A stretch of 63,701 nucleotides of DNA, filler included, from Dugesia japonica (lineage: Eukaryota), in the NCBI GenBank assembly GCA_001938525.1. It is 5 parts of 5 records of this genome, joined end to end, with 100 filler letters (N's around TTAATTAATTAA, not from the genome) between each part and the next. Parts side by side here need not be neighbours in the genome. Positions count along the whole stretch, not along the records: positions 1 to 12,749 come from MQRL01644942.1; 4 more parts are not named here. One strand, 5' to 3'. The notes beneath the pieces are model-generated. The model did not search any database. It saw nothing but the letters and a program-made list of their open reading frames with translations, and was not told the DNA's origin. Within the stretch, counting starts at the first letter, position 1; every line of letters starts with the position of its first letter. Position numbers and translations under genes: made by a program. Shown in pieces: positions 1-63,701 of this stretch.

Positions 1-476
1 TATTTTTAGAGCAGCACCTGACATCGGTGTCTTTGTTTTATTTTTATTTCCTGGCTGCTCATTGGCTGGATTTTTGAATACTTACCATACCCCTCTGTAA
101 GGTGGTACGTTCTTTCTTTTTTGGATTCTAGTTGCACCAGCTTATTTTCTTTTCAATTTTCCTTTTTCTGACGCCCTGAGCCGGATTTATAGGTAAAAAA
201 CATATTTTTATCTAATTTTGTTTATTTTTGTTTGAAAATTAATTAATTTTTTTTGCATTAATTAATTATTTTCTATATTATTTTTTCTTGTTAATTCTTT
301 TCATTTATTAAATTTTCTTAATTGCTAATCGTAACCGTTTCCATGTTTTCATAACCTTTTTTGGGATTTGATTTCATTTCTTATTATGGTTGCCTCTAGG
401 CTTTAGTTTCCATCATGGTTGCTTCAAAAGTTCAATAAGGATTTATTTTCCGCCTTAGTGGGTGTTTTACCCCAAC

Positions 477-486
477 ATTATTATTA

Positions 487-532
<46 letters not shown>

Positions 533-582
533 NNNNNNNNNNNNNNNNNNNNNNNNNNNNNNNNNNNNNNNNNNNNNNNNNN

Positions 583-647
<65 letters not shown>
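477..647. repeat. (ATT)n microsatellite
   Basis: Direct, with an N gap. Confidence 0.98.
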
Positions 648-3600
648 GATATCGTTGTTAATTTAGCCCAAATATTCCATGGGCATATAATTATTCTAAC
701 AGTTAAAATCCTAAAAGTAATTAGTAATATAATTGTAGGAAGACGTCTAGATAATTATCATGATCTTTAAATTAATGGATCACGACAATTGTGATAATAA
801 TATTATGTGAATAAACAAAATAACAAATAGTCACAAATATATATAATAAAATAAGTAATTAAGTCTGTAATTAATTAATATGTCTCAGTATAGTTGCGCA
901 GGAGCAATATCTGAAAACAAAAATCTCGAAAAAAATCAAATTTTATATGTTTAATTTGACATATATTTCATTTTTTGGATTTTTTAAATTAAAATATTTT
1001 ACTATTAACGTTATTATTTTTTTTTAATTGACATTAGTTTGACAATGGTTTTGGATTTTCAAAATATATATATATACTGTGGCCTGACTATCAATAATCT
1101 AATTGAAGATACTTAATATTTTAATTATTTTCATTTTCGTATATAATGATTTTAATTTTAAAATATAAATCGATATTTCTAAAATAATCTACAAAGTACA
1201 TCGATAAAAAACTGTACCCTTATCTTCGATCTTCCATCCGCTTCCTTAAACGTTTCTAAAATGTGCAAAAATCATATTTCGGATTAGACTAAATAGTGTT
1301 GATGCAGATAAAATTATTTTTACAGGTAAGATTTTAATACAAGTCCGACACTTCGTTAATATAACTAGACTCGATCTCCTCCAGGTCAGAAACAGGCGTG
1401 GATTACTGAAGAAGCACTACAATAATGTCGTCATTGAATCCTCACTGAAACTCTAANNNNNNNNNNNNNNNNNNNNNNNNNNNNNNNNNNNNNNNNNNNN
1501 NNNNNNNNNNNNNNTTGCATTTTGCTCCTAGTTGAACAGTTAAATTTCTTAGGCATCATCGTTGTGGTTGGCAAAATTTGTCCATTTACTTATAAGAAAA
1601 AATCAATATAGTTGGGAAAAAATGCCCTAATGATGATTTGGAATACTTCAACAACAATATCTCTAGAAACAAAAATTAGAAAGTAAGAAATAGGCTTCCA
1701 TATTAAATTTGGCACTCTGGTCATTGGCTTACTTGATAAAACCCAAATACTATTAAACAAAATACTTTAAATTTTTGGTGTGAAAAATTTTAGGAATTTA
1801 ATAAAAGTGTCGGCCATCTCAAACATCGAATCTTCAGCAAAAATATGGCACCAACAAAATTACAATAAACACAGTTTTTACAAATCCAAATAAGAAATCA
1901 ATAAGAAATAGAAATTGGTAAGACGGATAAAAAATCACTATTCTCAAACTCGTCACAAAGTATACCACAGAGCAAAAGCACCAAACAAAGGAAAAAGAAT
2001 CTAAGTGTGAACTAAGATTAAGAATAAAACCAAACGAATGAATGNCAAAACTGAAGCTCAATCCCACAGTTAATGTGAATGGATACCAAATAAAAACATT
2101 CTTTTTCTTTATTTATAAATTTTGCCCCAGCAGGCAAAGAGGGAAAGAAATTTTATTAAATATTTCATCAACCATTTTACGCTGATCAAAAATAAAACAA
2201 TTAAAAATCGCCAAAATTTATCCGTAATGAATTAAATTGTAAAAGCAAGTATTAATTCTTGGTTGCTCTTCCAGATAATTAGCTGTTACCACGGATAATA
2301 TCAAAATTAGAAACTCCCAAGCAATTTTAATATTAAATATTAGTTGCTCCCCGATGAACAATAATATTAGAAACTTTCCAGAGGAAAAATAAAATTCAAA
2401 TACTTAAAATTGTATATGAATATTAAAACTGTAATCAATTAATTGTAATTATTTAGTTAATCATTAAGTAAACAATATCATTAAATCAATAAATTAAACC
2501 AATGTATTGGTTTCCTCAGAAACAATATTATTAATAGTATCCTCATTGATGAGTGATGGTATCCTCTCAGTTGATAATTATTGGTTTCCTATCGAATGAT
2601 TATTGGTACTACAAAAGCATAAATTTTCTCTCAGATGATTATTATTGATTTCCTCTCAGATTATATTTATTGGTTTCTTCTCGGACTTTAGAATTCTTAC
2701 TGGTTGATTAATTTTAAAACTTAATAAATTTTCAATAATAATTTAAATTAATTTTGTACAATAATGTCACATGTTACAATTTCAATGTGGAATATTTTAA
2801 TTTTTTATATGTATAGATGTAATTTTGAATTTGAAAATTTTAATTATTTGTAGAAATCAATTATGTTAAATTTTTAAAATTGTAATTATTATTTTAACTG
2901 TTATAATTTTTATTTCCAATCTTACAATTAATTATTGAATTAAGTAAATTAAATGAATTAAGTAAGTTCAGCGATGAGATTGTATATGGTTTCATAATTT
3001 TATTTTGATTGTGTACTGTATTTTACTTATTAAGTGTATTATGCCTATCAACTGCATTTGGTTTCTGAAGTGTTATTGACTTATTAAATGTGTTTAGTTT
3101 ATTAAGCCTATTTATTTCATTGTTTATTAGAATAACTTGGCTTACTAGATGTATTAAGCTTATTGATTTTATTTGGTTTTTTAAGTTGATTTCGTGTATT
3201 GGGTTATATTTTAATGAAATTATTGACATAACGTATTCAAATTACTGTTTATGTGTATTGCCATTTTAAATTTATTGAAACTGACATAGTTTAATAAACT
3301 TTGTAAGATTAATAAATTTTTTAAAATTTATTAATTTATGTAAATGACTTAAAATAATTTACAACTATTTATTGAAATTAACGTGTATAAAAAGAATAAG
3401 TGATTTAAGTAAGTGAATTTATGAATGTATATTGATTAGATAAAGCGTATTTGATGAAATAATTTGATTATGTTGAGGTCTGTTGAGTATACATAACATA
3501 ATACATAGCATATAATAAATAGCAGTCAGCATTCGGATCAATTCAAGTCAATCCTGTTCAAGAGCAACAATCGATAGTTTTTTTCTGATCATGAATCAAT

Positions 3601-5849
3601 AACATTTATTTTGTTTGTGATCATCACTTATTTTATAACATTGTTGATCAGTAACATTTAGTTTATTTTATTTTTTTATAGTTTATGTTATTTTTATTTA
3701 TTATCATTGTTATTTTCATTGTGCGTCGGATCAGCAATATTTATTTTAGTATCATGGTTATTCATTTCGTGTATTCAGTTTTCTATTATTNNNNNNNNNN
3801 NNNNNNNNNNNNNNAAGTATTAAATTAATGAAATTTAATACAAATAAATATCCGGTATATTTTAAATGCGATTAATGCATAATGATTTTAATAATTTATC
3901 CGTGGTTTTAACTTTAATAATTTATCCGTGATTTTAATAATTTATTTGAATAATTTAATACATAATAATTTAATTTTGTAAATATCTGATGTTAATTTGA
4001 AAATTTTTTGAATGTACATGTGTGTGTATATCCTGTAAAATCAGTATAAATACTGATTATTCTATTGACGAAACTAGACTTTTTTAATTGAGAAAACCTC
4101 TCTCTTTGAGTGGCTTTTCTTTTTTAAATAAACTCTAGCACTTAAGTGTAGTGTTATATATTCACAATAAAAATCTTCAACAAAAGGTGTTTATTTATTT
4201 TATTTATATAGGAGATACTACAATATATAACGTATTTATACTTTGATAATATATCTCATATATAATACCGTATTTACATACAAGAAATCAAACACTCGAT
4301 AAACTCAGTTGCAAATATTATTTAAAACGAACCATAAAAACTTTTGTTGAGTTAAATACCTAACAATTAAATGATTTGATTGGTTTATGTGTATGACAGA
4401 AATAAGCGTATTGAACAAGTTTATCGAGTGAGGGTATTAAATACATTCAGTGACTGCATTGATTTGAGTGAATTATATTATAAGAAAATCAAATTATTCT
4501 ATGGATTAACCTAAAACTTAAAAACATGTGAATTATAGAATTTTCTCCACATTTGACTTAGAGTATATTTAGTAAACATGCAAATTAAATGATTTTATTA
4601 TTGTTTTTAATTATTATTATAATAAACAATATCTATTTTATCGAATAATAATATTTAGAGGGATGATTAGTTAAAGGTAGTATGATTAAATTACATTCAA
4701 TAGATTTTAATAATTTAATTTGGTGGTTGGTGAAAATTTATTGAAACTTAAAGAAACTTATGGACATTTAAGGAAATTTAATAAAATTTAAGGAAATATT
4801 AATGCTAGCTATTTTCTGAGGAATACTTTAAATTTGTAAAGTTCTCAATGACGGCTAACGCAGAATTTAAACAAAATTTACTAACAATTTTAATAAATTT
4901 CATTAATAATTTAATCAGATTAATTTTAAATAGAATTATGCTTATTCAGCTTATTGACTGTACATGTTACAAGTAGGTGATTAAAGCGCTTTATATGGAT
5001 ATAATTTTACCTATGTATACCTATTGGATGCATTGAAAGTCAATGTTTTGTTTATTGTATTAAGCGAATTAATTAAGTATTTTGATTGAATTAAGTATAC
5101 AGAGTGAATTGAGTGTATTGTTTTCTTTAATTAGGTAGGTAAATTTAATGAATAAATCGAGTATGATTTATACGAGGACTAAATTGAGTCAACATTGAAT
5201 GCATTTTAATGAATGATTTAAATGTATTTAATAAATATGATAGTAGATTAAGCGAACAATTGATGGTTTTAATGAATTATTTGGAAAGAATAGTCAAATA
5301 GGTGGATTAATTACTTGTTTTATTTCATATCGGCTTACGTTTTGGTTTCAATGAGTAGGAGTTTAGTGATTATAGCATAAAATTTAGTTTTGAATGTTTC
5401 AATTTTAGTGTATTGTATTTATTTTACATATAACTTTCAATTTTTATGATAAACTATGATTTTTTTGTTTGATTGATGTAATGTATTGATTTGAAATTTT
5501 AATGTTTGATTATAACTTTCACAGGATTGATTATAACTTTAAGGTTGAGTATGTATGAATCTTTGAGGGTATTGAATGAAGTTGTAATATTTTGAGGGAT
5601 TGTATAACTTAGTTATTGAACATATTTTAGTAAGTGAGTGATCAATTAGTAAATAAAGTAAGATTTAATTAATCTATACTGTTAAATGGTGAATGGGTTT
5701 AGTTAAATTAAATATAGATTAAGCAAGTGTAGGTTGTATTAATTTGTTGGAAAGGGTAATTGAACAGGTTTAAGCTGATTAAGTGGATGATTGTTGAGTA
5801 AATAGATTATGTTAAGTAAACAGAATATGCTTGTGAAATATTCTTTATA

Positions 5850-7111
5850 CTACCATGATCAAAAAATACCCGGTCAACTCAATTTAAAATGAAACAAACT
5901 ATTTATTCAACACAATTTTAATTGTCAACTTTGAAGTAGTATCCATTAACCTCAATGCACCTATGCCAGCGTGTAATCAAATTTTCAAATGTCTTCTGGA
6001 ACTCCTTCTTTGGTATACCCAGTGGTATCAAAACGTTTTGCTCGAAGTGGTTTTTTAGCCTATTAAATAGGAGGAAGTTGCAAACAGTCATATCTGGTGA
6101 ATACAAAGCTTGTTGGATGGTATTTGTATTGAATTTTTTCAAAAAATCTCATATAACTATTGCCTTGTCATGATGTAAAATCCAGGAATGGTTTCTACCC
6201 AAATCATTTCTTTTCAAACGAACAGATTCACGAAATCGTCTCATAATACCTAGATAATACTACATGTTGACTGTTTGACCTTCCGGAATAAATAATAACT
6301 CCATTGTAATTGATAAAAACGGTCAGCATGACCTTCCTTTTTGACTGAAAATGACGTGGTCTTTTTGGTTTTGGCTCTTCCAAAGACTGCCATTGACTTG
6401 ATTGATAATTTGTTTGAGTTTCATACTCAAACACCCACGTTTCATCACCAGAAATTATACGTTTTATAAATGTTTCATCAGAATCAATGTTAGAAAGCAT
6501 GTCCTTTGAAATTTCAACACGATTAAATTTTTGAAATATGTTCAATTCACATGAAACAAGTCTTGCAGTAACATGTTTCAATCCCAAATCCTCATGCAAA
6601 ATGGTTTGAACTGTTCCAAATGATACTTCTGGATCTTCAACAATCTCTCTGATAATCAATTTCCTATTTTCCATTAACAATGACTTTATTTCTTTGAAAT
6701 TTTTGTCGTTCTTTGAGGTTGATGGTCTTCCAGATCTAGGATCATCTGTGACTGTCTTAAGACTATCTAAAAATCGCACATACCATTCATTAGTTGTTGC
6801 TTTTGATAAAGCATTGTTGCCATAGCACTTCTGTAGCATTTTCAAGGTATCGGGACGTTTAACTTCGTTTCTGAAGCAGAATTTAATACAAATTCTTTGT
6901 CCAATTATATCATCCATCCTACACATAGAAAATAAGATTAAAATTAATTTACATAAACTACTGTAACCTTTTCAAATTACGATCTGTGCAGCTGAAATTT
7001 GGTGATGTATTAAAACAAATATGTAGCAACTATAAAAAATAAGAATTACATCTATAGTATTTGTGTGTGAATTTTAAATTGGGTTGACCGGGTATTTTTT
7101 GATCATGGTAG
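5850..7111 (-). mobile_element. Near full-length mariner (DD34D) DNA transposon with an inactivated transposase
   Basis: TIRs of about 40 bp: CTACCATGATCAAAAAATACCCGGTCAAC(T/C)CAATTTAAAAT at 5850 and its reverse complement ending at 7111. TA flanks both sides and the length is about 1.26 kb. Confidence 0.95.
5918..6917 (-). pseudogene. Mariner transposase with frameshifts and a deletion
   Basis: Motifs QRICIKFC, DPRSGRPSTS, ISGDETWV, KVMLTVF, WILHHD and YSPDMTVCNF (third catalytic D changed to N). Split over ORFs 6228-6926 and 5918-6142. Confidence 0.93.
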
Positions 7112-8788
7112 TATATCTAGCAACTTTTGGTTGCTGTCTTCTTCTGTTCTATCTCTTGTAGAGCTTTGTAAAAATTGTTTTACTGCATATCATATTAAAA
7201 TCAATAATTCTCAACTTATTATAATTTAAAATTTCTATTTTCTTTTTATCATGGTTTATTAAATTATTTTACTTTAAATATCAAAAAAGTAAACAATATT
7301 AATTACTTTAATTAATTAATGAAAACTATTTCAAGAAAAATGTTAATTACAAAATATGGATTAATTAAAATATAAGTAGTTTTTTTATTTTGAATTGGAT
7401 GGTACCATAGGATCATTTTTTGTCAAGAAAATTAAAACTATTAATACAAGTGTTCCAGTGCGCCACACCCTTCTTCAAAAAGATCGAAACATTTTCTGAT
7501 GATTTACTTTTAGACCATGTATACAGTTTTTAATTTTGAGTTGAACAGTAACCAAATCCGAAGGAATACGATAAAATTTGACGAATAATAATTTTAAATT
7601 AAAAGTCGAAATTCGAACTTTCCGAAACCAATTTTCGACTAATAAAATTTAAAGTCGAAAACATTTTCTACTAAAAAGTGTCGACCAATCAAAATCCCAA
7701 GAAAACTAAAACCGCCAAAATTTCTAAAACACGGTTGGCGGAACGGATGTTTCAATTTACCACTATTTTTTTACTTTGGTATATGGAATATAGGAAATAT
7801 TTACATTCAATATAATTTAATAGTAACAAACTAGAAAAAATTTTATATATGAGTAAGCTCTCAAAAATTATGGGAAAACTTTATAATTTATGCAGGTAAA
7901 GATGAGAAATATTGGAACTCTAGAAAAGAAATAAAGAAAATAAAAAGAATTAAGCTGACAGATTATCAATTACGTTCCGATCTGATGACAACAACGGCAT
8001 CCAATGGGTCAATGCATGGTTGCTAGGATCTAAGTGCTAAGTTTTGTTATTTAATAAAACGTATTATATCATATCAAAATGCAAATATCAAAATGTTCAT
8101 TACATCTAATGATTCAAATATTATTTATGTTATATTATATGTTAAATATGCTAATATGTTATCATATTAAAACCTTTTTGTTGTAGCTATAAAAAATAAA
8201 TAAAAAAATTTATTTTATGTTCTTTTGTTTATTATTTATTTTATTTAATTAAAGTAATTAATAATTTTGAAGGAGTTTCATACTTTCAAAGCCAATAAAA
8301 AGTAATATGATACTTTAATGGATTTCATAATTCTTTAATGTTTTCAGAAAGAAATGATTTCTTTAATCAAATCTCTACTTTAACCTTAAAATAAGTAATT
8401 AAAGCTGGCCCCAATTAGAGAGAAATTTTAATATAAAACAATTCAAGATTGCTTGCCTCAATGAAATANATTGAAAATAAAACATGTAAAATAATAGCGG
8501 CATTAAGGAAAAAAAAATAACACAAAATGTCAGCCGATGTCAAACACGCACATCTGAAAATATCGTCGAAAAATTTTTCTACTATAAATTATGATGCTGC
8601 AGCTCATGTTTCATTTTTGAAATAATTTTATTTTAATTTAAAATATATTTATGCATTTTCAGTTTATGGAAGAAGTTTTAAATTAATGATATATCAACTG
8701 GTAAGTATAATTTGATTAAATTGAATTTTGTAGAGTAGGATGAATTTTAGAGAAATAAAATTATAAATAAATAATAAACGTAAATAGA

Positions 8789-8852
<64 letters not shown>

Positions 8853-8879
8853 TTACTAATAATGAAAATAATAATAATA
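8789..8879. repeat. (AAT)n microsatellite
   Basis: Direct. Confidence 0.97.
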
Positions 8880-9420
8880 GAATTTTTCATTTCCTATATT
8901 CCCAATATTAAAAAAAACAAATTTATTATTATTAAGGTAATAACTGATAATTCTACTATAATTTTTCATTAATTGATTATATCCCTTGAGATTTGATAAA
9001 GAATTAGCGGGAAATGTCTATTTATTTATTTATCTGTTAACACTTCTTTAATATATTGGCAAATAGGTTAAAAATTTCCCAAACGATAATGAAAATCGAC
9101 TGAAATTAATTTTATGAGATAGTTTATTTCAACTATGTGCTAAATCTAAGATATAATTAGAGCAATAAATTGAGAATATCTGTAAAGAATTGTTTTACCA
9201 AACAATGGACCTCTTAACATTGGAGTATTAATGCGATTAACTTCAATACGTAATGTAAGATCAGTATTTTGATAAATATAACTTGTTAATTGATTTCATT
9301 TATTAGTAGAAACAACTATTGTAAGTGGTTAGAAAAAATCAGAAATTAAATGATGTAATAGATTAATTTGCTTAAGCATATCTATATCTCGTCAATATAA
9401 TGATATAAGTTAATAAAAAG

Positions 9421-9580
9421 TACATTGAAACTCCGTTTTTTACGTTATTGAAGGAACTAATAAGCAAACGTAATTAGAAGGAAATCTAAATTCAAAGTTA
9501 GAAAACGGTATTGTAAAAATTGAACGCAAATAGCGAGAACGCTTGAATTCCTGGAACATATCTACTGAATTTCATTGTAT
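9421..9580. mobile_element. Short MITE, possibly pogo/Tigger-like
   Basis: Degenerate inverted ends tacattgaaactc ... gaatttcattgta with TA termini. Confidence 0.4.
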
Positions 9581-10654
9581 TTATATTGAATAATAATCTC
9601 AATAGTAATAATCGATAAACAAACCGCCTAGTCATAGATTTCAAATCTATTTAAGTTAGAAATTTTTTAATGATATTTTATGTTATCATTTAATTATTAA
9701 ACTTTAACTTAAACTTTTTCTTAGGCAATATATTCTAATTATTATAATTCTGTTTATCGATTAGAAATTTAAAATACTAATCTTAACACTTTAAAATTAT
9801 CTCTACGGTCATCATTATTTTCGTTTCAATTTATCTAATAACAGGAAAACTCAAGATTATCCCACACTTGTTTATTCTATATATGGTTAATCTGATATGA
9901 AAATAAAATTATTTCGCAGCAAAAATTAACAAATTAGCAGTTTAAAAAAATTAGACATTCTAATGAGGAAATATATTTGATTTTATATTTAACGCTTTCA
10001 AAACCGTAAAATTGTGTGAATTTTTTAAAAGTGATTTCACAAATGAGTAACAGACCAAAGCTATATTTCCGCCGCCTAAGTGTTACAAAATTTAAATAAA
10101 CCAGAAAACGTAATATCCGAAATATCAAGATCCTCATTTTCTTCAATTATTTCACTGTCACTGCTACTTATGTTATCACCATTATTATTACTATCATTAT
10201 CTTCATGAAGTTGCAAAATCTTAATAACCTTTTGAAACTCAGAGTTTTACAAACTATTAATGATTTCAAACAACTTGACTCTATTCAACGCTTTGCTGCA
10301 AATAATATTGACTGCATTTTTATTGCAATACAAGTCTGTACACAATCATATGCACATAATAACCAATTGTTTGATTACTAATACCACAAATAATAATCGC
10401 TGTTATAATAATAACATTAGTCTACATTATAATAAAATACTCAAATAGATGATGTTTTCCAAGTGCAACAAATATTTCTACAGTTTGATAATGGTTGTTT
10501 TCCTCGNTTATTTGGTGCTGGATAATTCCGGATATACATCGTTGGATTGAAAGGGTTAATTTAATCCTGGTTTATCAGACACTCTACAATCCATATTATA
10601 TTGAATGAAATGCATAATCGTAATTAGTACTTAAATAAACAAAAAAAATAATTT

Positions 10655-10935
10655 TATAATTACAATTATTGTGAGAATAATTGTTGGACTTAACCATTGA
10701 TTGCATTTGAGATGTCATTAAAATAAGGAAAAGCTTCGATCAAAATAAAATTTATTTGTTAAAAAGTTCAAATTTTCGACAATAGTCTTCTTCAGGAACA
10801 TGTTGGGTTCTTGATATATTCAATACAATATAGATCTTTGTTACTCAATTCTTTAGATTTTATCGAAATTTTATTGGTTTATTTTTTTAATTTTAATTTT
10901 AATGATTTTAATTATTATTTTTAAAACAACTCAAA
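10655..10935 (-). repeat. Short dispersed repeat family carrying a hammerhead ribozyme (Penelope pLTR or retrozyme-like), copy 1
   Basis: Begins taattacaattattgtgagaataattgttggac. Closely similar to 13285-13565, with partial copies at 20890-20960 and inverted at 38047-38108. Confidence 0.8.
10766..10799 (-). ncRNA. Minimal type I hammerhead ribozyme motif with intact core
   Basis: Minus strand reads GUUC-CUGAAGA-A-GAC-UAUU-GUC-GAA-AAUU-U-GAAC. Stem I is GUUC/GAAC, the core is CUGAnGA...GAAA, stem II is GAC/GUC, and the palindromic AAUU would form stem III (dimer type). Confidence 0.7.
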
Positions 10936-10968
10936 AATTTTTTTAAAATTTTGGTTCCTTGTCTTCGT

Positions 10969-11005
10969 CAATTCCTGTTGAAGACAAGGTCGAAATATCG
11001 AATTG
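10969..11005 (+). ncRNA. Hammerhead ribozyme motif with a core mutation (CUGUUGA)
   Basis: Reads CAAUUC-CUGUUGA-A-GAC-AAG-GUC-GAA-AUAU-C-GAAUUG. Perfect 6-bp stem I, stem II, palindromic AUAU and an AUC cleavage triplet. Confidence 0.65.
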
Positions 11006-12793
11006 TTATCCAATATCAATTAAAAAAAAACCAAAATTTTGATCAAAGATTTTTTTTATGAATTAAATAAAATTGATTAATATAATAAATTTACTAAAAT
11101 AAAATAATTAAATAACAGAGAAATATAAAATTTTTAATTGAAATTACTTTGAAAAATTAAAAGTACGCCGAAAATTTTGTTTCTAACTATGGCAAATTTT
11201 ATAAAAGAAAATGCCATAGAACTATTTTGACAAGAACCACACAATAATCTTTAATACAAATTAGAAAATATTTTTCCGATTCTGTGTGAATTTTCGAAAA
11301 ATAGTCGACATCATTTCATATTTTGTTTTTGTATTTTCTGAAAGGATACCCATCAAACACAGTGTTTACAAATTTTAAGTTTACATTGATTTAATTTCAT
11401 AACCGCCTTTTTATATGATTTATATTTCAATTATTAAATAAGCGCTTCATTTTTGGAATTAGATAAAGTAAACAAAATTGTTTTATTAAATATGCAAAAG
11501 ACCAATATACAACATTAATTATGAATCTGATCTACTGACAAGTTATANNNNNNNNNNNNNNNNNNNNNNNNNNNNNNNNTGCCGACAGTTAATTAATTTT
11601 TGCACTAAATTTTTCAGTAGGATTTCTATTTTAATTATATTTATTTGAAACTTTGAAAGCAAAATAAACAGCTCTCGACTAAATCGTGAATTATTTTTAA
11701 AATTAAATTTCTTATTAATAAATGTCTATGATTATTAAATGCATATATATGTGTGTGTGTGCACACAATGAAAAATAAATACAGTCAAACGTCGATATTA
11801 AGCAACATAAAAATTTAAATAATAATTTCCTTTGATTTATCACTCCATACAAGAACACATTTAATTCATTATTAAAATTAATTCATAAACTCATTTGTAA
11901 GTATTAAAACTAATGACAAGATTAATTACTAGATATGACTTATCTAATAAATCAATATAAAATAACTGTTTTCTTAAGGTGCGGTCGATAAACGTGACGT
12001 CACATTGAAAATCGAAATGATGCCCAACTTTAAAATTTAGATATGTACCATATAATATCGCACATTTGTGATCTTTTATCCAACTCAATCGTTCTTCTAA
12101 ATATATTTCATGCATATATTTCAGCGAATCCATTTTGAGAATCATTCAATAGGCATTCTGGAAGGTTTGAGAATAATTTAAAAATTTTTTAGAGAGTGAT
12201 AATCTACAGACAACTCTTTCGATATGATTAACTTTTTCAGACCTGATTTTTAATCTTTGGACCAAAAAGATTTATTTTTAGAATTCTGTTAAAGGCGGTA
12301 AAACAAATGAAAAAAACGATGAGAATATAATGCGAGCAGATAAATAAAAAATGTGTGCATAACAATGTGTCAAAGGTACAAGTGATAATAAAACCAAAAA
12401 TAATCTTCACAACTAACGTTCAAATTATTGAACATTGCAATGTGCTTTGGGTCTGAATGTGTGAATAAAAGTGTTTGTAGTTTTGAATTAGGTTTTTATT
12501 TTTACAAATAAGATTTGTAATTTCATAGAACTTGATTTTTATATTTAAAAATTTTTATAAAATTTTAATTCTTAATTTAGCCATATAATTGCTTAAATCT
12601 TTCTTTCAATAATATAGGTTTAACAATTTCATATTTTTAATTTGATTGATTCATATAACAATAAAGTTTTATTTTAAACTGCACTATTTAATATAATATA
12701 ATATATTCTATTATATTATGTTATATTATATATTATATTATATTATATTNNNNNNNNNNNNNNNNNNNNNNNNNNNNNNNNNNNNNNNNNNNN

Positions 12794-12805
12794 TTAATTA
12801 ATTAA
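12794..12805. other. Artificial contig-joining spacer TTAATTAATTAA (also at 28336, 37991, 53269)
   Basis: Identical 12-mer with stops in all six frames, embedded in N runs four times. Confidence 0.95.
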
Positions 12806-13284
12806 NNNNNNNNNNNNNNNNNNNNNNNNNNNNNNNNNNNNNNNNNNNNATCCTATTACGTAAAATTTCACCGATGAAATTAATTTCATGACATAATTTG
12901 TGTGCAAATAATTTTTCCTAACTAAATACACAGGAAAAAAGTAGCCTCTCTTACGTAATAATCTCGCTACAAGATTAATTACATTATGAAATGCACACAA
13001 ATGCGTGCCACCGCCTATTTACATTAGAAAAATACAACCTCAGTTATGTAATAATCCGATTACGTATAGGGGTGGGGGGGTACTGCATGTGTGCAGAGGT
13101 TCTCCGCTACTATCCATCTACTTTCTATTAATATTTTATTTTTATTGCATTTGAATTTTATATTTTGGTTGTCAGAAATTCAACAATAATCTAGAATTAG
13201 ACTCTAATTGTAAAATGGAAACCTTAATCTTTTTTATATAGGCTGTTGTATATAAATTATTCAGTAGATAAATATAAAGTTTTA

Positions 13285-13565
13285 TAATTACAATTATTGT
13301 GAGAATAATTGATGGACAATTAACGTTTGATCGCATTTGAAATTTCATTAAAATAAGAAAAAGCTTTGATCAAAATAAAATGTATTTGAAAAAAGGTTCA
13401 AATTTTTGACAATAGTCTTCTTCAGGAACATGATGGCTTCTTGATATATTCAATACAATAGATCTTTGTTACTCAAATCTTTAAATTTTATCGAAATTTT
13501 ATAGGTTTATTTTTTTTTATTTTAATTATGGATTTTAACTTTTATTTTTAAATCAACTCAAAAAA
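13285..13565 (-). repeat. Hammerhead-repeat family, copy 2 (GAAA changed to AAAA, probably inactive)
   Basis: Colinear with 10655-10935. The minus strand reads GUUC CUGAAGAAGACUAUUGUC AAAA AUUU GAAC. Confidence 0.8.
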
Positions 13566-14745
13566 TTTCAAAATTTTTTTTTAATTAATATAGAAAAGTC
13601 TTTTAGATATTTTAGATATTTAAATATATTATACTTTGAATTTTTTAATTTTAAATTTTTGTATTTTTTTTTTGAAAATTTTTAAAAATTTTAATTTGTA
13701 TTTTTTTATATATAATTCGTTATTTTAAATAAATGTTATTTTTTTAAAATTTTTTTTAAAATTCATTCAAAAATGAACTAATTTCACACAAAATTATAAA
13801 ATTAATTTTTTTGAACTAAAAAAATTTTAAAAGTTTCTTTCAAATTCGTATTAGGACAACTAATTAATATATTTAATTAATAGTATATTTAATTAATATT
13901 ATTTCGTTTTTTATATATTTTATACATAAATATATTTATTTTGAACATATTATTTATAGATATTGATATAAACTTTTTTTTTAATCAAAAATATTTTTTC
14001 AAATATTATAATTGTTGAACACTACATTAATCTGAGGTTTATCTTCTTTAATTAATATTTATTCATGTTACAAAAAATAATACCGTTCTTCTTATTAACT
14101 TTGACAAATAAGCATTATCAGTAAAAAATAATAATAAATAAATAAATAATTAAATTTCAAAGTTGTTTTTTAATCTTATAAAGTCATAAATATGTTTAGC
14201 TAAATGTCTTAAACACCATGTCAGTTGTGTTCTGATCTTGTTTATAAATACAAGTGTAATATCATATATATTGAAGATACTTCTTTCTACAAAAATCGAG
14301 GAGTAAATTAGTTTTTAATATTTGTTGAAGAGACTACATAATTGATTATACAATATTAAGAAGTTTTAAATGGTTTAAAACATTTACTACTGTAAAGAGA
14401 TGAATATTTTGTAGAAAGATGCTGCAGTAAAATATAGTTTGAAATTACCTTTAAAAATATTCATTAAAAAATTGTCAGCATATTTTATTAATTCAAAAAA
14501 TTTTAAGTAAAAAAATTTATTTTTCAAATAATTATTTTCTCATATAAAAAATTACCATTAATTTTAGTCCAGGTTTTTTCAAGTATTGTTCTATTGTCAA
14601 TATCAGCTACGCAAAATCATTAACAATTTACTAAGATTAAATCAGATACTTTGAGGTTCTGTTCGATGCACTGATATCGGCGGGACTTCCGACTTGGTTT
14701 CTTTAAAGTAGTAAAACAAAGAGCAAAAATTAATTAATAAATTAA

Positions 14746-14782
<37 letters not shown>

Positions 14783-16234
14783 TGACTTCTAAATCAGTTA
14801 ACAAGTTATTTCATTAAAAAACATCTTAAATGTATTTTTAGATGAGTTTGAAGTACTAATCGAAGAATTTTATTTACAACTTGGTTCCATTAAAGATTTA
14901 TTCACAAAACAAAAACTATAACCTTCATTATATGTTTATTCAAACAAATTAAGACGGAAATCTTAATAATTTAATTTATTAAAAATTTAAAATAAAATAC
15001 TCATTCCATCATATAAATTAAGTAAATTTATCAATCAGTTTAAAATAAGTAAACAAAAATTATTTATATAAATATTTAAACTCATTCTTAATTTTTATCT
15101 AAAAATTTAATATTCCTTATTTACATTTTTAACAATTTAATTTCTTACCAATTTTAAATTTTATTTATTTTTAAAAACATAATTTAAGAAAAACATTTTC
15201 AATCAAAACATACAAATTTCAATCCGCTTTTCAAAACATTCTCACAACTATAGTATACAAGATTTAGTTTATAGTTAAAAAGTGATCCCATTCAATAATA
15301 CAGTAATTTGATTGGATAAAGAAATTCTAAGTTGTATTTCTTTTCACTTTTAACTTAATATAATTATATAAATACACCTAATTCTGTTTTTATGTGAATA
15401 TCATTTAAAACGGTGCAAAAAAATCATTACCTTCCTGTTTTGCGTGACTTGATTTGATTTACCGCAATGAGTATTTTGAATAGTCTCAAAATCAAGTTTG
15501 TGTAACGAAGAAAAATAGCAAATATAAAGTTATAATTAATTGAAAAGAGTGATAGGTTCTTATGAAAATTTTCAAAATTAAATTTATCATTAATTATCAA
15601 ATCTATTTCAAATATTTTCTAAATCATACAAACCGAAACTACAAAAGTCAACAAAAAAAGAAATTTTCAATAATTACGATGACAGCTTCTTTTTCATTTT
15701 ATAAAGTTATAAAAATAAAAAAAATAACAAATTGTTTGTGTGTGTGTTTGTATGTTTATATTCCATCAAAATTGGAATATCTTTACTTTATCAAACGAAA
15801 ATTAAAAGCTAGAAATATTTTTTTTTATTATAATGAAAATGGAAACAATGAATAATAATAATGGAATGTTGTTTTTAACTGAAAAAATAATTATTCTATT
15901 AAAGATTATTCATGTTGTACAAAACCGAACACTTTGAAAGTTTATCATAATAATTAATGAAAATTAGTTGAAATAAATTAAATAATTTAAAATCGAACTA
16001 ACCAACAATGTATGAGTGGCCTGAAAATGTTTAATGAAAATGATTTATTCAATTCATTTAATAAATATAATAAATTATAGGTTTATAGAGGGATAATTTT
16101 TCAACTTTAATTAACTAAATTTATTAACAAATAAAAATAGATTAAAACTATTTTTAATTATCAAAGGTATTCGTTTATGATAATCTGATATATAAACATT
16201 TATCTTTGAAATTATGCGTATTAAATATACATAT

Positions 16235-17300
16235 ACTTACTCCATCCCAATAAAAATTGGATTTAATAAATTTAATTTTAATTTAGATACATTGTTTTAT
16301 TTCTAATTGACAATTGTTTTAATTAACTATTTAGTTTAAATATTTTGGAAAACTTGAATTTTAAAATGGAAAATATTTACGAAGACCAAAAAGTTTTGTT
16401 TCTATTATATTATGAACTAAAACTCTTATCAATTACCAAAATTTTCCAATAAATTTACAACAACGAATGGTGCTTCAAGCACACAACTTTTAATTCTCAC
16501 TATTAACAAAGGTTTTGCAATCAAACCCNTTATTATTGATTTTTACTTTTTAAAATTGTATTTGCTATAATATATACATTTTAAATTTACATTAATAATT
16601 TTATTTACATTTTCATTCTACATGATATGTCTTTTTATTTGAGCTTTTGTGGTTAAAATTCCTAGCTTTATTTTGTTTTGTTTTATTAACTTTTTTATTT
16701 ATTATTTCTCAATTACTTCAAAATGAAGAAATAAAATTGATTTCCCGCAGGTTTATAAAAAATAAATTCTTAAATAGGAAATGGAAAAGGTGGGACCGGA
16801 ATACGGTTCTATCAAAGAATTATGTAAATAAAAATTAAGCCAGAAAATTGCGGGACATGTTTTTTGAACTTTACACATTTGATAGGATAGTTCTGGAATG
16901 AAATCATACCTATAGTCTTCAACAAGGTGTATTGGTGAGAAAACCATTTCATCAAAGATAATAATGCTCGTCAACATGTTGGTAAAAGCAACATGCAAAA
17001 ATTAAACGATTTTGATGACAGTCTAACTTGAACAGTCGCTGTTTTTGAACCAGCCCGTTCAATCTCGTGAGTTAAACATCACAGATCTTGGATGGTTTCA
17101 TTCCTTGAATAAGCGATGGCAAAAATTTATGTTTAAAAAAATTTAAGTGGACAACTTTACAAGCTAAACTTTGGTCTACTAAGGAAGAAACAATAACTTC
17201 TCTCTTCGAGACAAAATTTTGATTCGTTGACCAGATAATTGCTTCAAGAGGAGCGGCTTTCAATGTTACTCATAAATTATTAATATTCACATTTTATCTC
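16235..17300 (+). mobile_element. Degraded Tc1/mariner-superfamily element (same family as 53390-54400)
   Basis: Shared 5' end tacttactcca..aaaa(a/g)tggatttaataaatttaatttta. Decayed transposase remnants: QDNNARQH-like at about 16955 and NQPVQSRELNITDLGWF at about 17050. Confidence 0.6.
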
Positions 17301-17348
17301 GTATATATTTGTAAAATACAAATTTTCTTTTTTTTTAATTTTTATTGC

Positions 17349-17390
<42 letters not shown>

Positions 17391-18614
17391 TGAAATAACA
17401 TTTACAGAATTGAATTGAATTTTCAAAGTTTTTTGATTTTTAATAAGATTTTGATTAATTTATTTGTAAATCATAACTTATTCATGTTTTAACTCTTTTT
17501 TAGTCGCAATATTTCGCCATACATCATTGGTTTCAATGTATCTAATAAATACATGAATTAAATAAATCATTCCTATATGAAAAAGGCTTGATTTTCATGA
17601 ATAAATTCAAAATAAAATAGTTAAATATAATTTTCACGGAATTTACTCAAAAATAATTTGTTATAAACAATTTCATCATGCTCCACACTGGTATTTTATT
17701 CAGCGTGTTTTTCTATTCGAACGTATTAAATAAAACATTATTTTCATATGCAAATACCACTATGATGAAGAAGTAATAAATAAATCATTTACAAATTAAT
17801 TTTGCTATATTTCTGTCAATGGTCGCAATGTATATATAAGATTTGAAACACGACTAACTACACGTTTGTATTGCAATATGAACGGCTACCTCTACCAAAA
17901 TTGTAAAGATCTAGCACAACTTAAATAGTGCTAGCATAATTGGTGTCCAGCCACAATGCATTTTTGGCGCCCCCCCCCGCAGAATATTCAAAATAATGTG
18001 GTAATATAATATATAGCAGCAGTTTCTAAACTTTATCGGCCGTCAAAAACTATTAAATTCTTCTTTGAACGCAGAAAATCTTGTTTGTCTTGGTGACCCT
18101 TTGAGAGTAGCGCCCAGAGAATGATAGACACCGATCTCTTCTGAACTTAAAACAATAATCACATGTATTTGTTAGATACGCTGCAACTAACGGAGGATTA
18201 CTGAAAATTAAACAGAAACCAGGAAAATAAAGTCGTTGATTAAATGTTCAAAGTAAAAGTAATCAAATTAAATAAATAAATGACAACAATAAAAACGAAA
18301 TTTAAACAATGAATGTTAAGATTGCAGTATTTATTATAAAGTATTTCTTTGAAATAAAAGTAATAACTTATACCTAATTTAGACTCAGTTCTAATATCAT
18401 TGGAAGTCAAACTTTTTGCAGCTATTGAAATATTGATAAGTATGTTAAATTAAAACATTAAATATATTTACATAATTTTCTAAAGATTCCTGTTGATTCT
18501 TTTTCATGATATCCCGGTACATTAAGCACATCTAGATATAAAAACAATAATCTTTTTTTTAATCAAATAATAATTTTCAAATTGTGAGTTTTTTTGTTTT
18601 CTATTTACTAGGTC

Positions 18615-18647
18615 GTTCAATATTTCGACATCGCCTTCATCACGAAA
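18615..18647 (-). ncRNA. Degenerate hammerhead motif
   Basis: Minus strand reads UUC-GUGAUGA-A-GGC-GAU-GUC-GAA-AUAU-U-GAA. The core has C3 changed to G. Confidence 0.45.
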
Positions 18648-19473
18648 GATTGTTTAATTTACTGTAGCTATAAAATCCCAAATATTAACACAATTCGAAT
18701 AAATTCGATTTAAATGAAATCTTTTTGGTAAAGAGATTACAGGATTATAAAAACATATAAATGTTTAACGTAAATTTGTGCGATTAATTATTATTAATAA
18801 TAATAATATTAATAATAATAAAGTAATATTAATATTATTATTAAGTAAACAATAATAATAATAATATTAATATTACATAATTATTATTTATTAGGAGAGT
18901 TTGGAAAACTCCTCGAATCATTAACTTCAGAATTCAATTCCATAAAATGTATTTCAAATACAAACTATAACATCATTATTTGGTTAAACAAACAAATTAA
19001 AATCCATGCTTCAATTGGGAATTATTTTCTAATCAATTTAAAATTTTAAATTAAAACTTTATTTAAAATACTTCGAACATTTAAGCAAATAATTATCTGT
19101 TATCAAAATTTTATTTAATTTTTACTTCTACAAATTTCTAAACAAAACATCATTCGCTACTAAAATATTTAATTTTACAAATTTTTAAACTATATAAATA
19201 TTTTTATAAAAAAAATATTTGAATTAATCTTTAACTACACATAATTTTCGTACCAAAAACTTAATTTAATTTATTTTAATTTCTTGATTAATTTGTGTTT
19301 TACAATTTATCAAATAAGAGATTTTTTAAAAATTATTAATAACCAATCAAAGCATAAAATTTTCAACTCGCTTCAAAACCACTCACAATATTATTATTAT
19401 GAAACGTAATGCACAACAATAATTGTGTCATACCATAAAATACATTTCTAAATAAAAATTGAATAATATTCAT

Positions 19474-19780
19474 TAAGGGTCTACCGATATGCATTTTTGC
19501 CGATATTGCCGATATGAGTATCTGTTAGGACAAAAACCAGTGGTCATATTCGATGACTTTTCAGAATTGCATCTAAGCATCATAAAAAGCATTCTAATCC
19601 TAATATTGGTATCGCTATACCAATATTTATAAATCAAAATGATATTTTTTTCTGAATTTTTTTGTGAAAATGTTACTTATTATGAAATATCGGTGACGTC
19701 AATATCGGGACCTATACATGCTACCGATACCGATATTTCCGAAACCCTGATATTGGTACTGATATATCGGTAGACCACTA
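19474..19780. mobile_element. hAT-type MITE
   Basis: TIRs taagggtctaccgatat / atatcggtagaccacta. The 8-bp flanks atattcat / atatttat match at 7 of 8. Internal CCGATA(T/C) subterminal repeats. Confidence 0.75.
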
Positions 19781-19785
19781 ATATT

Positions 19786-20320
19786 TATTAGGTTGGCAAC
19801 TAAGTCAGTACGAATTTATAACAATAAAATGAAAAACAACTTTTTGAGACACTACAATTTTTTTATTAAACAATATAATGTGTATTATTTTCAATGATCT
19901 GTTGCCATTTCTCATGCAACATCATAACGCCGCGTTCTAAATATTCTTGGACTCTTTATGAAAATTACTCAATCAAATGTAATTTGATGTCATCGTCAGA
20001 AATGAAACTTTACCATCCAGGATATTTTCCTAATACCAAAATAAATGATAATCGGACTATGTAAAGTCAGAACTTTTGGGTAGATTAGTAAAAACATCCC
20101 AATCAAGCTGCCATATAATTCATCAAGTGAGCGAAAATATATTTGTGCTTGAACAATCCATTGTTAAACTGCATCAAACCCAATATTATTAAAAAAATCC
20201 ATTGATTAGAAATTTTATTAGCATGACATTATCATTTATCAAACCATGAAAAATTTTTTATATTTGATTTACAAAAAAAAACATTTAAAATATCATTCAT
20301 AAAAATGTGCAACCCAATAT
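19786..20320 (-). mobile_element. Internally deleted mariner relic
   Basis: Ends tattaggttggcaac ... gtgcaacccaata. The minus strand retains WDVF..PKSSDF..SDYHLF and ERGVMMLHEKWQQII, which are mariner C-terminal motifs. Confidence 0.65.
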
Positions 20321-20889
20321 AACATATATTGAAAATATATATTAATATTAAATATCATTAAAACAAACTTGGACAATATGGACCGAAGGAATCTAAAAAA
20401 TAATTAAAAATAAAACAAAGTTTTCTTTTTTTAAGTTTCTTTTCTTAATTATTAATGCTATAATTTATTTTATTAAATAAGTTTAAATTATGCTATTAAA
20501 AATAAATTTTCAGCACTATTTGTCGTTCCGGAGTCGAAAAAAGAATAAAAATCGAACTATTAACGATTTAAAACAAAGTTTAAATTATAATTAATTCAGT
20601 ATGAACTAGAAAATATATTTTAATTACTCGGATTTTTCATTACAAACTGCGGCTTAATAAAGGTGGATATGTATTTTAGAGCTGGGATTATAAAGAAAGA
20701 TCAGGATACTTTTCTATATCCCTAAAAGCTGCAAACTTTTGTAATTCGGACTTCATACGTATTTTTATGTATAAAGCCGCGTGTTAACAGAAAAATAGAG
20801 TATGACATCATCTTTTATCTAATAAATAAAGCACAAATGAAAAATAAATATATCTAAAAATCATAAAAGAAATATAACTTTAAAACATT

Positions 20890-20960
20890 ATAATTACAAT
20901 TATTGTGAGAATAATTGTTGGACTTAACTATTGATCGCATTTGACATTTCATTAAAATAA
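20890..20960 (-). repeat. Truncated copy of the hammerhead-repeat family
   Basis: ataattacaattattgtgagaataattgttggacttaactattgatcgcatttga matches the start of 10655. Confidence 0.75.
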
Positions 20961-21429
20961 AGTAATAATTAATTATTAATTAGTAATTTATTTACTTTGT
21001 TGTATTTATTGAGTCTAATAGGTTTATTAGGTATTATTAAATGTAAAAGTCAATAAGATCCTAAAAGAATTATAGAAACACAATGAAATACTATAGAAAT
21101 CCTATAAAAAATTTAGAAACGCTATACATATCATATTAAACTCTATAAAACACTACAGATCTCACAGGAATATATTTAGAAACATTATAAAACTTTATAG
21201 TATCCAACAGAAACCAGATAAACCTCTATAGAAATTTAAAGAAAATACAAAAGATATCTTAAAAATCTAAAAGAATGTCTAATAAATGTCCGAGATCAAT
21301 GAAAATAGTTCATTCATCCGAAAATTCAGGATAATAATGATCATGTTTGTCATTCAAACGCTTCACAGAATAAGTGAAAACCTGTAAATCATACCGTGAA
21401 TAGACATGTAGATAAAAGAAAGGAAAGAC

Positions 21430-24400
21430 AAAATATCGAATGTTGGTTATGTCATAAGATCGGTCTTACTTAAGTAAATTGTCCGACAAAACAGGATATA
21501 TAAGTTGAGATTGTCCAAATAAAAAAACCAACAAAATGTTTTGATTGTTGAAAGGTTGGCCATTATAGAAAGTTATGTCAAGAAGTGAGGTGTAAACGAT
21601 GAAGTAATAGTGGACACAGCTTAGAAAAGTGCTACATAAATTTGAAAATGAAAAGAACAAGTGAGAAATTTATATCAAGAAACCGATATAATTGAGTACA
21701 TGCGATTGAAGATGAAAATGTCAATTCAAACGATATATATCAGGAAGTGTATGAAAGTGATTCCAAAACACAGTCCCAAAAGGGCAGGGCTCCACCAATT
21801 GAAAAATGAGTTGGAGTCATCCATTTTTAAATAAAATTATTGATTATGCTCAAATGTTCAAAAAGCGGGATGATATCGCGAAAGTTACAGAAAAAGTATA
21901 CAGGTTCTTAAAGAGAGTAAATTTTGCGGATGACAGAAAAGTAGAACGGGATGGAACAGTTGAAGCAGAACAGAAAACAATTATTTTGTACCATAAATTG
22001 CAAGGCAGATCAAAATTACAGTATCGATTCAAGGAAATGAAGTTAAATGTCTGTTAGATAAAGGGGCTAGAATTACCGTTATAAGTTTGAGTTGTTTTAA
22101 TAAATTATGAGAAATAAATGAAATTTTAGAAATGAGTGATGAAAGATTGCGTTGTGCAAATAATAGTACACTGAAAATTGTTGGAAAAGTTAGAACTGAA
22201 GTGATACTTGATGAGGTTTGCAAAGAGGTAACTTTCTTAGTTGCTGAAAGATTGACACTAGATCTGATAGGAGAAATAGATATGCAGAGGATTTTTGGAT
22301 ACCAGCTTATGCGAAAGGTAGATACCAAAACGAATGAAAAAGTCTAAAATTACATTTGCAATATTGAAGCGAACTTTGGAAGAAAAATTAAAAAAAGGAG
22401 AGCCATTTAAATATTTTGAAGATTGAAGACGATAAACGGTTATTAAAAATCATCGGAAGTAAAGAAGATGCTTTTATGATAGATAAATGGGATGTAGGAC
22501 GCACAAATCTGACAAGACACAGAATAATCACAAGTGGTCAACCAATCATTGGAAAACCGTACAGGCAACCAATGAACTTAAAAGCTATTCAAAACCTTTT
22601 CGAAAATAATATTATCCGGAAAAGCAACTCTCTACGGAATACCCCACTGATTTGAGTTTGGAAAAAGAAAAGAAGGACATACAAATATGTTTGGATTTTA
22701 GACAATTAAATGAAGTAATGAAAAGACAAGCCTTTCCGATGCTTAATGTTGATGAAACGCTTAACAAGTTAGATGTTGCGAAACATTTAAATTTAATAGG
22801 TTTGGGAAATGCAAACTATCAGGTAGAGCTCAAAGAAGAATCTCAAGAAAAAACGGCGTTTTCAAAGAAGCACGGACAATATTGTTTTAATAGAATGCCA
22901 TTTGGCATCGTAACGGCGCCAGAAACATTTCAAGAGATGATGAGAAAAGTTGTTGGCGGAATAATTTGTTTATCTTGATGACATTCTGATATTTACAAAC
23001 AATAAAAATCAACAATATGAAGTAACTGAAAAAATATTGACGGAAATAATAACCTCTGGTCTAAAACTTCTTTGATGGTCTGAAGAAATCTATAATGACT
23101 GCATCAATATTGTGTTTTCCATAGAACTTATATTAGATACAGATGCCAGTTTTGATACAATTGGTGTAGTATTGTAACAGAGAGATAAGGAAGGAAGAAA
23201 AAGAGTTGTTATCTTTGGATCACACTCAATGACGAATTATGAAAAGAGATATTGCATCACACAAAATGAGTTATTGTCCGTTTATTATTTCTGCATGCAT
23301 TTCAAACATGCGGTTTTATTCTTAGAACATACCATAAAGCTTTAACGTTTATGATGACGACAAAGAAACCAATTATGTCCCAATTCCAGATATGGATTAA
23401 TTATTTGAGTAGTCTATACATGGTTTGGAATATTGAAAATGAATTTAACATGGTACTGTAAATATGTTATCTAGACCGAGATGTGTGGTATGTGTGCAAT
23501 GTCAAATTTTACATGAAGTTGCCAAGAAAGAAAAGATTTTTAACGAGAATGCTGAACATAATTTAAAAGGAAATAAAAGGAGCAATTAAACATTTCTGAA
23601 GAAACAGATTTAATCAAGAAAATAACAATTTCGGATGACAAAATACATGAGACAATAAGAAAAATACACCAATTATTGTGTCATTCAGAAGTTGAAAAGG
23701 TGTACGAATATATGAGAAACAAATACATTGCAAAGAATTTGTGGAGCCAAATACAGAAGATAGTTCATAGTTTGTTAAATTTGTCAGAAGATCAAAGTAA
23801 TGACAACATTAACTAAAAAGAACACAAAGAGATTAGAAGCTACAAATTTGTTTGAAGTCATATTTACTGATATATATGGGCCAATGCAGGAAACAAGTGG
23901 ACGAAAAAAATACATTCTTTGAAATAATCGGATAGTGAAGTAAATATCTGGTTCTTATACCATTGCCTAGACAAGACGATGAAACCATACGAAAAGCTAT
24001 TTTTGAGCAGGGGATTTTGATATTTGGATGTTTGAGAGGGATAAGACTAGATTGTGAAAAAGCTTTTGAATCCAGAGTTATAAGAGAGTTTGCACTAAAG
24101 CTAGATATTAAACTTTGCTTTTTGAGTCATAATGCAAACGAACAAATTGAAAGACAGTTCAAGACAATTCAAGAATTGATTATTGCAACACTTTAGGAAA
24201 GAAAGACAAGAAATCGGGCAGATCTTTTACTGGAAATAGAATTAACAATGAACGCAACAAAGTAGAAGACAACTTTAAAGATCCCTGATGAGATCATATT
24301 TAAAAAGAAAATTAGAAGAGAAAAATGATGAGTCAGACGTTTTAGATAGAACTAAAGAAAACAATTCAGAAGTGATTACCAACAGAGTATTCAAAGTGGG

Positions 24401-24560
24401 CGATTTTGTACTCATCAAGATAGAAGCAATAAATAAAAGTCAAGACAGATTTGAAGGACCTTATCGAATAATTGAGAAAATTCATGAAAGGTGCTATGCG
24501 GTAGAAGGAGAAAATGGACAGCGATTAGAAAGAAATGTGGATAAACTTAAGAAGTAGGGG
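21430..24560 (+). mobile_element. Degraded Ty3/Gypsy LTR retrotransposon (gag-PR-RT-RH-IN)
   Basis: Zn-knuckle remnant at about 21440 and protease CLLDKGA at about 22050. RT motifs CLDFRQLN, YQVEL..SQEKTAF, RMPFGI and YLDD at about 22970. RNase H LDTDAS at about 23135 and integrase fragments at 23860-24557. Many stops and frameshifts; LTRs not resolved. Confidence 0.92.
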
Positions 24561-24929
24561 TTTAAGGAAATAATTGTTATTTAATAATTTTAGCCAATAG
24601 AAACTGATTAAATTCAATATTAAGATTTAATCAATTCTATTCGATTATAATTATGTTATCAAGCTAGTGTTATAGTAGTGAAATAAATTATGTCTAAACA
24701 TATTAGTTGTGATTTGGAAAAAATGAATTACCANNNNNNNNNNNNNNNNNNNNNNNNNNNNNNNNNNNNNNNNNNNNNNNNNNNNNNNNNNNNNNNNNNN
24801 NNNNNNNNNNNNNNNNNNNNNNNNNNNNNNNNNNNNNNNNNNNNNNNNNNNNNNNNNNNNNNNNNNNAAAATATAATAATTATTAATTATTATTAATTAA
24901 AATATAATTAATTATAATTATAAAAAAAA

Positions 24930-24933
24930 ATAA

Positions 24934-24995
<62 letters not shown>

Positions 24996-25046
24996 NNNNN
25001 NNNNNNNNNNNNNNNNNNNNNNNNNNNNNNNNNNNNNNNNNNNNNA

Positions 25047-25117
<71 letters not shown>
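24930..25117. repeat. (AAT)n microsatellite
   Basis: Direct, with an N gap. Confidence 0.97.
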
Positions 25118-25699
25118 GAGTAAATGAATAAATAATATTAAATAAAATATTTCTTAAATTTTAAAATGTATAATATAGATTTTATTTTATAATATCAAGA
25201 AAACACAACATAAAAGTAACTTAAAGAAACATTTATTAGCAAAATAAATTCAATTTTCTTATTATTAATTAAACAAATAATAAATGTAAAAATATAAAAA
25301 AATGTGATTTTTAGTAAATAAAAAGAAATTAAATAAAATTAATTTCATTTAAAATTTTTTAATTTAAATATTTTTCGTTTAATGAATGTTTTAGATTCTT
25401 TGTCAAACAAATTCAAAGAAAAATACATTAAAAATTTGATAAATAATATTTATCGAAATAATTTATTTCGAATTATTGACCAATGAAATTTAAATAGCAT
25501 TATATTTCACACAACTAGTGGAAATATAATTTCTACTTATTTTATAATTTCTAGTAAATTTTCTTTCGTGTAGTTTGATTGCATTACAATTTGTAGATTT
25601 AAGTCTATTTATTTAATGATTGTCGTTGGTTTTGAGAATGGTCTTTTATAAAAAACAGAACAATCTTTTCGATTGTTGCAAAATGTCGTAGCGGTTTCA

Positions 25700-26430
25700 A
25701 AGGTTTTATTTTCAACTTACACAACAAATAAATCAGTTATGTATTATTCGAAGTTTCCTACCATATTCTTCAACTTGTCATCCAACGTGTCTATACCATT
25801 TATCCAGAAATCATCGAGTCTGGACACAAAAAAGTTGGTAAACCATTTTTCGAGATCCATATTGTTGTTGTGCGTTACTCCGAGCATTTTATTGGACAGC
25901 GAGTCAAAAAAACAAAATACAGTTGGACCAAGATCTAGAGAGTATAATGGATAGTAAAGAACATCCCAGCCGGGTTCTTGAAGAGTTATTTTAATGATTT
26001 TTGCTGTGAGGTCGCGCGTTATCGTGGAGCAAGATCACTTGTTCTTGTCGAATGGGTCTATTTTTCTAGAAAGCATCCTTCACATGGTGCAACTGAGCAA
26101 AGTAAATATTCTTGTAGATCGCTATGTTGTTCTCAAGCATTTTCTAGTGTATGAAATTCTCACAATTTGAAACTCGCAGATCATTGTTTCCTTTGAATAC
26201 AGCTCTTGTTTTATGCTGGGCTTTGATTTTTTCCCTGTAGGTAACCATTTTTGTTTCTCATGTTAATGTGAAAAGACCTTTTCTCATCCACCGTAACAAT
26301 TCTATACAGGAAATGTTCTTTGTGGCCACACATTGATCGATAGCGGGCGAAATGCTGAGCTGTGTTGGTTAGCCCGTTTCCTTTATTTTTTGCTGCTATG
26401 ACACGCATATAACCGAAGGTATTTTTTAAA
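25700..26430 (-). pseudogene. Mariner transposase relic
   Basis: Motifs FLYRIVTVDEKRSFHIN, HDNARPH (about 26020), WDVL..LYSLDLGPT and FWINGIDTLDDKLKN. Confidence 0.8.
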
Positions 26431-27099
26431 AATAACTACTTTATCAAATGATAACGTTTTTACAGAGAAATTATACAAAAACCCAATTATAACCAGTAAC
26501 ACAGTTTTGTTTATAAAATTTTTTTATTTTATAAGCATTATCACATATTAATATTGAAAATAAATAAGTTGAAATAGATTTTCATTTTATAACATTTTCA
26601 TTTACATTTCCTAATTATCCTTTCAGGACTAAATCTCAGTTTTTTATTACATTTAATTCTTATTTGTGATTTTAAAACAGACATCACATAGATAGAAGAA
26701 ATTGACTTCTATTTGAATTCTATTCTGCGCTGTCTAACGTATCTTATCCCGCTGTTTTTTTGATGAAATGAAATAAAACTTATCTGAACTATGAGAATAT
26801 GTAAATTTTTAAAAATCATTCTAGCTTCATTAAGACTTCTACATATCGATAGATTTAAGTTACATTAACATCTTTGTTATAGATACAGCAATTTCCACAT
26901 AAATCAATCATTCTGCAAAATATGAAGAAATTTACTAATGAGAGTATCATGAAAGAACCATTCAAATAAAATTTTCATACATTTATATTCAAATTCTTTT
27001 ATTTCATTACATTTTCATTTATTTTTGATACTTTTCTTCAGAAATTATATTATTTAAAAATGTATTGTTTTACTCTTACAAGCTTAAAGAATTCTAAAG

Positions 27100-28270
27100 A
27101 ATTTATATTTGAGTTGTATTGGATTGATAGACGTGAATCAAGGGCATCAACATAGAAACGATTTTTGTTTCAAATATTGTGCAAAAGCGAAGGAATTCTC
27201 TCGACTTTGGTTGATGTACCAGCAAAACCAAATCTAAATTCGACTAATTTTTCCATTTTGACTAGAGCTTTTGAATTTTTCCGAAAATTAATAAAATTTG
27301 TAATCCAAAAGTTTTCAGGAGATAATTTTGGATCTATCAAGCTTGAACTATTACTTTCAACAAAACCTTTCATTGGACCGTATTCATCAAACAACACATC
27401 TCTATCAACCTTGTCATGAAATATTTCACCATATTTCTTTGCTGCATAAAATATTGTTAGTTCAATTTCATTCAAAGAACGATATTTAAACTTAAGGATC
27501 CACATAAATACTTCCGTTCCATACAGTTCGATTTCCCAAAGTTTAAGATAATTAAATGGTTTCATACAATTTTCTTTTCCCCTTGTTTATGACAAGATGG
27601 AACAAGCGTTTGGAATTCAAATTGTGACTCTCGAGGAAATACTTCATAACGTTGTCGATTAGCCAATTCTTTTCTCAGTATTTTCATTTGATTGGAAACT
27701 TCAAATGTTTTTTACATTTGATGATTCCATGAAATGAGTTGATTGATGATTAAAACCAAACATTTACTTGTTGGATTGCTGAAAAGTTTTTGTATAGTTG
27801 GAAGACAGCATGATAGTCTTTTAATGCTTGTAAAAATTCGATGAGTTCAAGCAAGCGGAATTGTGTACATGAGTGATTCAAAAGCGGCATTTGAATATGA
27901 TACATTTTTTCGAAAAATGTCTTGAAATTTTCTTTGCGAACTGTATAGATATTAAAATGTTTACAAAATTTTACAATTACTACATCTATGTCAATTTCTA
28001 AAATTTCAGATCCAGCACTTGATGCAATGTTAGTGATATGAGCGCCAAATCCATTTCCTATAATATTGTGTTTCACCTCATTCTGAATTTTTCTCCAAAC
28101 ATTATTCGTTCCATTTCTATTTACACTTCCGAAATTTATTTGTGTTATCTGCCAAATACGCAATAATTTTGTCTTTTAATTCGTTTTGTTTGAATGACAT
28201 TTATAAGACTATAACAAACTGTTGGTGAGTGCTTTTTAGGAATTGATATTATTGTTACTCTCCAATTGAT
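27100..28270 (-). pseudogene. hAT transposase relic
   Basis: Motifs TQINFGSVNRNG.NNV, IGNGFGAHI (CxxH region), LLNHSCTQF (TRW region) and the dimerisation motif GTSTKVERIPS (cf. SNAxxERxFS). Confidence 0.75.
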
Positions 28271-28706
28271 GATACCTATAGTTGGATTAAANNNNNNNNN
28301 NNNNNNNNNNNNNNNNNNNNNNNNNNNNNNNNNNNTTAATTAATTAANNNNNNNNNNNNNNNNNNNNNNNNNNNNNNNNNNNNNNNNNNNNTAGAAAAGT
28401 TTCTTCGGTATTTTATTTTAATAATTTATAAGATTTAATTTTTGAATAAGTTTTTTTAAAAACCGGCATCAAGTTATACTTTTCATTTTCTTAATGAATA
28501 GATAATAACTGCTTGATTTATTATCATTTGAGGAATAATGATTGATTTGATTTCATTGACAATAAAATATTTGCAATTTTTAAGTTTTAAATGCTGAATA
28601 AATTTTATTGAAATTTTTCAAGGTGTTTGTAAAAATATCATAGAATAATATAATTATTTTATCATTTAATAATTAATTTGTAATATAAAATATTGCGTGT
28701 TTCTAG

Positions 28707-28962
28707 AGAATCTAGAATTTATATCTAACATGGAAGATCTAATAGTAAACTCAATGAATCAAAACTATTCGCAATCACCAGCAGAAACTTTATCGATAGA
28801 TAATACTATTAAATCAAATAATCCAAACCAAATCAATCTTCTTGTTTCCAAAGAATTAATGGGCAGCAGTAGTCTTCTGAGTGTCGGCGGATTCAACATG
28901 GTTATTGATTGTCCGAATTTTACATCTGCTAGCTGTGACAGATATTTTAAAGACATACCAAA
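28707..28962 (+). CDS. Internal exon of a MAP1A/1B/1S / futsch-family microtubule-associated protein (conserved N-terminal domain)
   Basis: Acceptor ttctag ends at 28706 and donor GTGAGT is at 28963. The peptide LMGSSSLLSVGGFNMVIDCP..SCDRYFKDIPK resembles MAP1B GDSALFAVNGFNMLINGG..SCFWKLIRHLDR. Upstream exons are not identified and may lie beyond the contig spacer at 28336. Confidence 0.8.
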
Positions 28963-30484
28963 GTGAGTCAATCAGTTAGTTTTTATGTATACTAATGATT
29001 TGTTTCTTATAAATTATCAATTGCCGTTGTAATAGTTATTATATTTAAGGATTTAGTGTATAATACACGTCAAAACCTTTAGATAAACAAAAATATTCAC
29101 AGAAAAACAATATTTGAAAAAAATATTTTACATGTAACATTTCCAATTTGATTTTCAAAATATGAATTTTTTTTTGTTAAAAATTCAAACACTATATCAT
29201 TTATTTTTAATAGAAAGTTTTCAATTTAAATATGATTAGTTCTTTTTTTGAAATCACTCTTTTTGTCTTCAACATTGTTGTAATTCATTGTGGGTTGTGT
29301 TATGTTGAAATAATGAAAAAAAAAGTACATTTTAAAATTAATGAAAATGAAAATAAAATAAAATATTATTTATCCCTCATCTTAAAAAACTTTTGGAACA
29401 ATTTGAAAGTAGATTTCAGCAATTTACTATTATAGAACCAGTGGCTACATTTTTTTGTTAATCTTTTTGCTGCATTGGCATTACTGAAACTGCTAAAACT
29501 ACAGCAGAACTTCTTCAAAGTGACAAAATGAAAATTGAAGAATAGATTTTAGATTTTCAAATTGATATTATATTAAAATCTTACGATACGGATGAAAACA
29601 AAAATTCAAATCTTTTGGTAGAGATTAATAAAATTTCACCAATGCATTACATATATTTAGAAAATTAATAATTTTCATTCGTCTTTCGCTATTTTAATTC
29701 ATACGATTAACTAACTCAATGTAACTTTCAGATGTAATAAATGAAGATCTCTAATATTTCTGTATTATTTGATTATTTTATGTAATGATCAATCAGTAAA
29801 TGATGTTAAAAATTTAAACTTGATTTCTTTTCTTGTCTAAAGTAATCGTAATATTAAATAATATGTTATTAAATTATTGCACTNNNNNNNNNNNNNNNNN
29901 NNNNNNNNNNNNNNNNNNNNNNNNNNNNNNNNNNNNNNNNNNNNNNNNNNNNNNNNNNNNNNNNNNNNNNNNNNNNNNNNNNNNNNNNNNNNNNNNNNNN
30001 NNNNNNNNNNNNNNNNNNNNNNNNNNNNNNNNNNNNNNNNNNNNNNNNNNNNNNNNNCTACGATAACAATGATTTAAAATATTAAAAAAAATGTAATTAA
30101 ATTTTTTGAAATAGCAGCCAATTTCTTGATTGGGAAATTTTATTTTATTTTAAAATACCACCATAAACTTCCGATTATTCTTGGTGGAAAAAATACATAC
30201 GGATAATCCAAATTTTTTTTATTATTAATTAAAATATATTTTCATAATTATATATAATTATAAAGAATATTAGCGGGTTGTAACATAATTTTTCGTGATT
30301 TTTTTAATTGTAGCGTATTTAACCACATCATTTTTATTATTGAAAAATAACAATTATTTTAAATCCCTTTTTGCGCTCTACAAAATCTCAGTAATTTTTA
30401 TGTCAGCAAATTTCATTTAAATCTTAGAGGTTTTAGAAATGCAATGCCAAGTAGATAAAAAAANNNNNNNNNNNNNNNNNNCCA

Positions 30485-30725
30485 GATTACACATACATCA
30501 ATAAACGTCAAATAATGAAAAGAGCTCCAATTGGAGATGCTTCAACACTCTTTTACTATATATTTTTGTTCACTGTCAAATAAAATGATGTTTATAACCT
30601 TTAACAATAACGATTGATATGGGAAAGCGGCTCAACAAATTCTTCACCAGGCCTAGTGAATTCTGGCGTAATGGTATCAAGAGTTTGGCTTGAAACAGGT
30701 CATAAATAATGACTGAGATTACATT
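30485..30725 (+). pseudogene. Mariner C-terminal relic inside the MAP1 intron
   Basis: KELQLEMLQH and NKFFTRPSEFWRNGIKSLA resemble the mariner C-terminus. Confidence 0.55.
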
Positions 30726-30898
30726 ACTGATTAGCTTGTTATTGTTGTAAAAAGAATTGTTCTAAATAAGTGTTTTAAATTATTATTAAAATCACGGAAA
30801 ATTATTTTACCTCCCAATAATATGAAATATAAATATTTTATATGAATATAAATATGACAGTTTAAGAAATGCAAATTTATTGAATTTAAAATTAAATG

Positions 30899-31124
30899 TA
30901 TTAGGATGTTTTAATATTATACATAAAAATTTTATGAAAAGTTTCATAAAAGTTTTATTTAATAATAATTTAAGAAATTTAAAATAAAAAAAAGAAAATA
31001 ATTAAAACAATTAATCTGTTTTAATATTGCTGTTTTGTTAAAATAAATTTTTCACTAGACTTCTTGTAACTTATTAATAAATATTTATGGATGGAAACTG
31101 CAGAAAGTATAGCAGCGGCTAATA
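30899..31124 (+). repeat. 5' LTR
   Basis: Direct repeat of 33961-34173 with scattered substitutions and indels. Confidence 0.9.
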
Positions 31125-33960
31125 TGGCGTTCCACACAAGTGCGACAAAGGATCTGCTTGTACAAGATTTGAGGCCAAAAACATATTATAAAGGAGATCA
31201 CGTTGAGAAGTTTATAGTCAAATGCCGAAAGTATTTCGATGCAGCAAACGTATCCAAAAGTACCAGAGAACTGNTAATTGTAGGCCTACTTGATGATAAA
31301 TTGAGGAGAAGATTCGAAAAAACCGATAATGGACATGGTTACGAAGATAGACTAAGACGTTTATTCGTCAAGGAAAAGTTATTTTTTAAGGATATTGAAA
31401 GCGTATTGTCATACAGACGACAAGAAGAGGATGTTGGCAGCTTTGTGGAAGAAATTGACAAGATGGTTGGGTTAGTGATGGCATATAACGATAAGGAAGA
31501 AATGAGGAAAGAACTTCTTATTAAAATAATTAACGTTTATTGATGTGTGTGTAATCTGGCGTTGTCTAAAATATTGTTTTTTTATCTACTTGGCATTGCA
31601 TTTCTAAAANNNNNNNNNNNNNNNTGAAATTTGCTGACATAAAAATTACTGAGATTTTGTTGTGATAGCGGCAAAATTAAGAAAAATGTAACAATCCAAA
31701 ATATTAAAGATTCGGACGGCATTATTACGCTTATACGAAACATTGATAGAATTGAGGATAAAGAGTCAATAAATGCAATCCGTCCCAGTTTCAGAGGAAC
31801 CCTAATGAACAATAACCAACAATACAATAATTTCAAACGACGAGAGGATTACCAGACAAGCAGAAATCCAAGGCTGGTGGACAACAGACAAAAGGAGATA
31901 TTATGTTACGGTAGCAATAAGCCGGGTCATATAAGAAAAGACTGCCCATTGACACTCATAAGAAAATGTTGCGGATGCGGATCGACCGAACACATAAGGC
32001 GTTTTTGCATGAAGATAAAATTCCTAAAGTGTACACTTAATGGACATCGATGATCAACAGAGTTTTTAAGGAACTGACCAATATAGTAATACAGAAAGCA
32101 GATGTACAATTACGATGTGCTAACAATTCGATAATGGAAACGTTAGGACAGGTGGTGGTTGAGCTATGTATTGAATAACAAAGAGAAATGTTTAAATATA
32201 CGATAGTAAAACATGCGTGTCCAAATATCATAGGAGGAATTGAGCTACAAAAGCAATTTGGCTTTGAGTTACAAAGAAGATCAAGCGAAGAGAATGAAAT
32301 ACATATCGGTGTTTTAGAAGCAAAATTTGGAAGACTCATATCGGACAAAGTACGAGAGCAGCAGGCTATAAGGATAATTCAACCAAACAAAGAAGCACGA
32401 AAGATAATAGTAGCTAATAAACGAGCCTTCATGGCTGACGATTGGGATATTGGATGTACCATGCTCGTGAAGCATAAAATAATAAGGAAAAAAGAGCCAA
32501 TCAACATAAAGCCATGGCGTCAACCGATAAACTTAGAAGACGAATTTGAAAAAACATTACCGAACTTAGAAGAGAACGTCATCATCAAGAAATGTAATTC
32601 AAAATGGAATATGCCACTAGTTTGCATATGGAATAGAGAAAAGAAAAGGCTGAGATTATGTTTGGACTTTCACCAGCTGAACCAAATATCGGAGAGACAA
32701 GCATATCCAATGCCAAACACAGAGGAACTGCTAGATAGATTAAATGGAGCCCGTTTTTCAACACAATTGACCTAGGCAATGCGTATTATTAGGTTAAATT
32801 GGAGAAATCGTCACAGGAAAAAACAGCGTTTTCAACCAAAAAAGTTCAATACTGTTTCACAAGGATGCCGTTCGGAATTGCCGCAGCACCGGTACATTCC
32901 AAAAATTGATGACAAACGTACTGGGAAGCAGACCTGAAGCTATGGTGTATATGGATGATATTTTAATTTATTCCGATAATGCCATGGACCATTTCAAGAC
33001 ACTCGACACTGTGCTGAAAGAAGTAACCAAATCTGGATTACGTATCAAACCCAAGAAATGCAGTCTCCTGCGGAAAAAGGTAAAGTTTCTAGGACATATA
33101 TTGAACGAAAATGGCATCCGAATAGATCCTACAAAAATGTAAATTATNNNNNNNNNNNNNNNNNNNNNNNNNNNNNNNNNNNNNNNNNNNNNNNNNNNNN
33201 NNNNNNNNNNNNNNNNNNNNNNNNNNNNNNNNNNNNNNNNNNNNNNNNNNNNNNNNNNNNNNAGAAACAAAGACAAACTAAAGAGACACTACGTAGAAAG
33301 AAATGTATACTAGCCATAATAGATCACTTTAGTAAATATATATCAATGTTGGCCATAGGAAGACAGGATGAAGAAACCATATGCAAAATAATCACGGAAA
33401 AATGGATCCTACGGTTTGTAGCACGAAAAGATATACATACGGATTGCGGAAAGACCTTCGAATCAAAGGCGTTCAAGGATATGGCATACAGAATTGACAT
33501 AGAGCTATGTTACTTGAACCCACACCACCACTGGACAAATGGCTTGGTTGAGAGACAATTCAGAACCATCAAGGACTGCATAAATGCATCTGGAAAAGCA
33601 AATTAGGACAATAATATTTCAGAATTAGAGTTGATGATGAACGCCACATATCAAAAGACTATTAAAACTAGCCCAGCAGCGATGCTGTATGGAAGGGAGA
33701 TTCGAAGAGAAAGATGTATCGATCATGAAGACGTAGAAGAGAAATTGATCAGTGGAGAATTATACAACAACCCAGAGTTTTCAAAATTGGTCAGAAAGTA
33801 TTGGTGAAAAACGAAGTACGGTCAAAGGATAAGGAAACATACGATGGCCTATACGAGATAAAGGAATAGATTCGTGAAAGCAGGTACAAGCTAGAAGACA
33901 AGCAATGAAGAGTAATATACAGAAATGTAAAAAAAGTTGAAATTTCTTAACGAAGGAGGA

Positions 33961-34173
33961 TGTTAGTATGTTTTAATATTATACATAAAAATTTTATTTA
34001 ATAATAATTTTAATAATAATAAGAAATTTCAAATAAAAAAAGAAAATAATTAAAACAATTAATCTGTTTTAATATTGCTGTTTTGTTAAAATAAATCTTT
34101 CACTAGACTTACTTGTAACTTATTAATAAATATTTATAGATGGAAATTGCAGAAAGTATAGCAGTGGCTAACA
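33961..34173 (+). repeat. 3' LTR
   Basis: TG...CA ends with 6-bp inverted termini, preceded by a polypurine tract. Confidence 0.92.
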
Positions 34174-34218
34174 AAATGAATGAATACTTATAATCAATTG
34201 TTAGTATATAATCTAATC

Positions 34219-34653
34219 CAGTGTTTCCCAAAGTTTTTGCAAAGTGTCTCTTTTCTATTTTTAAATACTCCAATCAAAATTAAAATTTGTAAATTCTTAC
34301 TTTTCAACTAAAAACAGTAAAAGTAAAACAGCCAACAGTGCTAATGTTTAATATTATCTCTTTAATTACTTAAACTATAAATCACATAATACAGTAAGAA
34401 ATATTATTAATATTCTGTTTTAGATTTTAATATTTTTACCTAATAATTCTACACAATTATTATTTCTCCCTCCGTTACAAGGCAATATAAAAAAATAAAT
34501 AAATAAAATATTTATTCCTAACTCACATATTAACACTTTACATAATCTCATTTCTCATTAAGGGCTTTTCAAAGATTCAAAATTCATTGACGTACCCTTT
34601 ATATTTTGTTTTATACCTTTTAATGTATTCNNACCCCACTTTGAAATACACTC
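34219..34653. mobile_element. hAT (Charlie/Buster-like) MITE
   Basis: Ends cagtgtttcccaaagt ... actttgaaatacactc. The flanks atctaatc / atgtaata match at 6 of 8. Confidence 0.6.
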
Positions 34654-34948
34654 ATGTAATACTAACAATAAATATACTTAAAATATTTGAAAATATATTG
34701 AGGTTATAAAAAGATTAAAATTTGATTTTAATTTTGATTCGACAAATATTATCTTAAATACTTAAGTTTCTGTAATTAAAGAATTCATTTTTTAAAAACA
34801 TGAATTGAATCCGTTGAATACTTAACCAAATAATTCGTCAACAAATAATCGAGAAATTACTGTATTTATTTGGAAAATAACAGTTATATCTATAATTAAA
34901 CTTTTCTGCATTTTATTTCATTATTATCTTAATTTTTGTATGATTTAG

Positions 34949-37946
34949 AATAGATACTTTCTTGTTGACATCCTGGAATGTGTCCAACTCTTTAGCTTTT
35001 TACAATATGTTACAATATCACCAAATGTCATCAGTCGGTTATTTTATTCTACCACAAGCCAATCAGAAACCCCATGTCAAATCAGAAGGAAATTCAAATA
35101 ACTTATTTTCAATTGACTTTAAAAATATTATTAATGAAATTATGACTTCAGTAAAAAAATCCGATAGTTCTCTGTCACAGCCTTTAGCCGACATGAAAAA
35201 GAATTACAAGTTATTTTATAAACTTGGGTCAGGTACTCTTCAGATGTTTTGTATATTTCCACCGACAAAAGATCTTTTTAAACCTTTGAAGTCTTTATAT
35301 GAAGCATGGGATAATAACAAGGAAAATTTATCATTTGAAAAATTATTGTGTGATACATCATTATCTTGTATACTTGTTTGGAATTCTGATGACAAACAAA
35401 AACCTCTGCGTATTTTAGTTACTGGAAGTTGTCATGAAATTACATTAATTAAATCCCTGGCTACATTTTCCAAGACAGATTCTTTGCTGAATNTATTTAA
35501 TGAAAATAAATTTCCAGAATCTAAAGAAACAAAACCATGTCGAATTGAAAATACTGCAAAATCTAAAACAGTAGAATTGGAAAAATCAAATCAAATAAAA
35601 AAAGTTATTCAATCTCCACAAAAATCATTCACTAGAACAATATCTGAAACTCACAAAACAACATCAAAACGACCAATAATGCCACCAAGGTCTAGAACTG
35701 TAGAAAGATCAAAACCTGATTCTGTAAATAAAAAGGTACCAATAAAAGGCAAAACCATTAAACCTAGTATTGAAGATATTAATAAAGTCAAACCGATCAA
35801 AGTTGTTAAAGAAGCGTCGCAATCTATCGAAAATGTAAAAGTTATTGAATGTAAAAGTAAGGAATTATCATCTGATAATATCACAAATGAAGACACATTA
35901 ACTAATATTGGCTCAATGGAAATACTTGGAGGAGTTGAGGATTTTGCTTATGTATCTGATTTAGATGGGACGAACAACAAAATGGAAGTGAGTGAAGAAA
36001 TTAATCAATTGGACGATGCTGAAAGAAATGCAAAATCTAAACGAGATAATTTTATAGAAAATGAAAATGTAATCACTGGTTTACAAGAGATATGCAAAAA
36101 CAATAGCAACATTGAAGTCAACATTACCGATGAAATTGAAAACAAAATGAAAATGGTCGAAGAAAATATTACTGTTACAACTGTAGAAGGTCAACATTCA
36201 GAATTTATAGCACAGACTCACGATACTGTAAAGATCAGTGTAATAAATGACAGCAGAGATTCAGATATTTTTGACCAGATAATATCAACAGAAATAGATT
36301 CCGACCAAATTATGAATGATTCATTAAATAAAAATGAATTCAATGACAAAACTTTAACTAAAAACACAGAAAATACAAATCTGAAAAGTAATACAGAATT
36401 TGACGAATTCGATATGGAAGTAGTTGAAAAGAAGGAAATTGATTTTCAAGAAATCATCCAATCCAATAACGTTGATACAGTAACAAATATCACTGAAGTT
36501 GAGCAGTTTGAAGTTGTTGATTTTGTCGAAATAAAACCAAGTTCAACCGAAGAAATAGAGATACATGAAAAGTTAGAAATTGATAGTGAGAAGGCAGAGA
36601 TAAAGAATCAAAAATTGCTTGGTGGAGATATAGAAAATATTACAGAATTATTGGACGAAAAAATTAATGAAAATGAAAGCACAAAATCAATTGAAGCAAC
36701 TGAAATTAGTAATGGAAGTGAAGAATTTGAAGTTATTGAAAAAATGAATGAAACAGCAGTGGAAAAAAAATTAGAGACACCAATAGAATCTTTTTTAGAC
36801 TCCAAAAAAAATGAAATACTTGAAGATATCAGAGATGTAATGGTTCAAGAAGGTGATGATGAATTCTTGAATACCAGTCGACGTGATAAATCAGAATTAG
36901 AAATTAAAGATAAAATAGAAGTAAGGGTTAATAATAAAAATAAAGAAATTTCTCAAAATATAGAATCAGAAATAATTGAAAAAGTTGGACAATTATGGAC
37001 AATTGTTGATGAACCAATTAGAGTTCCTGAAGAACTTGAATTGAATTTGATCAATAAAAAAAATAAAACATCAAATGAGTTGAATGTTGAAGCGANTTCT
37101 ACTGCGCATAAAGATAATATTCAAAATGAGGTTGTAACCGACTCACTCTTAAATACTATCATTGAACCGGAAAATAACACAGAGAAAATAGAAATAATAA
37201 CCAATGAATTAGAAGATTTTAAAGAAAAAGAAGAAAGTGATATTTTAGAAATTGATAATCAGAAAAATCAAGAAGATGATAATTTGGATGATTTGGAAAA
37301 CGATCTAATTGAGGATTCGAAAATCCAAGAATCCATTGAATCAGAATCAATAAACGAGGAAAATAAAAATGAAACCGATATCAAAAGCGAAACTTCTAAA
37401 AATGTTAAAAATCTGAATTCTCTATTAACAACTAAAGTTGAAAACAATGAAGAATTAAATAATGTTGAGAATATCGTAATTGATGATTCAGAAATAGACA
37501 TAAAGTTTATAGAATCGGATAACAATGATAATGTTATTACTGATAATTCAGAAATCAAAGAAACTTTTGAAACAGAAATAATAAATGAAGATAAAAATGA
37601 AAATGAAGTACCTATTAAAAATAATGAAAATAAAATCGAAGATGAGAGAGCAGAAATCAATACTTTTGAACATAATGAAGAAACAAATGAGGAAACTAAG
37701 GAATTGAGTAGTAGAAATTTATTTGAAGTTTCAAAAGATTCTGTTGAATCAGAAGCAATAAATAAAGAAAACGAAACAAAGATTAAGAAATCAGAAAATA
37801 TTTTAGATTCTGATATACTGCTGACACATGACGAAAGCAATAAATTAGAGATAAATAATAAAAAAGATAAAAAAAATGAAGGATTGGAAAATGATGAAAA
37901 TGCTGTAAAAGAAATTGTAGAAATCAATGATACTACTGAACATAAG
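34949..37946 (+). CDS. Large exon of the same MAP1/futsch-family gene: conserved domain followed by a Lys-rich and then long Glu/Asp/Asn-rich low-complexity region; truncated at contig end
   Basis: Acceptor tttag ends at 34948. The phase-2 splice gives ...DIPK-IDTFLLTSWNVSNSLAFYNMLQ (cf. MAP1B DRVDSILLTHIGDDNLPGINSMLQ). LFYKLGSGTLQMFCIFP and SLSCILVW..KPLRILVTGSC resemble MAP1 LYHKxGxGRLDMYVLNP and SITALVVW..KIVRVLFPGNAP. The frame is open for about 1000 codons. Confidence 0.85.
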
Positions 37947-38046
37947 NNNNNNNNNNNNNNNNNNNNNNNNNNNNNNNNNNNNNNNNNNNNTTAATTAATT
38001 AANNNNNNNNNNNNNNNNNNNNNNNNNNNNNNNNNNNNNNNNNNNN

Positions 38047-38108
38047 GAAATCTTAAATGCGATCAATGGCTGAGTCCAACAATTATTCTCACAATAATTG
38101 TAATTATA
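38047..38108 (+). repeat. Inverted partial copy of the hammerhead-repeat family at a contig start
   Basis: Reverse complement of 10655-10715. Confidence 0.75.
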
Positions 38109-38149
38109 AAGAATGATAATCAAATGATCATAAAAGAGCTCAGCGCATT

Positions 38150-39149
38150 ACATGAAAAATAACTTCTCAAGTTACATAACATCATTACCTGACAAAATGA
38201 TGATTTAGTAAAGATCGGAGGCTAATTTAGAATTCTTAAGTTACAAGAGGCTTTCTGGCTGATTACTGGCCTAAAAATCCCACCCGAAGAAGGAGTGATA
38301 TTCATCACGAGGTGTTAACCANNNGACAAGATTAGACCATAAAACGGATGCCTCTAATTAAGGCAAATATGGACAAAGCAAGCTCTCTTTTAACAAGCAA
38401 TTGACCATGCCTGCTATAAGCAATTAAACTATTTGCTATTCAAGGATCTCATTGTTCTGTAATTATGATATACTTAATGTTGGTTTGATTGAATAATTGG
38501 TCAAGGAATGATTGAACGGTTTATTTGCGTTTGTAGGATGGTTTTAGTAACTCGGCAAAAGTTTTAAGTTGGCCTTTTCATAGGCGTTCCTGCTCATTAG
38601 AGAACATGGCTTCTTTGCTGAACTATTTACAGCGCTTTTTGTGATGACACGTTTTAGCCTGAGCGGTGGAGACTGCAGCTTCCATTTACCGTTTAGCCAA
38701 TTTGTTTAGCTCCAGGGTCATTTTCTGTTCATCGCTATCACTTTTATATTTCTTCGTGGAAGTCGACGATTTTTTAAGGGGTTTGCTTACTTAAAAAGAA
38801 GTAGATCATTAACAGTTGAGATTAAAGTATACAATAGTTGGACCCTATAAAAATTGAGTTTAATATATTAATAAAAGATAAAAGACTGTTTAATTTTAAA
38901 GACTTATTTATTTAAAATATGTCAGCGGGTAATTTTCAAAGTCTTCAGTAAAAAATGGTGTTAGATAAGCTGCAGAATCTAAGTGCCTTATGAAACTGAG
39001 GGGCCAATTTTGGTAAAGTCAGCGCTCTGTGTGTCTTTTCCACTTGAATTATTTGCTCCTGTGAAAACAGATTTTGTCGGTCTTGCAGAATGCCCGCATC
39101 GCCATTGAATGGATTCCATACTTGGCGAAAAACTATACGGTGGTTAACG
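38150..39149 (-). mobile_element. Probable piggyBac-like relic
   Basis: Locally higher GC. The minus strand has a heavily decayed V.SFLDQLFNQ...GMV...CPYLP region resembling the piggyBac DESM..KGR..QYLP segment. There is a TTAA-CC end at about 39149. Confidence 0.35.
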
Positions 39150-39368
39150 AGGGGATAAAATCTCTATTTACTTTATGTCACTAATAAAAGAAATTGAAAC
39201 ACACAATTATGCGCTAGGCATCTTAATTATATGTTATGCTCAGAAGTCTTCAGCAGAAACATCTCCGCGAAACATGCTAGATCAGTTTCACCAGGGTGTT
39301 CGGGGTTCAGAGAATGTACTAATTATTGGTAACATCGCACCAGTTCTCGTTTATGTCGTTTGTATCTT

Positions 39369-40600
39369 CTATAATGTAATGTCTGTCATGAACTTTCCTC
39401 TTGATCTTATAGAGGAANNNNNNNNNNNNNNNNNNNNNNNNNNNNNNNNNNNNNNNNNNNNNNNNNNNNNNNNNNNNNNNNNNNNNNNNNNNNTATATCT
39501 CTTTATATTGATCTTTGTGCTCTTTATGAGAATCAGTTTTGTACCATTTTGTCTGCTTATTCTCTTTCCAAATACGATTTCAGCAGGGCTTTTCCAGATG
39601 GTCTTCTGTTTTGTAGCATTCAAGGTAAATTCTATTTCGCTGCAAAACATCAGTCCAATCTGAGGGTTTTTTTAAGTGTCGCATTTATCATATCTCACAT
39701 AGTTCTTAACTGTCTCTTGATTTGCCAATTTGTGTTATGATGACATGAACTTAGAAACCTGAGGGTAATTCCATGTTCAGCTGCAAAATCTTTCATTGAT
39801 TTAGACTCAAATGCTCTTCCACAATCAACTCTAATTTCATTCATATACTCGAACTTTAATATCCACTTCTCCAATATTGCTTTACATATGGTATCTTCAT
39901 CTTGTCTTGACATTGCCATCAAGGCTACATACTTACTGTATTGATCTATTATACCTAGAACATATTTTCTTCAGCCTCTGGTCTCCGGCAGTGGTCCAGT
40001 TCAAATATTTCGGCTGGCTGTGTCTTTTTCGTTTCTTCCTTCGTGTTTGTTGTCAACAATTTAGCTTTCTGGCATGTTATACGTCTTTGGACAATTTCTT
40101 GTACTATGCTCCACAAATGTTTCGCGTTATATTTATGCTTCATATACGCTGCTACCTTTTTTGTTCCAGAATGTCACAAAAGATGGTGTATCCTCATTAT
40201 AACTTTTTCTTCTTTATCATCAGGTATCCATGTTCCTTCATTATTTTCACCAAAATTGCATTGTTTCTCTAGATTATTTACTGTATTTAACATCCTTTTT
40301 TTTAATTTTCCACTTTTAAGATCTTCGTGTGACATTAGATATTTGTACGTGTATAGCATTTACTCCTCGACAACATGTCTGTATTTGTATGAAGCGATCC
40401 TTTTTTATATTCCAATTTTATATTTAAACTTCTCAAATAATTAATTAATAATTAAATCATTTACTTATTTCTGGAAAATTTAATATTGGAGACATCATTA
40501 TTGCTTCTTTCATTCCATTAAAAACATCTTCTAATTCAAAAATCTCAGGAATGCTTAACAAACTCAAAAAAAAATTAGGTTTTATAATTTTCATCCAAAT
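39369..40600 (-). mobile_element. Degraded Ty3/Gypsy fragment (RT connection plus integrase)
   Basis: Motifs MKEAIMMSPILNFP, RIHHLL.HSG, CQKAK, SRQDEDTICKAILEKWI, VDCGRAFES and SPAEIVFGK. Same clade as the 21.4 kb and 30.9 kb copies. Confidence 0.88.
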
Positions 40601-42204
40601 TTATTGATCCAAGTACTATTCGATGTAGATGTTTACGCTGATCAAGAATATATACGGTTAAACCTGTCAAATAAAATTATTTTTGAAAAAAGTTTTAATT
40701 TTGTAATTCTTAATAATAAATTAAAAATAAAAAATATCTCAAATTTAATAATTAAACTATTTATTACATAGAGAATTTTACGGTGATTAATAATATCATC
40801 ACCTAAAATCATCAAGCCTTAAACATATAAAGTCATTAAAAAACAAGCACATACGTTTTGAGTCTCCCCCACGGAAATGATGAATTTTGAAAAGATTAAT
40901 TCAAATGTGAACATTAAAACATCTACTCGACAGAGAATTTTACGTTGAGTAAGACAAATACGATTAAAAATCGTCAGTACTTATTCCTGGTGAAATAAAT
41001 TGAAGAACGAGTAATTTTTATTGGTTACTCACTGAACAATATAAATATTATTATACAAAAAACAAAGTATTTAACAAAAAAACGATGCAAATATATTTTT
41101 TATTAAAAACATGTATTAAAATGAAAATTTGATGAATGGATGACTCAACTGATTACTATCTTGATGGAAATGACTAAATGTTTCATTATGTTTCATATTT
41201 TAAATGTTTCATATTATGAAATATCAAAATAAAATCATTGCTTGTAACTATTCTTGAATCAAATCATGATCATCTAGGAATAACAACAATTTTTTTCAAA
41301 AATTTTTCAAATTTTGAATAATCTCCCGGTTTCCCATAAAAATTTTAATTATTTGAATTATTTAAACAAATTCGTCTATTTTCCGTGAATTTCCGCAAAA
41401 CAATCTACTCAAACAGACCAATCAGAGAAAATAATTACCTTAAATCATACAAAAATCAACCTTCTCGAAGAATTTCCGTAGCAACTAATTCGGTAAACTA
41501 TTTATATAATTCGGTAAACTATTCAAATAATTCAGTAAACTTGTCAAAAAATACGAGAAACAGTTAAGTAATACACACAAATGTGTGTCGCTGTATGAAA
41601 CCCGATAATATGAAGAACAGTTACGCAAAACACACCAATGTGTCTTCAGGTATTTAAATTGGAAAAGTTATGTAATCATTTTTTACACACGGGGGGGGGG
41701 CTTTCCAAATGTGTGCTGTTCCAGTGCGCCACTATCCACCTACTGTAAACTATTGTTTTTACTTATCCATATACTATAAATACATTTGCTGAACTCCAAT
41801 AAGCATTATAAATCTATTAAATCTATTATATTTGATAAACTTTAGTGAAATTAATTAAATTTAGCAAATCTTAATAAAATTAATATATTTTTTAATTACG
41901 GGTTTATAAATTTTAATGAAATTAGTTATGAACTTAGTATCTATTTTATATTAATCTACAGAAAGTTTTAAAAATCAAGTTATCCAAATAAAATTTCTAT
42001 TTAGCAAATTACAAACTAATTTCTCAATATACAATAGATTGTGACAATTTACACACGGAGGGTCACAATTCACTCACAGGTAATGGTAATTTACATATAA
42101 GTAGTTACAATTTACTCATAGCTTACTACAATGTATATATACATGATTACAAGTTTAATTTGAAAGGCTATCGAAAATGTATGGAAAGAAGCTTTGAACA
42201 GGAA

Positions 42205-42541
42205 AATGAGTAAATAATAATGGAATTAAAAAGAAGACTTCCATTATTTACATCATTGATAAAATCTCCAGCTATGATAAGAATGAGAATGTTACAGTCA
42301 TTGCCATCATCGGTTAGAGATGATTTAGTCGAGGTTATTGTAAATATCGTTCATGGTAATGTAACTTTAAACAAAGATAGAAGACAACCATTGAAAAAAC
42401 ATAAAAAGTCACTATTAATCCTTATAAATACAAAGAATAAGAAATTAATCAAAAAATTTTTTGAATGAACAAGATGGTGGCTTTATAACAGCATTACTAC
42501 CGATTGCATTAGCAATATTAAGACTTACAACTTTCGCATGA
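42205..42541 (+). pseudogene. Polinton/adintovirus small basic core-type protein with a QxGGF motif (frameshifted)
   Basis: DDLVEVIVNIVHGNVTL....LKKHKKSL, then after a frameshift at about 42466 EQDGGFITALLPIALAIL. This matches the conserved small Maverick ORF ending QxGGFLxxLLP. Confidence 0.7.
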
Positions 42542-44719
42542 ATAATGACTTTTTGTGCAACAATAAGAAGAATAAATTGAAAAAAAAGAATGGTTAGAAA
42601 TACAACATGTCATTGAAAAGGTATAGTTTATTTAAATTGTATTAACTAATTAATAAGTTGCTATTATTTATACAAATCCTTGGAGCATACCAGATTTAGG
42701 AGAAGATTCAGTATTCTAGGGTTTAGAACTATACCTGTACCAGATTAAAGAAAAGACACGAGTTGATGATAATGAACCAATTAAATTTCAATGTTTATGC
42801 TTTAATAAATCTTAGATAATAAATCTTGTTATTTCTTTTACTTCTAAGTGTTTCATATAAACATTTATTGAAAAAGTATGAGTTAAATGTATTGGGGGTA
42901 AATAATGAAGTGATTGAATAGTTAATTGTATATTTTAAGTGAATTGAACAGATTTAGGTAAAGTAAGTAAGTAGTGTATTTAATGTTACCGTATCCCACT
43001 TTTTTTACTCTATCCATTGGTTTTACTGTATCATATTAAATGTATAGGTTACATATGTCAATCAGTATTTAATTATCAGAAATATATCCTACTCACATCT
43101 CCCCCATCCGACTTGGTGCAAGCCATTCAATATTTCGAAAGATTTCAGTACCATTATTTTTCTTAATTTTATAGCTCCTATTGTGTTGTTTATCAATTAT
43201 TGTGTATAGACCATCGTATCATTTTTCTTGTTTATTTCTAACGTCAATTTAACGCCAAACTTTGTCATCAATTTTAAAACTCCTTTCTGTATTATTGTGC
43301 ATTTGATTCGATATATCCTCATTGGTTAGAAATTTATCTGAGCTTTCAAATTTATCTATACTTAGCTTTTTTCCAAAAATTATTTCTACAGGACTTATTT
43401 TAGTACTTTTAAGAATTGTTGATTTCATAGTAAAATCTATTTGAGGTAAACATTCTACCCAATTTCTGAATAATTTATCTTCGACACAGCGATATATCCA
43501 GTCTCTAATCGTTCGAAATTGCCGTCCAATTTGACCATTTGCTTGATGGTGGTATGGACTAGAATATTCTATTTTAAAATTAAATTTCTTTGCCAAATCT
43601 TTAAAATTCGATGATAAAAAAAATGTTCCGTGGTTAACATGAATCGATCTTGTTGAACCAAACTTCAATAACCAACATTCACTTAGAATCTTGATTAAAG
43701 TTTTATCATCTTGATTTTTTACTGCTTTTAGTAAAATATATTTGGTATAGTGATCAATAATTGCAAATATATACTTTTTCCTGTGTTTGTCAATTTAAAT
43801 GATCAGCAAAAATCTATGTAAATAGATTCAAAGGGTTCATTAGATGCTAATTTCAGGCATTCCTCTTTCGTTTTTATTGTATAAACTTTTCCTTCGTGAC
43901 ATATTCTGCAATTCTGAATAATTTTCTTCACATATTCTTCAAAGTTTTCCATATAATATTTTTGTTTCATAAAATCGTANACCTTCTGAAATCCAGCGTG
44001 ACATAATGTCTTGTGCGTTTCCGTTATGATGTCATTTCGTTTATCCTTAGAAACATATATTTTATTGATTTTAAAAACAATTCCGGGTTTTATATTCAAA
44101 CTTTACTGTCTCTTTACTATCAATCTTATTTATTATATCATTAATTTCCTCACTATTTCTCTGCATTTCATATTTAATGATATCTTCATTTACAACTAAT
44201 AAACGAGTTTGGGCTTTTTTAGTTTAGCATCAGCGTGTTCCAAATTACATTAATTGCATAACTGGTTATTCAATCTTGATAAAGCATCTGCGTTTGAACG
44301 TTTTTCTCCTTTTCTGTAATCCAACTTGATATTTAAACTTCTGAGAAAATTTATCCAATTTTGAAATTGAGCTGTAATTGGTTTTCTTGTTGTTCTCAAT
44401 ACAAATTGTTTTCAGTATAAATAGTGTTTAAAGTGAAATTTAGAAAGTAATTCTTTTCTCGTAATGCAGTATCCAACTTCATGTTTTGACATACTTTTTG
44501 AACCGTAAGCAACGTCTCTTTTTCTTCCAAAATTATCTTTTTGTGACAATGCAGCACCAATACTGTCAAAACTTGCATCCGTATCTAGAATAAATTCACG
44601 ACTAAAATCAAGGTGACATAATATAGGAGCATTTGACAGTAGGTATATATGTGCGAACTGCCTCACATGTCCCCTATCTTCCCCATTTTTTTCGTCTCAC
44701 ATGCTTTTTCTTGTTTCAA

Positions 44720-44950
44720 TGAGGTGAAATTATGTATTTTGTTTAAATCAATTAAAATTATTGATTTTTTGTTTAAATTAAGTAAAATTAATTATTTCTG
44801 TCTAAATTTAGTGAAATTATTGATTTTTGTTTAAATTAACCAAATTTATGATTCTTTGTTTAAATAAATCGAAATTAAATGATTATTTGTTTAAATTTAA
44901 TGAAATTAGTAATTTTGAGTTTCTTCATTGAAAAATTATTGAAAATCTTA
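44720..44950. repeat. Degenerate tandem repeat of about 30 bp
   Basis: About 7 units resembling ttaaatttagtgaaattattgatttttgt. Confidence 0.75.
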
Positions 44951-45039
44951 TGTTTGTTTTAATTAAACAAATTTATCGATTTTCATATTCAACAATACAG
45001 CAATTAAATCCTGATCTATTTTAATTGTTTTCCTAAAAC

Positions 45040-46420
45040 TTGGCTTCAAGGTAATAAGCTTTTTGGATGAATTGCACAGTCTGAGATTCATCTTTTTCTT
45101 TAGATTTTCAACTGTTTTTCCGTATAATATGTTGTTTAAAAGCTTATAGTAATTATTATCTAAGCCTGATGTGCTTTTAGATCTTAGATCAGTATTTTCA
45201 TCTAGGGTTTAAAAAAATATAATCTAAATAAAAAAAATATAATTAAGAAAATATAATCTTATGTGAACTTTACAGCTCTATGTATTTTAGCAATTCTAAC
45301 ACCTAGTTGCATGCACAGTTGTAATAATCGCCTATGTACAACATAATTAAGTTTGGTATTATGTGTTGATAACAGCTTCTTTACCTTACTTCCAGGTGGG
45401 CTCTGATGTTCGGCTCCAACAGGTAAATCGCTTAAATAATCGTGTAACTCTTCCGGTATTTCAATGTCAACTTCTACTGTGTAACCATATGCTAATGATT
45501 CTAGATCCGATGTTCTACACTCTTTCAATATTTGCTCAAATCCTGTATGTATCCATTGAAAATCCATGTATGGTAATTTCTGGCTTAATACCCATCCATA
45601 TACATTATTTATATCGATGTACAAAAGCTCAGTGTCTTTGTCCAATTTCACATAATGTTTGTTGACAAATGTAAGTCCACTTCTGATTCCTCTCTCAAAA
45701 AATGTGAACATATCATTGTCTGTAAGCAATTTGATAGGATCCTTTAGGGTCATCAATGTTGATGCCCAGCTCATGCCTAGAATTCCAAAGAACGTTAGCG
45801 GTTCCAGTCCGTTGTGTTTTAGTGACTTAGTTCTAAATTTTTGAAAAAAGTCAGATAGCAAGAATACATCTAGTTTTAGATAAATCATCATATAATCCAG
45901 TAAATCCTTGCATCCAGTAATAAGCCACATTTCCAAAACCTTCTGATACGATTGTTCATTGACACCATTTCATATTATTGGCATACACTCAGTTTCTTCC
46001 AACACTGTTAAGCTAGTAGCAAATTCATATGGGAAAATTCACTTTGATTTGATGATTCTGTTGTCATTAAACTCCTTGGATGTTAATGGAGTTGATTGAA
46101 TTGTTTTAACAGCTGCATCCNATCAACTATTAATAAACTGATATGATACTTTATGTTTAAGTCTCCATTGTGGGCAATCAAGCATAAGAATTTCTCGCTT
46201 GTAGTCGGTATGCATAAGATATTCTAATGTGCAAATTGACTGAGTCCGTATTTCAATATATGATGCAAGTCTAAGATTATGAAAGACTATTGGTAAATTA
46301 TCTGATTTTTCTACTAATATTGCCTTTTGAAAATGTAACACCAACATATTTACTGGTGAAATGATCATGATCTCTAACCAGTTTTACTATATCTTTCTTG
46401 CATAAATGAAAAAGTGACAA
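45040..46420 (-). pseudogene. Protein-primed family B DNA polymerase (Polinton/Maverick, adintovirus-type), fragment
   Basis: Motifs VRDHDHFTSKYVG, LPIVFHNL, FPYEF, YLKLDVFLLSDFF (ExoIII), GIRSGL, YIDINNVYGW (motif A), GYTVEVDIE and YKLLNNILYGKTVEN (motif B). Motif C is absent (truncated). Confidence 0.92.
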
Positions 46421-48499
46421 ATGACAAAAGTGACAAACTGGAAACTAGAAAGTATAAGTTTTATGAATTTTCAAAGAATTTGTGATGAAATGCAATTTAA
46501 TGTCTGAATTATAATTTTAAAGTCTTGATTTAAAACGTCCAATGTGATGGGTTATTAATTTATTTAGTTGTATCGACTTAGAATTTACTTGTTGAATGTC
46601 TATATTTTATGGATTGTATTATACTTTTGTGAGATTCATTACAATTTATCGTAGTTACCATTAATTTAATGATTAGAGCTATAGTTTTGTGAGATAAAAT
46701 GTAATTTAGTGTATGGATTATAGTTTTAAAACGATAGCTCGTAAACCAGATTTAGATATCCTTGTAAAAAGCTTGTCCAAAATAGAAATATGGTCATCAA
46801 TGTTTTTCGAAAAAATTAAAATATCATCCAGATAGACCAAACTTTCTTTCCAAATCATGTCTCCTATAATAATTGTCATTAACTTCTGAAATATAGATGG
46901 AGCGGCGGCTATTCCAAATGCATCCTACTAAAAGAATATTGCCTATATTTTGTAAAGAATGCTGTTTTAATTCATCCTCCAATTCAACTTGATAATATGC
47001 CTTTCCAAGATCTATTGATGAATAGTACTTAGCTCCATATAGTGAATCTAACATTTTGTTCACATTCGGAATAGNGAATGCAGGTATAACTGTATGCTTA
47101 TTTAACAACCGAAAATCCAAGCACATTCTAATATCGGCTGAAGTCTTCTTTTGAACACATACAATTGGGGAATTCCATGGGGATTCGCATTATTATTATA
47201 TTGTCCTCCAAATTCTTAATAATTTCCTTAATTTTCTCATCATAATGTATTGGTTGTCGTCTGTGGTACAACTATTGGTTCACAATTTTTCATAATCGAA
47301 TGCTTTAAAATATTTGTCTTTCCTATATCCCACTTATTTACCATAAAAATATTGCTAAATTTCATTATTGTTTCATAAAATGGATGAGTTTTTTCTATAA
47401 TGTCTTTTGATTTTAAAGCTTCCTGTCTGTCAAAATCCCATATTTCTTTCGTACATTTACCTTCTAAATTACATAAATCTATATACTTGATGTTTTGACC
47501 GGAAATTAATGAATTCATATTCACTAAGCCTATATTTAATTTTTCTAAAATATCTATTCCTATTATAATTTCATGGATTATATCCAATGCCACGAAAAAT
47601 CTATTTCTAATACTTTTACCCTTATATCTTAAATTTATAAAACAGTGTCCAAATATTTTCAATGCACTTCCATTTGTGCAAGATATTTTTAAAGATTTTT
47701 CTATTGACTCTAAAACTCTATTTATTTCTTTAAACGTCTTAAAATTTATAACGCTAATTTTTACCCCTGTATTAAACAAACACTCAAAAAGAATTTCATT
47801 CAAATATACACAATCAAACGGCCTTTTATCTAACTTATTTCCTAAAATTACATTATTTCTATTAACAGTTAAAGAAGTGTTTTCATTATTTTCAAAATTT
47901 AGATCTGTAACTATTACATCAAATTCATTATTCCCCTTTGGTTAAAGTTTCGTAGTTTTCCGTAATCATCTGAGGATTGCCATTTTGAGAACAGACATCA
48001 TCCAGTGCAGCAACTCGATCATACCAATTGGGAAATTTCCTCTCTTCAAAATTCTGAGTTCTGTAATTATCATAATTTTTTCTATTGGTAAAATTCTTCT
48101 CCCATTATATTTATGATAAAATGCCATATAAAGAATGTATATATTAGGTTTATTAGTAATGGAATTGTTGTATGAATTAATCAAGCTAATATACCATTGA
48201 TAATTTTCTTTCTGAAACTCTTAATAAATAAGTTAGACCTATCATATCCCATGAAATAAATGTATCAAATAGTAGAAAATAAGGGAAATTATTGAAATCA
48301 GTGAAAAAGTGACAAAAAGTGGATAAGTTAATCATATTAAATGACTGTTTGTATAGAACGAATTTTAAGAATTTACGGAATTATATCAGTTTTACAATAA
48401 TTTTACCAAATTTAATAAAGTTTAACAGATTTAGTGATTTTATTGTACAAAACTTAATGAAATCACTGCTTACTTAAGAAATTTAATTGTTTAATCTCT

Positions 48500-48835
48500 T
48501 GATTATCAAGAAATATATACTCAAGATTTTGAAAACGATAATTATATCGCAACATATATGCAATCTATAGTAAGAAATATACGATATTTGGATAAGAATC
48601 TGAATTGTGGAATTACGCTTAATGAGTTTAAGAAAAAGAAATCCCTTCTTTAAATTTATTCTTGCTCCAGATTTTGATAAGTCAAAGTCAACTACCTTAA
48701 CAAGGAAATTGAGATTGGATATCGAATTCGCCAAATCTTTAACATCATCGATATATGTTATAATTTATGGAGTATTTGAAAAATGAATTCATATAATTGC
48801 CAACAGAACAGTATTAGTGAAAACAATATATTGTA
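48500..48835 (+). pseudogene. Polinton major capsid protein C-terminal fragment (not in ORF track)
   Basis: Plus strand reads DFENDNYIATYMQS...NCGITLNEF / PFFKFILAPD...KLRLDIEFAKSLTSSIYVIIYGVFEK*IHIIANRTV. This fits the MCP C-terminal consensus GNLRLxxxFxxxLxxxxxxxxYxxFxxxIxIxxxRxV. Confidence 0.75.
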
Positions 48836-49842
48836 TAATCGATACATGCTATGAAGTAAGAGTTAATATATCACTGATTTTTATTTTATTAGTTCTATTC
48901 AGATTGATTGAATTGGATAAAGTTGCTTGATTCATCATGCTGGGTGTCTATTCATTAGATAAGCTTCCAAATTATATTAGTAGTTGGGAAGAAAAATATA
49001 TGATTTTATTAAAAAATCTTGTTCGTTAATTTTTTAATAAAACTAAGAAAAAAACAATACAAATTAACAAGAATTTTTTGTATAATCCGATGTTATAATA
49101 AATTAATATCTGGAACTTAGTGTCTAGAAATTTTTTATATATCACTTAATGACAATATTTAATCTATGTTAAGTTATCTATAGGATTTTAAATAGTCTTA
49201 TTGGATACTTTACGACTTCTAAAGGGTTTTATATAATCTTATAATTTTTTAAGGGTTTTTATAAAGTAATTAAAAGTTATCTATAAAGACTTGTAAAGGT
49301 TTCAATAGTAATTTTAGACTATCTATAGGGTTTATATTGGTTTATTTGATAACATATGGTTTCTATATAATTTTATAAGTTTTTTTTATAGGATTTATAT
49401 ATAGTCTTATAAAGTTTTACATGGTATTATTGAATATTTTACGACTTCTATAGTATTTTTAGTTTTTTTACAAAGTAATTTTAAGCTATTTATAGGGTTT
49501 ATCGAATAACTTGTCGTTTCTTTGGAGATTTATACAATAATTTTAAGCTATATAGGGTTTATTAGATATAATACGGTTTCTTAAGTATTTTAGATAATCT
49601 AATAAATCTGTTAAACACAAACATTAAAATTAATGCATTCAGAAATTAAATACACCCTCATTGTAAACTAATGTACATATTAAATCATTACAGTTACACT
49701 GTTCATACAATTAACCATAATGCAATCAATAGTTACATAATTTAGAACCATTAAACCTATCAATAAATATTGTAAGAATCATTCATAGATTTAAATATCT
49801 CAGAGACANTTTTTTGAAATATTTCATGAAATATTTTCAAAA

Positions 49843-49984
49843 TATTTTATGAAATTATTATGTAAAATAAAATATTTCGTAAAAAATAAAATCGATATTT
49901 TTAAAATATTTTATTGAAATTATTATGTAAAATAAAATATTTCGTAAAAAATAAAATCGATATTTTTAAAATATTTTATTGAAA
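49843..49984 (+). repeat. Near-perfect tandem duplication of about 64 bp
   Basis: gaaattattatgtaaaataaaatatttcgtaaaaaataaaatcgatatttttaaaatattttatt occurs twice. Confidence 0.9.
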
Positions 49985-51744
49985 AAATTGTCAGATTATT
50001 TGTTTGAATACTATTAATTATTCTTCATCATTTTTTATTTTAATCAAAAACACTTGTAATAATAAATACAAATTTATGAAGACTTGTGAGGTTTTGAATT
50101 TAACTGAAACATATAATGTATAGATTTTCATCAATGTACCATAATAATGATGGTATAATTTTCATATAGATGGTAAAATTGTTCATTGTTTCCACCATTG
50201 TACGTATAATAATAATTGGTATAGTTTCCATCGATGTGACATAATTTTACATATAAAAAATTTATTTCAATATCTTATAATAAAATCCATGGGCTCCCTT
50301 CTTTGAATATTTTCTAATATAAATATTTTGTCTTGTAAATACACATGGACTCCCCTATTTGATTATTTCTTAATAGATATATTTTATAATAGAAATATCC
50401 TAAGACTTTGAATATTTTATGTAAATATTGAAAAATATACAAAAATATCGAGACTGCTCCATCTCATAATAAAATATCAAAACTGCCCAAACATACACCT
50501 ATTTCCACCATAATATCATTTTTCAAAAAATTATTACACCTTCCCCAACCAACAGAAATATTTGATTTAAGTTTTATAATCCCCATTAATTAAATCTCTT
50601 TCCAACAAAAAATATTCCAACCTCATAAAAAATTCTTTTAACCCCCATATACTACTTACAAAAGTTAACCAATAAAATTATTGATAAAAAATTCACCAAA
50701 TTAACTCATCACTATCACCAACATATCCGCACTTCTTAAAAAGCCATCAACCATCAAAATCAAAAAATATACCCCCAAAACTATAAAAATCTCAAGAAAT
50801 AGTGCGCGATAACCCATCAGATGTTCCAGTGCGATACCACCTTTTGTAACGAAGTATCCTACACTTTAAGTCCTTTAGATAATGTATATACAACCATACC
50901 ATCATCACTATAAAAAATGAAAATCAATAACTGCACAGTGCAATTGAGTGAACTTTCACTTTTGCACAAATATCTCCTTACACACTGCAGTTATCTCCAC
51001 TGAAAATGCACCCAAACATTCCTCACAACTATCGAAACACACACACACCAACAATACCTCCAATACCAAACCCCAATACCCCAATATCACAAATACAAGA
51101 TTATGATCAAAACATAAGTGATCCGATCAAAAATCTGATCACACCATAAATCTTTAAAAATATTCACGAAAACCAATACCAAATTTACAAAACAGTGATA
51201 GGTCTTCTCGCTAAAGGGGGTGTTCCAGTACGCTACTATCTAACTAAACCTTCATGAAGACATTTTAGTAAAGTTTTTTTGTATGCATGCAAAATATCCA
51301 AGAGCAGAAAAATCAGGAACAGCATATTTAATAAGACAAACATACTTATTAACTTATGTTTTTTAATCTCCGATTAAGGTTTTTAGTCTTTCTTGTACAC
51401 TCACCAATATAATTTCATTAAGCTTTTATATTTATTTAAAAATATATTGTATGTTGACATAATAAACCTTTGTTTAAATAATACAAAATGTATAAAAACA
51501 AAAGAAATCTGACATATTAATAGTAAATTTTAAAATATTATGATTTTAAACCGTTGTTTGCATAATACGTAGCTACGATCAATTAAAAATAATTACTGTT
51601 TCCACGGATCAATTGATGAACTTTACTGTAAACCGTAGAATAAAATTTAGTGTATTGCTAAATTTTAATTTAAAAAATATAAATAAATTATTTTCATATT
51701 TTTGGGTTGAATGACTTTTGCTTGTGCGGTCCTGTGCTTTAGTT

Positions 51745-53013
51745 TAGTGGCTTTCAACCGGGGTGCCGCAGATATATTAAAATGGTGACTAGAGCTTGGC
51801 GAATTTTATGGCAGAAAAGTTATTAATTTCATTATATTAATTAATTGCTAAATTTTTTTTTTATAATTTTCAAAAGACAAAAACTAAACTCAATTTAGAA
51901 TGAGTTAAGAGCATGTTTTTCAAATACATGACCTAATATTAAGGAGATTTGCAAAAAGCATAAAGCTCAAGCTTCACATTAATATATGTTAAAAAAAGAC
52001 TTTTTTAAAATTATTTTTATTAAGCAGTGAACTTACAAACTTGTTTTTATTTTCATAGCTAAAAACTTAATTCTAGACCTTTTTAATAACTTTTAATTTT
52101 TGTTTATAACAAATAGACACGTTAAAATCAATCAAAGTATTTTCCATCGTTAAGAATGACTTTCCCTCATAAATCTGGCTACATGGATATTCCGCGATGA
52201 TAAAATGATTTTTCTTTAGAATCGATCCAGCTGAAAACCCAATTTTGGACATGTTTGTACAAATTGAATTGCATATTTTCCATGGAATGTGCAATTGACC
52301 ATTGAAAATCTGTTGGAGCTATATCTGGAGAGTATGCTGGGTGCGGAAGGCTTTCCCATTGAAAGTCTAACAATGTTTGCTTGACGATTGAAGAAAGATG
52401 TGGTCTCGCATTGTCATGCGAAAGAATGACTTTGCGTCTATTGCTGGCTATTGTAGGTCTTGTTTTAATCAATTCTTCATTTAATGTGTGTGTTTAATGT
52501 CATAGCCAAATGTTTCTCTGTTTGAGTAGGGTTGTCATTCAATAAATCTTGTAATTCACTATCTTTAAACTTTTTTGGCNGACCTGGTCTTTCTTTATCA
52601 TTCAAATCGAAGTCGCCTTATTTAAATCTTGCAAACCAGAATTTGCAGTTAGACAACGATGGAACATCATCAGTGTATATTTCCTCAAGCATTTTATGCT
52701 ATTCCGCTACTGATTTCCGCATATCGAATAAAAACAATAATACGTGCCTGAAATGTAGTTTTGACCTTTTTTGCGCTTTCTAGAATTGATTATTTAAACA
52801 AATACCATTTCTAAATCAATATAAACTTACATTAGATATTCAGATATTTAAAATAAATTCTTATTTTGACTTTATTACAAATATAACTAACGTTATCGCT
52901 GATTTTAAGCTTAGACTAGAATTAATGCCCCTTCCTAATAAAGAGTAAGGTGCCCCAAATTTTTCAAATTTTCCGTTAGGGTGCCGCCATCTAAAACAGG
53001 ATGAGAACCACTG
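51745..53013 (+). mobile_element. Deleted hAT (Buster/Charlie-like) element with a nested mariner
   Basis: Ends tagtggctttcaacc ... ggatgagaaccactg with internal GGGTGCCGC repeats. C-terminal peptide PNIKEICKKHKAQASH* at about 51930-51982. TSD not conserved. Confidence 0.6.
52100..52810 (-). pseudogene. Mariner transposase relic
   Basis: Motifs KLHFRHVLLFLF, GDFDLNDKERPGxPKKF, ILSHDNARPH and HPAYSPDIAPTDF. Confidence 0.88.
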
Positions 53014-53389
53014 CTGCAACAACTTCAACTACTTGGTAAATCACTAGTTAATGCTCAAAAAGTAATTATAAACTCGTAATTCAACATAAAATAATTAATA
53101 ATTTCCTTATCCAAAATAACTACATCTCAAATAATACAAACAACCTTTATAGATTAAAGTAAAGTAAAATAACTTAAATTATTTTAATTTTTTTAAATAT
53201 TGTAATATACCGACTTAAGTAAAANNNNNNNNNNNNNNNNNNNNNNNNNNNNNNNNNNNNNNNNNNNNTTAATTAATTAANNNNNNNNNNNNNNNNNNNN
53301 NNNNNNNNNNNNNNNNNNNNNNNNAAATAATAATAATAATAATAATATTAATAATTATTATTATAATGAAACGAAGTTTTATTATTTAT

Positions 53390-54400
53390 ACTTACTCCAC
53401 CACATAAAAAAGTGGATTTAATAAATTTAATTTTAAATTAGATAAATTGTTTTATTTCAAATTGACATTTGTTTTAATTAACTATTTTTTGTAAATCTTT
53501 TTGAAACGTTTGAATTTTAAAAAGGAAAATCTTTTAGAGGACAAAATATTATTGCTTTTATAACATTATGAAGGTTCTTGATCTAAATGAACAAGGTAGA
53601 ACCCGAATACGATTCTGTCAAAGAATTATGTCGAGCTTTCAAAGTAAATAAAATTTATACATGTAAACTGAGTAACATGTTTTCTGAACGTGGCACATTT
53701 GATAGGAAACCGGGTTCTGGAAGACTTTATACTATAAATTATGAAAAGAGACTGGCACCAGTGTTGAATGCCATTCGTAATTTCCGCGATAGTAGCCTCT
53801 TCGACATTTCAAAAACTACTGACATCCAAAAGAGCAGCATGCAAACAATTGTTGTAGATGAAAAATTCAGATTTGACCATAGGAAAATGTGCACTCTCAT
53901 AACACATGATCAGAAGGATAAAAGATTGAAGTGGTGCTGACAGCATGAGATACGTGTGTAGATATTTATGAAAAATGGTCCATGCTACATTTGTTCACTC
54001 GCGAAAGATATCATAAAAATAGTCCCATAAAAAAATTCTTGTATTATACAAGGCCAATATCCCGAAAATAATGATACTAACTGCTGTTGCAAAACCGAAC
54101 ATTGAAATGAATTTTAAAGGTCCCGTTGAAATTTGGAGTCATATTATGAAGACCAGGGATCGTCGAAAAATTACAAAGAAGTCGAGGTGTACAAAGTTGA
54201 TAGCACAATCAACTAACTCTTTATGAATTGATGCATAATGGAATCAAGCCTGCAGTCTGCAACAAGTTTTTGTGGAGAGAAAAACCCTTTCCATCTAAAT
54301 GGATATTGCTCGTCTACATGTTGGTAAAAGAAACGTGCAAAATTTAAATAATTTTGGTGATAGTCTAACTCCAATATTCTCTGTTATAAACAAGCTACTG
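53390..54400 (+). mobile_element. Degraded Tc1/mariner-superfamily element
   Basis: HTH region GTFDRKPGSGR...LITHDQKDKRLKWC. The 5' end is shared with 16235. Confidence 0.7.
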
Positions 54401-57400
54401 CTGGTCTAAAGCGTATTAAAGAATATAATTATTTTGTTTTCTTACTGAATTATATCTTTTATCTTATATTAATATTGGATTAAATGCAGCACAATCAATT
54501 ATTATTTTTAGATATTTTCTATTTTCAAAACTTTCATTCATCATTATTTTAGGAGTAATTGTTTTAATCAATGCAATATCTGGATTTATTTTTGTTTCAA
54601 TAAAAATTAATTTCTTGCCAAATAATCCATTTACATGTTGTTTTGTTCTAATTTTCTTCAGATTTTCGATGTCTTTATTTATGTAGATTTATGTTGAATA
54701 TTTAAAACTTCTTGTAATGCTATAGATAATTACAGTATTATATTTTTTTTACCTTTTTTTATTTATCGTTTTAAAACTGATATTCTCGGTAACAACTGTT
54801 TATTTAAGAGTTTAAATAAAACCCATTTCCAACTTGTTATAAATATATTTATTTTTTTTAGTAATTTTAATTAAACATTTTGTTAATTCTAGATCTTGAA
54901 TACTTTTTAAGAAATTTACGTAATTCTTGAGCTTGAAATTGATTTAGATATAAACCTTTTCCTAGGAATAGAGTATATGGAGGCTTCAATTTACCATATT
55001 GTCTCTGGCTTGAATTTTGCAATTTTTGTATTTTTCTAAATTTATTTTAGAATTTTTATTAGAAATCTTTTGTGCTTCTCTAGATATTTAAATTGTTGAA
55101 ACAATTCTTTAGGAAGAAATTCACTTTTGGAATTAATGCTTCTAATTTTATTAAATCTTCTAAAAACTATATCATTAACGTTTTTACAACCCCAATAATT
55201 TTGACCATTTATTTTTATTGATTTTCCCCGCTTAGATTTAATTAATTTTAATAATCTTTCTTCGTCATCTAATATTTTTATTAAATTATATTTTTATATA
55301 TCTGAGAGCAGGTCTATCTGTATATCGAAAAAATCTAAACCTCTATTTAACAACAAATTATTACATGTGAATTTTAGGTTATTAATAATTGGTTCAATTG
55401 CTTGTAGTAAAAATGTTTTACTTATATAAATGCTTTTAACTACTGATTTCACGGATTATAATTTGTTCATCTATTTACCGACAATAAATCAATTTAATTA
55501 ATTAATTTAATCGAATTAATTAAAAAGAACAAAAACATTTTTTTAATTATAAAAAATCAATAGTTTCTTCATAACAGATATATTTTCTCAAAGAAATAAA
55601 CCATTTCAGTAGCGTTAAGGGATAAAGCAGATAAAAATGTATTATATGATTGTTTAAATAAGACTTAAATTGTTTTTGATGTTGTAAATGAAAATATCAA
55701 GTTACTTACATTTTTTATTTTACTAGCGGAATAAGAAGCATTATGAGAAGTTATATAAAAGATAATATACGTTTGATTATTCTGTAAGATATGTGATATG
55801 GTTTTAGGAACTAGTATTGGAGCTGGAGGGGGACCAGGTTTAGGATTAAGCACTAAAAGGATCGCAATTGCAGTTTTACTAATTATAACTCTTACTGCGT
55901 TACCAATTATTAATATTAATTAATGAATAATTAATCCAGGATCGTAAAATATTTTGATATTATCCATGATTTAGAAAATTCTAAAAACAAATTATTTTTA
56001 TTACACAAAAAACGTTTACATGATGATATATTTAGACAGATAAATAAATTCCAATTTCAAACGAAATGATTCCGGANNNNNNNNNNNNNNNNNNNNNNNN
56101 NNNNNNNNNNNNNNNNNNNNNNNNNNNNNNNNNNNNNNNNNNNNNNNNNNNNNNATTTTTCAAAATTGAAAGAGATTAAATAACAAATTTATGAAGTTTT
56201 TGCTACCGGAATTAGAAAAGCAATTATTCAATAATTGTCTAAAGGTTTATGGCACAAGGAATAAAAGTCTTGAGTTAACTGTTTTAACAAGATTAAAAAA
56301 GCATTTCAAAATTATTTAAATTAAGGATTTTTTTAATTAAATAATATTTTTTTATACATTGTAAATTAAAAATTTGAAACAGAAATAATTAAGTTTTATG
56401 AAAAAATGGTGGTCCATTTCGAGATTTGAACCAACCGATATAATACAAAATGAGAATAGTAAAACCAATAGACTTTTCTTTTCATTATCTTTTATATACA
56501 CTTTATACTTTACACACAAAATAGAGTTGTGTTAATTAACATAATTCAAATTTTATATTCTTATTAATTTACGTTTTCTAGAAAAAATTTCATATTATAA
56601 CATGTTTTTATATATTTTTTAACATTCAGAGAAAATTTTGGAAAAATATTTTAGAATCTGTCTAATAATAAAATAAAAGCTTTAGAACGTATTTTTCTGC
56701 AAACCCTTTCGTAGGTATACACATACGTTATCTTATTAATAATTAAATACTCAAACATTAAATAATTAAATAACAAACCACAACAAATAAATATGAATTG
56801 CATAACACGATAAAAACAAGATTAAACTATAATTACTAAGGTAAATTGTAAATTAAAAAGTTCATTTTAAACGTTAATTATCAAATATTTGCACTTTCAA
56901 ATTGCTTTTAAATTGCTTTTTTTTACACAAGTCTTCAATCTTATTATCATTAGAAAGAATTTGTTTGAAACTATGAAAACATGATTCGGCAAAAATGTAT
57001 AAAAAAATTAAAAAGTAGCAAGAAATATATGTAAATATTAACTTATTAACTATTATAAAATGTTTGATGTTTATTAATAATATTTTTTAGATTATAATTT
57101 AATAAAATATTTATTGTAATTGAATATAATTTATTATTAGATTTGTTTAAATAAAAATATTTATTATTAAAATGATGTAGATTAATTAAAATTAATTTAT
57201 TTAATTAGCAAAATGATAATCTTTGTGAAAATTAAATTTAAAAAGATTTTACCATACAATCATTCAAATTCATTATTTTATGATATTTTATATTCAAGGT
57301 AATTTTAAAATTCTCTACAAAATGGTTAATTTTTATTTTAATTAAATTACGAAAATTATGAAAAATATTGATTTTATTACTTGAACATCAGAGTTTTTCA

Positions 57401-57923
57401 AAGATCAACGTTAATCCAAACTATTCAAAGTAAGAAAACCATTTGAAAAACTAATTATTATTTTGAAATAATTATTCAGTTTCTCAATTCTAAAATAATA
57501 CAAATAGATAGCGCCGAAAAATTAATTATTTATATATAAGAAATGGGAAAAATTTGTTATAAATATTTAATCGATTTCATTACTCAGTATAAAATATATT
57601 CAAAATTAATTAATTATTTTTTTATTGATTATGATTAAATGGAATTAAATACATAAATATATCAATTATTACTTCAATTATTATTTCGACTTACTTATTT
57701 TCACTTTTCAGTACATATTACCGATCTAAAAAATTTTTTTTAATTATACTAATTTTCTAATTTTGATTTGTTACTTCAATTTATCCAATGTAAAGTTTTC
57801 TTTAAAATTTCTTCACTGATCGTGAAAAAAATTAATTTATTTTTATTTTCAATTTGAAATTTTCAAATATTTGAGAATAAATTTTGTTTGCCATTGGCAT
57901 TTTCAATAATACTAATTAAAATG

Positions 57924-57924
<1 letters not shown>

Positions 57925-57986
<62 letters not shown>

Positions 57987-58055
57987 NNNNNNNNNNNNNN
58001 NNNNNNNNNNNNNNNNNNNNNNNNNNNNNNNNNNNNNNNNNNNNNNNNNNNNNNN

Positions 58056-58117
<62 letters not shown>
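57925..58117. repeat. (AAT)n microsatellite
   Basis: Direct, with an N gap. Confidence 0.97.
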
Positions 58118-58121
<4 letters not shown>

Positions 58122-58184
58122 TTATAACTATAATCACAGTTGTAATTAGTTAAATTCTTACATTTAAACTAATATTTATTAATA

Positions 58185-58220
58185 GTAACGCGTTTCGAAA
58201 ATAAATCTTCATCTTCAGAC
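58185..58220 (-). ncRNA. Penelope-type minimal hammerhead motif next to an (AAT)n tract
   Basis: Minus strand reads GU-CUGAAGA-U-GAAGA-UUUA-UUUUC-GAA-ACGCGU-U-AC. The core is intact and ACGCGU is palindromic, but stem I is weak. Confidence 0.55.
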
Positions 58221-58339
58221 AAACTGTTTAACTATGAATAAAGTATGTATATTAAAATTCAAATGGACAATAAAAAACTATATTCTACATATTTTATTTT
58301 AAGAAAAGCATATCAACTGCAAACGTGCATACACAAATA

Positions 58340-58850
58340 TCTGATGCTTACAGTTATCAGGCAATAACATAACATATTCGCGAAAATTGATTTTAAAATA
58401 TATTCCTGAAAATTTCTCTCTTCAAAATGCCGCACATTCCAATAGGACATTGAGGATGTCTGAAAACCAAGTGAAAGCTACCAGTAAAGTTGATAGACAC
58501 GCAACGGGTTGTGAAATAGCAGAACAGTTAAAATTATCGAAAACTGTTAGTGAATAATTGCANNNNNNNNNNNNNNNNNNNNNNNNNNNNNNNNNNNNNN
58601 NNNNNNNNNNNNCAATATCTGTGATTTGTTCTTTAAATGTAATCAGACCAATCTATATTTAAGAACTTATAATTGGCATTAAAAAATGGATTGTATAAAA
58701 TATTGTTAAACTCAAATGACCATGGTCTTAGCCCGATAAGCCACCTCAAACAACATCAAANACTGAAACTCATCAGAAAAAGGTCATGTTGTCAAAATAG
58801 TTGAATTATAAGAGAATTGTATATTTTGAACTATTATTAGTTAACAATAC
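58340..58850 (+). pseudogene. Mariner transposase relic
   Basis: LIIGIKKWIV (TGDEKW region) and PDKPPQTTSxTETHQKKVML. Confidence 0.65.
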
Positions 58851-60472
58851 AATTGACTTAAAGGCAATTAAACAATTTAAAATAATAATCTTTTATTATA
58901 TAGAAATTATATATTTTATTATTGAATAATGTATTGATTTCTCAATTTTTATAATTTATGTATTTTAATTGTAATATAAAGTTAAATGAACATTTTCTCG
59001 GTTAATTGTTGCAAAGCATTATGATAAATCTATTTTTTAAATTGTTTTAAAACTTGAAATATTATTTTTATGCTGAAATATTGAAAATAAAAGTACAGCA
59101 ACTTTGATGTTTGCTTGTTAAATAATTGTTTTAAATAAAAAATTATTTGTTGATAAAAACAAATTTATTTATTGGCTGTTCAATGGTTTTTCAAAAAAAT
59201 AAATATAAAAAACAATTTAAAAAAAAGATTCAATATTTTGTTTTTTATCAATTATTTTTATTTTATTATTTTACTATTATTAGTTCATTTATTCAATAGA
59301 AATATGTAATTGTATATTTTATATATTGATATTGAATTTCAACTCAAATAATGAATTAACTTATAAATGCATTTTAAATACTTAAATAGTAAATATTGTT
59401 TAGTTTTGAAATTATCATTTTAATTTTAAATAAATTAATCCAGGGATTTTTAAAGTAAATTAATTTTGAAATTAAATAGAAATTAGCTATAGTTTAAAAC
59501 GAAATTCTTTAAAACCATTTCAGCATTTCGAAATTTAAGTATTATGATAAATGATGCCTATGCAGATACGGAGGATAATTAAGTAAAAATTTATAAATGT
59601 AAAAATGAAATGCAGATTATCGTATTGATTAAATATCAATTAATTTACTTCGAGAAATACTTATAATTTTAAAAAATATTCTTGATCAAACTTCAAAAAG
59701 ATAAATAAATATTTGGAATGAAAATTTCTCATCTATAAATATTATTAGATTTTTATAGACTAGTAATATTGGAAATTTTTCTTACAAATCAATATTTCAA
59801 TATTCCAATTAAAATTAATATTCTAGTGGTTTGTTTATTATGTTTCAAATAATTAGAATCAATACTCCAATATTCCAATTAAAAATTTCTAAAATATTAC
59901 AGTTCATTTTAAGTGTCAGAGTTTTAATTTGTATTAATTAAGCTAATTAATAGATTTCTTAATTGACTTATTTATTTTTAAATAATATTTACAAATGATT
60001 CATTTATTATTTAAACAAAGATTAAANNNNNNNNNNNNNNNNNNNNNNNNNNNNNNNNNNNNNNNNNNNNNNNNNNNNNNNNNNNNNNNNNNNNNNNNNN
60101 NNNNNNNNNNNNNNNNNNNNNNNNNNNNNNNNNNNNNNNNNNNNNNNNNNNNNNNNNNNNNNNNNNNNNNNNNNNNNNNNNNNNNNNNNNNNNNNNNNNN
60201 NNNNNNNNNNNNNNNNNNNNNNNNNNNNNNNNNNNNNNNNNNNNNNNNNNNNNNNNNNNNNNNNNNNNAAAGTATGGTGAGTGAGCTAGAGTTTTATATC
60301 CTAACTTATACAGTTTTAGTACGAAGATTTTTGAAACATGGAAACATGTATTGCCATCGAACCTTTCTTTAAAAAAATAAATCTCATTTGCAGAAATATC
60401 TACATTTCATTTTTTATGTTGATTAGAAAATATTTATCTTGATTTATCTCTATAAAATCTTGAAAGATGATT

Positions 60473-60501
60473 ATAATGATAATAATAATAATAACAACAA
60501 C

Positions 60502-60543
<42 letters not shown>

Positions 60544-60618
60544 TATAATAATAATAATAATAATAATANNNNNNNNNNNNNNNNNNNNNNNNNNNNNNNN
60601 NNNNNNNNNNNNNNNNNN

Positions 60619-60680
<62 letters not shown>

Positions 60681-60699
60681 TATAATCATAATAATAATA
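60473..60699. repeat. (AAT)n microsatellite
   Basis: Direct, with an N gap. Confidence 0.97.
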
Positions 60700-61064
60700 G
60701 AAACTTATCAATTAAAAATTACAGGTGTTAATGATAAAACAGCGGAAATCGTGGTGGTGGTATTCTGATAAACAAATCTAACAAAAACAACTTAAAAACC
60801 AACAACTCCTCTTGTAAAAATCGGAACTACCAAACTCTGCAAAAAATGAAGTATTGCATAGCGGCTCTTCTTCAATCTTGGTACCTCAAACATTCAGATT
60901 TGTTATTCCTATCTAAAGATCTATTATTAAGCATAATTTTCAATAATAATTCGTTCATTATTGATAATGTGTCTTTAAAGACTTTGTAAATGTTGAAAAT
61001 GTGATTAATGTTATTTAAAAAGTTGACTATTGGTTGACTATTAGTAAACAATGGAGTTTGATAC

Positions 61065-61430
61065 TCAAGGTGTGAATTTCACACCTTTAAAATAAACAAT
61101 ATTAGGTGCGTTTTTTATATTTTTTAAAGTAAACAATAATCTTTGACATCCGAGGTGTGATTTTTCATTTTATTATCATTTTTTTAACCATGGGAATTTT
61201 GACACCTGACAAGAATTTTCAAGCATTGTGCGTTATGCACTACCATATAAAAGATATTATTATTATTATTATTTAAATTGTTTTTTTTAATTGACGTGTA
61301 AAATTTCACACCTTATTATTTTTTAATGAAATTTTAATAATTTAATTGTTTTTTTATGGCGTGAATTTTCACACTTTAATGTAAACTGCGAATTTTCACA
61401 CTTTTCAAGTGAACTTTCACACTCTGATTT
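61065..61430. repeat. Cluster of imperfect palindromes GTGTGAA(A/T)TTTCACAC
   Basis: At least 6 copies (about 61068, 61152, 61296, 61358, 61387, 61409) with irregular spacing. Confidence 0.7.
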
Positions 61431-61699
61431 TTACATTTTTTCCCGTTAAAATGGTGAACCTCGAAAATTATTATTTTAATCATGAGAATTTAATTTCTCA
61501 CATAATTCACTATTATTTTTATTTTCATCAATCAATAAAAATANNNNNNNNNNNNNNNNNNNNNNNNNNNNNNNNNNNNNNNNNNNNNNNNNNNNNNNNN
61601 NNNNNNNNNNNTAATCTCCATGATTATAATATGGACAGAAAATATTATCTGGTATTCATAATTGTACATGCTCATTTAAGTTATAATTGACAATTCAAA

Positions 61700-62027
61700 G
61701 ACTCGGAAAAAAGTATTTGAGAGTATTAATTTTCTTTCCATTTACATAAAACAATGCATCATTAGAAATGGCTTGTAGGTCATGGAAAATTTTAATTGGA
61801 ACAAATTTACAATCTCCATCAATTCACCCTAAAATGATGACGCCAGAGCCGTAAGTACTCATTAGTTGTTTGGGCAGATTTTGATAAACTACCTATTGAT
61901 TCTGTTATGGCAAACATGTAATAAAACGGTTGAAGAATATTATCCACATTCATTATACATAATTCTTTAATTAAATAGTCACCATTTTATCCTGAAAGGC
62001 TTCATAACCAATAAAAAACACAGACAT
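61700..62027 (-). pseudogene. Polinton-associated DEDD-exonuclease-like ORF (frameshifted; not in ORF track)
   Basis: MSVFFIGYEAFQDK/GDYLIKELCI...FYYMF...LSKSAQTTNEYL..RHH.G.IDGD matches the D-x-[EQ]-x-F..KEL..F..N.[WY]L...H.L.W..G pattern. Confidence 0.55.
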
Positions 62028-62046
62028 TTTAAATATTTATTGATAA

Positions 62047-62410
62047 TCACATAAATTGTTTATACTGTCTTTTAAGCCATTCAATACAATACTGTTCACA
62101 TAAAAAAGTCAATGGATTCTGATACATGATTTAATTGTATTCGACACGCTGTTGCATACGCTCCAATTTTGTTACCAGCAATGGTGGATAAAACATACCC
62201 ATTGGATCAAATAGGCGAATAATATTTGGTTTAACATGAATAGCAATACAATGCTCACCATCCAAATTTGAGGTATGTGTATTGATTACATAGGATCCGT
62301 TTTGTAAAAAGTCCGGTAATCGTTCCAGTGGATACACTCCTTTAAATCTTCTTCTGCCCAAATCATGTTTCAGTATAGTTTCAATCTGAAAAGTACTACT
62401 AATCAATAAA
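62047..62410 (-). pseudogene. Adenain-like (adenovirus-type) cysteine maturation protease of a Polinton
   Basis: FKGVYPLERLP, YVINT..SNLDGEHC (catalytic His), FDPMG (Asp). Past an in-frame stop at 62131 comes YQNPLTFLCEQYC (Gln/Cys motif). Confidence 0.9.
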
Positions 62411-62475
62411 TTTTCTTTATAAAAAAACAATACATACTTCATGCTATTCAATACACATATACATGTATGTATTGT

Positions 62476-63110
62476 TTATACAACCACTACTCCATTCTTG
62501 GTGATTTGAATTTCCGAATCAAATACTCCATATTCATACATTGTCACTGATTCCGTCAAGGCTTTATGGTATCGCATATCCAACATGAGATTTCTGGTTT
62601 TTGGTAATTGTGATCAACGTTTCTTGCCAAGCATATCGAATTTACACCAAAATTTGAGAATGTCAAACAAAATGAACCGTAATTACAACTTGCTTGATTT
62701 GACGATTGGAAAGCAATCAAAACAAAATTTGGTAATCGTTCGTCAGAAAAAAGATTATCTTTATATTATCTTTGCGAGTTTTTTGTAAAAAATTATAAAA
62801 TGTACGATTTTTTTTTCTAGAAAGGGTAAATTGCATTTTTATGTTCCAATCCTTGACAATATCCAATCATAACCGACTGATCAACACAACCACGTTGCAC
62901 TACCAATTTTGCTTGTATAAAGCATGGTTGTGGATTCATCTCAACTGTTTCTGTACCCTTGGTATATTTGTAAATTACTGAACCCACATTATTCGTCAAT
63001 TTAATTGTCACATTGATTCCCTGGCAACAAATATTTTCGTTGGTCAAAGAAATCCAGATTAAGTGCGCTACAGAGCGTTTTAAGGATGTTTTAATCCAAC
63101 CCTTTCTCTT
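62476..63110 (-). pseudogene. Polinton major capsid protein, C-terminal half (frameshifted, internal deletion)
   Basis: LNLDFFDQRKYLLPG/INVTIKL, AKLVV..V...V..G..QGLEHKNAIYPF, DNLFSDERLPNFVLIAFQ and KTRNLMLDMRYHKALTESVTMYEYGVFDSEIQITKNGVVVV*. Confidence 0.85.
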
Positions 63111-63199
63111 GTCATCTTCTTTAATTACTGTAATTACAAATTACTTTAATTTGTCTTTTGTTTGATTTCATTAAATTCTGTATTTAAGGATAGATATTT

Positions 63200-63630
63200 A
63201 GATATAATTCTATTTAGATAAAAATTATTTAGAAATTTATTTTTTATCAACCTGAAGGAAGCCAGTCTCATTTCTTCGTCTTTCAGCTCTTATTCTTTCA
63301 CCCTTGATTATTCCAATTTTTTTTCTGATGGTATTATTATTACTCCAGGGTAATATATGCCCACTGTGAAATGGTTTCATTTACAGCTGGGTAAGTAATA
63401 ATTCACTAAAATATTTTCTAAAGTAGAATCAGTAACAAAGAAAATATCGTCTATATATCTGAACCAAAGATGTATCTTCTTCTCAGCTTTGAGAACAATT
63501 TTATTTTCAATTAAGTTCATAAAAATTATCGCTAAAATAGGAGACAAATCGTTACTCATTGCCAGACCACATTTTTGTTTAAAAAGTTGTTCACCGATAA
63601 AAATGCTGTAAGAGAATAGATGAATAATTT
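63200..63630 (-). pseudogene. Penelope-like element reverse transcriptase fragment
   Basis: FKQKCGLAMSNDLSPILAIIFM, WFRYIDDIF and a thumb region KPFHSGHILPWSNNNTIRKKIGIIKGERIRA. Confidence 0.85.
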
Positions 63631-63701
63631 TAAATCAACTCAACACAACACAGTTATTTCATCTCAACACACATAGTATATAGAAATATCAAAGCCACAG
63701 A

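Follow-up and report, generated by a model that had tools for sequence, protein, structure and literature searches.

We conclude that the segment around 10655-11070 of the analysed Dugesia japonica DNA (63,701 nucleotides, filler included; hereafter the window) is probably a head-to-head junction between two related, very abundant repeats, A on the minus strand and B on the plus strand, both likely fragments of Penelope-like pLTRs, and that the double polarity of its hammerhead ribozymes is likely a by-product of insertion. To judge by sequence features, both repeats would belong to Penelope-like elements (PLEs). An earlier note had treated 10655-11070 as one short non-coding repeat; it is not one unit, as the halves occur apart. 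The note's assignment to Penelope-type minimal hammerheads in non-coding, retroelement-like repeats is supported. The locus and its relatives in the window comprise the following features.

10651-10952, minus strand: repeat A copy 1 (A1), about 300 bp, 88% identical over 314 columns to 13270-13577
10660-10685, minus strand: 3' stem-loop with loop CUCAC at 10671-10675 (fold z -3.0, a stability reached by 2 of 200 shuffles), present in four window copies
10766-10799, minus strand: HH-A, a minimal type I hammerhead with intact core (pattern scan), predicted cut between 10770 and 10769
10945-10966, minus strand: inverted partial copy of B, made of exact reverse complements, not a hammerhead
10967-11065, plus strand: copy of repeat B, a related subfamily, which begins 2 nt before stem I and decays or stops near 11065
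10969-11005, plus strand: HH-B, a minimal hammerhead with core variant A6U (pattern scan)
13279-13577, minus strand: repeat A copy 2 (A2), 88% identical to A1 (aligned at 13270-13577), without an intact B alongside and with a weakly B-like 5' edge
13396-13429, minus strand: hammerhead of A2, G12A (looser scan, run without a null)
18616-18646, minus strand: third minimal hammerhead, of the diverged subfamily C, C3G, solo (looser scan, run without a null)
20888-20960, minus strand: 5'-truncated 3'-end fragment of repeat A (94.5% over 73 nt)
38047-38110, plus strand: 3'-end fragment of repeat A next to a stretch of N (92% over 64 nt)

In the minus-strand motif the core is CUGAAGA with an additional A, stem II has 3 bp and stem I 4 bp, and GAAA, the palindrome AAUU and U17 are present. 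The motif agrees with the core C3 U4 G5 A6 N7 G8 A9 / G12 A13 A14 A15.1 / U16.1 H17 (consensus as in PMC3088659, in part) and is the sole zero-mismatch match in the whole window, which bears out the intact core reported there earlier; its stems I and II form the predicted minimum-free-energy (MFE) fold (z -1.15). HH-B lies on the opposite strand, the two motifs pointing outwards across a measured gap of 169 bp (about 170 bp in the earlier note). The stems and palindrome described for it stand (6-bp stem I, 3-bp stem II, AUAU, with C17), but the intact core does not, since it reads CUGUUGA, that is, with U at position 6, a change that had gone unflagged. In its letters HH-A thus fits the definition of a minimal hammerhead ribozyme (min-HHR), whereas HH-B fails on core integrity. 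All four motifs in the window have an extra base between positions 9 and 10.1, a G10.1-C11.1 pair and a palindromic stem III; the core is intact in only one of the four. A6 is treated as conserved in PMC3088659 (in part), where a natural A6C variant is low in activity; the available part of that paper does not mention A6U, and a literature search on A6U hammerhead cores brought up nothing relevant, one twister paper being returned.

The palindromes of HH-A and HH-B could, by their letters, form only two of four pairs with each other, so that neither motif could complete stem III of the other. Swapped dimers are possible for both motifs but are not the predicted MFE structures (-3.6 vs -11.0 kcal/mol for A, -4.8 vs -17.9 kcal/mol for B), in folding models that omit core contacts. 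Dimer cleavage of hammerheads was reportedly described by Lunse et al. in 2017. For min-HHRs, dimer cleavage in vitro is low (PMC4209133, in part). At this locus both motifs are probably inert: HH-A because it has no intact same-strand partner (the A2 copy carries G12A), and HH-B because it is mutated by A6U and predicted to be masked by the fold-back described below.

Both motifs are beyond chance. A match with palindromic stem III, a stem II of at least 3 bp and at most one core mismatch was found in none of 30 shuffled windows (local order-2 Markov); under looser criteria, one of the 30 shuffles held a match at zero mismatches and three at no more than one. The core pattern alone had 31 metagenome matches (stem I of at least 4 bp in 0 of 31), one match in prokaryote genomes (L032) and none in the viral collection. 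Rfam returned no match at gathering score across the whole window, and at 10600-11150 it gave two weak unrelated matches (E 1.2 and 3.2), with no hammerhead family. The compensatory stems and palindromes (AAUU vs AUAU) noted earlier were confirmed: among the window's four motifs, both sides are changed in 4 of 11 pairs, the stem III palindrome included, and 93% of cells are paired, a level reached in 1 of 500 shuffles, although these are four non-independent sequences from which the structure itself was derived. Retention of the hammerhead structure in three subfamilies speaks for selection acting on the RNA. Polymorphism in contigs of the public run X1 (0 of 34 sites in HH-A vs 10 of 114 downstream) does not differ significantly (p 0.067).

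Repeat A consists, in order, of an AT-rich 5' part, HH-A, about 115 nt, the 3' stem-loop and a fixed 3' end. A2 recurs 2.6 kb from A1, and within 64 kb there are four A-type 3' ends whose 5' extent is variable; repeat A, that is, displays the PLE trait of a fixed 3' end with 5' truncation. The 5' limits of A1 and A2 nearly coincide; this counts against the PLE reading, as it would fit a defined non-autonomous unit better than random truncation. The 3' stem-loop lies 112-116 nt past the point where stem II begins and is, by analogy, a candidate reverse-transcription start structure: in the anole PLE Poseidon PAc, the stem-loop at which reverse transcription starts lies 111-118 nt after stem II (PMC11167929, in part), the match in spacing being one comparison that could be coincidence. 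A convincing target-site duplication was not found, the matches being AT-rich and only 6-9 nt long, and terminal inverted repeats were not seen in repeat A. A1 and A2 were also considered as the two pLTRs of one full PLE, a candidate that was rejected, the scanned open reading frames (ORFs) of the 2.3-kb spacer having no PLE domain. The 5' edges of the two A copies show a weak likeness to B, their scores being reached by 9 of 2755 and 18 of 2654 random segments. At these edges, 13574-13591 and 10945-10956 resemble B's post-hammerhead segment on A's strand. The B-like letters hint at a same-strand B-A composite.

Downstream of its hammerhead, B resembles A (0 of 2000 shuffles as similar against A2, 68 of 2000 against A1), and an opposite-strand joint, 11054/10708, in two X2 contigs suggests that B shares A's 3' end. 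The subfamily C motif at 18616-18646 has a G-U pair in stem II, and its downstream sequence is loosely B-like.

The fold-back reported before the plus copy is present at 10957-10989 and is the window's only hairpin with arms of at least 14 nt and at least 35% GC. Two stretches of B are copied here in inverted form, 10957-10966 being the exact reverse complement of 10980-10989 (10 nt) and 10945-10956 that of 11029-11040 (12 nt), with 39 nt skipped between the copied pieces. The stretch 10945-11045 folds back with z -5.6 on the plus and -6.1 on the minus strand (0 of 200 shuffles), and the predicted hairpin would tie up the HH-B core and the 5' strand of its stem II. The opposite-strand UGACGA, which had been taken for a preserved hammerhead core, arises where the 10-nt piece inverted from 10980-10989 meets B's first four bases (10967-10970). 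Position 3 is U, a partner for stem II is missing, as is GAAA, and no hammerhead was found there even with two core mismatches allowed; the claim is not confirmed. An inverted copy adjoining the 5' end, which is a PLE trait, is present at this locus as the fold-back and the head-to-head partner.

The abundance of the repeats was assessed in public contigs from four of 24 listed runs (X1, X2, X4 and X9, from four studies and two organisms, X9 being the second), aligned at 80% likeness; one of the four is possibly the window's source. The aligned contig pieces number 27,041 (X1), 27,280 (X2), 26,562 (X4) and 4,245 (X9), and both hammerheads are deeply covered; summed depth, which is not a copy number, suggests between a few thousand and about 13,000 copies. 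The breakpoints given here are among those listed (15 of 44 joints, 12 of 55 rows of letters between joined sides and 24 of 1509 rows of loose ends). Hundreds of contigs, their flanks unrelated, have loose ends before 10651/10652, and 140, 147 and 44 contigs of X2, X4 and X9, respectively, have them before 10967, with a consensus agreement of about 0.45-0.5. The unrelated flanks at both places mark family ends, and most B copies listed have other DNA upstream. The depth ramp of the contigs fits B copies that match from about 10967-10969. The table of contig differences has no variant row at 10978-10979, a missing row being no proof of sameness. Together, ramp and absent row hint that A6U is common in family B; it also speaks in favour of this that the precise register of the fold-back would be better accounted for by an AC-type core.

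At 80% likeness, joints whose sides have fewer than 30 letters are often false, and those listed are short-sided and are given as hints. Among them are same-strand joints that lead head to head from A-type 3' sequence to the start of B (10700-10973, 10753-10973 and 10746-10971); as A and B seem to have their 3' end in common, most head-to-head joints may join B to inverted B. In one X4 contig (10746 to 10971, depth 20.4), the A-type letters stop at the predicted cut of HH-A and are followed by B. Single contigs also contain head-to-tail partial tandems (10802 to 10648 and 10802 to 10767). The joint from 11042 to 10967, with four letters between, has a depth of 34-98 in X1, X2 and X4 and reads either as HH-B in an 80-nt tandem or as a further small fold-back on the 5' side. 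A further joint, from 10650 to 10970, found in one contig each of X1, X2 and X4, leads from left-flank-like sequence to B and skips A; it is possibly an empty-site allele, or else a chance AT-rich match (side 22). At the junction bin 10934-10955, contig cover is 2,000-39,000x below HH-B and no listed piece bridges it, which is not evidence, given that 10874-10915 was skipped as repetitive and AT-only DNA aligns poorly. The earlier note had itself named independent adjacent halves that do not co-occur elsewhere as a refutation of its reading. This largely holds, but other head-to-head joints with different breakpoints exist, one of them with A-type letters.

The proposed head-to-head PLE junction would arise as follows. 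An autonomous PLE elsewhere would supply reverse transcriptase (RT) and a GIY-YIG nuclease, cDNA would begin near the 3' stem-loop, and copying would proceed back through the uncleaved hammerhead, after which snap-back and template jumping could resolve the 5' junction and yield the inverted neighbour. A and B may have arrived in one event or in two, and cutting in the source element would require a dimer within one subfamily. No RT or GIY-YIG domain was found in 27 of 54 short ORFs scanned at 9000-15500, and no GIY-YIG domain in 10 of 20 long ORFs scanned across the window. An optional tail of 30-40 bp is a PLE feature, and PLEs are known to be truncated at the 5' end, to form partial tandems and to have an inverted, 5'-truncated copy next to them (Craig et al., 2021; PMC8557442, in part). 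In the study of the anole PLE, hammerhead cleavage was unnecessary for insertion in vitro, and no RNA reads were seen to end at the cut site (PMC11167929, in part). The locus resembles complex insertions of EN+ PLEs in its 5' truncation, in the inverted copy at its 5' end and in its AT-rich target (PMC8557442 and PMC11167929, both in part), and Poseidon PAc both in the stem-loop spacing and in a hammerhead that, as proposed here, is copied uncleaved (PMC11167929, in part). It differs from EN+ PLE insertions in that the inverted partner is of a different subfamily and is accompanied by a 22-nt fold-back, and in that no ORF starts at stem II, only a 27-codon frame beginning just before the core (same sources, in part).

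In Schistosoma, dual min-HHRs lie about 100-700 bp apart on opposite strands, most copies being solo and truncated (PMC4209133, in part). The motifs described here agree with the min-HHRs of that paper, in the part available, in having a type I minimal core, an extra base after A9, a G10.1-C11.1 pair, a palindromic stem III and a short stem I, and in occurring as several sequence families per genome, mostly solo, with some opposite-strand pairs 100-700 bp apart. Unlike the Schistosoma families, whose stem II has 7-8 bp, stem II here has 3 bp; A6U in HH-B and the lack of a parent ORF found here are further differences (PMC4209133, in part).

Among the alternatives, it is quite unlikely that A and B are dispersed monomers of retrozyme-type families, that is, families with tandem arrays and small circular RNAs that are mobilised by PLEs, which became neighbours by nested insertion. 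Such an origin would accommodate the head-to-tail joints within single contigs, including the one from 11042 to 10967 (depth 34-98 in X1, X2 and X4). The A1/A2 unit of about 300 bp is within the retrozyme size range (PMC7229834, in part), and a 2026 preprint derives retrozymes from pLTRs (bioRxiv 10.64898/2026.07.22.740005, in part). Like metazoan non-LTR retrozymes, the repeats are non-coding, AT-rich and about 300 bp long, have a type I hammerhead and are probably derived from PLEs (PMC7229834, in part). Retrozymes are, however, defined by tandem units (PMC7229834 and bioRxiv 10.64898/2026.07.22.740005, both in part), and no tandem unit of 150-450 bp was found in 9500-14500, so there is no tandem array at the locus; the motifs are of the minimal PLE type and not of the canonical one, with loop contacts, by which retrozymes are defined (PMC7229834, in part), and the copies end not at the cut site but at a constant 3' position about 115 nt beyond it. 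Abundant linear and circular unit RNAs are a further mark of retrozymes.

It is very improbable that the repeat is a Helitron- or MITE-like non-autonomous DNA element with a captured hammerhead and with the 3' stem-loop as its terminator. Such an element would account for a sharp end with a subterminal hairpin, for the AT-rich targets and for the want of a clear target duplication. A CTRR end is a hallmark of Helitrons. The end seen here is not CTRR, terminal inverted repeats were not seen in A, and three subfamilies have retained the hammerhead structure. Least credible, and indeed highly improbable, is the single element proposed by the earlier note, a non-autonomous ambisense unit with active ribozymes on both strands that yields circular RNA. 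Both motifs are real and 169 bp apart, and one other contig (X4, 10746 to 10971) joins A-type letters head to head to the start of B. Against this, A is present without an intact B at 13279-13577, the upstream flanks of many B copies are unrelated, and the breakpoints of the other joints differ. HH-B carries A6U, related to the A6C variant of low activity (PMC3088659, in part), and the predicted fold-back would mask it; moreover, each strand has a single, outward-pointing motif and there is no repeated unit, so that no unit-length monomer would come free from either.

Elsewhere, the window is AT-rich, with a GC content of 17-34% per 2 kb, and its domain scan covered 10 of the 20 long ORFs. A mariner-type transposase remnant (HTH_48, Transposase_1) lies at 6228-6971 on the minus strand, and fragmented LTR-retrotransposon-like frames (RVT_1, rve), which we infer to be gypsy-type, are found at 22610-22978, 31070-33606, 43249-43794 and 46824-47941. 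A fragment of type-B DNA polymerase at 45259-45969 on the minus strand (E 4e-5, below cut-off) is possibly from a Polinton-like element. The long plus-strand frame at 34944-37994 has a weak MAP1B MBL-like domain (E 8.8e-6, below cut-off) with a long acidic stretch after it, and a homolog search with this frame found none. Two-copy dispersed repeats are present at 16190-16373 / 53345-53528, 16937-17043 / 54279-54385 and 30963-31062 / 34011-34110.

A literature search found no title or abstract start on this repeat family, and the available part of PMC6431247 contains nothing specific to this locus; the supplements of PMC4209133 (in part), which give min-HHR families by species, may already include it. 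A more consequential picture, which we hold to be rather unlikely, is that subfamily B has spread to thousands of copies with A6U, cutting being dispensable or A6U being tolerated in dimers, and that insertions of the intact subfamily A have their 5' end exactly at the cut site, some having been joined head to head to B by template jumping between the subfamilies. If this were true, the genome would be a natural test of in vivo cutting by animal Penelope hammerheads. On the present reading the locus matters little, being a further case of an animal genome that holds PLE-type minimal hammerheads by the thousand, and of an inverted junction of the ordinary kind; it would be weightier if a family-wide A6U core or cut-site-terminated insertions held up.
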